IMG/VR virus record: IMGVR_UViG_3300037961_003042
Span: 1 to 63,013 of that record
Length of the DNA: 63,013 nt
Origin: a virus
Lineage: Duplodnaviria > Caudoviricetes
Strand: one strand, 5' to 3'
A program made the translations under genes and the position numbers. The notes beneath the pieces are model-generated. The model worked only from the letters and a program-made list of their open reading frames with translations. It had not been told where the DNA came from and did no database searches. Numbering within the stretch: position 1 is the stretch's first letter; each line of letters begins with the position of its first letter. Shown here in pieces: positions 1 through 63,013 of the stretch.

Positions 1-1829
1 GTACTTAATGGTAGATGTAAAAATTGATATAAACCCAGTGGGGTTTCCGGATTTATTTGTTTCTGATAGTGAAAAAGATACGGTAGAGTACGGACTACAA
101 ATCGGACAAGCAATTCAATACGAGTGGTTTCGTAAAGACAGTAGTACGTGTAGGTTTTATTCTCAGTGGAGAGATTATCACCGATTAAGACTGTATGCCA
201 GAGGTGAACAATCAGTTCAAAAATATAAAAATGAATTAGCAATAGACGGTGATTTAAGTTATTTAAACTTAGATTGGACGCCTGTTCCTATAATTCCAAA
301 GTTTGTAGACATAGTGGTTAATGGTATGTCTGATAGATTATTTAAGGTTCAGGCATATGCACAAGACGCTTTGTCTGCAGAAAATAGATCTTCATTTCAG
401 GACATGATAGAGGCAGACATGGTTGCTAAACCAATTCTTACTCAAATACAAAAAGGCTTTGGTGTAAATCCTTTTGCCACAGATCCAGATGAGCTCCCTA
501 ACAATGATGAAGAGCTTGCTCTTTACATGCAGTTAAATTACAAACCCGGCATTGAGATAGCGGAAGAAGAAGCTATTAATACTTTGTTTGAAGAAAATCA
601 TTATTCTCATATTAGAAAAAGAGTAGACTACGATATTACTGTATTAGGTGTTGGTATTACCAAACAATATTTTTTACCAGGTGAGGGTGTTAAAATAGAT
701 TATGTTGATCCTGCAAACGTGGTATATAGCTACACAGAGGATCCGTATTTTAAAGATTGTTTTTATTGGGGTGAAATAAAAACTGTTCCAATGACAGAAT
801 TGCCTAAAATAGATCCAACCCTAACAAATGAAGATTTAGAAGAAATATCAAAGTATAGTCAGGCGTGGTACGATTATTATAATGTAGCGCAGTTTTATGA
901 AAACAGTATTTTTTACAGAGACACTGCTACGCTGTTGTACTTTAATTATAAAACCACAAACTCAATTGTATATAAGAAAAAGAAATTAGATGGCGGTGGC
1001 GCTAGAGTAATTGAAAAAGACGATCAGTTTAATCCACCGGAAGAAATGATGGAGGAAGGAAACTTTGAAAAGGTTGAAAAGAAAATAGATGTATGGTATG
1101 AAGGTGTTATGGTGATGGGTACAAATATAATGCTTCAGTGGAAGAAAATGGAAAATATGGTTAGACCTCAGTCTGCTTCTCAGCATGCGATGCCTAACTA
1201 TATTGCCTGTGCCCCTAGAATGTATAAAGGTGTAATTGAATCATTAGTAAGAAGAATGATTACGTTTGCAGACTTGATACAAATGACACACTTAAAACTA
1301 CAACAAGTTATTGCAAGGACAGTGCCTGACGGTGTGTTTATAGATGCCGATGGATTAAATGAAGTTGATTTAGGAACTGGAAACGCATACAACCCTGAAG
1401 ACGCTTTGAGATTATATTTTCAAACCGGTAGTGTGGTAGGTAGAAGTTACACTCAAGATGGAGAGTTTAACAACGCAAGAGTACCTATCCAGCAACTTAC
1501 TTCAAGCAGTGGACAGGGTAAAATTAATAGTTTAGTGGGCACTTATAATCATTACATGGATATGCTTAGAAGTGTAACAGGATTAAATGAAGCCAGAGAT
1601 GGAACCAAACCAGATCCATATGCACTAGTAGGTGTTCAAAAGCTCGCAGCTTTAAACTCAAACACTGCTACACGCCACATCTTACAAGGAAGTCTTTATA
1701 TTACACAAACACTAGCAGAAGCTTTATCTATTAGAATTGCTGATATATTAGAGTATGCTGATTTCAAAGAAGAATTTAAAATGCAAATTGGCAAATACAA
1801 CGTAGGCATACTTGAGGAAATAAAAGACT
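1..1829 (+). repeat. Imperfect terminal direct repeat, left copy
   Basis: Colinear with 61185-63013 at a constant offset of 61184. The first 81 nt are identical, followed by frequent, mostly synonymous substitutions. Confidence 0.95.
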
Positions 1830-2443
1830 TATATATGTATGACTTTGGGATTTTTATAGAGGTCGCTCCAGATGAAGAGGAAAAAGCTCAGCTTGAACAA
1901 AACATACAAATGGCTTTATCTAAAAATGATATTAACCTAGAGGATGCAATTGATATTAGAGAGTTAAAAAATATTAAGCTAGCTAATCAGTTATTAAAAG
2001 TAAAAAGACAAAAGAAACAAGAAAAAGATCAACAGTTTGCAATGACGCAAAAACAAATGGACGCTCAAACAAAAATGCAAGTACAGCAAATGCAATCTGA
2101 ACAAGAGATGAGAAAAATTCAAATGGAGGCTCAAGTTCAAATGCAAGCCAAACAAGCGGAAGTGGCTTTCGATATTGAGAGATTGAAAAACGAAGCCATG
2201 TTAAAACGTGAGTTAATGCAAGTAGAGTTTGATTTTAATATGCAGCTTAAAGGAAGAGAGGAACAAGCTATTAATAAAAGAGAAAAAGAAAGAGAAAAAG
2301 CTAAAAACAAACGCATTAGTCAGGCAAACACTGAGCAATCTCAGCTCATACAACAACGAAAAAACAACCTACCTCCGATTAGCTTTGAATCCAACGAGGA
2401 CACACTAGATGGTTTTGATTTAGCGGAATTTGAGCCAAGATAA
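8..2443 (+). CDS. Portal protein
   Basis: 811 aa. Translationally coupled (TAATG) downstream of the large terminase via the terminal repeat, and upstream of scaffold/capsid genes. Long C-terminal coiled-coil (QQMQSEQEMRKIQMEAQ) as in podoviral barrel-bearing portals. Confidence 0.85.
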   Translation: MVDVKIDINPVGFPDLFVSDSEKDTVEYGLQIGQAIQYEWFRKDSSTCRFYSQWRDYHRLRLYARGEQSVQKYKNELAIDGDLSYLNLDWTPVPIIPKFVDIVVNGMSDRLFKVQAYAQDALSAENRSSFQDMIEADMVAKPILTQIQKGFGVNPFATDPDELPNNDEELALYMQLNYKPGIEIAEEEAINTLFEENHYSHIRKRVDYDITVLGVGITKQYFLPGEGVKIDYVDPANVVYSYTEDPYFKDCFYWGEIKTVPMTELPKIDPTLTNEDLEEISKYSQAWYDYYNVAQFYENSIFYRDTATLLYFNYKTTNSIVYKKKKLDGGGARVIEKDDQFNPPEEMMEEGNFEKVEKKIDVWYEGVMVMGTNIMLQWKKMENMVRPQSASQHAMPNYIACAPRMYKGVIESLVRRMITFADLIQMTHLKLQQVIARTVPDGVFIDADGLNEVDLGTGNAYNPEDALRLYFQTGSVVGRSYTQDGEFNNARVPIQQLTSSSGQGKINSLVGTYNHYMDMLRSVTGLNEARDGTKPDPYALVGVQKLAALNSNTATRHILQGSLYITQTLAEALSIRIADILEYADFKEEFKMQIGKYNVGILEEIKDLYMYDFGIFIEVAPDEEEKAQLEQNIQMALSKNDINLEDAIDIRELKNIKLANQLLKVKRQKKQEKDQQFAMTQKQMDAQTKMQVQQMQSEQEMRKIQMEAQVQMQAKQAEVAFDIERLKNEAMLKRELMQVEFDFNMQLKGREEQAINKREKEREKAKNKRISQANTEQSQLIQQRKNNLPPISFESNEDTLDGFDLAEFEPR

Positions 2444-2988
2444 TGTTTGAAGATTTTAATATTGAAAAATACAAGCAAATTTCTTTTCCTAAAGATAATT
2501 CTTTGAGAACATTGGGTGAAATAAAAAAATTAAAATTAATGCCATTAAACAAAATTTTGCCATTTAAATATGATGATATAACAAATGTTTTTCAAAATAT
2601 TTTTTCATATAGAGTAGAATCTTTTCCTTACAAGGTGGTAGAAAAATTAATAAATGAATCCGAGCCTGTAATCAAAAAAATTAAAAATTATCACAATAGG
2701 CCAAGGCCTAATGTAAATGCAAAAAAATTTAAAATAGATTTGGATTACTTGAAAATGAAAAGCGCTCAAACTCCAGCTTTTCCATCCGGACACTCGGCGC
2801 AATCAAAATTAGTGGCGTTAGCATTAACAGACATGTATCCTCATTTAAAAAAACATTTTGATAAAGCCGCTGAAAATATATCTAATAGCAGGATAGTTGC
2901 AAGAGTGCATTATGAATCAGATAAAATAGCTGGAGAAAAACTAGGACAAGATCTTTATAACCATATAAAGCATCTTAAATATATTTAG
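2443..2988 (+). CDS. PAP2-superfamily phosphatase / vanadium-haloperoxidase-like protein
   Basis: All three PAP2 motifs: KNYHNRPRP (Kx6RP), PAFPSGH, SRIVARVHYESD (SRx5Hx3D). No signal peptide or TM segment. Confidence 0.85.
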   Translation: MFEDFNIEKYKQISFPKDNSLRTLGEIKKLKLMPLNKILPFKYDDITNVFQNIFSYRVESFPYKVVEKLINESEPVIKKIKNYHNRPRPNVNAKKFKIDLDYLKMKSAQTPAFPSGHSAQSKLVALALTDMYPHLKKHFDKAAENISNSRIVARVHYESDKIAGEKLGQDLYNHIKHLKYI

Positions 2989-2998
2989 AATAATTGTT

Positions 2999-3006
2999 TA
3001 ACTTTG
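2999..3006 (+). promoter_or_regulatory. Bacteroidetes-type -7 promoter element (TAACTTTG)
   Basis: Matches TAnnTTTG; intergenic, 17 nt before the scaffold ATG. Confidence 0.6.
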
Positions 3007-3022
3007 TAAAAAATTAAATCAA

Positions 3023-4186
3023 ATGGAAATTAAAGTAAGAGATTTAGGTGAATTAGAATCTAAGTCAACCCAAGAAATTGAAAAAGAACTGCTTGAGAAA
3101 CACGAAGCCCAACAAGAAGCCGTGGATAATCCAGAGCCAAAAGATGAGGTGGAGCGTGTAAATCTTCAAGAAGCTCCGGCAGAAGAAGAAAAAGTAGTAG
3201 AAGAAAAAATAGTAGAAGAACCTGTTGTAGAAACCCCAGAGGCTACTACTCCAGAAATGTCAGAAAATGACGTTCTTTCTTATATTGAAAAAAAATATGG
3301 TGAAGAAGTATCTTCACTAGATGATTTCATTGATAAGCGAAACACAGCGGATGAACTTCCGGAAGATGTAAAAGCTTACTTTGAATACAAAAAAGAAACA
3401 GGGAGAAGTATAAATGATTTTGCAAAATTACAGCAAGATTATGATTCTATGAACCCTGATTCTTTAATTGCTAGTTATTATTCTGCAACCGAAGAAGGTT
3501 TAGATTCAGAAGATATTCAATATTTGATGGATGATAAATTTGGTTTTGATGAAGATTTGGATGATGAAAAAGAAAAAAAGAAAAAACAATTAGCAAAAAA
3601 AAGAGAACTATCTAAGGCTAAGAAATACTTTAAGGAGCAGAAAGAAAAATACAAGCTACCTCTTGAGTCAAGAGAAGCTGTTTCTGAAAGCGATAAAAAG
3701 GAAATCGAAGCATATAGAAAGTACATAGAGGACAATGCTGCATATGAAAAAGATGCGGCAATTAAGCTACAGTGGTTTAAAAAAGAAACTAATAAAGTCT
3801 TTAATAAAGATTTCAAAGGTTTTGAGTTTGTTATTAACGATAAGAAAATTTCTTATTTACCTGGATCTGTAGAGGATGTTAAATTAAGTCAGGCATCTAT
3901 TGACAACTTTATCCAAAGATATGTTGACGATAAAGGAATGGCCAAAAACATCCCTCAGTATCATAGGGCTTTATCTATGGCAATGAATCCTGATAAGTAT
4001 GCCAAGTTTTTTTATGAGCAAGGCAAGGCTGATGCAGTAGAAAATATATCCAAAAAAACTAAAAATATAAATATGGATGTAAGGTCTACGCCTCAAGTCA
4101 CAACAAAATCTGGATTTAAAGTAAGGTCTTTGAATCAAGACTCAGGTCGAGGTTTAAAGATTAGAAGTATAAAAAAGAGTAATTAA
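3023..4186 (+). CDS. Putative capsid scaffolding/assembly protein
   Basis: Very acidic, helical, low-complexity N-terminus and basic C-terminal tail; lies between portal and capsid. Confidence 0.6.
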   Translation: MEIKVRDLGELESKSTQEIEKELLEKHEAQQEAVDNPEPKDEVERVNLQEAPAEEEKVVEEKIVEEPVVETPEATTPEMSENDVLSYIEKKYGEEVSSLDDFIDKRNTADELPEDVKAYFEYKKETGRSINDFAKLQQDYDSMNPDSLIASYYSATEEGLDSEDIQYLMDDKFGFDEDLDDEKEKKKKQLAKKRELSKAKKYFKEQKEKYKLPLESREAVSESDKKEIEAYRKYIEDNAAYEKDAAIKLQWFKKETNKVFNKDFKGFEFVINDKKISYLPGSVEDVKLSQASIDNFIQRYVDDKGMAKNIPQYHRALSMAMNPDKYAKFFYEQGKADAVENISKKTKNINMDVRSTPQVTTKSGFKVRSLNQDSGRGLKIRSIKKSN

Positions 4187-4208
4187 TAACAATTAAAAAT
4201 TTAAAATT

Positions 4209-5639
4209 ATGCCAGGTTCAGTTCAGGCCGCTCCTACATTTGCTTTACAGCCAAGTGCAGAAAGAGTAGCCGTTCAGTCAAACTACATAACTAACTTTAA
4301 CTTCTTAAATCAGTATCTACCTGATACTTATGAAAAGGAGTTTGAGAGATACGGGAACAGAACAGTAGCATCATTCTTAAGAATGGTAGGCGCTGAAATG
4401 CCTTCTAACTCTGACCTTATTAAATGGGCGGAGCAAGGAAGATTACACACTAAATACACTAACGTAACTTCAGGTGCAGCAGCAGCTCAAGATACAGCTA
4501 CATTAACTATCAATGACGTACTTGTACCAGGTACAGGCGGCATTGCTATTAGAGTAGGTCAAACATTCATGTTATCTGACAGCTCTATTGGTTCTACTAA
4601 CAGTAACAAAGGTATCGTTACTGATGTAAACTATGCAGCTGGTACTATTGACGTTGCATATTACGAAGCTGGTGGTCAGACAATGGCTGCGGGTGTACAG
4701 TGTTCATTATTTATTTATGGTTCTGAATTCCAAAAAGGTTCAGTTGCTATGGCAAATTCATTAGAAGCTGACGACGTTATCTTCCAGAATAGCCCAATCA
4801 TTATCAAAGATCTTTACGAAGTATCTGGTTCTGATATGGCTCAGATTGGATGGATCGAAGTTACTACTGAAAACGGAGCAACAGGATACTTATGGTATTT
4901 AAAATCAGAGCATGAAACAAGATTAAGATTCGAGGATTACCTAGAAACAGCTATGGTGGAAGCAGTTCCAGCAGAAGCAGGTTCTGGTGTGGCAGCTATC
5001 GCAGCTGGTGTAGCATCAGGTACAGGTAACAAAGGATCTGAAGGATTGTTCTATGTATTAGGTCAAAGAGGAAATGTTTGGGGCGGTGGAATTCCAGCGG
5101 CTTTAGCAGACTTTGACGCTATCATTCAAAGATTAGATAAGCAAGGTGCTATCGAGGAAAATGTATTATTCTTAAACAGAGAATTTTCTTTTGACGTTGA
5201 TGACATGTTAGCTGCACAAAATTCATATGGTGCAGGTGGTAGCTCTTACGGATTATTTGATAATGACGAAGAGATGGCATTAAATTTAGGATTCTCTGGA
5301 TTCAGAAGAGGTTATGATTTCTACAAAACAGATTGGAAATACCTTAACGATCCTACTATGAGAGGTGATATTGTTGGAGGAAAAATCAATGGTGTACTTG
5401 TACCTGCTGGTTCTACCTCAGTATACGATCAAATCTTAGGTAAGAACGCTAAGAGACCATTCTTACACGTAAGATATAGAGCCTCTGAAACTGAAGATAG
5501 AAGATACAAAACATGGATTACTGGTTCTGCTGGTGGCGCTGCTACTTCAGGTACTGACGTAATGCAAGTTAACTTCTTATCAGAAAGAGCGCTTTGTACT
5601 TTAGGTGCAAACAACTTCTTCTTATTCCAAGATGCATAA
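4209..5639 (+). CDS. Major capsid protein
   Basis: 476 aa; position after scaffold; strongly biased high-expression codons (TTC, AAC, GCT); IKWAEQGRLH-type N-terminal motif; followed by a terminator-like hairpin. Confidence 0.85.
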   Translation: MPGSVQAAPTFALQPSAERVAVQSNYITNFNFLNQYLPDTYEKEFERYGNRTVASFLRMVGAEMPSNSDLIKWAEQGRLHTKYTNVTSGAAAAQDTATLTINDVLVPGTGGIAIRVGQTFMLSDSSIGSTNSNKGIVTDVNYAAGTIDVAYYEAGGQTMAAGVQCSLFIYGSEFQKGSVAMANSLEADDVIFQNSPIIIKDLYEVSGSDMAQIGWIEVTTENGATGYLWYLKSEHETRLRFEDYLETAMVEAVPAEAGSGVAAIAAGVASGTGNKGSEGLFYVLGQRGNVWGGGIPAALADFDAIIQRLDKQGAIEENVLFLNREFSFDVDDMLAAQNSYGAGGSSYGLFDNDEEMALNLGFSGFRRGYDFYKTDWKYLNDPTMRGDIVGGKINGVLVPAGSTSVYDQILGKNAKRPFLHVRYRASETEDRRYKTWITGSAGGAATSGTDVMQVNFLSERALCTLGANNFFLFQDA

Positions 5640-5653
5640 TAAGTAGTTTTATA

Positions 5654-5692
5654 ATATCAAGGGGGTGCAAGTCACCCCTAAGATATTTTTTA
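5654..5692 (+). terminator. Terminator-like hairpin after capsid gene
   Basis: GGGGTG-CAAGT-CACCCC stem followed by a T-rich tract. Confidence 0.5.
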
Positions 5693-5712
5693 TAAATTTT
5701 AAATTAAATCAA

Positions 5713-6465
5713 ATGAAAAAAAATAAAAAAGTATACGAGGATAAAGTATACAGACTTACCAGAGATGCAGCACCTCTTTCATATATGCTGTCATCAAAAC
5801 ACACAAAAAGAAAAGCCTTACTATATTTCGATGAAGACACAGGAATCAATAGAGCTTTACGGTATGCTAGAAATCAAAAATCAATCTTTGAAGATGAGCA
5901 GGATGGTAACGCAATATTAGAACCTATTATATTTGAAGAAGGAATGTTGAGAGTTCCAAGGCAAAATCAAATTTTACAAGAATTTTTAAAACTTCACCCA
6001 GGCAACGGTAATGTTTTTTATGAGGTAAACAATGAAAAAGATGCTTCAAAAGACATGGAAGTCATGAACTTTGAATTAGAGGCGCAGATAGCTGCACGCG
6101 ATTTAAGCCTCTCTAAGCTCGAAAGTATTTCCAGGGTAGTGTTAGGTGTGCGCGCAGATAAAATGACCACAGCAGAGCTTAAAAGAGATATAATGGTATT
6201 TGCCAGAAGAGATCCTCAAGAGTTTTTGGATTTAATCAATGATCCTATGGTTGAATTACAGGATGAGGTGGTTAAAATGTTTAGCGCTACTTTGCTTCAA
6301 ATGAGAAACAAAAATAGAGATGTGTATTTTAATTTGAAGAAAAACAGAACTAAAATGCTTACAGTCCCTCATGGTGAAGAGCCATCTTACATTGTGGCTT
6401 CTTATTTTCAAACAGACGAAGGTGTTGAGTCTTACAAGCTGTTAAAGAAAATGCTAGATAAATAA
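5713..6465 (+). CDS. Conserved virion/assembly protein downstream of capsid
   Basis: ATG at 5713 preferred: it is preceded by AAATTAAATCAA, the same context as the scaffold start. Position in the structural operon. Confidence 0.6.
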   Translation: MKKNKKVYEDKVYRLTRDAAPLSYMLSSKHTKRKALLYFDEDTGINRALRYARNQKSIFEDEQDGNAILEPIIFEEGMLRVPRQNQILQEFLKLHPGNGNVFYEVNNEKDASKDMEVMNFELEAQIAARDLSLSKLESISRVVLGVRADKMTTAELKRDIMVFARRDPQEFLDLINDPMVELQDEVVKMFSATLLQMRNKNRDVYFNLKKNRTKMLTVPHGEEPSYIVASYFQTDEGVESYKLLKKMLDK

Positions 6466-6507
6466 AGGGCTATAACCTCGAATAAATCAAAAGGTATTTT
6501 TTTTATG

Positions 6508-6515
6508 TATCTTTG
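6508..6515 (+). promoter_or_regulatory. -7 promoter element (TATCTTTG)
   Basis: TAnnTTTG consensus, intergenic before 6533. Confidence 0.6.
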
Positions 6516-6532
6516 TATAAACACAAGATACG

Positions 6533-7480
6533 ATGATAAACGAAGTACGAAATGCGGTAATGGCTGTAATAAATAAAAACAACTATGGGTATATTTCCCC
6601 TAGTGATTTTAATTTATTTGCAGAGCAAGCGCAACTTGATATATTCGAGGATTATTTTTATTTATATAATAATCAGCTAAATGCTGAAGTTGTTCGTAAA
6701 TCTGGAACCGGCTATGCTAATATTACAAAAGGTATTGTCGAGGTAATTGATAGTTTTTCAGTAAATACTTTTTTAACTCAAGTAAATGCTAACACATATA
6801 GATTGCCTTCGGATTATTATTTAGTAGATAAAATATTTTACTACTCAAACTTATTAGACTCCGGAACAGCTACAGCTACTAGTGGTTCTTTATTGATTGA
6901 AGCAGGGCAAAATTTTTTAACTACCGTCACCCCTGGAAGTTTAGTAGTCAATACTACTATTTCACTACAAGCATTTGTGGTGTCTGTAGATAGTGATACT
7001 CAGTTAACTTTAAGTCAGCCTCTAATTGCAGCTGGACAAAACTATTCTATATATTCTAATACACATATTAGAGAGGTGGAAAGAGTAACACAAAACAAAA
7101 TATTTTACCTAACCAACTCTAACATTGCTGCTCCCAATACTATGTTCCCAGCATATGTATTAGATAGCGCGACTGGAACGGCATTAGGGAATACAGTTAC
7201 CGTTTACCCTACGACTATCACTGGAGCAGCCGATATACACGCCCAATATGTAAGGTATCCATTAACTCCAAAATGGACATTCAATACATTGGCGGGAGGA
7301 GAGCCTGTATTTAATGCGTCAGCAGCCGATTATCAAGATTTTGAATTACCCGTTTCAGACATGAATGGGCTAGTAAATAAAATATTACAGTACGCTGGCG
7401 TATCAGTAAGAGAAAATGATGTGGCTAAATTTGGACAATCCTTAGAAGCAGAAGATAGATTAACAGAAACTACAAGATAA
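6533..7480 (+). CDS. Tail ring / head-tail adaptor protein
   Basis: INKNNYGYISPSDFNLFAEQAQ N-terminus and YVRYPLTPKW...DFELP as in ring proteins of crAss-like podoviruses; contains a small beta-rich insertion (DSGTATATSG...QNYSIY). Confidence 0.6.
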   Translation: MINEVRNAVMAVINKNNYGYISPSDFNLFAEQAQLDIFEDYFYLYNNQLNAEVVRKSGTGYANITKGIVEVIDSFSVNTFLTQVNANTYRLPSDYYLVDKIFYYSNLLDSGTATATSGSLLIEAGQNFLTTVTPGSLVVNTTISLQAFVVSVDSDTQLTLSQPLIAAGQNYSIYSNTHIREVERVTQNKIFYLTNSNIAAPNTMFPAYVLDSATGTALGNTVTVYPTTITGAADIHAQYVRYPLTPKWTFNTLAGGEPVFNASAADYQDFELPVSDMNGLVNKILQYAGVSVRENDVAKFGQSLEAEDRLTETTR

Positions 7481-7484
7481 GATT

Positions 7485-8405
7485 ATGGCATACTTAACAG
7501 GTTATCAATATTACGAAAATTCAGGAAATATTCCGGAAGATGCAAACTGGGGTAGCTATCAATATGTTTCATTAGAAGATATAGTAAATAACTTTATGCT
7601 TATTTACAATGACAATCTGCAGTTAATAAACAATGTTAATAGATACCAGGTTCTATTCTTTGCTAAACGCGCTATACAAGAATTAAATTATGATGCGTTT
7701 AAAGAAATTAAAGTTTTAGAGCTTGATGTTTGTGATAGATTAAGATATGTATTACCACCCGACTATGTAAACTATGTTAGAATTTCTATGTATAAAGACG
7801 GGTTATTATCACCCTTGAGTGAAAACATACAGGTGAATTCAGCAAAAAGTTATTTGCAAGCACATGATTGTAAAATTCTATTTGATATAAATGGTAATAT
7901 ATTGGAGGCAGAATACTCTGCTTTAGATAGACAAAGAATTGCGGGAACAAAAAAATCTATTTATCTTGGCGAAGGTCAGTATAATGGAAGAATGGGTTAT
8001 TGTGTAGATGGTTGCTGGTATTTTGATTATCAAATCGGCGCAAGATTTGGATTGAATACTGAAACCGCCAACATAAACCCTACGTTTAGAATTGATAAAA
8101 AAGCAGGAGTAATCAATTTTAGCTCTGGTATGGCAAATCAACTATGTGTGCTAGAGTATGTTTCTGATGGAATGGAGAATGGAAATGATGCTGCGGTTAG
8201 TGTAAACAAATTATTTGAAGATTATATTTACTCCTATATAAAATATGCAATTCTAAATTCAAGACTAGGAGTACAAGAGTTTATAGTAAATAGAGCGAGA
8301 AAAGACAAATCAGCGCTTCTAAGAAATGCAAAAATTCGCCTAAGCGACATACATCCAGGTAGGCTTTTAATGAATCTTAGAGGCCGAGCAAAGTGGATTA
8401 AATGA
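7485..8405 (+). CDS. Second tail ring/tubular protein
   Basis: AKRAIQEL...LPPDYVNYVRIS...VLEYVSDG pattern typical of adaptor/ring proteins; position before nozzle. Confidence 0.55.
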   Translation: MAYLTGYQYYENSGNIPEDANWGSYQYVSLEDIVNNFMLIYNDNLQLINNVNRYQVLFFAKRAIQELNYDAFKEIKVLELDVCDRLRYVLPPDYVNYVRISMYKDGLLSPLSENIQVNSAKSYLQAHDCKILFDINGNILEAEYSALDRQRIAGTKKSIYLGEGQYNGRMGYCVDGCWYFDYQIGARFGLNTETANINPTFRIDKKAGVINFSSGMANQLCVLEYVSDGMENGNDAAVSVNKLFEDYIYSYIKYAILNSRLGVQEFIVNRARKDKSALLRNAKIRLSDIHPGRLLMNLRGRAKWIK

Positions 8406-11400
8406 CAGTAATACAAACTAATTTTATTAAAGGCCGAATGAATAAGTCGGTTGACGAGAGGCTACTTCCACCTGGTGAATATGTAGATGCTCAAAACGTA
8501 CGCCTTGGCTCCACGGAAGATACAGAAATAGGATCTGTAGAAAATTCAAAGGGTAATTCAATGATAGCTGAATTAAGCTATGATGGAGTTGTTTTAGATC
8601 CAGCAAGCACTAAATGCATTGGCGTGCTAGAAGATGGTGCAAACAACACTATATATTGGTTTGTAAATGACTCTAACAATGCTCAATCTGCAACAGGAAA
8701 AGTTGATATGATTGTGTCTTTTGATACTATAAACAACAACATAGTATACCATGTTATATCTACAAGTATATTAAACTTTAACGCATCTTACCTAATAAAC
8801 GGTGTAAATAAAATAGATGACTTATTGTTTTTTACTGATAATTTAAACCCCCCAAGATGTATCAATGTAACTAGAACTTACCTACCACCAACCGCCCTTG
8901 ATGTAGATCAAATTACTGATGCAGAATTAAATGTTATAAAAGCACCGCCTAAAGCGGCGCCCACAATAAATTTACTTCAATCAGGGCAGGAAGAAAACTT
9001 TTTGGTAAAAAACATAATTAGCTTTGCCTATAGATACAGGTATTTAGATGATGAATATTCCGCCATATCACCGTTTAGCGAAATAGCTTTTACCCCTGGT
9101 TTTTTTAGTTTAAACTCTAGCGATTTATCAAATGCAGGAATGGAAAACACTTTTAACACTGCGGAAGTTACTTTCCAAACCGGAAGTAAATTGGTAAAAG
9201 AAATTGATTTGTTATTCAAATATGCAAACCAACCTGGTGTATATGTAATTGAAAAATTTAATAAAGGAATACTAGGGTGGTCTAACAATATAAATAGAAC
9301 AGAAGTATTTAGACATAATCAAATATACACGGCACTTAGCGATAATCAACTTACAAGGCTGTTTGACAATGTTCCTAGAACTGCAAAATCTCAAACCATT
9401 ATGGCTAATAGATTAATGTATGGAAATTATGTTGATGGCTATAATGTAAACAATCAATTAAACTACACTGTTACAAGAACATCAGAACTAATAAACCTAC
9501 AAGAGTTTACAGGGGTATTATCGAGCGGAGATTATACCATAGATATTAGCAAAACAATTAGTAATGCTGTGGCGACATTTGATTTTACAAGCATTGACAA
9601 CGCAGCTTCATTAAAACAAGATACCCAAATTGGATTTAAATTAAACTTTATTAGTGCTGATTTTGACGCTCCCGGTGGTGGAGCTCCTCCAGGTACTCCT
9701 AGTCAAACTTTAACAATCATATCGTTTACTATTACTTTAAATCAAGATTATAACAGTATATATGATGTTTTTAGTAGTACGTTTATTAATGAAAGATTTG
9801 GAACTCCTGCAACCATAGTTGGTTCACCAACTGTTCCATTTACTACAACAAGTCCTTGCACCGGAACCACATTAACAGATATATTAAATTGTGATATTAG
9901 CGATCAAGGTACATTTCAACATTCGTATTCTGGAATTGATGCTAGAGACGAACCAATTAAAATTACTACAACCCCTGCTAGCTCCTCTGTAAGTTTTCAA
10001 TTAGTCGCTGCTGAATTTGATGATTCAACGTCAGGCGCAGCAACAACAGACATGTATGGTTATTATAAATTTACCGCAGCGCAAGCAGACTATACCTCAA
10101 ATGGGAACAGAAAAAGTTTGCACAGTAACAGAAATTATGATGTAGGTATTGTGTATATGGACGAGTATGCAAGAAGCACTACAGCGCTAACCTCTGGAGG
10201 CAACACAATATACATGCCGCCATCCAGCTCTATAACTGCTAATTCTATAAAAGTAACCATACCTATAACCATGGTGCCACCACCATGGGCTAAAAAATAT
10301 AAGTTTGTTATTAAGAGAGGTGAAGAGTCTTACGAAACAATTTACTCTGTAATTGCTTTTGATGATGATGCCACCAATTCGGTATGGATTAGGTTAGAGG
10401 GCGATAATCAAGTTAAAACTAAACAAGGTGATTTCTTAATTGTAAAAGCAGATATAAACGGCCCATTAAACACAATAGTAAAATCAAAAGTTTTAGCTAT
10501 TGAGTCAAAAGAAAATAATTTTTTAACACCCGAGGCATCTACCTCAAGTGATCCTTTTATTTCTGAACCAGCTGGCTTGTATATGAATTTAAAACCACAA
10601 GGCTTTACCATTACAGATGATGTAAACGGATTTTTTGATAGCGGGCTTTCAACTGACAGAAGTAGTAAAAGAGGAGGGCCGGTTGCAAAACTTTATGTAA
10701 ATTTATTTAGAACTATAAGTGATGGTACTGGAACGGATCAATATGAAAATGTAAGTATACCCGAGGGCTCCTTAGTTAATTTTGCAATACGAATTAATAG
10801 AAACGCATCTGATGGCGGGTTTTTAGTAGGAAGCTCGAATCAAGCCACGTATGATTATAATAGAACGGTAGAAGCATCTCAAGATTATAACACTCTCTAT
10901 GAATTTGTTATTGGCGAAGGAATAGATTTTACAGAAGGAGTAGCCTCTGGAACAGTAACCCCCGGTAATAATTTCAGCACTACGATAGGAGATAGAGATT
11001 TAGCGCCTTTCTTTCCATCTACTGGAGTAACATCTGACAATGAATATAAGTTTTTTACCGTTGGATCGGCCACGCCAGGGACAGGATTGCAAGCGGCTAC
11101 CGATGCAGGCGCCAAAGTTTCTTTAGGAATTAAAAGTGCAACAGGGGGAGACAGCGGTCAAAGAACTACTATATCGGCACAAATAACTATAAATATCGGA
11201 AGCGCATCCTTAATATTAGAAACTGAACCTTTAAATTCTGATATAGATTTATATTATGAAAATGACGAAGTGTTTACTATAACAGGAGGGTTTCATTTAT
11301 CAGGCAGCAAAACAGGAGATCAAAATCAAACAGCAGTTCAACCGGGTATTGTAAACCTAGGATTTTTTGATTGTTTTGCTTTTGGGAACGGAGCTGAAAG

Positions 11401-13354
11401 CTATAAGTATTTAGACGAGCTCGATGGTTCAAGTTTTGATTTAGGGCAAAGAACTACATCTGTGTCAGAAGAAGATTATAAAGAAGCTAACCGATACGCT
11501 AGTGTAACTTATAGTGGAATATATAACGCGGATACAAACATAAATAGATTTAATGAATTTAATTTAAGTGATGCAAACTTTAAAGATTTAGAAAAATCAT
11601 TTGGAGACATTAATATATTACATTCTTTTGAAACAAATTTATTAGTATTACAAGAAGATAAAATATCAAATGTATTATTAAGCAAACAAGCCTTGCAAGC
11701 AGCAGAAGGCGCGGGGGTAGTAGCTACCTCAACTGCGGTATTGGGAACTCAAGTAGCTAGAATTGAAGAGTATGGAATTAGCAATAACCCTGAAAGTTTT
11801 GCAGCGTACGGAGATAGCAGGTATTTTACAGACACAAGCAGAGGAGCTGTGATTCAGTTAAAAGGAACGGGCGGTATTCAGGATAAACTTACCTTAATTT
11901 CTGAATTAGGAATGAGAAGTTATTTTAGAGATAACTTTATTACCTACCCTGATACTCAAAAAATAGGGGCTTTCGATCCGTATATGAACGAATATGTATT
12001 AAGCTCTAACACTATTGGATTACCTAATGCTTATCAAGCAAGCACCGAAATACCTGTTGAATGTGGAGCTACATTTGGCCCTTACAATTATGACGATCCT
12101 ATAATATATAACGTAAATTTAGGAGAAGCTCAAGGAAATGTTGTTGTAACATATGTAATAACAGGTACAGTAGCCATAGATTACGAATGGAGTTCTACCA
12201 CTGGAAACATACCTGCCGCTACAGGATCTGGTAGTTTTAATTTTAATAAGAACACAGGCACTCCAACTAATTTAAAAATAACAATTACTCCTACTGGATC
12301 ATACACGGCTAAATTTAAAGTAAATTGCCCAACAGTAAATGAGCTAACAATTATAAATGTAGCACTTGGTTCAGTTTCTGATGACGGATTATTTATACAT
12401 GACGAGTTTTATTGGAGCGATGGTACAACTACTAGTCCGGTAGAAAGCGTACAAACAGCTTTTAGTTTTACACCATTTGACACCAATAGATTGGCTAGGT
12501 ACACTAGTATTACAGGTATCGAATCTGAAGGTATATTCCCTCCTAGCGGAGCAGCCGTGCGAATGGCTTCAAACAAAATAGAATTTGACACATTAGTGTT
12601 TAGTCCAGCATCTGGTTATCCAGGGCCTACTATTCCGCCGGCTGCAGATAAGTTTTCATTCTTAGTTTCTAATACACTTTACACATCTTCTCAAACGGAT
12701 ATTAATGCATTAGTAGCTGCGGCTACAGATATTACAACTGTAGCAAATCCATCAACCGGATACTATGAGGGCAGCTTTACATACAGTAATCCTACTAATC
12801 AAACGTATTTATACTTAATATACAACTATGCAGGGGTGGCTCCAATTACTTTAGAATTTGGAACTACATCGTTGCTTGCTTGTTGTTTAGGTTCGTCTTC
12901 TTCATACTACTTGAATACATCGAGCTTTAGCACAGCTACATCAGTTTATACAGATGCTAACCTTACTACATTAGCAACCGATGGATTTTACAAGGATTCA
13001 GGTGGAACCGTAAGAGAGCAATCAAGTGGATTGTTAATATCAAGCGCGGCTTGTTCCACGTGTAACTATATTTACATATCAGCTGTTAGGTCAAGCACTA
13101 CCGATTTATGTACCAATAATTATGTGATGTCTGTACAAGCACAAACTGTAAGTAACAATGCATTTGCTAGTGTGGCACCGGGTGATGTGTTAACTGTATT
13201 GCCAGCTGGATTACCAGGCTTTATAGCATATAGTGCAGTTCAAAATGAAGATACTGCAACAGGCACTACATATAGAATTGCACAGGTAAATGCTAGTGGA
13301 GAAATAATAACATTATATTATGGAGGAACAGGGGTTTGTGGCGCACCACTATAA
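8402..13354 (+). CDS. Tail nozzle/stabilisation protein (beta-propeller) with C-terminal accessory domains
   Basis: GRMNKSVDER...YVDAQNVR, LFFTDNLNPPRCIN, FAYRYRY, NRLMYGNY, YGISNNPESFA, GAFDPYMNEY: motifs of the P22 gp10/crAss muzzle-like family. Confidence 0.75.
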   Translation: MTVIQTNFIKGRMNKSVDERLLPPGEYVDAQNVRLGSTEDTEIGSVENSKGNSMIAELSYDGVVLDPASTKCIGVLEDGANNTIYWFVNDSNNAQSATGKVDMIVSFDTINNNIVYHVISTSILNFNASYLINGVNKIDDLLFFTDNLNPPRCINVTRTYLPPTALDVDQITDAELNVIKAPPKAAPTINLLQSGQEENFLVKNIISFAYRYRYLDDEYSAISPFSEIAFTPGFFSLNSSDLSNAGMENTFNTAEVTFQTGSKLVKEIDLLFKYANQPGVYVIEKFNKGILGWSNNINRTEVFRHNQIYTALSDNQLTRLFDNVPRTAKSQTIMANRLMYGNYVDGYNVNNQLNYTVTRTSELINLQEFTGVLSSGDYTIDISKTISNAVATFDFTSIDNAASLKQDTQIGFKLNFISADFDAPGGGAPPGTPSQTLTIISFTITLNQDYNSIYDVFSSTFINERFGTPATIVGSPTVPFTTTSPCTGTTLTDILNCDISDQGTFQHSYSGIDARDEPIKITTTPASSSVSFQLVAAEFDDSTSGAATTDMYGYYKFTAAQADYTSNGNRKSLHSNRNYDVGIVYMDEYARSTTALTSGGNTIYMPPSSSITANSIKVTIPITMVPPPWAKKYKFVIKRGEESYETIYSVIAFDDDATNSVWIRLEGDNQVKTKQGDFLIVKADINGPLNTIVKSKVLAIESKENNFLTPEASTSSDPFISEPAGLYMNLKPQGFTITDDVNGFFDSGLSTDRSSKRGGPVAKLYVNLFRTISDGTGTDQYENVSIPEGSLVNFAIRINRNASDGGFLVGSSNQATYDYNRTVEASQDYNTLYEFVIGEGIDFTEGVASGTVTPGNNFSTTIGDRDLAPFFPSTGVTSDNEYKFFTVGSATPGTGLQAATDAGAKVSLGIKSATGGDSGQRTTISAQITINIGSASLILETEPLNSDIDLYYENDEVFTITGGFHLSGSKTGDQNQTAVQPGIVNLGFFDCFAFGNGAESYKYLDELDGSSFDLGQRTTSVSEEDYKEANRYASVTYSGIYNADTNINRFNEFNLSDANFKDLEKSFGDINILHSFETNLLVLQEDKISNVLLSKQALQAAEGAGVVATSTAVLGTQVARIEEYGISNNPESFAAYGDSRYFTDTSRGAVIQLKGTGGIQDKLTLISELGMRSYFRDNFITYPDTQKIGAFDPYMNEYVLSSNTIGLPNAYQASTEIPVECGATFGPYNYDDPIIYNVNLGEAQGNVVVTYVITGTVAIDYEWSSTTGNIPAATGSGSFNFNKNTGTPTNLKITITPTGSYTAKFKVNCPTVNELTIINVALGSVSDDGLFIHDEFYWSDGTTTSPVESVQTAFSFTPFDTNRLARYTSITGIESEGIFPPSGAAVRMASNKIEFDTLVFSPASGYPGPTIPPAADKFSFLVSNTLYTSSQTDINALVAAATDITTVANPSTGYYEGSFTYSNPTNQTYLYLIYNYAGVAPITLEFGTTSLLACCLGSSSSYYLNTSSFSTATSVYTDANLTTLATDGFYKDSGGTVREQSSGLLISSAACSTCNYIYISAVRSSTTDLCTNNYVMSVQAQTVSNNAFASVAPGDVLTVLPAGLPGFIAYSAVQNEDTATGTTYRIAQVNASGEIITLYYGGTGVCGAPL

Positions 13355-13363
13355 AATAAAAAT

Positions 13364-14113
13364 ATGGCAGCAGTAACATTAACATATAGCGAAACTTCAA
13401 AAGGATGGCCATCATTCTATTCATTTATACCTGAAAAAATGATTGGCATGAATAATTATTTGTATTCATTTAAGGGAGGTAAGTTGTACAGACACAACAC
13501 AAATGCTTTACGAAACAACTATTATGGCGTGCAATACAACTCCACCATTTCAAGTATATTTAATATCAAGCCTTTAGAGGTTAAATTATTTAAAACTATA
13601 TCACTAGAATCAGATGCTGCTTGGGCAGCCACTTACAATTCAGACATGCATAATCCTGGTGGTAGTTTGCTATCCTCTTACTTTGTTCAAAAAGAAACGG
13701 ATTGGTTTTCTTTTTTAAGGGCAGATGAAAATACGGTTAACTTTAATTTAAGATCTGCGAATGGTATAGGAGATGTTGTATCAGTAGATTCTACGGATTT
13801 AGCGGCAGTGCTGTTGACTTTTGATGTAGAGGTTGGTTCAATTATATCTGATAGAGATACAGTTTATTTTGGAAACACACCTACATTAGGAGGTTCGGTG
13901 GCAGCACACGACTCCAAAACAGTGACAATTGACACCACTATAGCGGGTGGCGCTGTGCCTACAGTTGGCTCGTTTATTTGCTATATTAAAAACAGCGTAG
14001 CTGAATCACACGGGGTGAGAGGGCATTACTTAGAATTTACATTAACAAATACTGATACCACGCCTACAGAACTATTCGCCGTAAAAAGCAGTATGTTTAA
14101 AAGTTACCCTTAA
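13364..14113 (+). CDS. C-terminal part of tail nozzle encoded as a separate gene
   Basis: Begins TLTYSETSKGWPSFYSFIPE and contains KLFKTISLES and GVRGHYLEFTL, recalled as the C-terminal motifs of single-chain muzzle proteins. Confidence 0.6.
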   Translation: MAAVTLTYSETSKGWPSFYSFIPEKMIGMNNYLYSFKGGKLYRHNTNALRNNYYGVQYNSTISSIFNIKPLEVKLFKTISLESDAAWAATYNSDMHNPGGSLLSSYFVQKETDWFSFLRADENTVNFNLRSANGIGDVVSVDSTDLAAVLLTFDVEVGSIISDRDTVYFGNTPTLGGSVAAHDSKTVTIDTTIAGGAVPTVGSFICYIKNSVAESHGVRGHYLEFTLTNTDTTPTELFAVKSSMFKSYP

Positions 14114-14119
14114 AATTTG

Positions 14120-14127
14120 TATCTTTG
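14120..14127 (+). promoter_or_regulatory. -7 promoter element (TATCTTTG)
   Basis: TAnnTTTG before the ejection-protein genes. Confidence 0.6.
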
Positions 14128-14152
14128 TTATTAATCTTTTAAATTTATTAAT

Positions 14153-15040
14153 ATGTCAGGAGTAGGAGCGGCAGGATCAGCAGCAGGATCCGCAGCAGGA
14201 TCAACAACAGCAACAGGATTATCCGCGGGAATGTCAACTGCACTTGGAGTAGTAGGAGCATTTGGAGCATTATTTGGAATAGCTGGCGCCATATCACAAG
14301 CTACAGCAGCAAGAAGAGCTATTGATAGGGCTAATGAAGAATCTGCTTTAGCCGTGGCTAAAGCTAGGGATAAATTAAGTAAAATTGAGTCTTTAGAATT
14401 AGAACTGCCTATGATTAAAGTAGATCAAATACAAAAAGACTCTTTAAGACAGAGAAAACAATTACTTGATGCGGTACGAGGCTCAGGGCAAAGAGCGGTA
14501 CTTGGAGGCGTGCCTGTTATAGGCGAACAGGTTTCAAAAGAAAAACAAGAAACAAGAGGTGTTTTAGAAAAAGAAATCAAGGATCGTCAAGATAAAATTT
14601 TAGTTGAAGAAGCGAAAAAAGATCAACTAGAATTAGACATGTTAACCGCAGAAGGAGTGGCTGCTAGACAAAGAGCAACGGCAGCTGCAAAAAATGAAGC
14701 AGCTGCAATAGCGGGAGCTGGTAAATCAGCTGCGGCATTAGGTGGAGAAGTTTTAGGTTTGACTAATTTATATGGCGGCGAAAATAGATTTCAAAGAAAT
14801 ATAGATAAATATTTAGAAGGAAAAGATCTTGGTGAAACTTTTGATAGAGATGCGTTTGCTTCGTTTGTAGAAGAAAGAGCAGGAATCGGTGTTGATTCAG
14901 CTGCTACTTATGGAGATGCAACTGATTTAATTAAGTCGGGAGTTACAACCGTAGATGGAACTGAGATGGATTTATATGAATTATATTTACAAGAAAATCC
15001 TTTTGGCCCTAAAAATATTTCACCAGTAGTAGAAGATTAA
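14153..15040 (+). CDS. Putative internal virion/ejection protein 1
   Basis: G/A-rich hydrophobic N-terminus plus coiled coil; first of three progressively larger ORFs after the nozzle (T7 gp14-16-like arrangement). Confidence 0.55.
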   Translation: MSGVGAAGSAAGSAAGSTTATGLSAGMSTALGVVGAFGALFGIAGAISQATAARRAIDRANEESALAVAKARDKLSKIESLELELPMIKVDQIQKDSLRQRKQLLDAVRGSGQRAVLGGVPVIGEQVSKEKQETRGVLEKEIKDRQDKILVEEAKKDQLELDMLTAEGVAARQRATAAAKNEAAAIAGAGKSAAALGGEVLGLTNLYGGENRFQRNIDKYLEGKDLGETFDRDAFASFVEERAGIGVDSAATYGDATDLIKSGVTTVDGTEMDLYELYLQENPFGPKNISPVVED

Positions 15041-15041
15041 A

Positions 15042-16877
15042 ATGGCACAAGACAATAGAACTTATTACAACCGTAGAGGAAACCAGTTTACAGGAATGTT
15101 TGATTCAGGCCCTGGAAGCGATTTTGTACCTGTAGATTGGGGGAAAATTACAGGGGATATTGTAAGCACGTTAAGATCTGTTGAGCAAGAAAGACAAGCT
15201 AAAAGGGATGATATACAAACCAAGACCGATGAGCTGCTTACAGACTTAAGAGATTATCAAGCTGGAGGCAACAATACATTTAATGGATATGTTTTAGACG
15301 GCTCCACTCAAGTAAAAGATTATTTGTTAATGCAAAACAAATTATTAAAACAAGGCAAGCTTGATCCAAATTCATACACAAGAAGCTCACAATTATTGCA
15401 AGACGATTGGAATTCCTTTCAAGAAGCAGCTGCAACTTTTAATGAAGATTATGCTAAAGCAATTGAAACTGTTAATTCAGGAGATGCTTCCAAATTAGCT
15501 TTGATGAGTTTTGAAGACATGCAAAATGCAACAGATATACAAAACAGTAGATTAGTAATTAATACTGACGGGCGATTGTATTCACAAACAGGTGATGGGA
15601 AGTTAGTGGGTTTTACAAATATGAATGCTAGACAAAAAGACTTACCAAAAGATTACGACATTATGGCTGGGACTAAAGTTTTTGCATCAACTTTAGGCAA
15701 ATATAAAAAAGCTTATCCAAAAATGACAGTTGAAGATATTACTAAGCAGCCAGATTTTGAAAAAGCAAGAGACACATTTATTGATGGCGTGCTTAATCAG
15801 GGAACAGGTAGAGACTTCTTAAGTATATTAACACAAAATGGATACGAGCTAACTCAAGATCCATCTAAGGCAGATGGCAACACCATACTGGTAAAAGCAG
15901 ATTCAAATGGATTACTGCAGCCAGATAAAAAGTCTCTAAAAAAACACAGAGATGCTGCTAAGAAAATATTAGAACAAGCAATTAGTGTTCAGCTTGACAG
16001 GATTGAATCACCAGGTGGTACAGTATCTGACGCCTTAACATTATATGATAGAAAACAAGGTGATGCATTAAAAAATAGTGGTGATGTGTATGCATTAGTA
16101 GCTGGACTTTCTTCGGGTGATGCCAGTGCAGTTGAAACCTCAGCCACACAATTAATGCAACAGTTCAGCGGAATAGATAGGATTAAGAATATTGTTGATA
16201 GTATTGGTAGAAATGTAGGAATTGAAGTATATACTAGTGGAAAGACACAACCAGTACCAGTTAACTTTACTGATCCAAATGGTAATCGTAAAACAAGGGA
16301 GCAAATTACCGCTGAATTATTCCCATTATTCTATGGAGATAAATTGAGCACACAGCAGTTTAGTGAAATAGTTTCTGGATATACAGGTGGATTAGAAGAA
16401 AATGCAAGAAACATGTTCCAAACAAGTGGTTATTCAAATCCATTAATTGATGATGCTTCAGATATATATAATTTAGATCAAGGCAGGCCTAAAGAAATCT
16501 CGAGAACAAACATTATTACAGAAGACATACTTACAGCAGCTGGTGACCATAGCGGTAAGATTAAAGAAATATTAAACGATGAAGATAAAGAAGAGTCGGT
16601 AAAAATGCAAGAAATAAAACAATTGAATAAAGTATATCAACAACAATTAGAACCGTTACTGAGATATACTGATAAAGAAGGCGCAACCAAGTCTCTTAAC
16701 TTAGAACAGGATAGCGGAGGCAATTTAGTTGTTGTTGAGGGAGGTAGAACATATACTATAGTTGACACCGTTACTGGAAATGTAAATATAAATCAATTAC
16801 AAGATCTTATAAATGCTAAGCAAGCACCTGAGGGGGCACGTACCGGAGGAGGCGAAGGGCGTATGTCACGTTTTTAA
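15042..16877 (+). CDS. Putative ejection protein 2
   Basis: 611 aa helical protein; position. Confidence 0.5.
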   Translation: MAQDNRTYYNRRGNQFTGMFDSGPGSDFVPVDWGKITGDIVSTLRSVEQERQAKRDDIQTKTDELLTDLRDYQAGGNNTFNGYVLDGSTQVKDYLLMQNKLLKQGKLDPNSYTRSSQLLQDDWNSFQEAAATFNEDYAKAIETVNSGDASKLALMSFEDMQNATDIQNSRLVINTDGRLYSQTGDGKLVGFTNMNARQKDLPKDYDIMAGTKVFASTLGKYKKAYPKMTVEDITKQPDFEKARDTFIDGVLNQGTGRDFLSILTQNGYELTQDPSKADGNTILVKADSNGLLQPDKKSLKKHRDAAKKILEQAISVQLDRIESPGGTVSDALTLYDRKQGDALKNSGDVYALVAGLSSGDASAVETSATQLMQQFSGIDRIKNIVDSIGRNVGIEVYTSGKTQPVPVNFTDPNGNRKTREQITAELFPLFYGDKLSTQQFSEIVSGYTGGLEENARNMFQTSGYSNPLIDDASDIYNLDQGRPKEISRTNIITEDILTAAGDHSGKIKEILNDEDKEESVKMQEIKQLNKVYQQQLEPLLRYTDKEGATKSLNLEQDSGGNLVVVEGGRTYTIVDTVTGNVNINQLQDLINAKQAPEGARTGGGEGRMSRF

Positions 16878-16886
16878 TATTAAGAT

Positions 16887-19800
16887 ATGAATGAAGAAGC
16901 ATTACAGCAGATATATTCTTTAGCAGTTGAAGAAGGTTATACTGGAGATATGGCAGAATTTTACACGCTACTCCAAACAAACGGTGATGCTCTAAATACA
17001 GTTTATGATATTGCAAAAGATGAAGGATATAAAAACTCTCAAAAATCCTTTGAGGTATTACTAGGCTTAAAAAAAAAAGAAGAAAATTTTCCAGAGTTAT
17101 TTCCTTCCAAATATCAAAGTTCAAATTTACCTTCGGATTTAGATTTGAATATTAAAATTGATAATAAAGAAACATATTTCAAAATTAAGGATGATCCAGA
17201 GTTAAACCAAATAGCCATAAAAGATAATGCTTTCTTTGACAAAATAGATAAGGAGCTACAAAAAGATTACGGAAAAAAAGAAGAGTTAAAACCAGGTACT
17301 TTACTAATACCTCAAAGAGAAATTAATCCTGAGACGGGGCAAAAATTTTCAGATGCCACCCCTACATACATATCAAACTTAGTTTTACAAATGTCAGAGC
17401 TTCCGGAAAACGTAAAGCCTTTACTTAAAAAATATATAAACATAAGTCGAGATAAAAGTTATGATTCTCGAAAAGATGTCCCGGCAGTTCCAGGCAGCAC
17501 TCAACCTACTATGGTGGAAAGCCTTGTAGATCGAATTGAATTAATACGAAAGAATGCCCCTTATATGAATAAAGAGGAGCTTGCAAAGCTTATTAAAGAT
17601 AACCCCGAAGTAATAAAAGAATTTGATAGTATAGCAATGAGTGAGCTTGAAAAATTTACAGACATAACTCCGGAAACTTTTTACAAGTACAATAAGGATA
17701 ACCGCTCTGTTGAAACGCGTGAAAAGAAAGATGCTCCTCAAGAAAAATTAGAAATAGTTCAAGATTTATTTAGTGGTATCCAAGGGTTTGACTTAAATGA
17801 ACTAACTAATTACATTGATGAAGATGTGGTGTCTTATGAATCTGATCCACTAACTGATATACAGGAGGCGTTTATAGGCAGAAGTAGTGTGGAAATAGGA
17901 AAACGAAATCGAGTTATTCAGGCAATTCAAGATGGGAATTTAGATTTACTAGCAAAATATTCTAATCAAAATTATGAAGATGAAGATGATGCAGAAAGAA
18001 ATGCTTTGGCACTTGACATGGAAAAAGCAAGAGCTCTTGGAATGTATGTGGAAGACAAAGTACAGTTTATTAATGATCGCATTGCGACTCTTAAATTAAA
18101 TCCAGAAAAAAATAAAGAAGCGATTGATAAACTTACAGAAGATAGAAAAAATTTAGTAATAAATTTTGGTCAATTCAATCGTCAGAACTTACCGTTTTTA
18201 AACAACTATATGTATCAGAAAAAACAGAGACTTGCAGATGAATACGTTTCTGGAGATATGGGCTTGTATAATCCAGGTGATGTTTTGCACGGGGGATATG
18301 TGGGTGTTAGAGAAGTTTTAGAAGGCGGATATGGGGCGGCAGTAGATGTAACATCTATGGTTTTAGATAAGTTTGGGTTAGATCCCTTGGCAGAGGATTT
18401 ACGTATACATCGTAGTTTGAATAATTTATTGTGGACAGATAACTCTATATATTCGTACGCTTCGGGAAAGGTGGTGATGCATAATGGGAAAAAATATATA
18501 GTAACCCCAGAAGGTCAAGTGATAGATGAAGAACGAGAAGTGGACGTTGCTTTTTTTGGTGAGCAAGCAGGAATTGATATTAATGAAATACGAAATAAAG
18601 CTAGAACTTCTAAGAAAACAGAATCTACCGTAAGTTTGTATGGAACTTATGCCACAGGAGCAAATGTCCTGGGAAATTTGGTGGTTCAGATAGGAGGAAT
18701 GAAAGGAGTTGGAGCGGTTTTAAAAGGTGGGGGAAAGCTTGCGACTTCAATGGGCGTTAACACATTAAGCAAAACAGCAACCATGAGGGCTAATGCTATG
18801 ATTAGCACAGGGGCGGTAATTTATTCTACAACATACAACCAAGCGCTAGAAGAAGCTAGAAGTTTAGGTCTACCGGAACCAATGGCTCAAAAGTATGCTG
18901 ATGAAATAGCTACCACAACTAGTGTTGTAGGATCATTAGCCGCTGTAACTATTTCTCCGAACTTTGGCGCTCAACAATTATTCGCTAGAACATCACCAAA
19001 ACAAATAGCTAGATATTTAATTAAAAACAAAACCACCGACAACATCCCTGATAAAGTTTTACAGTTTTTAAAAGGCGCAGCCGTAGAGGGAACTTTTGAG
19101 GCTATACAGGAATCTACAGAATTATTTGCAGAAGATTATGCAAGAAGAAAAATTAATAAAGAACTGGGGGAAGAATTATTTAAACCTGTGTTTACTAAAA
19201 CAAGTGTTATAAACAACACTATTGCTGCTTTTGCCTCAGCCGGTTTACTTGGTGGAGCTGGCAGGGTAAATACATCTAGGGTTACTTTCTACAATAGACT
19301 AGGATCTAATCAAGAATTGTTTCAAAAATATATGAAGATGTATGTGGAGCAAGGATTAATTGATCAAATTGGTGCGGATAAAATTGTTAACGAAGTAAAG
19401 AACTATCATCAATACAAAAATAAATTACCAGAAAATTTAAGAAATAGTTCTGATGCCATCAAACTAACTAACTTGTTAGCAGAAAAAGCCAGATTACAAG
19501 ACTTATTGAAAACTCAAGATGAAGTTTTTAATAAAGATACTCGAACAAGAATAGAAGCGATTGACAACGAAGTCAAGCGTATATCAGATAAAGCTGCAGG
19601 TAAAAAGACATCACCTTCTCCAGAAATAAAAGAAGAACAAACCATTACAGATCAACAAGCCATTGACGCAATAGCAAAAGATAACGAAGGTAGAAAGGAA
19701 AGAGGTGAAGAATTAATAGGATTTACCGAGCAAGATATATCAAATAAAAAACAAGAACTTTTAAAACAACAACAAGATGCCAGTACGGAGCAGAGCGCAG

Positions 19801-22800
19801 TGGCGCAAACTAGCCAAGACCAATCCACAACTACTACGGAAGTGGCTGAAGGAGTACCCGGTCAAGTTCAGCAGCCTACCGGAGAGGCTGACACCCAAGC
19901 CGAAGGTACAGTCGACACGACAACGGAGACGGAAGTAACCCCTGAAGATGAATTAACTGCTGAAGTAGAAGCGGTGACCGAGCAAGAAGCCGAGCAAGAA
20001 CTAGATGAATTACTTAATGAAGCTGAAGCTAAAAATGAAAATGTTACGACTGTAGGCACACAAGGCAGAAATAAAAGTATATCCCGTAAGGCAAGCGCAC
20101 AAACAAAAGCTGAAGGACTCAATACTAAAACACCAGAGGGCAAAAGAAGATTCATGCAAATTAAAAGTGAAATCACACAGCTCTTCAATAAAAAAATGAG
20201 AACCCTTAAGAGAGCTGCTAATTTATTAGGTAAGATTTTACCGAATACTAAGATTGTTTTAGCAGAAACTAAAGCAGATTATGCCAGGTTAAGAGGTAAA
20301 AAAAGTAATTCAATAGGAGCTTTTAGAGTTACTAAAGATGGAAAGACTGCAATTTTTATTGATGTTAGCGATCTCAGCTATGACAAAGGCATAGAAACTC
20401 TTGTACACGAATTATTTCATGCAGTTTTATACAAAAAATTCGGCAGAAACAAAGAAAAAATTAGGAGAGTTACTGACAAGATGGTCAAAGAACTTCAAAA
20501 AACTTTAAAAAATTCTAAAGATCGAGAACTTGAGATTATAGGTGATCAATTGGTTAGGTTTTCTAAACAGTATTCAAGGGGGGAACAAACTGAAGAATTC
20601 TTGGCTGAAACTCTAGGTTTTCTTGCTGAAAGGTTTGATCGAGTTCGTAGAAATTCTAAAGCGTTGAAAGTTGTAGTTAATTTTGTAAACAAAATTAGTG
20701 ACCTTCTGGGTTTAGGTAAAGCAAAAAAAGAATTAGCCAAGGATCCTGACAGAGTATTAAGAGCTTTAGCTTTGGTCGCTAAAAAACTTCAGAGCGGTGA
20801 AGTATTACAGGATACAGACTTTGATATTATAAACGAGATAGAAGCAGAAGTAGATCAAGAAGGTACTGACGCCCCTATCGTTACAGGCGCAGTAGACTTT
20901 GTTACTGAAACAGATACAACTGCAGACGAAGATGTTACTGTTACAGTGCTTGAAGATGTTGAGGTAGATGAAGATGTTGAGGTAGATGAAACAACTACAC
21001 AGGATAGGGTTGTTGAAAAAAAGAAAAAGCCTACGACCACAGATGCTACATCAACTACGTTACTTAGAAAAATATCTACTGAAATTAAAAAAGCAATTCG
21101 AGAAGCAAAGAGTCAACAAAATAAAATAAAAAGAGAAGTTGCTTTAGCCATAAGGGAGGCAGCTAAACAAGGTACGCTGTCAGCAAAACAAGCGCTTGTG
21201 TTAGCAAAAAGAGCATTGACTTTAAATGTGGATAGTCCGTTAGCCGTTGAAAGATTTATTTTATACACAAAAAAAGCTCTTACAGATGCTGATAGTATTT
21301 TTAAATTAAAAACAGCTAACACATTCAGACAGCAATTAAAAAAGATTGGTAAAAGTAAAACCATAGATGCAGCTATTGCGGCAGCTGCAAAAAACTTTGC
21401 ACTCATAGATCCTATATATGTGGAAGATCTTGATTTGTATAATCAGTTAGCTCAAGAACTTGTAGATGGATCTAAATCAAGTAGGGTGTTAAAAGGTGAG
21501 TTGAAACAAAAACGAATTGCTGACCTTGCAAAGATAAATGCGTTTGCAGATAATCAATTGGAAAAAGAAAAAGCTGAAATACTCGCCACAATGAGAGATG
21601 AGTTTGAAGCCATGACCGGAATAGATCCAAAGGATATGACCTATGGTCAGATGATGGATTATTTAAACAAACAAGAAACCCCTAGCGTAAAAGACGAGTC
21701 AATTATTCGTAAAGCTGTAACAACCATGTTTAAAAAATATTCTGAAACCATTAAGCAAATGCTGTCAAGTGGTGTAGATGCAGCAACGGGAAACCCATTA
21801 GATTTAACTGCAGCTCAAAAATCTATTGTAAAAAGATTTATGGACATGGATTTGTCAGTAATGGGAATCAAAGATGTAATCAAAGCAGTTGATGCATTAA
21901 ATAGTTTTATTGTTAACAGAAACACTGGTGGCATGGAGACAGTAGTTAATAATAATACTGGAGCTTCTAACGTATCACAAATGGTAAAGGATAATAAAAC
22001 CGTAAAGCCGAGAAACAAATTCAAAGCATTATACGAAGGTGTAGTTATTCCTTATTTAAAACAAATTGCAACATTACCTATGACCTTGAAAACAATATTA
22101 GGTAGTTTAGATAATTATATAGATTTTCAAATTAAAAGTGGGCTTAGGGATTTTATTAGTGGTCAAGCAAAGGCTATAGTTAACACCAATAACATGGTAA
22201 AAGATTATGTAAAAAAGTTTGGAAAACTAAGACCAAACAATGAGGCATTTGATTCGACAAGAAATAATATAGAAAGAGGCTTATATGCTTTTTTAGTTAG
22301 AACTACTAGCGGAGATATAGATTCCAGTAAAAAAGAATTCAAAAGAAGATTAAGATTGGTTGAGCAGTCTATCGCAAAATACCAAAGAGGAAATAAAGAG
22401 CAGAAAGAAACAGCTGAAATTTTACAAAAGATATATGACAAGATTAAAAACGCTGAAAGCTCATCTGAAATAGAAAATGCTTTTGATCAGGTTAATAAAG
22501 ACGCAGTTGCATTCTGGCAAAATGAATGGGCTAAAGTATATCCAGAGCTTGCTCAAACAAGTTACAATATATATAACCAGATATTAGGCAATGATGTTAA
22601 CTATACACCGGATAAATTTTCAGTATTTGAAGCAGATGTAGAGGTTGATTTAGACAATGAAAGTGCGTTCGGATCTTTTTCAGGCACTTTGTTCAACAAG
22701 AAAGCCGGAGTGTTATTTGAATCTACTAAACCACAACAACTACCAGGCAACAGAGTAGTCAACTTTAATTTTGATTCTAATATGTCAAACTCTATGGAGG

Positions 22801-24206
22801 CTGCTCAAATGGACATACAAACATCTCCTGCTTATAATCAAATAAAAGGATTCGTTCAATCCCCAGAGCTTAATAAATTAATTCCAGATGAAAAGGTTAG
22901 AAAATTAGTTGTAGATAAAGTAGTAAGCTATATTAACAGCGCAAAAAAACAAAGATATTTACCTAAAGAAGAAGCAGGATTGGTGTCTAAAGGATTAGAT
23001 TTAATTGCAAACTTGGGTGTAGGTAGAGCTTTAATACAAATATTCCAGCCTGTAAAACAAGTATTGCCTGTTGCATTGAACACGATTATAAACTCGAAAG
23101 GAAATTTAGATATTACTTCTTTTACTAACATTCCTCTTCAAAAATGGATTGACTCTGTTGGCACATCTATAGCTATAAGAGGTGGTTTATCAAGCGCTGA
23201 TTTAGCAAAGCTTGAAAATTTTACAAACAGTGATCAATTTAATGAGTTAATTAAAGATCCCATAAGATTAATTAAAAAATTAAATACGTTAGGATTGGAA
23301 ATATTTTTAGTAAATCCCGATAAAGCAATTGCTAGAGTATCTTTTATTACATATTACAAACAAAAATTAAAAGAAAAAGGAGTTGATGTTAATGCTATTG
23401 ATTGGGAAACACATAAAGCAGACAAAGAAGCACTGGCATATGCTGAAGCTCAAGTTGATCTACAACAAAATATTTCTAGCGCTGATATGTTTGGTGAGTT
23501 TTTCAAGTCAGACAATGTATATAAAAAGAGATTCAGGCAATTAATACTTCCTTTTGCATCTTTTGCAATGAATTTAAAAACCAGGATATATACAGATGTA
23601 CCTGTGCTTTTTAGTAAGACCGCTAGTAAATCAGAAAAGCAAAGAGCTGCCCTGTCTATTGCCTCAGCAGGTGTAGAAATAGCTGCATTTCAAACTATCG
23701 GAGGATTAATAACCGCTATGATGTCTAAAATTGGATATGATGATGATGAGGAAAAAAGAAAAAAACGAATTAATAATATAATAAAAGGCAGAAAAGGAAA
23801 TATAGTTACTGAATTTTTAAATCCTGTTGCTCACCCAATTGTTGACCGCCTTATTTTAAAAGGCATTAATGAAACCATGAGCGCTATCACTGGAGATGAT
23901 GAGAAAATATTTTTTGATAGTGACACTAGTAAGCTACAAATTTCAGATGTTACCGGGCAGTTTGGTATTCCACTTACTCGAGGAAGTGAAATTATTGAAA
24001 TAGCTGAACTCGCATTTGGAGATGGAGTATTTACGGATCGTTTTGGAAATAAAAGAAGGATAAGCAAAGAGTCTCAAGAAAGATTAAAGACATCAGTAAT
24101 ACCTTCATTGTTATACAACCTAGGTTTATTACCAGCGGAACTTGGTACCCTGACAAGATACCAATTAAGAGAAGCTAAAAGCAAAAATACTAGGAAGGCT
24201 AATTAA
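16887..24206 (+). CDS. Giant internal virion/ejection protein with zincin (HExxH) domain
   Basis: 2439 aa; G/A-rich hydrophobic helices around aa 590-800; TLVHELFHAV...EEFLAE metalloprotease motif; acidic linkers. Confidence 0.65.
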   Translation: MNEEALQQIYSLAVEEGYTGDMAEFYTLLQTNGDALNTVYDIAKDEGYKNSQKSFEVLLGLKKKEENFPELFPSKYQSSNLPSDLDLNIKIDNKETYFKIKDDPELNQIAIKDNAFFDKIDKELQKDYGKKEELKPGTLLIPQREINPETGQKFSDATPTYISNLVLQMSELPENVKPLLKKYINISRDKSYDSRKDVPAVPGSTQPTMVESLVDRIELIRKNAPYMNKEELAKLIKDNPEVIKEFDSIAMSELEKFTDITPETFYKYNKDNRSVETREKKDAPQEKLEIVQDLFSGIQGFDLNELTNYIDEDVVSYESDPLTDIQEAFIGRSSVEIGKRNRVIQAIQDGNLDLLAKYSNQNYEDEDDAERNALALDMEKARALGMYVEDKVQFINDRIATLKLNPEKNKEAIDKLTEDRKNLVINFGQFNRQNLPFLNNYMYQKKQRLADEYVSGDMGLYNPGDVLHGGYVGVREVLEGGYGAAVDVTSMVLDKFGLDPLAEDLRIHRSLNNLLWTDNSIYSYASGKVVMHNGKKYIVTPEGQVIDEEREVDVAFFGEQAGIDINEIRNKARTSKKTESTVSLYGTYATGANVLGNLVVQIGGMKGVGAVLKGGGKLATSMGVNTLSKTATMRANAMISTGAVIYSTTYNQALEEARSLGLPEPMAQKYADEIATTTSVVGSLAAVTISPNFGAQQLFARTSPKQIARYLIKNKTTDNIPDKVLQFLKGAAVEGTFEAIQESTELFAEDYARRKINKELGEELFKPVFTKTSVINNTIAAFASAGLLGGAGRVNTSRVTFYNRLGSNQELFQKYMKMYVEQGLIDQIGADKIVNEVKNYHQYKNKLPENLRNSSDAIKLTNLLAEKARLQDLLKTQDEVFNKDTRTRIEAIDNEVKRISDKAAGKKTSPSPEIKEEQTITDQQAIDAIAKDNEGRKERGEELIGFTEQDISNKKQELLKQQQDASTEQSAVAQTSQDQSTTTTEVAEGVPGQVQQPTGEADTQAEGTVDTTTETEVTPEDELTAEVEAVTEQEAEQELDELLNEAEAKNENVTTVGTQGRNKSISRKASAQTKAEGLNTKTPEGKRRFMQIKSEITQLFNKKMRTLKRAANLLGKILPNTKIVLAETKADYARLRGKKSNSIGAFRVTKDGKTAIFIDVSDLSYDKGIETLVHELFHAVLYKKFGRNKEKIRRVTDKMVKELQKTLKNSKDRELEIIGDQLVRFSKQYSRGEQTEEFLAETLGFLAERFDRVRRNSKALKVVVNFVNKISDLLGLGKAKKELAKDPDRVLRALALVAKKLQSGEVLQDTDFDIINEIEAEVDQEGTDAPIVTGAVDFVTETDTTADEDVTVTVLEDVEVDEDVEVDETTTQDRVVEKKKKPTTTDATSTTLLRKISTEIKKAIREAKSQQNKIKREVALAIREAAKQGTLSAKQALVLAKRALTLNVDSPLAVERFILYTKKALTDADSIFKLKTANTFRQQLKKIGKSKTIDAAIAAAAKNFALIDPIYVEDLDLYNQLAQELVDGSKSSRVLKGELKQKRIADLAKINAFADNQLEKEKAEILATMRDEFEAMTGIDPKDMTYGQMMDYLNKQETPSVKDESIIRKAVTTMFKKYSETIKQMLSSGVDAATGNPLDLTAAQKSIVKRFMDMDLSVMGIKDVIKAVDALNSFIVNRNTGGMETVVNNNTGASNVSQMVKDNKTVKPRNKFKALYEGVVIPYLKQIATLPMTLKTILGSLDNYIDFQIKSGLRDFISGQAKAIVNTNNMVKDYVKKFGKLRPNNEAFDSTRNNIERGLYAFLVRTTSGDIDSSKKEFKRRLRLVEQSIAKYQRGNKEQKETAEILQKIYDKIKNAESSSEIENAFDQVNKDAVAFWQNEWAKVYPELAQTSYNIYNQILGNDVNYTPDKFSVFEADVEVDLDNESAFGSFSGTLFNKKAGVLFESTKPQQLPGNRVVNFNFDSNMSNSMEAAQMDIQTSPAYNQIKGFVQSPELNKLIPDEKVRKLVVDKVVSYINSAKKQRYLPKEEAGLVSKGLDLIANLGVGRALIQIFQPVKQVLPVALNTIINSKGNLDITSFTNIPLQKWIDSVGTSIAIRGGLSSADLAKLENFTNSDQFNELIKDPIRLIKKLNTLGLEIFLVNPDKAIARVSFITYYKQKLKEKGVDVNAIDWETHKADKEALAYAEAQVDLQQNISSADMFGEFFKSDNVYKKRFRQLILPFASFAMNLKTRIYTDVPVLFSKTASKSEKQRAALSIASAGVEIAAFQTIGGLITAMMSKIGYDDDEEKRKKRINNIIKGRKGNIVTEFLNPVAHPIVDRLILKGINETMSAITGDDEKIFFDSDTSKLQISDVTGQFGIPLTRGSEIIEIAELAFGDGVFTDRFGNKRRISKESQERLKTSVIPSLLYNLGLLPAELGTLTRYQLREAKSKNTRKAN

Positions 24207-24209
24207 AAT

Positions 24210-24233
24210 AAAAACCCCCGCCGAAGCGAGGGT
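24210..24233 (-). terminator. Rho-independent terminator at the convergence point
   Basis: Minus strand CCCTCGC-TTCG-GCGGGGG-TTTTT (UUCG tetraloop). Confidence 0.8.
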
Positions 24234-24240
24234 GGTTACA

Positions 24241-24645
24241 TTAACTAAACTGCTCATTAAAAATATAAGCAGCAGGCTTAATTAACTTTTCATTCAACTC
24301 ATCATTAGCATAATGCTTGAATTTATATTTCTCAAAGTTACTTAAAGCAGGAACTCTAATGTTGTAATTTTTCCAAACATTTGCTTTTGCTTTGTCAAAA
24401 GAATTGCTAATGCCAAAATAATATTTAGGCGAATTACCCCAGGGTTTTTTTACTACTCTAGGATCTCCATTCGCTTTCATATATATAAAAGTGATTCCTA
24501 TGTTTTTAGATCCTATGCCCACAAATGTTGATTTTAAAGGAGAGCAAGTCCCGTCTTTGTTGATACATTTCTTTGGATGATAAATTGTTGTGTTAACTAC
24601 TCGGCCATTTTTTTTACGACCAATTGTAAAGTCAATTGTTTTCAT
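24241..24645 (-). CDS. Hypothetical basic protein, moron-like
   Basis: 134 aa with its own full promoter upstream and terminator downstream. Confidence 0.6.
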   Translation of the reverse strand: MKTIDFTIGRKKNGRVVNTTIYHPKKCINKDGTCSPLKSTFVGIGSKNIGITFIYMKANGDPRVVKKPWGNSPKYYFGISNSFDKAKANVWKNYNIRVPALSNFEKYKFKHYANDELNEKLIKPAAYIFNEQFS

Positions 24646-24676
24646 AATATTTAATTTAAGTTAATAAAAGTTTCTA

Positions 24677-24708
24677 CAAAGATAAGTAATTATTTTGAAT
24701 TATGCAAA
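24677..24708 (-). promoter_or_regulatory. Complete Bacteroidetes sigma-A promoter
   Basis: Minus strand TTTG-N20-TATCTTTG. Confidence 0.8.
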
Positions 24709-24736
24709 TACTCTGCAAAAACTTTACAATTAAATA

Positions 24737-25849
24737 TTAGAAAAAATGTGTAAGCCTGGCTACTTGGCCGTGGTTTATATGGTGAACAAATCCTTCCACG
24801 GCTTTTGGAACTCCAGTGTATCCTTTACGATTATGCCAGCTGTCAGATGATGATGGGCTTCTTAAATATTCAACGGTTACCCCTATGAAATCTTTGCCGT
24901 CTAACCATTTATGTTTTATTTTATGATGAAGATGATGCAAATACCAATATCTTCTTTTAGCTTTAGCCCACATAGATGGTTTTTCTTGAGCCATTAGTAA
25001 GGGTAGGTCTGAAAGCTTGGCGCCGTCACCATGCTCTAATCCTATTAAAGAGTTTCCGTATTGATAATATTTTCTATGGTTTACCGTAATATCAAAAGTT
25101 ATATCCTTGGCTTTTCTGAACCATGCTTGTAGTGTGTGAGCTAAATGAAATCCTGATTGATAGTCATGATTACTCATGCTGTGTACTACATCCACAGGCG
25201 CCACAACTCTAAGCATCTCAATGCACTTAACGTACAGTTTTAAAGCTATTTCGTAATGCTCCCACCATTTACCATCTGTGTCTTGTCTTGTCCCCTTGGT
25301 TGTAGTATTGTATACATTGTCTACATGCAACACATCATTGCCAATACAAAATAATATTTTATCTATATCAAACCCGATTGACTTAGCAAGCAAACCTTTT
25401 ATACCCTCAATTACTCTTTCGCACGCCACATCTGTATTATACTCCTCTCCTGTTTCTACCTCCTGTGCGTATTTGCCAATGTGTATGTCAGCTGGATTTA
25501 TTACCAGTAAATGCGGCTCTTTGCTTTTAGATCTTTTTATATTTTTATACGTAGGCGCGTGATCATGTATAAATTTATTTACATTCTTCATCATCTGCCC
25601 TTCGTCTAAACCATAATCTTCTTTAGTTACAATTGAAAATCTGTACTCACCTGAAGCGCTTTGCCAATGCTTCACACTTACAACAGAGTCAGGATGAATT
25701 CCTCTTTCATTTAAATGTTTACGTAGCTCTGAGTTTTCATTTTCATTTACATTAACAAATGCATTTGAGCGATACTCAAGTATTAGCTCTTCTTCCTGTG
25801 GAGATAGGCGTAGCCTTCTACCATAGGTTTTAGTAGGTTTAGATTTCAT
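24737..25849 (-). CDS. Calcineurin-like metallophosphoesterase
   Basis: PADIHIG, IGNDVLH, SNHD, LEHGD, HHLHH motifs. Confidence 0.8.
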   Translation of the reverse strand: MKSKPTKTYGRRLRLSPQEEELILEYRSNAFVNVNENENSELRKHLNERGIHPDSVVSVKHWQSASGEYRFSIVTKEDYGLDEGQMMKNVNKFIHDHAPTYKNIKRSKSKEPHLLVINPADIHIGKYAQEVETGEEYNTDVACERVIEGIKGLLAKSIGFDIDKILFCIGNDVLHVDNVYNTTTKGTRQDTDGKWWEHYEIALKLYVKCIEMLRVVAPVDVVHSMSNHDYQSGFHLAHTLQAWFRKAKDITFDITVNHRKYYQYGNSLIGLEHGDGAKLSDLPLLMAQEKPSMWAKAKRRYWYLHHLHHKIKHKWLDGKDFIGVTVEYLRSPSSSDSWHNRKGYTGVPKAVEGFVHHINHGQVARLTHFF

Positions 25850-26027
25850 CCTGGTAATTTAATTGAGTTTGTTTAAGTAGATGGATTAGAGAGTTTATGC
25901 TGTGATCTAAGTTGGGATAATCTTGATCCGCTAGAGCTTCGTAAATTTCATCAGATCGGTCGTGAATCTCTTCCATCAATTTATTGATGTAAACAAAGTT
26001 GACGCCTGATGAATTTTTTACACTCAT
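25839..26027 (-). CDS. Hypothetical protein
   Basis: 62 aa, overlaps the next gene in the operon. Confidence 0.55.
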   Translation of the reverse strand: MSVKNSSGVNFVYINKLMEEIHDRSDEIYEALADQDYPNLDHSINSLIHLLKQTQLNYQDEI

Positions 26028-26121
26028 TTACTTTATATCCATAATATAATATCGTATTCCCGTAAAGTGTAGTTAGTTTTACTGTAAGTTAATAAAATAT
26101 TTTAATAAATACACAAAAAAT

Positions 26122-26457
26122 TTAAAGAAATTTTGCAAATTCTTTAATACCTAAGTTAGATTGTAAATAAAATTTTTCTAATTGCGTAAATATTTCGTCC
26201 GAATAAACTACTTGTTGGTGGAGTTTGAATTTTTTTTCTTCACCATTTTCAGTAAAAAGATAAAAGGTATTATCATCACTAAAGCTTGGAGCCAAACATA
26301 CATCATAATATGAAACTAATTGAGTGTGATAGTCAGCAATAACACTTTTAACATAAAGTTCTGAACTATTAGTTATAGCGCCTATATCTTGAATAGGAGT
26401 CTTAGGATCTTCTTTATATATATCTAAAATCTTAAAACGCTTGGTTGCTTTTCTCAT
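26122..26457 (-). CDS. Hypothetical protein, possible N-terminal HTH
   Basis: ILDIYKEDPKTPIQDIGAITNSSELYVKSVI resembles an AsnC-type HTH. Confidence 0.45.
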   Translation of the reverse strand: MRKATKRFKILDIYKEDPKTPIQDIGAITNSSELYVKSVIADYHTQLVSYYDVCLAPSFSDDNTFYLFTENGEEKKFKLHQQVVYSDEIFTQLEKFYLQSNLGIKEFAKFL

Positions 26458-26767
26458 ATATTAAATAGTGTCCTGCATTTATGTAATCTAAATAATCATT
26501 TGCGTCTATCTCACGAATGTCTATTAAAATTAATGAATTAGTTAGATATTTCAAAAATTCTACCTCAAAATAAATTACTTCTGATTTTATTTTTAACGCT
26601 CCTCCTATAATTTGCGCTTGCTCATCAATCTCAACCTGAGATATAAGTCCTTCTAAATACTTGGATATAGATATAGCTCTCTTGATTCCAAACCCTCTAA
26701 TGTTTTCAATGAATAAATCTTCTACCTCAACATTATTCTCCTCTATATATTTCGACTGTAAACCCAT
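26432..26767 (-). CDS. Hypothetical protein
   Basis: 111 aa, packed in operon. Confidence 0.5.
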   Translation of the reverse strand: MGLQSKYIEENNVEVEDLFIENIRGFGIKRAISISKYLEGLISQVEIDEQAQIIGGALKIKSEVIYFEVEFLKYLTNSLILIDIREIDANDYLDYINAGHYLIYEKSNQAF

Positions 26768-26975
26768 ACTCCTGCAATTCTTTTAATCTATACTCTTGTA
26801 GTTTTGATACTTTACCATTGGGTTTTTTTATTTCTGAAAAAACAACAGGCGCCCCAGGTGGTATTGCTATCACATCGGGTATGCCGTTTTTATTTGTCTT
26901 GATTAACTTGATTACGTAGTAACCAGCTGACTCCAACTGCTTAATTCTTTTTGCTTGAATCTGCTGTTCAGTCAT
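26733..26975 (-). CDS. VRR-NUC domain nuclease (Holliday-junction resolvase-like)
   Basis: MTEQQIQ...GIPDVI...FSEIKKPNGKVSKLQ; true start is the ATG at 26975. Confidence 0.85.
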   Translation of the reverse strand: MTEQQIQAKRIKQLESAGYYVIKLIKTNKNGIPDVIAIPPGAPVVFSEIKKPNGKVSKLQEYRLKELQEYGFTVEIYRGE

Positions 26976-26976
26976 A

Positions 26977-28221
26977 CTATAAAGATAAGAAATCTGATTT
27001 GAAATGTTGCAAGGTGTAGTCTTTCTTTTTTGACACTGCATTATAAATTTGTCTTTCTATTCCGTCTTTGCTAAAGATCCAGTATATATCATTTTTTAAT
27101 CTGTCCTTCGTGGTCATCCTATCTCTTGATTGCCAGTAAGATGTGGCGCTAAAATCTATATTATAATAAACAAGACAGTCCGCTTGTTTTAAACTTATTC
27201 CTTCTCTACCGCTAACAATTTGAAGTGCAATATGCTTGTTTGTGTTTTGAAATTCTGTAAGGTCAGTGCAAAGCTCGTCGCCAAATTCTTCTTGCAATGC
27301 CCTCAACTCTGCAGTAAATTTGTAAAAGATTCCAATCTTTTTACCTTTAAATCTTCTTTTAATAAACTTAGCTTTACTAGAATCAAACACCATGGACTTA
27401 CCGCTTTCAAATTTAACTGTGCCGGAATACATTTGATGAAGTTTACTCATCAACTTTACACCGGTGTCAGCTAGAATAACCTGATCCTTACCTTGAATAA
27501 CTAAATCCTTTTTTAATCTTTTACACAGCTTATAGGTGTCCTTAGACATAGGTACAGTTAAAATTGTTTCAGTTGTTTTTACTTTGTACCCCGCCTGTCT
27601 TTGTGTATAGGAAATTGTGAAAGGCTTCATGGCGTGTATAATTCCTATGTTTCCATCAGAATAATCTTTAGTGTTAAACCCATGAAGATACCTTAAAGTA
27701 ATGTTTACATAGAGTCTAGCAAACTTATAAAAAGTATTATATTTTTTAAAAGGATTATCCGGATGCCCATAAACTTGGTGGTACATTTGGGAATATGACT
27801 CAGGTGTTGGGGTACCGGATAGCAATATATAATACGGATTATTAATCTGTATCAACTCTTTAACTTGTTTGGCGCGTTTACTTGGTTTAGGGTAAGCGCC
27901 CATACTATGCGCCTCATCACACACTATTACATCCCACCCTCTTTTTTTAATTTTATGTAAGCTTTCGTAATTAATTACTTCAAGCTCAAAGTTAGGTAAC
28001 AGCATACTGTAATCGCTCTCAATACTACTAATAGCTTTTTTCTTGGTAATAAATAATACATTGTTTACATACAGGTTGTTACAAATACCTAAGCTGGTAA
28101 GAGTTTTACCTGTTCTAACCTCCATGGCTAAATACAAAAGCTTGTTGCGAAGCAATATACCCGTGCCTTGGTTTATTATTTTCTTTTGATAGTCTCTGTA
28201 TTCAAATGGTTTTAACCTCAT
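26977..28221 (-). CDS. SNF2-like SF2 helicase
   Basis: RTGKT Walker A, CDEAH, LSGTP, SGREGISL, QSRDR. Confidence 0.85.
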   Translation of the reverse strand: MRLKPFEYRDYQKKIINQGTGILLRNKLLYLAMEVRTGKTLTSLGICNNLYVNNVLFITKKKAISSIESDYSMLLPNFELEVINYESLHKIKKRGWDVIVCDEAHSMGAYPKPSKRAKQVKELIQINNPYYILLSGTPTPESYSQMYHQVYGHPDNPFKKYNTFYKFARLYVNITLRYLHGFNTKDYSDGNIGIIHAMKPFTISYTQRQAGYKVKTTETILTVPMSKDTYKLCKRLKKDLVIQGKDQVILADTGVKLMSKLHQMYSGTVKFESGKSMVFDSSKAKFIKRRFKGKKIGIFYKFTAELRALQEEFGDELCTDLTEFQNTNKHIALQIVSGREGISLKQADCLVYYNIDFSATSYWQSRDRMTTKDRLKNDIYWIFSKDGIERQIYNAVSKKKDYTLQHFKSDFLSL

Positions 28222-28483
28222 ATTTTTTTCTTAGTTGACTGTAAACATTTTTAAGCCCTTCCATTGCATCCTTTTGTGTCTTATAAGTTTTACTGCCAAC
28301 AATTTCACTGCTATAATATTCTGCTCCATATATATCTCTATAATAATCCTTGCCGTGCGCTGATATACCACCCTTACGGATTGCAATGCGGTGATCTTTA
28401 TAAGTACCTGGTACAATATATACTTGCCAATCATTATCTACACACCAATTAAAATCAGAAATCCAACTCGGATTTTGCCTCAT
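28202..28483 (-). CDS. Hypothetical protein
   Basis: 93 aa, overlaps both neighbours. Confidence 0.5.
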   Translation of the reverse strand: MRQNPSWISDFNWCVDNDWQVYIVPGTYKDHRIAIRKGGISAHGKDYYRDIYGAEYYSSEIVGSKTYKTQKDAMEGLKNVYSQLRKKYEVKTI

Positions 28484-30884
28484 CTGTTATCTGTTTATTT
28501 TCATCGTTAAACATTATCCATCTGCTCTTATTGTCCCTACCCTCGTCAGGGTTTGTGCCTGTCGCATATATACCGTAAGACACTAGCCACTGATAAAACT
28601 TTACTCTTGAAACTGTCATCTTTGCTTTTGGAGCAAAGTCAGGATTGTCTTGTATAAAATCTAAATACAACTCATGCTTATATAACTTCTCATTAAATTT
28701 AAGTTTATCAGATCCAGGTGTTCCTTTCAATAAACCACACCACTCTATAAATTCATGGCATGTTTCAGCTGACAACTTTCGTATTTTTAAATTAACAAAT
28801 TCACTTTTGATTAATCCACTTTGTAGGTATAACTGCAAAGATTCAATCATATAATTGTCAAACGCACACCACTCTTGCTCACTCCAATCTCCAAAAAATA
28901 ATTTACCAAACTCCATAAACGGAGTGTGTGTAGTGGTGTAATGTTGTTTAAATTCAAGCTCCCATTTTCTTCTTTCAAAACTTTGACCAGCTCCTTTTAC
29001 TGCATAGTTTGTTGTCAATATTAGTTTTGGGGATTTTTCAAATGGAATCTTAATTGCATCTTTGTTTTTCTTTTCTAATGTGATACCCTCAGTAACTACA
29101 CTAAACAATCTTTCAAACTCAAAATGTTTTTTTATATCATCAAAGCAAAGCAGTTGTGTATCAGCTGACACAAGTTGGTAAGCAAAGGATCTTTCAAAAG
29201 CAAACGCCTTGCCATCAATAATCACAAGCTTTTTCATTTGACCTAAAGCATTGACCAACAAGGACTTACCAGTGCCACCGTTAGGCTGATCAGATATTAC
29301 TTCGTCATTCAATATAACAGCTGGTGAATATGATAAATTCTTGTGGGCGTGTAAGAGGTAACCCAAGGTACTTTCCATAGACTTCACCCTAACTTTATCC
29401 TTGTTGCAAACATTAAATATAAATGTTTTAAAATCACAATGCGTATCTTCACACTCTTGATATACCCTATGAATTACATGGTCTTTCCATACAAACCCCT
29501 CCAAGTCTAAGTAATCTATTATAGTGGTGTCATTCTTTGTAATTTTTACAGCACAGTTTTGAAAATATAAATAAGCTGTATCTCTTGTGTCTGCAATAAA
29601 ATAAACATCAACAGATTTCAACATAGATAAAAAGTCGTCTTTGAAATACCTAGTCTTATCAGCAAAAAAATTGTATATAGATTTATCTTCTAATGAATCT
29701 AAATATTGAAGCACGAAATCTTTTATTTCATCTTCGCTTGTATGATCAATAAGATTGTTTTCAACCCTTACAAATATAGAACTCTTACTCCCTTCAGGTG
29801 TATATTTATAGAACCCGTTTAGATGTAGAAAATCTCTAAATAAATTATGTATGATTGTGATCTTACCTTTCTCGCTTTTGTGCCAAAATATTTTATTGGA
29901 ACTTTGAGTATCAAAGTCATAAATGATTTGATCTATTGCTTCACTGCTTACGTTTTGGGTTTTCAGGTATTGTCTTACCTGTTGTTTTGATTCGCCGGTT
30001 TTTAATTTTTTTTTTATGTCGTTTATCTTCGACTCATCTTCATAAAATTTTGTACCAAAGTTTCCTACATTTCTGTATGCCGAGTCTATTGTTGTTTGGA
30101 TTTCTAAAGCTGTGAATGATTGGCTTTCAAAATCTTTCATAATATATTCAGCTAAATTTTTGTTTATACCAAAGTCATTGAAAGCAGAAGCCAAAATATA
30201 AACATTGTTATTGCGCTCCCCTTCAACCAATCCATATTTTTTAGTCCACCACTTCATTAGGATTTCTACAATTTTATTTTCATTTGTTATTGGAAAGACA
30301 GGAACACTGGTGTGTGTATTTTTTTCCTCAAATTCTTCCTCAATTATTTCATCAAAGACTTTGCTTTCATCATTTATATATATAAATGGATCATAGGATT
30401 CGTAGCACACTCTACTTATATTTTTACTAGTCGAATCAAAATATTCATTGTTAAATTGTTTTGATAATGCTTTAAAATAACTTGAATGGTTGTCAGGATC
30501 AACTGGTACTCTGACCAATACCTTTAGTCCATAACCACTAGGGGAGTGAAATGCAGAATGTACTATATCGTTATCCATTAAAGACAGTTTATAATCCTCT
30601 ACATCTTTTTTAGTTTTGAATCCGTCAAAGTCCAAGCATATGATACCGCTGTACTCAACCAACGAATCATCATTTCTTTTTTGAAACTTGCCAGAAAAAC
30701 AAATGGCTGGCAGTTCTTGTTTTAATAAATTTCTTTTTGTTTTGTCTTTTTCTTTACGAATCTTTTGAATCAATTCTTTTGACTTACCCGCCTCTATACG
30801 TTGAAGAATAAAAGATAGTGGTCGGTAAAAAGGAGTTGAGGTGTCCTTTATATTTTTAAATATTGTAATTTCTTTTTGATTCAA
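28455..30884 (-). CDS. Primase-helicase (BT4734/VirE-N AEP primase + PriCT + SF3-like helicase)
   Basis: LPAICFSGKF, GIICLDFD, HSPSGYGLK, RVCYESYDP; GERNNNVY (PriCT); GGTGKS, CFDD, LTTN. Confidence 0.85.
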   Translation of the reverse strand: MNQKEITIFKNIKDTSTPFYRPLSFILQRIEAGKSKELIQKIRKEKDKTKRNLLKQELPAICFSGKFQKRNDDSLVEYSGIICLDFDGFKTKKDVEDYKLSLMDNDIVHSAFHSPSGYGLKVLVRVPVDPDNHSSYFKALSKQFNNEYFDSTSKNISRVCYESYDPFIYINDESKVFDEIIEEEFEEKNTHTSVPVFPITNENKIVEILMKWWTKKYGLVEGERNNNVYILASAFNDFGINKNLAEYIMKDFESQSFTALEIQTTIDSAYRNVGNFGTKFYEDESKINDIKKKLKTGESKQQVRQYLKTQNVSSEAIDQIIYDFDTQSSNKIFWHKSEKGKITIIHNLFRDFLHLNGFYKYTPEGSKSSIFVRVENNLIDHTSEDEIKDFVLQYLDSLEDKSIYNFFADKTRYFKDDFLSMLKSVDVYFIADTRDTAYLYFQNCAVKITKNDTTIIDYLDLEGFVWKDHVIHRVYQECEDTHCDFKTFIFNVCNKDKVRVKSMESTLGYLLHAHKNLSYSPAVILNDEVISDQPNGGTGKSLLVNALGQMKKLVIIDGKAFAFERSFAYQLVSADTQLLCFDDIKKHFEFERLFSVVTEGITLEKKNKDAIKIPFEKSPKLILTTNYAVKGAGQSFERRKWELEFKQHYTTTHTPFMEFGKLFFGDWSEQEWCAFDNYMIESLQLYLQSGLIKSEFVNLKIRKLSAETCHEFIEWCGLLKGTPGSDKLKFNEKLYKHELYLDFIQDNPDFAPKAKMTVSRVKFYQWLVSYGIYATGTNPDEGRDNKSRWIMFNDENKQITDEAKSELDF

Positions 30885-30899
30885 TTGTTAATGTAAATT

Positions 30900-30955
30900 A
30901 AAAAGAGATAGGGTGCTGATAGAAGTGCAATCTTAAACTTTCGCACCCATTCTCT
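30900..30955 (-). terminator. Long-loop hairpin plus U tract between SSB and primase
   Basis: AGAGAATGGGTGC...GCACCCTATCTCT followed by Ts on the minus strand. Confidence 0.4.
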
Positions 30956-30967
30956 GTTAACTAAATT

Positions 30968-31222
30968 TTAGAAGTTGATTGATAAATCATCTTCCTGTGT
31001 GCCTACACTCGTAGTTTCTTCTTTTGCTTTAGGTGTTTCAAAGTTCATACTTAAATAACTTTTCTTTCCGTCCTTTGATTTATTAACCCAAGCAGAAATT
31101 TTCCAATCAACCCCGTTTGGATCTTTACATCCGCCAGTGTAATGAGGTTGGTTGTTTTCGTCTGTTCTGTTTTCATTCACAAACAAACTCCCCTTTCCTT
31201 CTTTGTGTACGTAATTACTCAT
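30968..31222 (-). CDS. Single-stranded DNA-binding protein (DUF736-like)
   Basis: GSLFVN...QPHYTG...WKISAW...YLSM with acidic/aromatic tail EDDLSINF. Confidence 0.7.
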   Translation of the reverse strand: MSNYVHKEGKGSLFVNENRTDENNQPHYTGGCKDPNGVDWKISAWVNKSKDGKKSYLSMNFETPKAKEETTSVGTQEDDLSINF

Positions 31223-31371
31223 GGTTTTACTTTTATGTTTCGCTCCAATAAATCTATTAAGTTCAAGATAATTTCAGTCTTATCTTCTTTTGATTTGCAA
31301 GTCATTGGAACTTTAACCCACAATTCAAATTCTTTGGTTTTAATAAACCAATTATAAATCTTTTTCAACAT
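31219..31371 (-). CDS. Small hypothetical protein (50 aa, not in ORF track)
   Basis: MLKKIYNWFIKTKEFELWVKVP...; fills the gap, ATGA-coupled to SSB. Confidence 0.5.
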   Translation of the reverse strand: MLKKIYNWFIKTKEFELWVKVPMTCKSKEDKTEIILNLIDLLERNIKVKP

Positions 31372-32083
31372 AGAATTGTTCATCGCCTATGATATATTTA
31401 TTATAATATTCTATTGCCTTCAACACATTATCTTCGCCATGTTGTTTTGCCCAGTCCGAAGTAACTTGATATTTGCCTAACACTTTTGTTTTTTTACAAG
31501 CCACAAAAAATACCACTGGCTTTCCAAACATTTTTTCATACAGCCAAGCTTGACAAGAGTAATAGTAGTCCTTAAAACTATATTCAAACCTTTGTATGTT
31601 ACTACTTGTCTTTATGTCAATTACAGAATGTGGTGTTACAACATCAGCTTTTCCTTTCCAAATAGTATTTTGAATTTTAATTAGGCCAGGAGTTTCATAT
31701 GTGTTTAGATCATCATATATATATGGAGCAAACTCATCATTGCTTTGCATTATATTTGCCAACTCCATTGCGAGTTGGTGTTCCTCTACCGTAAGAACCA
31801 TTTTGTTTTCTTTCCAAGCCTCTTTAAATTTATTTGTTCTTCTTGACTTAACATCAATAAAATCATAAAGCTCTGCCTTATATGGCTCTAACATCAATGC
31901 ATGAAAGTAAGTACCAAATTCTAAATTTGCAATACTTAAATGATCGTAAACCTCATCATTATAAAAATCGTAAGGAGCATTTATTATAGTGTCAATTTTG
32001 GATTGAGATAAAAATTGTTTACCATATTCCCCATAGTAATCCTCATCATTATTTAATCTTTCAAGTATTTCTTTTTCGCTCAT
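31352..32083 (-). CDS. PD-(D/E)XK exonuclease (RecE/DUF3799-like)
   Basis: LSQSKI, FGTYFHALMLEP, KGKADVV...IDIKTS, YSCQAWLY. Confidence 0.8.
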   Translation of the reverse strand: MSEKEILERLNNDEDYYGEYGKQFLSQSKIDTIINAPYDFYNDEVYDHLSIANLEFGTYFHALMLEPYKAELYDFIDVKSRRTNKFKEAWKENKMVLTVEEHQLAMELANIMQSNDEFAPYIYDDLNTYETPGLIKIQNTIWKGKADVVTPHSVIDIKTSSNIQRFEYSFKDYYYSCQAWLYEKMFGKPVVFFVACKKTKVLGKYQVTSDWAKQHGEDNVLKAIEYYNKYIIGDEQFYVEKDL

Positions 32084-32130
32084 TTGAATTAAGTATTAGA
32101 TTAATATTTGATTGCATTATCCAGTCCGTA

Positions 32131-32790
32131 CTATTTTCTAGTTTGCTTAACAGACTTTGTATTTCCTTTAGTTTTTTCTTGTTCATCTTTTATTTTGTTG
32201 AGTTCTTCTTTTAGTTTTTGTAATGTTTTTGGATCAGGATTGTGTTTGTTTTTTACTGATTTTAATACAGCTTCAACACTATGACCTAAATTTTTTCTAT
32301 AAACATCAAGTGTGTTTTGAAATTTTGCAGATCCATATATGTAGGCATCTTCTATTTTTTCTATAACAACAGGCTCGATTACCTTTTCGCTTACATCTAC
32401 CAAATCTTCTCCAGCCCACAATGAAAGCCCCAATCCATGCATTGCTATTGCCTTAACTGTGCTTCTTTGAATAGCTTTTTGGACATGTTTTGAACTGATA
32501 CGATCAATAGTAAGTGATTCATTTTTGTTTGTATAAATAGGCAGATAATCTATATGCTCTAATCCGTTGATTGTAACACCAACTTTTACATATCCTGTTT
32601 TGCCATCAGTAAAATAATTTAAACCTGTGTGTTCACTTTCGTAAACTGTTCTAACAGAATCAGGATATTTGTCTTTGACTATTGCCCAAGCATAAGCCCA
32701 AGATAAATAATCAAATTGTGTTTTCTTTTGCACCTTATCACGTATGTCAATAGATGCAAGCTCTTTAAATGTTGATTTCATTTTTCCCAT
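32131..32790 (-). CDS. Sak/DUF1071-like single-strand annealing protein
   Basis: FDYLSWAYAW...VKVGVTING...AIQRSTVKAIAMHGLGLSLWAGED. Confidence 0.85.
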   Translation of the reverse strand: MGKMKSTFKELASIDIRDKVQKKTQFDYLSWAYAWAIVKDKYPDSVRTVYESEHTGLNYFTDGKTGYVKVGVTINGLEHIDYLPIYTNKNESLTIDRISSKHVQKAIQRSTVKAIAMHGLGLSLWAGEDLVDVSEKVIEPVVIEKIEDAYIYGSAKFQNTLDVYRKNLGHSVEAVLKSVKNKHNPDPKTLQKLKEELNKIKDEQEKTKGNTKSVKQTRK

Positions 32791-33184
32791 TATTAATTAA
32801 TTTTTCTTTATAATTTTTTGCTTCAAGAAACTTTTTTAAAACTTTACCCCTCATGTCTTTCAATGAATTGTAATGCCTAGTATTGTTTCTTATGTTTATT
32901 TCTAGTTGAATTTTATTTGCTATCCTGTCCAAACTATTTTGCAGATTGTCAGTCATTACATTATATACTCCATATTCAAACCCATGTTCTTCAAACATTT
33001 TGTATTGATCTTCTGTAATCTCTTGATAAAAATCGCCTTTCATTTTGGTATTAAAAATCCTAAACACACCATTGCATTTCATAATCTTTACACCTTTATA
33101 TATATATGAATCACACTCCTTATCAAACAAAGATGCTACTCCATGTTGTTTTTGCGCTTGTTTCCAAACCTCTTCTCTAGTCAT
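32765..33184 (-). CDS. Hypothetical protein
   Basis: 139 aa, coupled in operon. Confidence 0.55.
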   Translation of the reverse strand: MTREEVWKQAQKQHGVASLFDKECDSYIYKGVKIMKCNGVFRIFNTKMKGDFYQEITEDQYKMFEEHGFEYGVYNVMTDNLQNSLDRIANKIQLEINIRNNTRHYNSLKDMRGKVLKKFLEAKNYKEKLINNGKNEINI

Positions 33185-33470
33185 TTATAATCTTGTTGAT
33201 TAGTTGTTTCCAGTCAGGATCTGTATTGATTAAGTCCTCGACTTTTGCTTTACCTCTAGTGATCTGACTATCATCAAGTTCAAGTCCATTTTCTTTACAC
33301 CTTTCAAGAATAAAGTTACCCCTCATGTTTCTTTGAGCGCATAAATAAAACAATAAATCTCGTGCTTCAACATTCTCTCTCTTTCGAGTTTTAGTAAAAA
33401 TGTCATCTTTGGAAATTTCAAGTACATCTTCCACTACTTCGACATACTTATCAAATATTTTTCTTTTCAT
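33177..33470 (-). CDS. DnaA C-terminal (domain IV)-like DNA-binding protein
   Basis: LEISKDDIFTKTRKRENVEARDLLFYLC resembles the DnaA domain IV basic loop/helix. Confidence 0.6.
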   Translation of the reverse strand: MKRKIFDKYVEVVEDVLEISKDDIFTKTRKRENVEARDLLFYLCAQRNMRGNFILERCKENGLELDDSQITRGKAKVEDLINTDPDWKQLINKIIND

Positions 33471-33527
33471 TAAATTAAATTTTAGTCAAGCAAAATACAA
33501 AAATTTTGCAATAGTTCAAAATAAATT

Positions 33528-33650
33528 TTACATTAAATCTGCTCGAAAGCAATCATCAGAGCAGTAACCTTCTTTGGCAATAGGTTTTTCACAATGCATA
33601 CATGTATAGTCGGGATCATTCCACCCTCTATATTCATGCTCTTGCCACAC
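33528..33650 (-). CDS. Small zinc-finger protein (not in ORF track)
   Basis: CMHCEKPIAKEGYCSDDC; GTG start. Confidence 0.5.
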   Translation of the reverse strand: MWQEHEYRGWNDPDYTCMHCEKPIAKEGYCSDDCFRADLM

Positions 33651-33877
33651 TAACCAACTATCGTAGTCCATAATTTATATATCATCGTTAATAAAATTAA
33701 GATTAAAATTCCAAAAAAACTAATCGCACAACCAATCGTGTCCTTTTGTCTTTCAACCTTTCTCTCTGTTCTGATTCGGATTGTTTTTAGATCTCTAATA
33801 ATTCTTTGCAGTTTGTTTCTGTCTTTTGTATCAACAAAGTCCAGTGTCTGTTGTAATGTCTGTATTATTTTTTTCAT
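33650..33877 (-). CDS. Small membrane protein
   Basis: C-terminal TM segment AISFFGILILILLTMIY. Confidence 0.5.
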   Translation of the reverse strand: MKKIIQTLQQTLDFVDTKDRNKLQRIIRDLKTIRIRTERKVERQKDTIGCAISFFGILILILLTMIYKLWTTIVG

Positions 33878-34035
33878 ATAATTTTACTTTAGTGTGAGTT
33901 TCGTTATAATAATATAAATCAAGTTCTTCGTTGTCATCATACTCTACAACAACGACATCACCAGTGTCGTGATTAAAAGCATAGTCATAAAGTTTTATTT
34001 CACCTTCTTGAACTATCCAGAAATCCCCAAAGTTA

Positions 34036-34251
34036 TCAATCAGCTTTCTCATCTTGCATTTCATCTTGTATCGTTTCTTCCATATAATCCGCATGAACAC
34101 ACGCTTCATTATATATGTTGGTCGATTGTTGTTGTACATAGTCAACGAAATCATTGTACCAATCTAATCGTTGCTTTAAGTTTTTGTTCTCTGTTTGCAA
34201 TGCCTCAATCATTTGTCTGTATTGTTGCATTAAATCTTCTTTACTTGTCAT
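34036..34251 (-). CDS. Hypothetical early protein
   Basis: 71 aa, ATGA-coupled. Confidence 0.55.
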   Translation of the reverse strand: MTSKEDLMQQYRQMIEALQTENKNLKQRLDWYNDFVDYVQQQSTNIYNEACVHADYMEETIQDEMQDEKAD

Positions 34252-34469
34252 TGGTTTGTTTTTAAAATTTGTTGTGCATGTTCATCAGTAATTCTTGTAC
34301 TTGTTATATCATACACAAATGAATAATATTCTTTTCCTCTGTTGCCACAATCATTGCACTCATACGGGTAATATCCGTAATCGCCCTCAAACACAAAGGT
34401 ATCATAATTTATGTCATGGCTTTTACATACGGGGCATTGCCCCTTTGATTTACTCATATAGTTTTCCAT
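34248..34469 (-). CDS. Zinc-ribbon protein
   Basis: CPVC...CNDC. Confidence 0.6.
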   Translation of the reverse strand: MENYMSKSKGQCPVCKSHDINYDTFVFEGDYGYYPYECNDCGNRGKEYYSFVYDITSTRITDEHAQQILKTNQ

Positions 34470-35797
34470 TATAAATGCCCCCCCGTTTTTAGATCCTCAC
34501 ATTCAAATCGCCATTCAGATTCTGATCCATATTCTTCCATTCCGTTATTACATTCTATTCCAAATCCATATTCTATCTCTGCTTTCAGCATTGCTTCATC
34601 TATCTTGGTGTCAATATCTTGTCTTGTGTCTAGGTAATCGTGTATTGTTTCTGTTGTTAGTGTATCTGGCACATCAATTTCTATCTCTGCAAATTTATGA
34701 TACACACTTCGTTGTTGAATTTTTACTTTCATTTTATTTATTTTAAATTATTGATTCTGTTACTATTAATGAGTGTTCTTTAGCCACTTCTTTTAATACA
34801 TCTAAACATTGTAAATACACTTCTTCATCTTCAAATGTTGCCACCTTTTCACTATAATATGAATCAGAAGAAAGATTGGGTGTTTCAAAATATACTACGA
34901 CCATTTTATTTTTAAATTTAAATCGGTTATTAATAAGTGTTCTATTTCATCATATTTATTGTTGAAATATTCTTGTGCTTCAGGCGAATATTCAAAATAT
35001 TCAAGTACCGCCTGATCATCTTGTTTGGCTATCCAAGTATTTTCCCCAAACCTTTCTGTCGTTATTTGACAAGCGACTTCGGTTACTACTTGTTTAAATG
35101 TTTCGTTATCTATTTTATTCATGGTTGTTGGGTTTTTTTAATTTTATGTAATTCAAATTTATGTAAAGAATTTATTGTTATTTCTTTTACATTTTCAAAT
35201 ATTTTTTCTAATCTTTCCAATTCTTCTTCTTCTAATATATCGTGCCAATGTATTAAAGCCCATAATTGATCAAGATTGGTATCACTTTCTTCGTTAAAAA
35301 ATTTTTTTAGAGTGTCAATTATAAATTCTCTTTCTTTAAAGGTATATATTTCAAATGTTCTCATAGGTTGTTGGGTTTTAAGAGATTTAGAGAAAGAAAC
35401 ACGCCAAACAGAATCTTATTACGTTGTTGATTTAGCCGAACAACAACTCCTTATCTCAATTAACAATTAAACTAAACTTATCATGAAAATCACAATAATA
35501 TTTTAATTTCTTGAACAGATACATCATCATATCCGTTTACTTTGTACTCAAAAGCTAAATTTTTTGCTTTCTTATGAGTGAGCAGATAATCGTTTACTTC
35601 TGTACCGCCCACCCATACAGAATATTTTTTAATATCTTTCATAGGTTGTTTTGTTTAAATTTTAAATATTTAGATCTAATTTCTTCTTTAATTTCTTTTT
35701 GAGTTTTCCACCCATGCGGTATTCCGTTTTCATCATATTTCTGATACTCAATATCACAGAAAAAAAAGTCGCCTATAATTAAGTTTGTGTTTCCCAT
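34469..35797 (-). other. Run of small early ORFs (34469-34732, 34743-34904, 34895-35122, 35119-35364, 35490-35642, 35639-35797)
   Basis: Tightly packed ATG-initiated minus-strand ORFs of 50-87 aa; several were read manually below the track cutoff. Confidence 0.6.
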
Positions 35798-35814
35798 AGT
35801 TGTTCGGTTTTATA

Positions 35815-36288
35815 CTACCAGCTTGACTGATAATAATATTCTTCATCTTTACTTAAATCTTTTAACTGCTCAATAGTGCTTTCAATGTCAGTCATATATT
35901 CCTCTGCATATTCATAGTTGAGGATTGATACGGAAATGAAGAAGTTAGGTAAAACTTCTTTAGCTAGTTTTTCAAATTCTTCTGAAGCCCCATATTGTTC
36001 AAACAATTCTTTTACTCCAACACATATTTTATATAGTTCGACAAGTTGCTGATAATCTACATAGTATTGCGCGCAATTATCAACGCCCTCTTGCACATTT
36101 TCAATAAACCATTGATGAATCATATTTGCATTGCGCCAATACGCCACCTCTAATTCTACATGCTTTGCTTTTTTTGTGTCAATTTTTTTACCACCTATTT
36201 TAAGTGATAGTTTAGATCTATATTCTTTTGAGGTGTGTTCCCAATTTTTTATATAAATCTTTTTAGTTAAGTACATATCTAGTCCCAT
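35815..36288 (-). CDS. Widespread phage protein of unknown function (GLDMYL...YWRxAN family)
   Basis: MGLDMYL, VAYWRNANMIHQWF, YYYQSSW. Confidence 0.7.
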   Translation of the reverse strand: MGLDMYLTKKIYIKNWEHTSKEYRSKLSLKIGGKKIDTKKAKHVELEVAYWRNANMIHQWFIENVQEGVDNCAQYYVDYQQLVELYKICVGVKELFEQYGASEEFEKLAKEVLPNFFISVSILNYEYAEEYMTDIESTIEQLKDLSKDEEYYYQSSW

Positions 36289-36290
36289 AG

Positions 36291-38998
36291 TTATTTAGTT
36301 TTGGTTAAAATTTTTAATAATGTAATTAAATCTATCGAGTAGAAATTTTTATAATCTTCTGGTTCTTCTTGTTGATAGCATTTAAGTCCGTTGTATTGTA
36401 TATATATATGTAGTAGTTTTTCAAATGCAATATCTTCATAGTAACATTCAATTTCTTTTTCTGTTCCTACTTCACAAGCCATATCAACTTGCATACAATA
36501 TTTTTTCATAGAATTTAAATCCATAGTTATTTGATTTCTTTAATTACACTTCCGCCATACCACGAGGCATATTCTTTTGCTTCATCTAAATTGTGTGCGT
36601 GAATGTAGAATATTTCGTTGTGTTCTATACATTGATAAGTTTTTTGTTTTTCCATAGTTTTAAGTTTTGAATTTTAAATGTAATACTTTTGTATTTAATT
36701 TGCAAGTTTTTTATTATTTATTTATAATGTTCTCTGTATAAATCTGCTCGATAGGAAACCTCACTACCGCTCACTAAAACATGAGTGTCATCATTCACTT
36801 CAACATATACACTTGTTTGATCGCTATCCGCCCATGCTATTATGTCGTTCATTTCAAACCATTTTAAAGCATCTTTTGTTTCTTTTATATATTTTTCCAT
36901 AGTTATTTAATTTTTAGTTATTGATAATCTTATTTCGTTTTGAGTTGGGTTTATTGCTACACAATCAATATGAAATTCGTATAAATCCTCATAAGCAGTC
37001 ATATCAAAAACCTCAACACATACTACATCATTGTTATTAAATTGTTTTAATTGTTTTATTAATTCTTTTACTTTCATAGTTATTTATTTTTATAATGTTC
37101 TAATATTCCTCTATCCATAGTTTCAAATCCTTTGAAAATTACTTTTCCATTATCATAATCTTCATAATATTTATTTAAATCATAAGGAAAGTTTTTGTTT
37201 GATGAGCAAGAGCAACAAAATCCTAACTCATTTCCTGTTTCCCCAATTACAAAATCATTTCCACACATTATACATATATCTGTTTGTTCACAATCATATA
37301 CCTCCTCCTCATTTGTTATTTTTCCCTCATCATAAAATCTTATTCTTGTGTCATAATCATCTTCAACTTCATATAAAGCAACACAAGTAGTTTTATCCTC
37401 TTTTACGCTTTCTACACAATCCATAAATCCTTGTAATGCATCTTCTTTATCATCATAATTCCCATAAGGAATACAATGTACCTCTGGATATTCTATTTTT
37501 TCTATCCAATATGTTTTCGTTTTATTTACTTCCATAGTTATTTAGTTTTTAGTTAATGTTTTATTAATTGACTTATTATTTCCATAGCTTTATATTTTTT
37601 TACATAATCAATATAGTAATCCTTGTAGTTTTTATTATTTAACCAATAATTGACACTACATTTTAATAAATCATTCGATTGAAAACAATTAGAAACTTCT
37701 TTTTCTTTATGTTTTTTCAAATAGTTATACTTATTTTTAAAATATTGAATTGTTTCCTTATCCAAATTGTAATAAGTATATCTATTTGCTTTTACTTTTG
37801 GTAGATAATCTTTTACTTTCATAGTTATTTAGTTATCTGATTTATTATTATTTGTTTTAATTCGTAAGGCAAATCATTTACTTGCACTACTTCTTCGTTT
37901 CCATAACAATCCTCTATTGCCTCATTTTTATCTGCAAACAAAACTATATCGCCATTACTCCATTTATAACAAGTATTGTTTGCCCTATCGTAAAGCACAT
38001 AATCATTAATTTTTAATAATTCTCTTTGCCTTTTCTTTTGTTCTACTCCTAAAAATCTTCTCATAGTTATTTGTTTAAATAATATTTTCCGTTTGTTTGA
38101 ATTAGATCTTGAACGAATAGATCTTTTTCTTTTGCTCTATCACAACACAACCAACAAGAGAATTTACATACATCACCATATTCATAAGGTGGTATTATTG
38201 CATGTAGATTTGTTAGTAGCCAATTTGATAAACTCATATCATAATTAATATTGTGTGTTGAGAATCTGACAAAATCTTGTTCCCTATCATCATGGTAGGT
38301 AACAATGATTTCTAAAAAATTTTCTTTTTCCATAATTATTTAGTTTTAGTTAATATTTTATTTAACACTTTTATCTCATTTTTCCAATTATCCCCATATT
38401 GTTCATTTTCTTCTAAAAAGACAATAATATTTTTGATTATATTTTTATCTACTTCGTTTTTATTTTTACTATTTGACTCTAATTTTTCTATATAAAACAT
38501 CAAGGCATTTATATAATATTGATCATCTTCTTTTAATTCTTCTAAACGAAAGCCATTGAAATAGTTAAAGGCATCATCTACTCTATCTATTAGAGCAGAT
38601 TTTTTTAATTTACTTAAATTTTCTTTCATATCTATTGTATTTAATTATTAAATTCTTTTTTATAGTAGTTATATAATTCTTTTTTGGTTTTAATTCTATT
38701 GGTATATTGAGAATCTTGTGTGGTATAATATCCATCTTTTGTTTTATGGACATTCCCACCTTTTAACCACTCTTCAAATTTTTTAATTCTATTAAGATGA
38801 ATACTTAAAAGAGTTTTACCTTTAATCATAAGTTTATTGTTCATATAGTTATCTATTTTGATTTTTAATTTTTTGGATTGCATATTCAACTGCATTACAA
38901 TAAATTGAATAATGGTTATCTCTTACATAGTTGTAAAAATGTTCATAATAAATTACATCTTCCTGTAATTCTTTTTTTGTTGGTTTTTTTAAATACAT
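36291..38998 (-). other. Array of small early ORFs (36291-36524, 36527-36655, 36718-36900, 36907-37077, 37080-37535, 37553-37822, 37825-38064, 38067-38333, 38336-38629, 38641-38844, 38849-38998)
   Basis: Contiguous minus-strand ORFs, most preceded by AAATAACTATG. Confidence 0.7.
36675..36706 (-). promoter_or_regulatory. Internal early promoter
   Basis: Minus strand CTTG-N20-TACATTTA, same spacing as the other early promoters. Confidence 0.55.
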
Positions 38999-39020
38999 AA
39001 TTTAATTGTTTTAAAGTTAG

Positions 39021-39063
39021 TTGATAAGGGGGGAGTCGAACCCCCCAGAAAACCATTTTATCA
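39021..39063 (-). ncRNA. tRNA-like minihelix (acceptor stem + T-arm mimic)
   Basis: UGAUAA-AAUGGUUUUCU-GGGGGG-UUCGACU-CCCCCC-UUAUCA-A; canonical T-loop; 6+6 bp helices; intergenic. Confidence 0.55.
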
Positions 39064-39064
39064 T

Positions 39065-39205
39065 TTAGAACATTAAGGCTATGTCTGAAGCAGTTAAATT
39101 GGTTAATAAATGATGAACTAGTAAAAGCCAAGTAAACACAACAAGTGAAGCAAGAGCGATTAAAAATCCGTTAATAATTCCGTTTAAAAGTTGTCGAGTT
39201 TTCAT
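39065..39205 (-). CDS. Small single-pass membrane protein (46 aa, not in ORF track)
   Basis: MKTRQLLNGIINGFLIALASLVVFTWLLLVHHLL... Confidence 0.55.
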   Translation of the reverse strand: MKTRQLLNGIINGFLIALASLVVFTWLLLVHHLLTNLTASDIALMF

Positions 39206-39217
39206 ATTGATTTAATT

Positions 39218-39646
39218 TTAAAGGTTATTATATTCTTTTAATCTTTTAGAGTAATTCGCCTCTTTATAACTTCTGTGTAAGTTATTAAAGAGCGTATATT
39301 GAGCGTGAAATAGCATATCCATTCCACAACCGCCAATGCGCCCATTTTCAGAAACTCCCGCAAGGGATAAAATATATTTATCTCTTATTACGCGTAGTTT
39401 ATTTTTATAAGTGTAGGCAAGTTTTATATTTCTACTCATTCCAGAACGCGAAACACTTAAAACGCCTGTGTAATAATTCCCCTTAATTAATGCGTTTTTA
39501 ATGCGAGTTAATTCGTTAGCATAATAATTGATATTGTCCTCCTTGTACTGCTCATCAGTATCAGAATAAATACCTCGTTTTTTAAAATCTTTAGTTCTTG
39601 CCTTGTTTATTTGTTCGGCAAGTTGTTGAATGTGTTTAGTAATCAT
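39218..39646 (-). CDS. Conserved hypothetical early phage protein
   Basis: SVSRSGMSRNI...GCGMDM motif. Confidence 0.65.
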   Translation of the reverse strand: MITKHIQQLAEQINKARTKDFKKRGIYSDTDEQYKEDNINYYANELTRIKNALIKGNYYTGVLSVSRSGMSRNIKLAYTYKNKLRVIRDKYILSLAGVSENGRIGGCGMDMLFHAQYTLFNNLHRSYKEANYSKRLKEYNNL

Positions 39647-39674
39647 AATAATAAATTTTAATTGTTTTTGTTAT

Positions 39675-40114
39675 TTATCTTCTTCCAATTCTGTCGCTAT
39701 ATTTAAAGCTTAATAATAATAGTAATTGATTGTGCATTTCTTCAAGTTCGTCTTTAGAATTGATTGCATAATATTTTACATCTAACATCATTTTAACTCT
39801 TTCTAGCATTGCTTTCAATGATTCAACTGAAACATTTTTATACTTTTTTAAAATTGCTTTTCTCATTTGATTTGTAAATTGATTTTTCATGATCTTATTA
39901 TATTAAATTTAAAATGTGAGTTATTAAAAAAGCTATCATCTTTTAATCTTCTTTCTTTTTCTTCTGCCTTTTTGTAATCTTCTTTATACTCTTTGTTTGT
40001 TATTTCGTGCCTTGTAGTTTCTGAAGATTCAAACCTATGAGGCGATAAAGTAGAGGAAAAATAAACCCCTCTTTGTTTTTGCTCTTTTAAAAGCGGTAAA
40101 TAAATTTTTTTCAT
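39675..40114 (-). other. First two early ORFs (39887-40114, 39675-39890)
   Basis: ATGA-coupled, directly downstream of the strong promoter at 40237-40268. Confidence 0.6.
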
Positions 40115-40236
40115 TTTAATAAATTTTAATTGTTATTATTGAGAGGGTTAAAACCAATCTGTTCTGTCTGCTGTCGGTTTATACTTTTTGCCCTCTCTCA
40201 TTTTTCAACCTCTTTTGAGGGTTTAATTGTTGCTGA

Positions 40237-40268
40237 CAAAACTAAGTTATATTTATTTAGTATGCAAA
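40237..40268 (-). promoter_or_regulatory. Major early promoter
   Basis: Minus strand TTTG-N20-TAGTTTTG; adjacent tandem ATGCAAATAAA repeats. Confidence 0.8.
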
Positions 40269-40634
40269 TAAAATGCAAATAAAATGCATTTAACAGATTA
40301 AAAAAAGTTTTGTTTTACCCCCAATTTTGTTTATGCTTTTGGTTTTGGTGGGGGGTGTAACGCGAGGGAAGGGCAAGAGCGCACAAAGTCGGAAACTTTG
40401 CAGAACGTAGAACGTAACGAGGGGAAACCCCCACAGGAACGAGGGAAACCAACAGAGGCAACCCCTACCCCCTAGAAAAAAGCTAAAAAATCCACAAAAA
40501 AATTAATTTTTAGAGGCAAAACGGCTAAAAAAAATCGGTTTTAATTTTGGACTGCACATGCTGTAATATATATATAACCCGTTACCTCCACATATCTAAT
40601 ATTTTTTCGTATCTTTACAATAAATAAATACGTT

Positions 40635-40817
40635 ATGGACGGATTAACAATTAAAAACGGAAGACTAATCAACATGAGACCGGACGGTATGTCTGGAATA
40701 GAACAAGCTTCTCTATATAGACAACAAATGAAGAAGCAATACAAGATTGACATGATCGCAGACGGTATCGAAAGAGCTAAAATGCGTGAAGAAGGCCGAA
40801 GTTATTTCGGTATGTAA
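40635..40817 (+). CDS. Isolated 60-aa hypothetical protein
   Basis: Preceded by TATCTTTA (40610-40617) and followed by a terminator. Confidence 0.65.
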   Translation: MDGLTIKNGRLINMRPDGMSGIEQASLYRQQMKKQYKIDMIADGIERAKMREEGRSYFGM

Positions 40818-40846
40818 AATACTTTCCCAAGTTAGTTGAGTTTTGG

Positions 40847-40884
40847 AAAAAGAGTAGTGAAAAAAGTAGCTGCTCTTTTTTTTT
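40847..40884 (+). terminator. Rho-independent terminator
   Basis: AAAAAGAGTAG...CTGCTCTTTTTTTT. Confidence 0.6.
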
Positions 40885-40927
40885 CGAGAAAACACATGTA
40901 AAATTTTTGCGTAAACTATAGTGATTC

Positions 40928-41127
40928 GTGTCGACTTTTTCAATTCGTGTCGACTTGGTGTCAACTTTTTTTAGCCTTGACACTCTCTAACTACTTGATT
41001 ACTAATAAGTTATATTAATTAGTGTCGAAGTGTCGACTTTAACCTCAGTTTCTAGTAAAAAAAAAATAATATAAATAGAAAAAAAAATAAAAAGAAAGAT
41101 AGGGAGTGAAACTTGACACTGTGACAC
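40928..41127. repeat. Iteron-like GTGTC(G/A)A array flanking an A-rich tract; candidate replication origin
   Basis: Forward copies at 40928, 40947, 40958, 41022, 41030; inverted copies at 40977, 41113, 41121; A-tracts at 41057-41100. Confidence 0.65.
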
Positions 41128-41150
41128 TTTTTAATTTGAAAGTAATTGTA

Positions 41151-41158
41151 TATATTTG
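41151..41158 (+). promoter_or_regulatory. -7 element upstream of groEL
   Basis: TATATTTG. Confidence 0.55.
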
Positions 41159-41184
41159 TATATAATCAAATTTAATTTATTGTT

Positions 41185-42780
41185 ATGGAACAAGGATACA
41201 CGCCAAGGGAGTTACACTTTGACTCTGAGGGCAGAAACAAACTCATAAGCGGAATCGCTAAAATATCAAGAGCGGTTAAGTCAACTCTTGGCCCTAGAGG
41301 GCAGACAGTCTTAATAGAATCACGCACACATACACACGGAATCACAGTAACTAAGGACGGAGTTACGGTTGCCAAGTCAATTGACTTGTTAGATCCTGTG
41401 GAGAACTTAGCGGTGAAGATGATGAAGGAAGCTGCAGACCGTACAGCCACGTCAGCCGGAGACGGTACAACTACCGCCATAGTATTGACGGAAGCGTTAG
41501 TTGAAGCGGGTGAAAAATACCTAAATAAGTCGGTAAATCCGACGGTTGTGATACGTGAAATCAATAAACACACTTCACACGTAATAAAAAAGCTGGAGAA
41601 ACAAGCGAAAAAATTATCCAAGAAAAGATTGTTGGACGTTGCGACTATATCGTCGAACAATGACAAAGAGATTGGGAAAATAATATACGATACCTATAAT
41701 AAAGTAGGGCAAGACGGACTAGTCACGGTTGAGAACTCACAGAGTCATAATACATATAGTGAGGTTACAAAGGGGATACGCGTTGAAAGAGGATATACAT
41801 CGAACTTATTTGTGAACAATCAAAAGAAAGACGAGTGTGTGCTTGAAAACGTAAAGATACTTGTAGTTGATCAGGAGATAAATAACATTCTCAGTATTGA
41901 GAAGGTTTTGAAACCTATTATCAGTAACGGCGACAAACTGCTGATAATTGGAAATTGCCATAACAATGTCGTCAATACCCTAGCTGCAAATGTCGTTCGT
42001 AATGGCCTTAAGATATGTAATATCATGCCACCTCAGTTTGGTTACAAACAACATGAGTTGATGAGCGACATAGCACTAGCGGTTGGTGCCAAGTATTTCA
42101 GTGAGAAAACCGGTGATGATCTGTCATTGATTTCCACGGAGGATCTTGGGCACGCAGCCAAAGTAATTGTTGGTAGAGACAGTACGATCATTATAAGAGA
42201 TGATAAAGAGATTGAAGAGATACCACAAAGAGTTGATGAACTTTGGGAGCAACATAAGAATACGAAAATAAAATCGGAGAAAGATTTTATACTTCAACGT
42301 ATCGCTAGCCTCAGCGGAGGAATCGGAGTGATATACGTCGGCGGTAATTCAGATGTTGAACAAAAAGAAAAATTTGACCGCGTCGATGACGCGGTATGTG
42401 CAGTAAGATCTGCACTTGAAGAAGGAATTGTAGCAGGCGGAGGAGTGCCACTACTTAGAATATCTAAGGAAATTAATGAAGATGTTGAAAATGCAGAGGA
42501 AAAAGTTGCACTTCAAATATTAAAAGACGCATTAGCAGTTCCATGCAAACAGATATTGTTAAACGCAGGTGAGGAAGATGAAAGTATTACTTTACATATT
42601 CTTGATGATAAAAAAGGTTATGATGTAAAGAATCAAAAATTTGGTGATATGTATAAGTTGGGAGTGATTGATCCACTAAAGGTAACAAAAAATGCCTTGA
42701 TCAATGCAGTTTCTGTTGCAACAACCATACTTAGTACGAACGCTATCGTAACTCTGGCTAGAACATACGATAGTAAATAA
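41185..42780 (+). CDS. groEL: Chaperonin GroEL (phage-encoded)
   Basis: STLGPRG, VTKDGVTVAK, AGDGTTTA, EEGIVAGGG, GVIDPLKV; lacks the GGM tail. Confidence 0.97.
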   Translation: MEQGYTPRELHFDSEGRNKLISGIAKISRAVKSTLGPRGQTVLIESRTHTHGITVTKDGVTVAKSIDLLDPVENLAVKMMKEAADRTATSAGDGTTTAIVLTEALVEAGEKYLNKSVNPTVVIREINKHTSHVIKKLEKQAKKLSKKRLLDVATISSNNDKEIGKIIYDTYNKVGQDGLVTVENSQSHNTYSEVTKGIRVERGYTSNLFVNNQKKDECVLENVKILVVDQEINNILSIEKVLKPIISNGDKLLIIGNCHNNVVNTLAANVVRNGLKICNIMPPQFGYKQHELMSDIALAVGAKYFSEKTGDDLSLISTEDLGHAAKVIVGRDSTIIIRDDKEIEEIPQRVDELWEQHKNTKIKSEKDFILQRIASLSGGIGVIYVGGNSDVEQKEKFDRVDDAVCAVRSALEEGIVAGGGVPLLRISKEINEDVENAEEKVALQILKDALAVPCKQILLNAGEEDESITLHILDDKKGYDVKNQKFGDMYKLGVIDPLKVTKNALINAVSVATTILSTNAIVTLARTYDSK

Positions 42781-42798
42781 TAACTTAAAACCAAGAAT

Positions 42799-42930
42799 AT
42801 GCCAATTTATAACGAAATATTTGAGTCTTTTAGAGCAAATAATAAAAAGCTAGAAGAAGCAATAAAGCTTTTGGAAGAAAACGGATTTATTGTTTACGAT
42901 AAAGAAAAGAAATATGTATCCAGTAAATAA
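42799..42930 (+). CDS. 43-aa ORF between groEL and groES
   Basis: MPIYNEIFESFRANNKKLEEAIKLLEENGFIVYDKEKKYVSSK; read manually. Confidence 0.5.
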   Translation: MPIYNEIFESFRANNKKLEEAIKLLEENGFIVYDKEKKYVSSK

Positions 42931-43171
42931 ATATATTGTTGTTAGAGAAATAGTAGAAGAACACAAGACTGATTCAGGACTTCTATTATCATCGCAGGAC
43001 GTTGACACCTATAGGTACAAGAAAGGATTAGTGTTGAAAGTAGGTAACAATGCAGAGGTGATTAAAGAAAACGACTCTATATACTATGACAAAGCAGCAG
43101 GACATAAAATATTACTACAAGATGAACAGCTCACAATTATTCAGGAGCGTGATGTTGTAGTTGTTTTGTAG
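42914..43171 (+). CDS. groES: Co-chaperonin GroES
   Basis: MYPVNKYIVV...KTDSGLLLS...GLVLKVG...IIQERDVVVVL; ATG at 42914. Confidence 0.85.
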   Translation: MYPVNKYIVVREIVEEHKTDSGLLLSSQDVDTYRYKKGLVLKVGNNAEVIKENDSIYYDKAAGHKILLQDEQLTIIQERDVVVVL

Positions 43172-43610
43172 CTTCGTTTATTTTTTTTATTGCATTCCTA
43201 TACACCTTGTCGGTGTATGACACATTTTTATTGAACAAAGGGTTTCGCTCAGAAATCTCTTCTCCGTTCAGTTTTTTGTAGATAGTATCTATGATACGTC
43301 TCGTTTTGTAAGTGAGCTCATATAGTGTCGCTTGTTTCCCACTGCGCTTTCTCCATACATGTATCCAACCATCTCTCAGCATTCTGTCAAACCTATTAAC
43401 ATCCCAAGACATTAGTTCTTCATACTCCTTGAAGTCGGTTTTTTTAAATAGCTGTTCGCTATAAAGGAATAATAACATCTCAAGATCTGGAGTTGTTAAT
43501 CCGTATTTTGCTTTTACCCAATATCGAATTACCCTCCAGTATTTTAAATAATCGTTTGTTGGCTCTTTTCTATCGTAGTTGTTTCTGATTGTTGATTTAA
43601 TAGTTGTCAA
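43137..43610 (-). CDS. Winged-helix (MarR-like) DNA-binding protein
   Basis: GLTTPDLEMLLFLY...RMLRDGWIHVW...LYELTYKTRRII; start uncertain. Confidence 0.55.
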   Translation of the reverse strand: MTTIKSTIRNNYDRKEPTNDYLKYWRVIRYWVKAKYGLTTPDLEMLLFLYSEQLFKKTDFKEYEELMSWDVNRFDRMLRDGWIHVWRKRSGKQATLYELTYKTRRIIDTIYKKLNGEEISERNPLFNKNVSYTDKVYRNAIKKINEATKQLQHHAPE

Positions 43611-43845
43611 GATTTATATTAGATTTAAAATTTTTTAAGAACGCGCATTTTTCATATTCTTCTTTTTCTTCAAAATAACTAATCATATGATCAATATCTT
43701 CTACATCAATATATTTTTCGGTAGGATCGAAAGGTAATATAACTCCATCTAGGAAAAAAGCCACGTCTTCTATTGTATGTTGACCTATTAACAAAGCATA
43801 CCCCACACACATTCCGTCGTCGTATGTTTGTAAAAAATCATCCAT
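43597..43845 (-). CDS. Hypothetical protein
   Basis: C-terminal YFEEKEEYEKCAFLK (UVR-like helix). Confidence 0.55.
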   Translation of the reverse strand: MDDFLQTYDDGMCVGYALLIGQHTIEDVAFFLDGVILPFDPTEKYIDVEDIDHMISYFEEKEEYEKCAFLKNFKSNINLDNY

Positions 43846-43856
43846 AAAATAATTGT

Positions 43857-43872
43857 TATCTTTGTAAAGATA
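43857..43872. promoter_or_regulatory. Palindromic bidirectional -7 element
   Basis: TATCTTTGTAAAGATA gives TATCTTTG on + and TATCTTTA on -; lies in the 50-nt divergent gap. Confidence 0.6.
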
Positions 43873-43895
43873 TTAATAATTTTAAAATCTTAAAA

Positions 43896-44567
43896 ATGAA
43901 ACAAGGTTACAACGATAGACTTGACGAGTCACTAGGAGGAAGACACAAAGGGCCACACTCTCAATCAATGAAAGATCGTAGAGACGAGAGTAAAGCAATG
44001 TCTAAAAAAATGTACGGACACGCGTATGGAGCAGACAAAGGAATGTCTTACAGACATCACCACCCGGCTCACGTACACAATGTAAAAGGACATTTATCTT
44101 CTTTAATTAAAAAGTAATGGCTGGAGGATTTATTCAAAAGGCTTTTGCTAGAGCAAAGAAAAAAGGAACATTAGGAAAATGTTCGGGAAAAAAATTAGGT
44201 AGCAAGTCATGCCCGAAAGGCTCAAAGGCATATAATTTTGCTATGACATTAAAGAAACTTAGAAAAAGAAAATAGTTATGGGTAAATTATTTGTAAAATT
44301 AGGAATGTGGATTCAGCTAATGTGGTGTAAACTACTATGTAGTTGGAACGCCCTAATGGTAAAATTAACAGTAAATGTTGATAGTTGCCCTAACGAAATG
44401 TGTAAGTGTAAATAATGAGATCAAGAGGATTAGGTGATACTGTTTACAAGGCAGCTAAATTAATTGGTGCCGACAAGGTTGCGAAAGCTTATGAAAAAGT
44501 TACAGGCAAACCTTGTGGTTGTGAAGAAAGACGCGACACTCTGAACAGAATACATCCTTATAAATAA
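43896..44567 (+). other. Four small basic/Cys-containing ORFs (43896-44117, 44117-44275, 44278-44415, 44415-44567)
   Basis: His/Lys-rich 73 aa; MAGGFIQKAFARAKKKG...; MGKLFVKLGMW...CKCK; MRSRGLGDTV...PCGCEERRDTLN; mostly TAATG-coupled. Confidence 0.65.
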
Positions 44568-44583
44568 TATAAATAAATAAAAA

Positions 44584-44847
44584 ATGGCGTATCAAAAACT
44601 ACAAGCATATAGAGCGGCAGCGGTCACACCAAGTGACACGATAGATATTCCTTCAGTTTCAACTGCTACAGGAAAAAACTTTGGCTGTGTATTATATGTT
44701 GGAACAGCAGGTGATATTAGAGTATTAACCGTAGGTGGAGACACCGTGACATTCGTGGGGATTAACACCGGAGCATTTATTCCGGTTCAAGTTAAAAGAG
44801 TGTATAGTACCGGAACTTCTGCTTCTAACATATTAGCACTCTGGTAA
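44584..44847 (+). CDS. Head spike base protein (RcGTA Rcc01079-like)
   Basis: AAAVTPSD...LYVGTAGDI...VTF...FIPVQVKRVYSTGT.A..I.AL motif pattern. Confidence 0.7.
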   Translation: MAYQKLQAYRAAAVTPSDTIDIPSVSTATGKNFGCVLYVGTAGDIRVLTVGGDTVTFVGINTGAFIPVQVKRVYSTGTSASNILALW

Positions 44848-44848
44848 G

Positions 44849-44992
44849 ATGCCTATACAAATTTGCATAGGTAACTATATTGGAAGAAATATCCCGGCAG
44901 GCTTTCCTCCCCCAGGAAGTGACGAGATTGTATCAGAGGTTATGGTTCAAATGGTTGATGAAGCGGCTAGTAACGATTTAATAACAGAATAA
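44849..44992 (+). CDS. 47-aa putative fibre adaptor (not in ORF track)
   Basis: MPIQICIGNYIGRNIPAGFPPPGSDEIVSE...LITE; fills the gap exactly. Confidence 0.55.
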   Translation: MPIQICIGNYIGRNIPAGFPPPGSDEIVSEVMVQMVDEAASNDLITE

Positions 44993-44993
44993 G

Positions 44994-47909
44994 ATGGCAA
45001 TAAAATTTTCACAATTTGTAGTAAAAACAATTCAAAGCGATGTAGATTATATCGTTGGATATAAAGGGGCTGATAATGTTCAAATTACCCCATCAGATTT
45101 TATCTCCGCATCTCTCGGTGCATACCTACCTCTAGCCGGTGGTACTATGACTGGTAATGTTATTTTTAATGATGGTGTAAAAGCTTTATTTGGTACAGGT
45201 TCAGATATGGAAGTATTCCATAATGGTAGCCAAGCGTATATAGAAAATTATACTGGTGAAATGAACTTTACACAGCATCTTAATGATGGAGACATGAGAT
45301 TTAAGGCTGATGATGGTTCTGGTGGAACAGCTACGTATTTCTTTTTAGACGGTAGTGATGAAAAAGTTAATTTTAATAAAAACACAGAACACCAAGATGG
45401 TGTAAAAGCGCAGTTTGGTGATAGTGGAGATGGAAATATTTATCATAATGGTAGTGATTTTAGAATAGAAAATGATACAGGAGATATATTAATACAAAAC
45501 TTTGTTGATGACAGAGATATTAAGTTTTTGTGTGATGATGGAGGTGGTGGAACAGCTACATATATTACTATTGATGGTAGTGGTACAAGAACTTTATTTT
45601 CTCAAAATATAAGATTAGCAGATGATGTACAATTAAATATTGGTAGTTCTGATGATTTAAGATTAGTACATAGCCCTGATAATAGTTTTATACAAAACTT
45701 TACAGGAGATTTACAAATACAAAACAATGCTGATGATAAAGATATTTTATTTAGATGTGATGATGGTTCAGGAGGATTAACAACATATTTTTATTTAGAT
45801 GGTTCACAAACAAATGTAAACTTTCAAAAAGACGCTATATTTGCTGATAATGTAAAAGCAATGTTTGGTGGCTCTGGTGATTTACAAATATATCACGATG
45901 GTAGCGATTCCTATGTTCAAGATACCGGAACAGGAGATTTAAAACTGCAAGGAACTAATTTAAGGTTAAAAAATGGAAATGGGACTAGCACTTTTTTAGA
46001 AGCTCTTTCAGGTTCTGCTGTTTCTATATATCATAATGGAAGTAAAAAGTTTCAAACTACAAGCACAGGAATAGATGTAACAGGGACAACAGATACAGAC
46101 AATTTAACAATAGCAGGAGCGCAAGGATCAAGTGGTGATGTATTAACCTCTACCGGTAGCGGAGTTGCTTGGCAAGCCGGCGGCGGCGGAGGTGCTACTG
46201 ATTTAAATGGTCTTTCAGACTGTTTAGTTGATACTAGTGCTACTTCAGTATATCTTGCAAATATTCCAGCTAGCTTAAGTGGTAGCCCAAATGCTAATTT
46301 AGTTATCGGTTTGAATGCTGGTAACGCTATAACCACTGGTGGTAATAATACGCTTGTTGGTATTGCCTCCGGTCTTACAGGTTCAGTTATAGAGAAATGT
46401 ACATACATAGGAAAAAGCGCAGGCTCTGGATCTACAATATGTGCGGACAATGTTATTATTGGTTATCAATCAGGACTTTATAATAATAATAACAACTTTA
46501 ATGTTTATATAGGTAGTGATTCAGGTTATTTAAGAGGTGATAGGAATGTTGGTATAGGCTATAAATCATTTAACACTTTTGTCGCTGATATAAATGATAG
46601 TGTGGCAATTGGTTACCAAGCCGGGTTAACCGCAACTAGTGCCGCTGATGATATTGTAGTTATAGGTAAAGAAGCGGGTAAAACTGTTCAATCAATAGGA
46701 ACTGTTGCAATCGGTTATGAGGCTGGTTATTCACATACTACCGCTACAGGTTCTACTTATTTAGGTTATCAAGCTGGATATGGAGTAACTACTGCGTGGC
46801 GGAATACACTTATTGGGTATCAAGCTGGTGCAGATGCTAGTATGGTTGCTGGTGGTGTTACCGCTATAGGCTATCAAGCAGGTTACGAATTTGAAATCGG
46901 TGATGGTGCGGTACTTGTAGGGAGACTTGCAGGTGGTAGCAATGGCTCAGCAAAACAAGAAACAGTATTTGTTGGAGATGAAGCAGGTAGATATATTTCA
47001 TCAGCTTATAATACAGCAGTCGGCGCAAGAGCTTTACAAGGCGGAACTTCAGGTGGTTCTTCAGCATCTTATAATACTGCTATTGGTCGAATATCAATGT
47101 ATCAAATTACAACAGGAGATTTTAATGTTGCGGTTGGTGCAAATTCAGGTGCAGCTACCACTACAGCTGACAACAATACACTTATAGGTTATGAGGCGGG
47201 AGAATCAATTACCGAAAGTCCAGATAATACATTTATTGGTTATCAATCTGGTATAGTCTTTAATAATACGAGTGGTGATGGTAGAAATGTAGGTGTAGGT
47301 AGTACATCTGCTGGAGCTTTAACTACCGGTATTTATAATACATTTGTAGGTTATGGCGCAGGAAATGGAGGCGGTGGTACAAGTGCCACAGTTACAACGG
47401 GTAATTTTAATACTATGGTTGGCTATCAAGCCAAAGGAAGTGCTACTAGCGCATCAAATCAAAACAGCTTTGGATATAATGCTGCTTGTAGCGGGGATAA
47501 TCAAATAACACTAGGTAACACGTCTATTGGAACTATAAGAGCGCAAGTTACTTCTATTACCGCTATATCTGATGAAAGAGATAAAACAGATATTGAAACA
47601 TTACCTTACGGATTAGATTTTGTAAATTCTTTACAGCCGAGAAAATTTGTGTGGGACAACAGAGCAGAAACTGATGGAGATGGTAATGAATTTTTTAGTG
47701 CTAATAAAGGTAAAAAAGACATCGGGTTTATTGCTCAAGAATTACAATCAGTAGATGATGAATACTTAAATTTAGTTTATGATGCAGATCCAAATAAATT
47801 AGAAGCTACATATGGTAGGCTAATACCCGTACTTGTTAAAGCAATACAAGATTTATCCGCAGAAGTAAAAGAATTAAAAGTAGAAGTTGATGCGTTAAAA
47901 GCATCTTAA
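44994..47909 (+). CDS. Fibre protein with Peptidase_S74 intramolecular chaperone
   Basis: YLPLAGGTMTG, three D(D)GSGG.TY repeats, NTxIGYQAG beta-roll repeats, ISDERDKTDI...IGFIAQEL...LIPVLVKAIQDL. Confidence 0.85.
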   Translation: MAIKFSQFVVKTIQSDVDYIVGYKGADNVQITPSDFISASLGAYLPLAGGTMTGNVIFNDGVKALFGTGSDMEVFHNGSQAYIENYTGEMNFTQHLNDGDMRFKADDGSGGTATYFFLDGSDEKVNFNKNTEHQDGVKAQFGDSGDGNIYHNGSDFRIENDTGDILIQNFVDDRDIKFLCDDGGGGTATYITIDGSGTRTLFSQNIRLADDVQLNIGSSDDLRLVHSPDNSFIQNFTGDLQIQNNADDKDILFRCDDGSGGLTTYFYLDGSQTNVNFQKDAIFADNVKAMFGGSGDLQIYHDGSDSYVQDTGTGDLKLQGTNLRLKNGNGTSTFLEALSGSAVSIYHNGSKKFQTTSTGIDVTGTTDTDNLTIAGAQGSSGDVLTSTGSGVAWQAGGGGGATDLNGLSDCLVDTSATSVYLANIPASLSGSPNANLVIGLNAGNAITTGGNNTLVGIASGLTGSVIEKCTYIGKSAGSGSTICADNVIIGYQSGLYNNNNNFNVYIGSDSGYLRGDRNVGIGYKSFNTFVADINDSVAIGYQAGLTATSAADDIVVIGKEAGKTVQSIGTVAIGYEAGYSHTTATGSTYLGYQAGYGVTTAWRNTLIGYQAGADASMVAGGVTAIGYQAGYEFEIGDGAVLVGRLAGGSNGSAKQETVFVGDEAGRYISSAYNTAVGARALQGGTSGGSSASYNTAIGRISMYQITTGDFNVAVGANSGAATTTADNNTLIGYEAGESITESPDNTFIGYQSGIVFNNTSGDGRNVGVGSTSAGALTTGIYNTFVGYGAGNGGGGTSATVTTGNFNTMVGYQAKGSATSASNQNSFGYNAACSGDNQITLGNTSIGTIRAQVTSITAISDERDKTDIETLPYGLDFVNSLQPRKFVWDNRAETDGDGNEFFSANKGKKDIGFIAQELQSVDDEYLNLVYDADPNKLEATYGRLIPVLVKAIQDLSAEVKELKVEVDALKAS

Positions 47910-47927
47910 TAATTTAAAAATAAAAAA

Positions 47928-48173
47928 ATGTATAAAAACACAATAACATCAGATAACACTCCTAATTCACACAAAGCAGTAATTGCAGGGCAGATTGATC
48001 AGCAGTTAGCACAAGCAGCAGCAGGTGAAAATTTAGATGGTATAAAACAGCATTTTAAATGGGTTTTATCTAACGACTTCTACAAGAATGAGTTAAGCGC
48101 AGATAAAATTAGTTCTATGGAATCTTATTTGCCTGCTAATTATGCAGACGATTACGAAGATTTGCCAAGTTAA
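47928..48173 (+). CDS. Hypothetical protein, possibly fibre-associated
   Basis: 81 aa, directly after the fibre gene. Confidence 0.5.
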   Translation: MYKNTITSDNTPNSHKAVIAGQIDQQLAQAAAGENLDGIKQHFKWVLSNDFYKNELSADKISSMESYLPANYADDYEDLPS

Positions 48174-48180
48174 AATTACT

Positions 48181-48188
48181 TATATTTG
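48181..48188 (+). promoter_or_regulatory. -7 element heading the envelope/lysis cassette
   Basis: TATATTTG. Confidence 0.55.
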
Positions 48189-48266
48189 CATTTATGAAAT
48201 ACATAACAACAACTACTTGGCATCCCGACTTAATCGTCGAATATAAATATGTAGATACTAAGTAAA

Positions 48267-48584
48267 ATGGCTCAAAAAATTAGCGAAGACACAAACGTAA
48301 CATTAGACCTAAAAACAATAGGAATAATTATGGGGGGTGTCATAGCTATAGCCACTACTTATTTTACTATCTCTAGCGGTGTAGCTGCTAACACAGAAGA
48401 TATAAATGCCTTAAAAAACAACAGCGTTAACCCTGTAGAATTTCAGTATAAAGATGAGCTGGTGCGCTCGAGCATTCTTCGTATAGAAGAAAAAACTGAC
48501 GTATTGAATGAGGATGTGCAAGAGGTAAAAGATCAGCTTCAGAAAATAGACGAAAGGCTCTACCAAATTAGTAAACAAAGATGA
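48267..48584 (+). CDS. Single-TM plus coiled-coil protein (i-spanin/holin-like)
   Basis: TM IGIIMGGVIAIATTYFTI followed by a heptad-rich C-terminus. Confidence 0.55.
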   Translation: MAQKISEDTNVTLDLKTIGIIMGGVIAIATTYFTISSGVAANTEDINALKNNSVNPVEFQYKDELVRSSILRIEEKTDVLNEDVQEVKDQLQKIDERLYQISKQR

Positions 48585-48904
48585 GATGTGCGATAATTGC
48601 CTTTTTCCTGACATGTGCAAGTTTTGCTCAAACTGATATAGAGGTTATACAGTTTAGCGCTTCTTTTGTAAAAGATAAAGAAATATCTATGAAGGGTTTT
48701 AAATACGAAACTAAAACTTTGTATATGTCTCAAAACCCTGATATGTTTACCGATCATGATGTCAAATACATTCCCACTTTAATTTTATTATATAACGGCG
48801 AGGAATATTTTAGGATAGAATCAGGAATTTCTTTGACTTTGCCTGAAGACTCCAAAGCTCAATTAGAAGAAAAAATAGATGAAATTATAGCTAGTAAATT
48901 TTAA
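48581..48904 (+). CDS. Secreted thioredoxin-fold protein lacking CxxC
   Basis: Signal peptide ASFA|Q; VIQFSASF in place of FxAxWC; DVKYIPTLILLYNGEE cis-Pro motif. Confidence 0.65.
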   Translation: MRCAIIAFFLTCASFAQTDIEVIQFSASFVKDKEISMKGFKYETKTLYMSQNPDMFTDHDVKYIPTLILLYNGEEYFRIESGISLTLPEDSKAQLEEKIDEIIASKF

Positions 48905-48914
48905 ACACTTAAGA

Positions 48915-50099
48915 ATGAAAAAATTAATCACATTTTTATTGGTACTATGCGCTACATTAAACGTAAGCGCTCAAGAAAAAGACAACTTATTCAAAAAAAT
49001 ATACAAAGAACTATTTAAGTATAGCACTGTATATATTGCGGGTGACATTGACAATCCAAAGGAAAACCCAAAAGATTATTTTGTAAGAACAAATCCTAAT
49101 GGTAATTTGTATTCTGCGCCTGTTGTAGTTGACGGAACAGAATACTATGACTTTGATTACAGGTATGGCTTTGGAATACGCAAACTTGCAAGATTCGATT
49201 ATGAAATAAAAGGCAAGCATTACTATGATGGAACCGAAAACAACATTGGCCTGTCCGCTACAAACTCACCGGTTAATGGATTGGAGTATACGTTTCATTT
49301 TGAAAAAGAAAGATCAAGAGATGAGGTGTTTACTAACCACAGATATTTTCTAAAACACAGTGGGCAGTATCACGTTGTAAAGCTCGAAAGCCGCGAACAA
49401 GGAAGGGTGGATTTTAACTATAAATCTGCAGAGGTTAGAGCAAAACTACCAATTGGTAAAAAATTTAGTGTATCAGCCGGCGCAATCTTTCGTACGCATG
49501 AGCGCCCATACGGATATAATCCTGTTGAAATATGGCTAAACGAAACTAATTCTGATGGTCAGATTATTAACCCTTGGTACACATTAGGCTTTCAATATGG
49601 ATATGATGATATTTATTACACTCAAGAAGATCAGTTTGGAAATGAAATATCTGATTGGTACTGGATAAATCCTGAAGGAGAAGTTGTTGCCCATACGGAT
49701 TTAGAATTTAGAGACACGGTTTTTGCTGACCTCATGAACAGATATAATCATGAAATTTGGGATGATTTAGATGCATTTGGTGTGGTAAGCCCAATTGTCG
49801 GTTTTGACTTCTATCATTACAAGCGTAACTTTTGGCTTCATGCTTTTGGATCTTATCTGCTTCCCTATCACAAATATGTAAGAGGCGATGAAGATTTTAG
49901 TTATTTAAATAGAAATAATTGGGGTTTAGGGGGATTAAGACAAAACGCTGAATTAGAACAATGGGAAGATTGGCAAGCCGGAATTTCATTTGGATGGAAA
50001 ATATCAAAAAGCATTGGGGTGTTTGTTGAAGGCGAGTACACAAGGTTTTGGGATTCTGAAATATATCAATCATCAATCGGTCTTAACTTTAGATTGTAA
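48915..50099 (+). CDS. Putative outer-membrane beta-barrel protein
   Basis: Signal peptide NVSA|Q; about 11-12 amphipathic strands; aromatic-rich; C-terminal beta-signal-like SSIGLNFRL. Confidence 0.65.
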   Translation: MKKLITFLLVLCATLNVSAQEKDNLFKKIYKELFKYSTVYIAGDIDNPKENPKDYFVRTNPNGNLYSAPVVVDGTEYYDFDYRYGFGIRKLARFDYEIKGKHYYDGTENNIGLSATNSPVNGLEYTFHFEKERSRDEVFTNHRYFLKHSGQYHVVKLESREQGRVDFNYKSAEVRAKLPIGKKFSVSAGAIFRTHERPYGYNPVEIWLNETNSDGQIINPWYTLGFQYGYDDIYYTQEDQFGNEISDWYWINPEGEVVAHTDLEFRDTVFADLMNRYNHEIWDDLDAFGVVSPIVGFDFYHYKRNFWLHAFGSYLLPYHKYVRGDEDFSYLNRNNWGLGGLRQNAELEQWEDWQAGISFGWKISKSIGVFVEGEYTRFWDSEIYQSSIGLNFRL

Positions 50100-50329
50100 T
50101 GCACAATATTCCTAATGATAAGCTGTTGCACTTCTTTTGGGGTGGCGTCACAGCATTCCCTTTAATATATTTATTCTCAATTTACGGATTTATTTTTTCC
50201 GTAACTTTGTATGGATTAAAGGAAATTATTTACGATTGGTGGATGGGTAAAGGAAATCCGGAGTTTATGGATTTTATTTACTCTAGTATACCAGCTGTAT
50301 TTTATATAATATTAAAATTAAATTTATGA
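50099..50329 (+). CDS. Small membrane protein (VanZ/DUF2279-like)
   Basis: NDKLLHF...GLKEIIYD...EFMDFI with 2-3 TM segments. Confidence 0.6.
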   Translation: MHNIPNDKLLHFFWGGVTAFPLIYLFSIYGFIFSVTLYGLKEIIYDWWMGKGNPEFMDFIYSSIPAVFYIILKLNL

Positions 50330-50787
50330 ATAGAATCAGTGATCACATAACATACGCAGAAGCTATACACTCAAATACTGCTAAAAGAAAAAAAATTGAC
50401 AACACGCCAAATCCTACTCAAATAGCCGCAATGGCAACAGTAGCGGAAATGGTGTTTGAGCCTTTAAGATCTTGGGCTGGTGGGCCTATAAAAGTAAATT
50501 CTTTTTTTAGGTCGCCATCTTTGAATGAGGCTATTGGCGGGGTAAGTTCCAGCCAGCATTGTAAAGGTCAAGCAATGGATTTGGATGATGTATATGGATA
50601 TAAGTCTAACGCAGAGATGTTTATGTATATACGTGAAAACTTAGATTTTGACCAATTAATATGGGAGTTTGGAACGGATATGAATCCCAATTGGATTCAC
50701 GTGTCATACGTTTCCAAAGATGAAAACAGAAACAGATGCTTAAAGGCATATAAAGAGGATGGTAAAACAAAGTATAAAGTAATATAA
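50326..50787 (+). CDS. Endolysin, peptidase M15 family
   Basis: VNSFFRS, SQHCKGQAMD, WIHVS zinc ligands. Confidence 0.85.
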   Translation: MNRISDHITYAEAIHSNTAKRKKIDNTPNPTQIAAMATVAEMVFEPLRSWAGGPIKVNSFFRSPSLNEAIGGVSSSQHCKGQAMDLDDVYGYKSNAEMFMYIRENLDFDQLIWEFGTDMNPNWIHVSYVSKDENRNRCLKAYKEDGKTKYKVI

Positions 50788-51216
50788 ATGAAAGTAATTA
50801 AGGGGATAATATGTGTCTTGTTTTTTTGGTTATTGGCTGGTTGTAAATCGTACACTCCCGCCCCTAAAAACACTATTAAAGTTTTAGCAGTTACTCATGA
50901 AGGTGATACCATTCAGCTTGATGTTAACTCACTAAGGCCTAGAGTATATCAAAATATTTACCACACTTATCCTTACTATCATAGTTACTGGAGACCATCT
51001 CCTTATTATGGAACATGGGGTTGGGGTAATTATTATTATACAAGGCCAAGGCCAGCGGTAACTGTACCTAATATACCAAATGTAACATTACCAAACACTA
51101 AACCTACAGGCACATATAATAAACCAGCTGATGTAGGAACAGGATCCTCATTGAGTCCTAGCTTGGCTAGACCATCAAGTAACAACAGTAGTAATAGTAA
51201 TAAAAAAATAAATTAA
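50788..51216 (+). CDS. Lipoprotein (o-spanin candidate)
   Basis: Lipobox LLAG-C19; Y/W-rich segment then P/S/N-rich disordered tail. Confidence 0.6.
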   Translation: MKVIKGIICVLFFWLLAGCKSYTPAPKNTIKVLAVTHEGDTIQLDVNSLRPRVYQNIYHTYPYYHSYWRPSPYYGTWGWGNYYYTRPRPAVTVPNIPNVTLPNTKPTGTYNKPADVGTGSSLSPSLARPSSNNSSNSNKKIN

Positions 51217-51217
51217 T

Positions 51218-51676
51218 ATGAGCTCAAAAAAACCATTCAAAGACACAACTGTTGGGCAGCTTTTATTTGGCGCAGCTTCTGTAATTAATCCAACACTAGG
51301 AAATGTATTACAAGGGGTTACATCGCCAAAAGAAGCAATAGAGGCTATAACTAAATCTGAAGCCCCGGCTGACGATAAAATTAAATTACAACAATTAATC
51401 TTCGATCAGCAGAATAAAGAAATAGAAGCAATAACTTCAAGGTGGAAAGCAGACTCGATGTCTGATTCATGGATGTCGAAAAATGTACGACCACTAGTAT
51501 TAATATGGTGTATAGTAGTTTTTTCATTTGCTGGAATATTAGACAGTGTTGAAACTATACCATTTACAATACATGATAATTGGAATTCAACATTTGAGAA
51601 TGTGATGATGGCGGTCGTCTTAGCCTATTTCGGAGGAAGGTCGAGCGAAAAAGCAATGAGTATATTTAAAAAGTAA
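51218..51676 (+). CDS. Holin (GTA 3TM-holin-like)
   Basis: RWKADSMSDSWMSKNVRP...TM...YFGGRSSEK. Confidence 0.75.
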   Translation: MSSKKPFKDTTVGQLLFGAASVINPTLGNVLQGVTSPKEAIEAITKSEAPADDKIKLQQLIFDQQNKEIEAITSRWKADSMSDSWMSKNVRPLVLIWCIVVFSFAGILDSVETIPFTIHDNWNSTFENVMMAVVLAYFGGRSSEKAMSIFKK

Positions 51677-51810
51677 TGGCAAGAAAAATAATAAATCCAA
51701 TTGAGTATAAGAAAGCTAGAAAAAAAAGACCTGGCATACACGCTAAGACTAAAACTAGTAAATTAAAAAGTAGTAAATTGTATAAGAAATTATATACAGG
51801 ACAAGGATAA
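51676..51810 (+). CDS. 44-aa very basic protein (not in ORF track)
   Basis: MARKIINPIEYKKARKKRPGIHAKTKTSKLKSSKLYKKLYTGQG. Confidence 0.6.
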   Translation: MARKIINPIEYKKARKKRPGIHAKTKTSKLKSSKLYKKLYTGQG

Positions 51811-51968
51811 TGGCAAAAAAAGGAAGAACAAAAGGAAACAAAATATGTCCAGCTGGAATTGCCTGGGCAAAAAGAACATTCGATAGATACCCTTCAGCAT
51901 ACGCAAACATGGCTGCAAGTAAATATTGTAAAGATCCTAATTATGCTAAGAAAACAAAAAGAAAATAA
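51810..51968 (+). CDS. 52-aa basic protein, DUF5872 N-half-like (not in ORF track)
   Basis: ICPAGIAWAKRTFDRYPSAYANMAASKYCK. Confidence 0.6.
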   Translation: MAKKGRTKGNKICPAGIAWAKRTFDRYPSAYANMAASKYCKDPNYAKKTKRK

Positions 51969-51989
51969 ATAAACAACAACAGTGAAATT

Positions 51990-52458
51990 ATGAAAAAATT
52001 AAAATTAAGCGCTATAGAAAAACCTAAACTATTTTACAAAAAACCTAAAGATGTAAAAGAATATTTAGCGGCAATGAAAAAACAAAACGATAGTCTGAGG
52101 AGTTTACCCGTAAATGATCCATATCATTTACCAACTTTTGAAGATTCGCCAGAGGGTAGAAAAAAAAGAGATAAATTTTATACCCCTTCACCAGATAATA
52201 AAAAGCTTAAAAATATTCAGCAGCTAGGAAAAAAATTAAGAAAAAAATATTTATAACAATTAAAAATTAGAAATCATGATGAGACCACCGATGCTTAATG
52301 CAATCCAAAAAGTAAAACTGGCAATGGGTAAAAAATTGCCTAAATTGTCTATGGAATATCCTAAATTAAATAAAGGGTTTGAGGCTTTGCCTGTAAAAGC
52401 TCAAGAAAACATAATGAAAAATAAACAACCTAAATTGGGTGGTAGAAGAAAGAGGTAA
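51990..52458 (+). other. Two K/P-rich small ORFs (51990-52256, 52276-52458)
   Basis: ORF track; repeated KPKL/PKL. Confidence 0.55.
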
Positions 52459-52823
52459 TGGGTTTTAGCTTAAAAAACATTTATGAAGTTTTCGGACACA
52501 ATAAAGAGTTCTCCAATGGGGATAGAATTGTTGTGGAAAAAAAAATGTCTAAAAATGTTTTAGGACAAATAAATCCTAACGGCGTTATTGAAATTAACAA
52601 AGATGCAACGCCAGCAAATAAACGTAGAGCTGTAAAGCACGAGCAAGTACACCTTGACCAAATTAGATTGGGGTTGCTTCATTTCGATCATAATAATTAT
52701 TATTATAGAGAAAGCATCACGTCTCCAATACAGCGTATACCAAGTAGTAAAATTAATACCTATGACAGAACTCTGCCATGGGAAATACAAGCGCATAATG
52801 GGGGAATTAAAAAAATGGGTTAA
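52458..52823 (+). CDS. Small zincin-like metalloprotease
   Basis: GQINPNGVIEIN...VKHEQVHLDQ...LPWEIQAH. Confidence 0.65.
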   Translation: MGFSLKNIYEVFGHNKEFSNGDRIVVEKKMSKNVLGQINPNGVIEINKDATPANKRRAVKHEQVHLDQIRLGLLHFDHNNYYYRESITSPIQRIPSSKINTYDRTLPWEIQAHNGGIKKMG

Positions 52824-53037
52824 ACAAAAATGGGTTCGTATTGGCACTGATGGTAAAATCAAGGGGCCTTGCGGTACGTCTAAAAATAAAAAGAACCCGG
52901 ATAGATGTTTGCCATTAGCGAAAGCAAGAAGATTAAGTAAAAAACAATTAGCAGCAACAGCTAAGAAAAAAAAGAGACAAGGCAAAAAACGTCAGTTTGT
53001 TTCTAATACTAGAGCTGCAAGAGTAAGAAACGCATAA
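52798..53037 (+). CDS. Basic protein, DUF5872 C-half-like
   Basis: MGELKKWVKQKWVRIG...PCG...RCLP; ATG at 52798. Confidence 0.6.
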   Translation: MGELKKWVKQKWVRIGTDGKIKGPCGTSKNKKNPDRCLPLAKARRLSKKQLAATAKKKKRQGKKRQFVSNTRAARVRNA

Positions 53038-53038
53038 T

Positions 53039-53329
53039 ATGGCTAGTAAAAAAAACATGCCCTGCAATAAAGTAAGGCCGTCGACAAGACCAGGTAAAAA
53101 GAAAATGGTAAAAGCGTGTGAGGGTGGTAGAGAAAAACTAATTCACTTTGGAGCCAAAGGTTATGGACATAACTATTCTGCAGCAGCAAGAAAAAGCTTC
53201 AGGGCTAGACATAAATGCGGAACAGCAAAGTCAAAACTAACAGCTAGATACTGGGCGTGTAAAAAATTATGGGCCGGAAAAGGCGGTAGCACCAAGTCAA
53301 GCCCTAAAAGCAGACAAGGAAAATATTAG
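53039..53329 (+). CDS. Basic protein (DUF6321/DUF5754-like)
   Basis: KKKMVK...IHFGAKGY...RKSFRARHKC...TARYWAC. Confidence 0.65.
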   Translation: MASKKNMPCNKVRPSTRPGKKKMVKACEGGREKLIHFGAKGYGHNYSAAARKSFRARHKCGTAKSKLTARYWACKKLWAGKGGSTKSSPKSRQGKY

Positions 53330-53337
53330 TATATTTG
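53330..53337 (+). promoter_or_regulatory. -7 element before the fibre cluster
   Basis: TATATTTG. Confidence 0.55.
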
Positions 53338-53370
53338 TAAAATATTTAATAACATTTTAAAAAATAAATT

Positions 53371-53910
53371 ATGGCGATTATACCTAACTCACAAAAATTA
53401 CATACAGTATCATCTACCGTGGATACGACTGATAGGGGATCAGCAGAATTTCAATCTCAAAGAGAAGTCTATACAATGCAAGACGTTATTGATACTGTTT
53501 CTGCAGGCAGCAGTTCAACAGATTTAAAAAATTTGACAGTGACACTCTCAGCGGCTCAACTGCTCAGCTTAAATGGAGGTGCAGAAATTCAGCTTATTCC
53601 GGCACCAGGTGCAAATAAAGTAATAGTAGTGGAAAATGTTGTTCGGTTTTTAGATTTTAATTCAGTAGCATATAATTTTGCAGGAGCTTTAGGTCAAATT
53701 GTTCGATTAAAACAAGGCGCTAATACGGGAACTAATTTACCTAACAATTATTTAAATGCAGCAGCGGATAATTTGGCATCAGGTAGCGGTGGGTTAAACC
53801 CTTCAGTTAATACAAGTGTTAGTATAGAATCAACTTCTGGAATAACAGTATCGCAAGGAGATTCTCCTCTAAAGTTTTTCTTTTTGTACAGAGAGGTAAG
53901 TTTAACGTAA
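53371..53910 (+). CDS. Virion decoration/fibre protein, paralog 1
   Basis: Shared N-terminal anchor MAIIP..QK.HT...REVYTMQD. Confidence 0.6.
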   Translation: MAIIPNSQKLHTVSSTVDTTDRGSAEFQSQREVYTMQDVIDTVSAGSSSTDLKNLTVTLSAAQLLSLNGGAEIQLIPAPGANKVIVVENVVRFLDFNSVAYNFAGALGQIVRLKQGANTGTNLPNNYLNAAADNLASGSGGLNPSVNTSVSIESTSGITVSQGDSPLKFFFLYREVSLT

Positions 53911-53928
53911 TATAAAAATAAATAAATC

Positions 53929-54456
53929 ATGGCAGTAATACCAAACGGACAGAAATTTCATACAGTATCATCTACTGTAGACACAACTGACAGAGGATCT
54001 TCAGAGCTTCAATCTCAAAGAGAAGTCTATACAATGCAAGACGTTATTGATACAGTTGGTGGAACAGACTTAAAACAGACAACAGTAACATTATCAGCTG
54101 CTCAGATGCTTACTTTTAATGGAGGTGGAGAAGTTGAGATTCTTCCGGCACCAGGTGCCAATAAAATGTATGCTAGTGTTGAAGCTATGATGTTTGTAGA
54201 TTTCAATTCGGTAGTATATGATTTTGCAGGAGCTTTAGGTCAAGTTGTTCAATGGAAACAAGGGGCTTCTACAGGTTTTAGTTTAAACTTCGGAGTTTTA
54301 AATAGTGGAGCAGATGCTTTGCAAGATTTTAAATCAATAAATACAACAGCTTCATTTAATTCAAGTATTAGTATACAATCAACTGCTGGAGTTACAGTAA
54401 CGCAAGGAGATTCTCCTGTAAAGTTTTCAATTATTTATAGAGAAATAACATTTTAA
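53929..54456 (+). CDS. Virion decoration/fibre protein, paralog 2
   Basis: Full-length paralog of 53371-53910. Confidence 0.6.
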   Translation: MAVIPNGQKFHTVSSTVDTTDRGSSELQSQREVYTMQDVIDTVGGTDLKQTTVTLSAAQMLTFNGGGEVEILPAPGANKMYASVEAMMFVDFNSVVYDFAGALGQVVQWKQGASTGFSLNFGVLNSGADALQDFKSINTTASFNSSISIQSTAGVTVTQGDSPVKFSIIYREITF

Positions 54457-54466
54457 AAAATAAATT

Positions 54467-55690
54467 ATGGCTATTATTCCAGTTGGACAAAAATTTCATA
54501 CATTAACTTCATCAACAGTTACTTCAGATTTAGGATCTGCAAGAGCAAATAGCGGTAGAGAAATCTACACTATGCAGGACATTATTAATACCGTATCTGC
54601 AACCGGCGGATCAATTGATGGTTCAGGTGTACAATATGCACTACCGGTGTTTACAGATACTAACACTATAACTAACCTACCACTTGGTACAGCTGGGCAA
54701 TTTCTACAATCCCAAGGGAGCGGAGCAAATCCTACTTGGGCAGCCGTAGATTTAGCTTCTGTTGGAATAAAAACAGGTACTGCAAACACAGGTATTGGTT
54801 CAAGTGCAATGTCAGTAATTGAAGCAGGTGCAGAGCAAAACACCGCATTTGGATTTGAAGCTTTAAAATTAATTACCACTGGAGATCGAAACGTAGCGAT
54901 AGGGGCGAATGCAGGAGCAGCTATTACCACCAGCTTTAACAATATTTTAATAGGAAAAAACGCTGGGACGGCTTTTACTTCTAGTAACCTTACGGCTATA
55001 GGAACTGATGCGGCTAAAGCCCTTACCACATCTAGTCCTAACACTGCTTTAGGGTATTTTTCCATGGGCAACTCTACAAGCGGTTCTAATAACACTTGCC
55101 TAGGACATCAAACAGGGGTAAACTTATCGGGAGATCATAATATATTTATAGGCACTAGTTCAGGATATGACACCACGGGGAGTCAAAATGTTTATGTAGG
55201 TAGTTTTACTTTTGACGCTAGTAGTGGAAGTAATAATATAGTTATCGGTTATGATGCACAGCCATCAAGTGCAACCGTTTCTAATGAAATAACTTTAGGA
55301 GATGCTAATATTACAACGCTGAGATGTGCTGTTAACACTATTACGTTAATATCCGACGAAAGAGATAAAACAGATGTTGTTGATATTTCTTATGGTTTAG
55401 AGTATGTAACGTCGTTAAAACCAAGACAATGGACATGGAGCCAAAGACCTAGAACACGTGTAGTAGATCCAGTAACTAAAGAAACTGAAGTAGTAACTAG
55501 TGCTAAAAATGGAAGTAAAGACGTGGGATTTGTGGCGCAAGAATTACAGAGTGTAGATAACGAATTTTTAAGATTAGTTAACGATTCTAATCCAGAACAT
55601 TTACAGGCCTCATGGGTACAATTAATTCCAGTGTTAGTAAAAGCTATTCAAGAATTAAAAGAACAACTAGACAATAAACAAGATAAATAA
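54467..55690 (+). CDS. Fibre with shared anchor and Peptidase_S74 chaperone
   Basis: Same N-terminal anchor; NTA.G repeats; ISDERDK...VGFVAQEL...LIPVLVKAIQEL. Confidence 0.8.
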   Translation: MAIIPVGQKFHTLTSSTVTSDLGSARANSGREIYTMQDIINTVSATGGSIDGSGVQYALPVFTDTNTITNLPLGTAGQFLQSQGSGANPTWAAVDLASVGIKTGTANTGIGSSAMSVIEAGAEQNTAFGFEALKLITTGDRNVAIGANAGAAITTSFNNILIGKNAGTAFTSSNLTAIGTDAAKALTTSSPNTALGYFSMGNSTSGSNNTCLGHQTGVNLSGDHNIFIGTSSGYDTTGSQNVYVGSFTFDASSGSNNIVIGYDAQPSSATVSNEITLGDANITTLRCAVNTITLISDERDKTDVVDISYGLEYVTSLKPRQWTWSQRPRTRVVDPVTKETEVVTSAKNGSKDVGFVAQELQSVDNEFLRLVNDSNPEHLQASWVQLIPVLVKAIQELKEQLDNKQDK

Positions 55691-55708
55691 TAATTAAATA
55701 CAATCAAA

Positions 55709-55966
55709 ATGAGTGAACAAGTAAAAAAAGTAAGCGAAGAACATTTAAGTAAACTTCAAGAATTAAACCAAAATTTTGCCAATCTTCACAAGCAAGTAGG
55801 AGATTTAGAGGTAAGAAAACATCAAGTGCTAGTCGCTATAGATGGTCTTAGATCTGAATTCAAGTCTTTTGAAGCTGAGTTAATTAAAGAATACGGTGAC
55901 AACGTAGTTATTAATTTGGAGAGCGGCGAAATAAAAGACAAACCAGAAGATGGCGAAGATAAGTAA
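55709..55966 (+). CDS. Small coiled-coil protein
   Basis: 85 aa, ends LIKEYGDNVVINLESGEI. Confidence 0.55.
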   Translation: MSEQVKKVSEEHLSKLQELNQNFANLHKQVGDLEVRKHQVLVAIDGLRSEFKSFEAELIKEYGDNVVINLESGEIKDKPEDGEDK

Positions 55967-57878
55967 TTTAATAGCCTACCCTACAGTTGCGGCGCAACTA
56001 GGAGATTATGTAATAGGCACAGATACATCCAACAGCAACGAGACTGTAAACTTTACGTTGCAGTCTATTGCTGACATAATTCCAGCAGACACTCTTGCAG
56101 AGGTTTTGGCTGCAGGAAACACTGCTACTAACAACATAAATTTAACAGGCAACATTACTTTAACAGGAAATCTTTCCACATCGGGCACAATAGCTGATAG
56201 CAGTGGTGACGTAGGTGTGGCGGGACAGGTTTTATCTTCAACAGGAACAGGAACAAATTGGGTTAACAATGTTGACGGTGCGGGTACTTTAAACACTTTA
56301 GCTAAATGGACTCCTGACGGAAACACGCTTGGCGATAGTTCTATAACTGATGATGGCACAAGTGTTATTGTAGCCAACGACATATATTTACAAGGAAGCA
56401 CGATTCATATTGGTAATGCAGTAACAGATTCGGCTATTGTAAACGGGACAATGACTTTTTTACAAAATGCTAGAATTAACTCTACATTACAAGATGGAGG
56501 TGGAAACGCTGGTGGAAACGGCCAAGTGTTATCTTCTACAGTAACCGGAGTTACCTGGATAGATCAATTACCATCCGGATTAAATTTTCAAGGATCATGG
56601 GATGCAAATGCAAATAGTCCAGCTTTAGCATCAGGAGTAGGGGTTCAAGGGTATTATTACATTGTAGGAACTCCAGGAACCACAAACTTAGATGGAAATA
56701 ACAGTTGGCAAACAGGCGACTGGGCTATATTCAATGGTACAGCTTGGCAAGAAATAGATAATCAAAATATATTTTCTGGTTCAGGTACCGCAAACACTGT
56801 GACTAAATGGACTGGTGCTCAATCATTAGGAAATAGCTCCATTACAGATGACGGTACAAGTGTTGTTGTTGCTAATGATACGTATCTACAAGGAAGCACA
56901 ATTCATATAGGAAACGCTCCAACTGACTCAGCTGTTGTAAACGGGACAATGACTTTTCAACAAAACGCCAGATTTAATTCTACAATGCAAGATGTTGGTG
57001 GACAACCTGGAACCTCTGGTCAAGTATTATCTAGCACAGGAACTTCAGTTTTATGGAAAAGTGTAGTAGATGGTAGCGGAACAACACATAAAATTCCTAA
57101 GTGGGCAGATTCTGATACATTAACTGATAGCGCTTTATCTGATAATGCGGGAGCAGTTGCTCTTTCAGGAACAAGTTTTACCTCCACTACTAGTGCGAAT
57201 CAAACATTAACTTCTAATACGGGGGCAATAACTCTTTCTTCTTCTTCTGATTTGAGTATTGATAGCGCAACAGTATTGCATTTAAATCAATCAAACCCAA
57301 CTATTTCAATAAAAAACTGGGGGCCGGCAGTATTTGAAGAAAGTGCTTACTTCAAAAAAACAATATTAGACTCAACTGCAGCAGCGGGTACAGCAGGACA
57401 AATACTATCTTCTACTGGAACCGCTACTCAATGGATTAACAATTCATCGGCTTTACCGCTAGCAGATGGAACCAGAGTAGTTCAAGGCACTGTCACGTCA
57501 GCACAAATATTAAATATGTTTACTTCTCCAGTGGTTTTAATTTCTGATCCTGGAGGGAGTAAAATAATTGTAGTAGATTCGGTAGTAGTAAAATATAATT
57601 TTGTAACCTCTGATTATTCAAATATAGGATTTCCTAGTATTAAATACCGTGTAGTATCTAGCGGGCTTTTAGGAAACGGTGTAACAGGTACACTGCCAAT
57701 GTCAGGATCTCAAGATAATTGGAAAATATTTACTGACACTAATACATCAACAGTTCCAGGTTCAGAAATAGTTGTTAGTACCGCACCACAAAACCCAACA
57801 GGAGGAGACAGTACATTGTTTTATAATATTAAATACAGAATTTTAAATTCTTCTGATTTAACAATAGACTTAACCTAG
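55950..57878 (+). CDS. Tail fibre protein
   Basis: TLAEVLAAGN, repeated GQVLSSTG.G..W, LNFQGSWDA module, internal duplication. Confidence 0.8.
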   Translation: MAKISNLIAYPTVAAQLGDYVIGTDTSNSNETVNFTLQSIADIIPADTLAEVLAAGNTATNNINLTGNITLTGNLSTSGTIADSSGDVGVAGQVLSSTGTGTNWVNNVDGAGTLNTLAKWTPDGNTLGDSSITDDGTSVIVANDIYLQGSTIHIGNAVTDSAIVNGTMTFLQNARINSTLQDGGGNAGGNGQVLSSTVTGVTWIDQLPSGLNFQGSWDANANSPALASGVGVQGYYYIVGTPGTTNLDGNNSWQTGDWAIFNGTAWQEIDNQNIFSGSGTANTVTKWTGAQSLGNSSITDDGTSVVVANDTYLQGSTIHIGNAPTDSAVVNGTMTFQQNARFNSTMQDVGGQPGTSGQVLSSTGTSVLWKSVVDGSGTTHKIPKWADSDTLTDSALSDNAGAVALSGTSFTSTTSANQTLTSNTGAITLSSSSDLSIDSATVLHLNQSNPTISIKNWGPAVFEESAYFKKTILDSTAAAGTAGQILSSTGTATQWINNSSALPLADGTRVVQGTVTSAQILNMFTSPVVLISDPGGSKIIVVDSVVVKYNFVTSDYSNIGFPSIKYRVVSSGLLGNGVTGTLPMSGSQDNWKIFTDTNTSTVPGSEIVVSTAPQNPTGGDSTLFYNIKYRILNSSDLTIDLT

Positions 57879-57905
57879 GGATAGTTAAATAAAATTTAAT
57901 TTATT

Positions 57906-58130
57906 ATGGATATTAGAAAAATCTCCATAGGCGCTGACTATAAGTCAAGCTCTATGCATTACTTAGTAGGTCAGTCTATATTAAACGGAAGCTACACAAT
58001 ACATTTAATTCAACAAGACTTATCGAATAATTCAATAAAAATTTGGATTGAAAAAAATAATGAGGTATTATTATGGAAGGAATTTAATTCCAATATGCCA
58101 ATGGCTATTGAATATAATATAAACTTTTAA
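57906..58130 (+). CDS. Conserved hypothetical protein
   Basis: MDIRKISIGADYKS..MHY.VGQ; TAATG-coupled to the next gene. Confidence 0.6.
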   Translation: MDIRKISIGADYKSSSMHYLVGQSILNGSYTIHLIQQDLSNNSIKIWIEKNNEVLLWKEFNSNMPMAIEYNINF

Positions 58131-58693
58131 TGAAGTCTCCACACTATTTTATTGTAAAACCTGTTAAGGGTAGAAGATATGATAATATAAAAAACATAGG
58201 AGGAATTGATTTTTACACAAGTGTTTCTCAAGAAGATCATACCGCATCCAATAGATTTGCAGAGGTTGTCAGTTGTCCTCTAAATTACATTGGTGAAATA
58301 CAAGCCGGAGACATATTGCTAGTACACCATAATGTATTTAAAATATATTATGACATGAAAGGTCGAGAAAAAAGCGGTAGAAGTTTTTTTAAAGATGACT
58401 TATTCTTTATTGATTACGATCAATTTTACATGTACTATCATAAGGGTAAATGGCAAACACACTCTAAGTATTGCTTTATAAAACCGGTTCCAGTAAGAAA
58501 ATCAATTATTATGAAACCTGTTGAGGAAGAGCCCCTTGTTGGTATAGTAAAATACACCAATCCAAAACTAACCGAACTAGGTGTAAAAGAAAATGACGAG
58601 GTGGTTTTTGAGCCTGAATGTGAATATCCATTTTATATAAATGGAGAAAAGCTTTACAGAATGTTTTGGAATAACATAACAATGGTATTATGA
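58130..58693 (+). CDS. Tandem GroES-like protein
   Basis: Two repeats of F(I)VKP...G/A.V....(L)G(I/V)..GD.V.(V/F) GroES-like pattern. Confidence 0.5.
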   Translation: MKSPHYFIVKPVKGRRYDNIKNIGGIDFYTSVSQEDHTASNRFAEVVSCPLNYIGEIQAGDILLVHHNVFKIYYDMKGREKSGRSFFKDDLFFIDYDQFYMYYHKGKWQTHSKYCFIKPVPVRKSIIMKPVEEEPLVGIVKYTNPKLTELGVKENDEVVFEPECEYPFYINGEKLYRMFWNNITMVL

Positions 58694-58968
58694 AATCTTC
58701 AAAAGATTTAAAGATAGAAATAATTAGCGCAGGTAGAGAAGCTGTAGCGCAACTAATAAAAGTTGCAAAGGAAGATATTATCAAGTATGACAAAGATGAT
58801 GAGTTGGCGGCAGACAGATTAAAAAATGCAGCGGCTACAAAAAAGCTAGCTATATTTGATGCGTTTGAAATACTGACAAGAATAGAATTAGAAAAAGATT
58901 TGTTAAACGGAGTTGAAAAAGTAGAAGAAAAATCAAGACAAGGATTTGCAGAAAGACGATCAAAATAA
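58690..58968 (+). CDS. Helical protein before terminase (small terminase candidate)
   Basis: 92 aa; position only. Confidence 0.4.
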   Translation: MKSSKDLKIEIISAGREAVAQLIKVAKEDIIKYDKDDELAADRLKNAAATKKLAIFDAFEILTRIELEKDLLNGVEKVEEKSRQGFAERRSK

Positions 58969-61192
58969 ATTATATAGTGTTGTAAAAAACCATGTGTCAA
59001 AACAATCTATGCTGAAAATGAATCAGCATAAGTCTTGGCAATATGGCTATAACCCCAACCATGATTTAGTGGTGATAAGTAAAGACGGAACAGTAGGAGA
59101 AATATATAATATCAATGGCTTACTCATAGGCTTGCCTAAAGCTCCTAAAACAATACACAAAAATTCTAAAAAAACAACAGATCAATATTGGGTGGCTTCG
59201 GAATATCCCAAAGCTTTGTCAAGAATTAGTTCGATATTTCAATGGCATGAAATGACTACAGAGTTTAAAAATGAATGGGTTGATTACATTGAAACAGAAT
59301 TTGATAGAAGAGAGGAAGGCTATTGGTTTTATAATAACGGAACACCTATTTATATAACCGGGACTCATTACATGTATTTGCAGTGGACTAAAATAGATGT
59401 GGGTAAACCCGAGTTTAGAGAAGCCAATAGGATATTTTATATTTTTTGGGAAGCATGCAAAGCTGATAAAAGAAGTTTTGGTATGTGTTATTTAAAGATT
59501 AGACGTTCAGGTTTTTCGTTTATGGGTTCTTGCGAAGCCGTTAACACTGCTACAATTAGCAAGGATGCAAGAATAGGTATACTTTCTAAAACTGGATCCG
59601 ATGCTAAAAAAATGTTTACTGATAAAGTTGTGCCAATATCAAACAACTATCCTTTCTTTTTTAAACCCATACAAGACGGTATGGATAGACCAAAAACAGA
59701 GTTAGCCTATAGGGTGCCAGCTTCCAAGATTACAAAAAAAAACATGTTTGAAACTGAAGAAGAAGAGCTAGAAGGATTAGATACAACTATAGATTGGAAG
59801 AACACCGCTGACAATAGCTATGATGGTGAAAAATTAAAATTATTAATACATGACGAATCTGGTAAATGGTTGAAGCCTGACAACATTATCAACAACTGGA
59901 ATGTAACGAAAACATGTTTGAGGTTAGGTAGTAAGATTATTGGAAAATGTATGATGGGTTCTACGTCAAATGCTTTAGATAAGGGTGGTGAAAATTTTAA
60001 AAAATTATTTTATGATTCTGATGTAAAAAATAGAAATCAAAACGGTCAAACAAAAAGCGGATTGTACAATCTGTTTATTCCTATGGAGTGGAATTTTGAG
60101 GGGTACATAGACAAGTATGGAATGCCTGTTTTTAAAACACCAACCAAAGCAGTGGAAGGATCTGATGGTGAGTTTATATATCAGGGAGCTATTAATTACT
60201 GGGAAAACGAAGTAGATTCGTTAAAGAAAGACGCAGATGTTTTAAATGAATTTTACAGACAATTTCCTAGAACTGACTCGCATGCATTTAGAGATGAAAG
60301 TAAGCAATCGTTATTTAACTTAACTAAAATTTATCAGCAAATAGACTATAATGATTCTTTAATTAAAGAACATTATTTAACTAAAGGTAGGTTTAGTTGG
60401 AAAGACGGCATTAAGGATTCAAAAGTAATATGGTCACCTGACACAAGAGGTAGATTTTTAGTTTCCTGGATACCAGAAAAAAACTTACAAAATTGTAGGT
60501 TAAATCAAAATGGAAAGTATGCGCCGGGTAATGAGCATTTAGGTAGTTTTGGTTGTGACTCATATGACATATCTGGAACAGTAGGGGGTGGGGGATCAAA
60601 TGGTGCATTACACGGATTAACTAAATTTAATATGGACAACGCGCCTAGTAATGAATTCTTTTTGGAATATGTGGCAAGACCGCAGACTGCAGAATTATTT
60701 TTTGAAGATGTATTAATGGCCTGTGTTTTCTATGGAATGCCTATATTAGTAGAAAACAATAAACCTAGATTATTGTATCATTTTAAAAATAGAGGATACA
60801 GAAAGTATTGCATGAATCGACCAGACAAAGTGTACAATAAACTTTCTAAATCTGAAAGAGAAATAGGAGGTATACCTAATTCTTCAGAAGAAGTAAAACA
60901 AGCGCATGCAAGTGCTATTGAAAGTTATATTGAAAAATATGTAGGCATGGATATGGATGGGACATTTAGAGATAAATTAGACATGGGCACTATGTATTTT
61001 AACAGGACATTAGAGGACTGGGCTCGATTTAATATTAACAATAGAACTAAGTTTGATGCAACTATAAGCTCTGGTTTAGCTATTATGGCTAATCAAAAGC
61101 ACTTATATACACCGCAAAAAAAAGAGTCAAAAATAAAGATTAACTTTGCAAGATATAATAATAAGGGATTATATAGCGAAATACGTACTTAA
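58946..61192 (+). CDS. terL: Terminase large subunit
   Basis: KIRRSGFS (Walker A variant), LIHDESGK (Walker B), MGST, FGCDSYD and KFDATIS nuclease motifs, ILVENN. Confidence 0.9.
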   Translation: MQKDDQNKLYSVVKNHVSKQSMLKMNQHKSWQYGYNPNHDLVVISKDGTVGEIYNINGLLIGLPKAPKTIHKNSKKTTDQYWVASEYPKALSRISSIFQWHEMTTEFKNEWVDYIETEFDRREEGYWFYNNGTPIYITGTHYMYLQWTKIDVGKPEFREANRIFYIFWEACKADKRSFGMCYLKIRRSGFSFMGSCEAVNTATISKDARIGILSKTGSDAKKMFTDKVVPISNNYPFFFKPIQDGMDRPKTELAYRVPASKITKKNMFETEEEELEGLDTTIDWKNTADNSYDGEKLKLLIHDESGKWLKPDNIINNWNVTKTCLRLGSKIIGKCMMGSTSNALDKGGENFKKLFYDSDVKNRNQNGQTKSGLYNLFIPMEWNFEGYIDKYGMPVFKTPTKAVEGSDGEFIYQGAINYWENEVDSLKKDADVLNEFYRQFPRTDSHAFRDESKQSLFNLTKIYQQIDYNDSLIKEHYLTKGRFSWKDGIKDSKVIWSPDTRGRFLVSWIPEKNLQNCRLNQNGKYAPGNEHLGSFGCDSYDISGTVGGGGSNGALHGLTKFNMDNAPSNEFFLEYVARPQTAELFFEDVLMACVFYGMPILVENNKPRLLYHFKNRGYRKYCMNRPDKVYNKLSKSEREIGGIPNSSEEVKQAHASAIESYIEKYVGMDMDGTFRDKLDMGTMYFNRTLEDWARFNINNRTKFDATISSGLAIMANQKHLYTPQKKESKIKINFARYNNKGLYSEIRT

Positions 61193-63013
61193 TGGTAGAT
61201 GTAAAAATTGATATAAACCCAGTGGGGTTTCCGGATTTATTTGTTTCTGATAGTGAAAAAGATACAGTAGAGTACGGACTACAAATCGGTCAAGCAATTC
61301 AATACGAATGGTTTCGTAAAGATAGTAGCACGTGTAGGTTTTATTCTCAGTGGAGAGATTACCACAGATTAAGACTGTATGCAAGAGGAGAGCAGTCAGT
61401 TCAAAAATATAAAAATGAATTAGCAATAGACGGTGATTTGAGTTATTTAAACTTAGATTGGACGCCTGTGCCTATCATTCCAAAATTTGTAGACATTGTC
61501 GTTAATGGCATGTCAGACAGATTATTTAAAGTTCAAGCATACGCACAAGATGCTTTGTCTGCAGAAAAGAGATCTTCATTTCAGGACATGATAGAGGCGG
61601 ACATGGTTGCTAAACCTATTCTTACTCAAATTCAAAAAGGCTTTGGTGTAAATCCTTTTGCTACAGATCCAGATGAGCTCCCTAATAATGATGAAGAGCT
61701 TGCTCTTTATATGCAGTTAAATTACAAACCTGGTATTGAGATAGCGGAAGAAGAAGCTATCAACACTCTGTTTGAAGAAAATCATTACTCTCATATTAGA
61801 AAAAGAGTAGACTACGATATTACTGTATTAGGCATCGGTATTACTAAACAATATTTTTTACCAGGTGAGGGTGTTAAAATTGATTATGTTGATCCTGCAA
61901 ACGTGGTTTATAGCTACACAGAAGATCCGTATTTTAAAGATTGTTTTTATTGGGGTGAAATAAAAACTGTTCCAATGACAGAGTTACCCAAAATAGATCC
62001 TACATTAACTAATGAAGATTTAGAAGAAATAGCTAAGTATAGTCAAGCTTGGTATGATTATTATAATGTGGCTCAGTTTTATGAAAATAGTATGTTTTAT
62101 AGAGACACTGCAACATTATTATATTTTAACTACAAAACCACAAACTCAATTGTATATAAGAAAAAGAAATTAGATGGAGGGGGTGCAAGGGTAATTGAAA
62201 AAGACGATCAATTTAACCCACCGGAAGAAATGATGGAGGAAGGAAACTTTGAAAAAGTTGAAAAGAAAATAGACGTGTGGTATGAAGGTGTTATGGTGAT
62301 GGGTACAAACATAATGCTTCAGTGGAAGAAAATGGAAAATATGGTTAGACCTCAGTCTGCCTCTCAGCATGCTATGCCTAACTATATTGCCTGTGCCCCT
62401 AGAATGTACAAGGGTGTAATTGAATCGTTAGTTAGAAGAATGATTACGTTTGCTGATTTAATACAAATGACGCATTTAAAATTGCAGCAAGTAATTGCAA
62501 GAACAGTGCCAGATGGTGTGTTTATAGACGCGGACGGATTAAATGAAGTTGATTTAGGCACTGGAAATGCATACAATCCTGAAGATGCATTGAGGTTATA
62601 TTTTCAAACTGGTAGTGTTGTAGGTAGAAGTTATACGCAAGATGGTGAATTTAATAACGCTAGAGTTCCAATTCAACAACTAACATCGAGCAGCGGTCAA
62701 GGTAAAATCAATAGCTTGGTAGGAACCTACAATCATTATATGGATATGCTAAGAAGCGTAACAGGATTGAACGAGGCTAGAGACGGAACTAAACCGGATC
62801 CGTATGCATTAGTTGGTGTACAAAAATTAGCGGCTCTTAATTCAAATACAGCTACCAGACATATTCTTCAGGGAAGCCTATATATAACTCAAACATTAGC
62901 AGAAGCTTTATCTATTAGAATTGCAGATATTTTAGAGTATGCAGATTTCAAGGAAGAGTTTAAAATGCAGATTGGAAAATACAACGTAGGAATTCTTGAA
63001 GAAATAAATGATT
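61185..63013 (+). repeat. Imperfect terminal repeat, right copy: partial second allele of the portal gene (ATG 61192, open to the end)
   Basis: Colinear with 1-1829; amino-acid differences seen include ENRSS/EKRSS, LGVG/LGIG, EISK/EIAK, SIFY/SMFY, EIKD/EIND. Confidence 0.95.

Follow-up and report, generated by a model that had tools for sequence, protein, structure and literature searches.

We found that three genes in a phage lysis cassette, encoding a bitopic membrane protein (CC), a secreted thioredoxin-fold protein (S107), and a 394-aa protein that models as an outer-membrane β-barrel, form a conserved three-gene module. This module is a new result of our analysis of the 63,013-nt window (the whole stretch of DNA analyzed here, positions 1 to 63,013 of IMG/VR record IMGVR_UViG_3300037961_003042). 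We tentatively propose that the trio stands in for canonical spanins as a lysis device spanning the envelope, in which an outer-membrane protein (OMP) acts as the o-spanin. The main argument for such a function is guilt by association. All eight open reading frames (ORFs) that an earlier, sequence-only reading had placed in this region were present and tightly packed, with overlaps of 4 nt at 48581-48584 and 50326-50329 and of 1 nt at 50099 and 51676. The features are as follows.

48181..48188, + strand: TATATTTG, match to the Bacteroidota -7 consensus, inside the 93-nt gap 5′ of the cassette
48267..48584, + strand: CC (g105), predicted 105-aa bitopic membrane protein, transmembrane (TM) segment plus helical tail; core gene 1
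48581..48904, + strand: S107 (g107), secreted thioredoxin fold without CxxC, 4-nt overlap with CC; core gene 2
48915..50099, + strand: barrel, 394-aa secreted protein, outer-membrane β-barrel by AlphaFold2 (AF2) model and Foldseek; core gene 3
50099..50329, + strand: ORF for a 76-aa hydrophobic small protein, clade specific; non-core
50326..50787, + strand: Peptidase M15 endolysin (PF08291, 9.9e-15; phrog_894, 7.7e-26)
50788..51216, + strand: g142, 142-aa lipoprotein with lipobox LLAGC; non-core
51218..51676, + strand: holin (phrog_3427, 2.1e-18; Pfam GTA_holin_3TM below cutoff)

Conservation and genomic context of the module

CC and S107 both lay beside the barrel gene in all 57 viral loci with adequate flanks (at least 1 kb upstream and at least 3.2 kb downstream), and each of the 18 loci in which a partner was missing was truncated by a contig end. 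In an independent collection of MAG-binned contigs, the module was found in 8 of 12 and CC in 9 of 12; the other three either end within the barrel match (two contigs) or extend only ∼0.9 kb beyond it (one contig). The module was kept from 89% barrel identity down to ∼30% and occurred in two gene orders, with CC-S107 preceding the barrel gene in 26 and following it in 57 loci. CC and S107 overlapped or were separated by 10 nt or less in 79/82 loci, and the two genes are translationally coupled. An M15 endolysin or holin of the window families was within the fetched flanks of 41 of the 52 loci with at least 3 kb on each side, and in several clades the module immediately adjoins the holin or endolysin. 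The sequence-only reading had staked its proposal on linkage of barrel homologs to the thioredoxin-like gene and to lysis genes, and both linkages were borne out. Its broader idea of a multicomponent envelope device was strengthened by the three-gene synteny but became narrower, since the lipoprotein (any lipobox ORF within the cassette in 20/83 complete-module loci) and the 76-aa membrane protein (13/101 loci) are variable extras.

Among the neighboring genes, the M15 endolysin and the holin were identified as previously read. The endolysin scored 55.1 bits against PF08291 (Peptidase_M15_3; cutoff, 23.2) and matched phrog_894 as an endolysin; a tblastn search with the holin hit 11 records, among them Vibrio phage genes that carry a holin annotation and adjoin an endolysin. 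Two other assignments were not supported. The 76-aa protein had been called VanZ-like; with no Pfam family at an E of ≤1 and no PHROG family, it did not bear out a VanZ (PF04892) assignment, and VanZ matches were confined to small proteins of two other loci, where they were subthreshold (16 bits versus a cutoff of 30.1). The cassette had also been placed behind a -7 promoter, and TATATTTG, which matches the Bacteroidota -7 consensus, is indeed present. However, TAnnTTTG occurred 112 times in the window versus 100.7 ± 9.4 expected, which is chance frequency, and a -7-like motif lay 5′ of the module in 12/71 distinct loci versus an 11% background, i.e., without enrichment. We therefore rejected the motif as promoter evidence.

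The barrel and thioredoxin-like families are large (2370 and 2819 clusters at 90% identity, respectively), with 257 barrel representatives at 50% identity and 72 to 89% identity among the best 120 of the 2370 barrel clusters. An informative name for the barrel family was absent in every source searched, and the family was not found among the cultured phages searched. It looks virus-only. The barrel occurred in 1 of 401 genomes labelled with the family Flavobacteriaceae, the sole positive being the MAG at the center of the search, and, as the sequence-only reading had noted for integrases, a profile search of the 63-kb record detected neither PF00589 nor PF00239; both points associate the module with virulent phages, and the 63-kb phage is apparently virulent. 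Its probable host is a marine member of the Flavobacteriia/Bacteroidota. Near-identical DNA was present in sequencing runs of nine studies (seven labelled marine, one freshwater, and one without an organism label); two of these nine include the two runs flagged as potential origins of the record itself. The deposited phage genome closest to the record (72% TerL identity) lacks both the barrel and S107, so that backbone can do without the module.

Predicted structure and location of the three proteins

The AF2 model of the barrel (pLDDT, 81.5; pTM, 0.69) has ∼14 long strands and helical inserts at residues 196 to 230 and 252 to 287, and a signal peptide was predicted on the 394-aa protein, as the sequence-only reading had expected. 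All eight amphipathic strands listed in that reading coincide with strands of the model. In a Foldseek search of the PDB, all 50 matches listed were membrane β-barrels or complexes with one, at low TM-scores (0.15 to 0.27). The best BFVD match was an unnamed viral protein (TM-score, 0.71), other BFVD matches included phage proteins named porin or OMP, and the named Atlas neighbors were OMP families with weak scores. No match was found in Pfam or PHROG, including the Ail/Lom and porin families. Together with the structural matches, the model agrees with the earlier prediction of an outer-membrane β-barrel. At the C terminus, where such barrels typically carry an aromatic residue as β-signal, the window copy has Leu and 32/82 full-length relatives have Phe. 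By strand parity, the most conserved 12-mer (residues 86 to 97) would lie on the periplasmic face, and the two helical inserts, which are moderately conserved, would lie outside the cell.

A predicted surface location with partly conserved outward inserts is also what would be expected if the module served superinfection exclusion or receptor masking, a reading that we consider unlikely. The barrel, placed in the outer membrane during infection, would then block adsorption or DNA entry by competitors, or the sticking of progeny to debris; the thioredoxin-like protein would be a barrel chaperone and CC an inner-membrane anchor or blocker. Phage-encoded OMPs exist, as the BFVD matches to phage porins and OMPs illustrate, and the available text of one study suggests that Q-rule-compliant secreted proteins of unknown function in Bacteroidota phages modify the outer membrane (PMC10367356). 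The module is, moreover, accessory, being missing from the nearest deposited relative. However, lysogenic conversion is unlikely given that no integrase was detected in the record and that a search of cellular genomes did not find the family, and the module sits constantly in lysis cassettes across different backbones. The high identity among the best 120 barrel clusters is unlike that of arms-race surface proteins, and the most conserved motif is on the inferred periplasmic rather than the outer face.

S107 (107 aa) carries a predicted signal peptide of the signal-peptidase-I type, with no conserved lipobox Cys. The window copy matched Pfam Thioredoxin at an E of only 0.046, and 4/6 homologs tested exceeded the cutoff of that family. 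Its AF2 model (pLDDT, 83.6) has the order β-α-β-α-β-β-α, and a structure search of the PDB gave 174 matches at an E of ≤1e-3, the top 50 of which were nearly all thioredoxins (TM-score, ∼0.5 to 0.6). A CxxC is missing from all 74 distinct family members; the position reads W-N-x-x-N or similar, while the cis-Pro position is retained and a Phe is conserved at the C terminus. The description of a secreted thioredoxin fold without CxxC was thus accurate, and the S107 family is a recurrent non-redox use of this fold. A Gln directly after the predicted cleavage site, which had been reported for both secreted proteins, was found in 74/74 distinct S107 N termini and in 66/84 barrel N termini.

The CC family, detected in 84/101 loci, has a predicted layout of a short N terminus, a single TM segment, and a helical or coiled-coil periplasmic tail of ∼65 aa. 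The window copy agrees with its earlier description as a TM/coiled-coil protein, with one hydrophobic segment at the N terminus and a helical C-terminal part. Across the family, the tail after the TM segment has a median length of 60 aa, a heptad-like pattern was seen in the alignment read by eye, and K+R averaged 2.3 before the TM segment versus 1.3 after it. One clade has an extra soluble stretch of ∼100 aa ahead of the TM segment, which argues for an N-in/C-out topology. In locus L087 of this clade, an H-NOX (HNOB) sensor gene lies directly upstream; in locus L057, a CC paralog is immediately 5′ of the endolysin. Family matches were weak (Pfam DUF7365, a coiled-coil match, E = 0.0046; phrog_1296 "holin," E = 7e-5). 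Among 28 members, phrog_1296 was matched by 3 and phrog_10340 by 1, and the commonest match, phrog_1009, is without function; these PHROG matches are weak and composition driven.

Since its weak matches are to small TM proteins, either labelled "holin" or unknown, CC may be a holin-like regulator. The module could also control lysis timing, by a logic analogous to that of T4 lysis inhibition. CC would act as a holin- or antiholin-like membrane protein whose periplasmic tail is bound by S107, and the barrel would admit or sense an external or periplasmic signal. We regard this as quite unlikely. The phrog_1296 and phrog_10340 matches to holin or holin/antiholin families, the CC paralog ahead of the endolysin in L057, and the translational coupling of CC and S107 agree with it, and the cytoplasmic domain of one CC clade together with the L087 H-NOX gene hints at signal input. 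Yet 52/101 loci carry a distinct, well-supported holin gene, the PHROG matches have the weaknesses noted above, and no likeness in sequence or fold to T4 T, RI, or RIII was seen. A barrel in such a circuit is also without precedent known to us or found in the lysis-oriented literature searched.

A proposed spanin-replacing device and a conventional alternative

In the spanin-replacing device that we tentatively favor, the trio would occupy three envelope compartments and act jointly as the final step of lysis. Holin and M15 endolysin would first abolish the membrane potential and clear away the cell wall, and the trio complex would then destabilize or fuse the outer membrane. CC, a type II inner-membrane coiled-coil protein, would take the i-spanin role; the barrel, likewise Sec-exported, would enter the outer membrane through the host BAM machinery and take the o-spanin role in place of a lipoprotein; and S107, Sec-exported and cysteine-free, would either link the two as an adaptor or serve the barrel as its own periplasmic chaperone. 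Barrel residues 86 to 97 are a candidate contact site. This reading is favored by the synteny of the module (every adequately flanked locus, both gene orders, and down to ∼30% identity), by its lysis context (M15 or holin nearby, and direct abutment in several clades), by the predicted compartments of the products, and by the scarcity of canonical spanin candidates, no lipobox ORF being present inside the cassette in 63/83 complete-module loci by our heuristic. It is weakened by several observations: the CC tail could hardly span the periplasm alone, the periplasmic cysteines of most two-component spanins are nearly absent, a purely periplasmic role leaves the moderate conservation of the outward inserts unexplained, the nearest deposited relative does without the barrel and S107, and CC may instead be a holin-like regulator.

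The window itself has a lipoprotein, g142, as the sequence-only reading stated; it carries a lipobox, and by our heuristic no other ORF of the 63-kb record is a credible lipoprotein. Its mature part is Pro/Tyr rich and, judged from composition, of low complexity; g142 is possibly an o-spanin-like accessory. Its family occurs in eight loci, and in L031, L035, and L037 the homologous gene lies directly 5′ of CC and overlaps it. A lipoprotein and a second TM/coiled-coil protein were observed besides the trio in some loci, such as L045; the two could form a canonical spanin pair, making the trio redundant there, which further weakens the reading of the trio as a spanin replacement.

We think it improbable that the spanin of the window is simply CC (i-spanin) with g142 (o-spanin) and that the barrel and thioredoxin-like protein form a pair with no relation to it, for instance a porin or nutrient channel and its folding helper. 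The position of g142 between endolysin and holin, its uniqueness in the record, its arrangement with CC in the three loci above, and its proline-rich, low-complexity-looking mature part, a character described for lambda Rz1 in the available text of the 2018 spanin census (PMC6139136), speak for such a pairing. Set against these are the rarity of lipoproteins in the cassettes and the constant company of CC with S107 and the barrel. A porin function fits poorly with the lack of a Pfam porin match, a late-expressed channel would have no obvious benefit to a cell near lysis, and three-gene linkage in two orders argues against independent functions.

Comparison with known systems

The trio is a concrete and abundant candidate for an OMP acting as an o-spanin, and the barrel defines a large, apparently virus-only family of predicted outer-membrane proteins. 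In the available text of the 2018 census (PMC6139136), an identifiable spanin is missing from ∼13% of the phages that infect Gram-negative hosts, Bacteroides and Croceibacter phages among them, and the authors note, with no example given there, that "an OMP could act as an o-spanin." For North Sea flavobacterial phages, the available text mentions spanin candidates for three only, Ingeline, Nekkels, and Harreka (PMC8776804). A larger claim, which we hold to be doubtful, is that the trio represents a third, three-part way of breaching the outer membrane in lysis, with S107 as the adaptor and the barrel as the first OMP-type o-spanin, and that it is widespread in marine Bacteroidota phages without canonical spanins. 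Even if one of the rival readings were true instead, lytic marine phages would have in this module an envelope system not described before.

Like the two-component spanins (lambda Rz/Rz1 and T4 PseT.3/PseT.2), the trio consists of tightly linked or overlapping lysis-cassette genes, with one partner in the inner membrane (TM segment at the N terminus, coiled coil in the periplasm) and another that is, by prediction, anchored in the outer membrane. The two parts of such spanins bind each other through their C termini and are needed for outer-membrane disruption. CC has the i-spanin features by predicted topology, with a tail (∼60 aa) much shorter than that of lambda Rz. An o-spanin is recognized as a lipobox lipoprotein whose gene adjoins that of the i-spanin, whereas the gene after CC encodes a soluble secreted thioredoxin-fold protein without a lipobox, the partner in the outer membrane would be a β-barrel of 394 aa that is no lipoprotein, and there are three conserved parts rather than two. 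According to the available census text, periplasmic cysteines for intermolecular disulfides occur in ∼96% of known spanin pairs (PMC6139136); 68/72 CC members are Cys-free, as are 61/82 barrels after residue 40. No sequence similarity to known spanin families in PHROGs or Pfam was found. The disruptin phiKT gp28, a non-spanin outer-membrane disruptor, is described in the available text as a cationic antimicrobial peptide (bioRxiv 10.1101/515445); the trio would likewise be an alternative third lysis step for spanin-less phages but is made of three exported, folded proteins.

S107 shares with thioredoxin (PF00085) and with Cys-less thioredoxin-fold chaperones the fold order, the cis-Pro, and the placement of its active-site strand; it differs from thioredoxin in that CxxC is replaced in all members and in being exported, virus encoded, and marked by a conserved C-terminal Phe. 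Temperate phages encode outer-membrane proteins such as Lom and the Lc/NmpC porins. The barrel would, like these, be an outer-membrane β-barrel encoded by a phage gene, but it has no Ail/Lom or porin Pfam match, belongs to a phage without an integrase and to a family that looks virus-only, and is embedded among lysis genes together with two fixed partners.

The cassette and its phage

All eight open reading frames of the putative lysis cassette were found, closely packed with overlaps of 1 to 4 nt. The genes considered here are as follows:

48267-48584, a 105-aa transmembrane (TM)/coiled-coil protein (CC)
48581-48904, a 107-aa secreted thioredoxin-like protein (S107)
48915-50099, a 394-aa predicted outer-membrane protein (barrel)
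50099-51676, a 76-aa membrane protein, an M15 endolysin, a 142-aa lipoprotein and a holin

The endolysin matched PF08291 (9.9e-15) and phrog_894, and the holin matched phrog_3427 (2.1e-18); tblastn with the holin hit 11 phage records, including Vibrio phage genes annotated as holin and adjoining an endolysin. The 142-aa protein carries a lipobox and, by our own heuristic, is the sole credible lipoprotein reading frame in the record. Two features of the sequence-only reading were not borne out: the 76-aa protein, taken to be VanZ-like, gave no VanZ match, and the proposed -7 promoter (TAnnTTTG at 48181) is a motif occurring at chance level (112 in the window versus 100.7 ± 9.4 expected), and was found ahead of the CC-S107-barrel module in 12 of 71 distinct loci, the background being 11%. 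A scan for sigma-70 promoters and terminators gave no signal exceeding that of shuffled sequences. Three RNA-labelled runs (two of them guessed to be RNA) contributed short pieces only, which as contigs are no readout of transcription; 16 of the 18 pieces were 90 to 95% alike, mostly over the endolysin/holin part.

Directly after the holin (51676-53329) lie very small Lys/Arg-rich reading frames (44, 52, 88, 60, 121, and 96 aa), several of which are 94 to 100% identical in relatives with more diverged lysis proteins. These are followed by tandem paralogues at 53371-53910 and 53929-54456 (179 and 175 aa) with near-identical N-terminal halves and diverged C-terminal halves; in related loci, BLAST homologues of the 179-aa gene fall at sites also marked by a tail-fibre HMM.

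The window is a complete IMG/VR record of 63,013 bases (CheckV completeness estimate, 100%) encoding a portal, capsid-type structural proteins, a large terminase, a primase/helicase and a GroEL-like chaperonin. Its large terminase shares 72% identity with the one encoded by an uncultured freshwater podovirus genome (MW202828.1) and ~45% with that of Flavobacterium phage vB_FspP_elemo; among the 91 records matched, terminases of Cellulophaga, Tenacibaculum and Maribacter phages were also found, at <60% identity. Tyrosine and serine integrase profiles had no match anywhere in the record. Given these terminase relatives and the lack of an integrase match, the host probably belongs to the Flavobacteriia, and the phage is apparently virulent. 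Gln is the first residue past the predicted signal-peptidase site in 74 of 74 distinct S107 sequences and 66 of 84 barrel N-termini, a pattern in keeping with the "Q-rule" reported for Bacteroidetes (PMC5837995) that lends independent support to the Bacteroidota assignment.

Elsewhere in the record, the GroEL-like gene (41185-42780; phrog_5725, 9e-134) is followed by a 93-aa reading frame (42890-43171) that may be a co-chaperonin; the annotation of MW202828.1 has groEL and a 10-kDa chaperonin adjoining. The structural block contains a 2439-aa reading frame (16887-24206) that lacked a PHROG match at 1e-5.

Conservation of a three-gene core

We fetched 100 viral loci using the window protein and two distant relatives as queries, with an iterative HMM for each cassette protein; a further barrel relative, P0132, returned no locus as a query. 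Counting the window's own locus, CC was present in 84 and S107 in 83 of 101. Among the other loci, 57 extend ≥1 kb upstream and ≥3.2 kb downstream from the barrel, and every one of these holds both partners. A partner was missing from 18 of 100 loci, every one cut by a contig end, and in the remaining 25 the flanks were short and the trio still present. There are two gene orders, with the CC-S107 pair preceding the barrel in 26 loci and following it in 57; the two genes of the pair overlap or are separated by at most 10 nt in 79 of 82 cases. Module-bearing contigs range from ~60 kb to 91-216 kb, and the module therefore occurs in different phage backbones. Of the 52 loci in which 3 kb was available to either side, 41 have a window-family M15 endolysin or holin in the fetched flanks.

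The remaining cassette members are less constant: the lipoprotein family of the 142-aa protein occurs in 8 loci and the 76-aa family in 13, and 20 of the 83 loci with a complete module have a lipobox reading frame of any kind within the cassette. Of the seven-gene device originally proposed, the trio was thus retained as a conserved core and the lipoprotein and 76-aa protein, found in few loci, were not; judged from these gene neighborhoods, the core is CC, S107 and the barrel. A plain spanin pair of CC and lipoprotein, with the barrel and thioredoxin-like protein as an unrelated pair, we regard as very unlikely.

The nearest deposited relative (MW202828.1) lacks both the barrel and S107. In the trio's place, directly ahead of its M15 endolysin (15061-16129), are an unannotated 150-aa multi-TM reading frame and a 207-aa protein that has a TM segment in its N-terminal part and a C-terminal half that looks beta-rich by eye. 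Adjoining the barrel in two clades that have diverged strongly is another, unrelated lipoprotein family (8 distinct members; L045 6202-6762, L087 6759-7409, L091 6301-6876, and relatives). Its members carry acidic residues directly after the lipobox Cys, which we take to resemble the Bacteroidota surface-lipoprotein export signal. The clade of loci L058-L076 has a secreted ~180-aa protein between S107 and the endolysin (e.g., L060 6661-7209), with a signal peptide, Gln after the site and no Pfam family in the two copies scanned (L060 and L058); a 173-aa lipoprotein in L077, also without a Pfam family, appears related to it through a shared short motif. On a contig of 91-113 kb, a staphylococcal-nuclease-like gene (L045 7832-8239; PF00565, 8.9e-6) directly follows S107, and a reading frame with a near-identical N-terminus takes the same place in L048 (6886-7290).

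Predicted structures of the three proteins

The barrel had no Pfam or PHROG match. Its AF2 model, built with a 34-sequence alignment (pLDDT 81.5; pTM 0.69), predicts ~14 long strands that coincide with those listed in the sequence-only reading. All 50 Foldseek PDB matches listed for the model were membrane beta-barrels or complexes containing one, mostly bacterial outer-membrane proteins (NanC, OmpT, BamA, EspP, and others), at TM-scores of only 0.15-0.27, which therefore indicate the fold class and not the family. Within predicted viral structures, an unnamed 342-aa viral protein matched best (TM 0.71/0.81; 23% identity). When the barrel profile was searched against PDB sequences, there were 0 matches at E ≤ 1.

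The family is large: of 4300 candidate clusters, 2370 matched at E ≤ 0.001, and at 50% identity it has 257 representatives, 35 of these at E ≤ 1e-30. No source consulted gave it an informative name. The nearest clusters in a language-model atlas were 100% viral. When 401 genomes of a Flavobacteriaceae-labelled family were searched with a profile, the barrel was found in one, the metagenome-assembled genome (MAG) used as centre. A pattern derived from a 12-row alignment and scanned against 185,579 species genomes found 12 loci, all on MAG contigs; these are probably mis-binned phage contigs, since their labels are mutually inconsistent and include archaea. A cultured-phage collection returned no match by blastn with the cassette or by tblastn with the barrel, its distant relatives P0181 and P0152, or CC.

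The most conserved 12-mer of the barrel (residues 86-97) lies at the end of strand 2. We derived a topology from strand parity and not from coordinates: provided that the N-terminus is periplasmic and all long strands cross the membrane, this motif and the next turn (91-121) would face the periplasm, and segments 47-80 and 316-351, which are variable and rich in gaps, would on the same premise lie on the outer side. Inserts 196-230 and 252-287 show moderate conservation. Exclusion or receptor masking is an unlikely role. The barrel is much more conserved than its partners: between the second gene-order clade and the window, barrels are 70 to 78% identical and CC proteins 41 to 47%, with S107 undetectable by BLAST.

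The window copy of S107 matched Pfam Thioredoxin at only E = 0.046, and 4 of 6 tested homologues exceeded the curated cut-off. The proposed thioredoxin fold was supported by its AF2 model (pLDDT 83.6), which matches thioredoxins, with 174 PDB matches at E ≤ 1e-3, and the reported lack of a CxxC held in all 74 distinct members (0/74). The invariant residues are the thioredoxin cis-Pro position and one Gly; a Phe falls within the last two residues in 71 of 72 complete members. We rejected S107 as a lipoprotein o-spanin because a conserved lipobox Cys is absent.

CC is 91 to 105 aa long in most clades and consists of ~16 N-terminal residues, one TM segment, a proline-containing linker and a helix of ~35 to 45 residues with a heptad-like pattern (by our reading of the alignment) and a conserved C-terminal end of the LYE type. 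Lys plus Arg average 2.3 over the 15 residues preceding the TM segment versus 1.3 after it, the tail has a median of 60 aa, and Cys is absent from 68 of 72 members. One distant clade (L087 7413-8632, L089, L091, L093, L095, L096, L099, L101) carries an extra ~100 soluble residues ahead of the TM segment, a sequence feature that argues for an N-in/C-out orientation. A suspected resemblance of this extension to a MshEN-like domain was not borne out by Pfam, which gave only weak DUF4388 matches (E 0.014-0.031). Directly upstream of the long form in L087 is a haem-NO-binding gene (HNOB, PF07700, 2.3e-45), which from its position could be a sensory input to the module. This H-NOX gene, weak "holin" PHROG matches of CC and a CC paralogue adjoining the endolysin in L057 hint at a lysis-timing circuit, which we consider quite unlikely.

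A possible outer-membrane lysis step and known spanins

CC, S107 and the barrel are predicted to be located in the inner membrane, periplasm and outer membrane, respectively. Together with their evolutionary linkage, lysis-gene neighbors and the absent integrase, this makes an envelope-spanning complex that would perform the last step of lysis the simplest reading, one we hold tentatively and at somewhat less than even odds. Complex prediction with the barrel (20-394), CC tail (38-105) and mature S107, each aligned, scored 0.00 in two runs, a value that weighs neither for nor against binding. Several features weigh against a spanin-like reading: the CC tail is short, cysteines are lacking, some loci (L045) have possible canonical spanin pairs, and the barrel inserts predicted to face outwards are conserved.

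No barrel- or thioredoxin-containing lysis module is described in the papers listed by full-text searches of the literature, the supplementary files of which may hold annotations of such genes. The component folds are already known; the conserved trio, its apparently virus-only barrel family and the trio's location in lysis cassettes appear to be undescribed. In the relevant passages of a spanin census, the possibility that an outer-membrane protein acts as o-spanin is left open, and Bacteroides and Croceibacter phages are listed as spanin-less (PMC6139136); the pertinent part of an account of North Sea flavobacterial phages mentions spanin candidates for Ingeline, Nekkels and Harreka only (PMC8776804). 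CC fits the architectural definition of an i-spanin. A canonical lipoprotein o-spanin is missing from most trio cassettes. The trio falls outside the known spanin families, since it departs from them in both lipoprotein and cysteines. We file it with outer-membrane-step lysis systems, in which a three-part spanin analogue based on an outer-membrane protein is a possible, if doubtful, identity.
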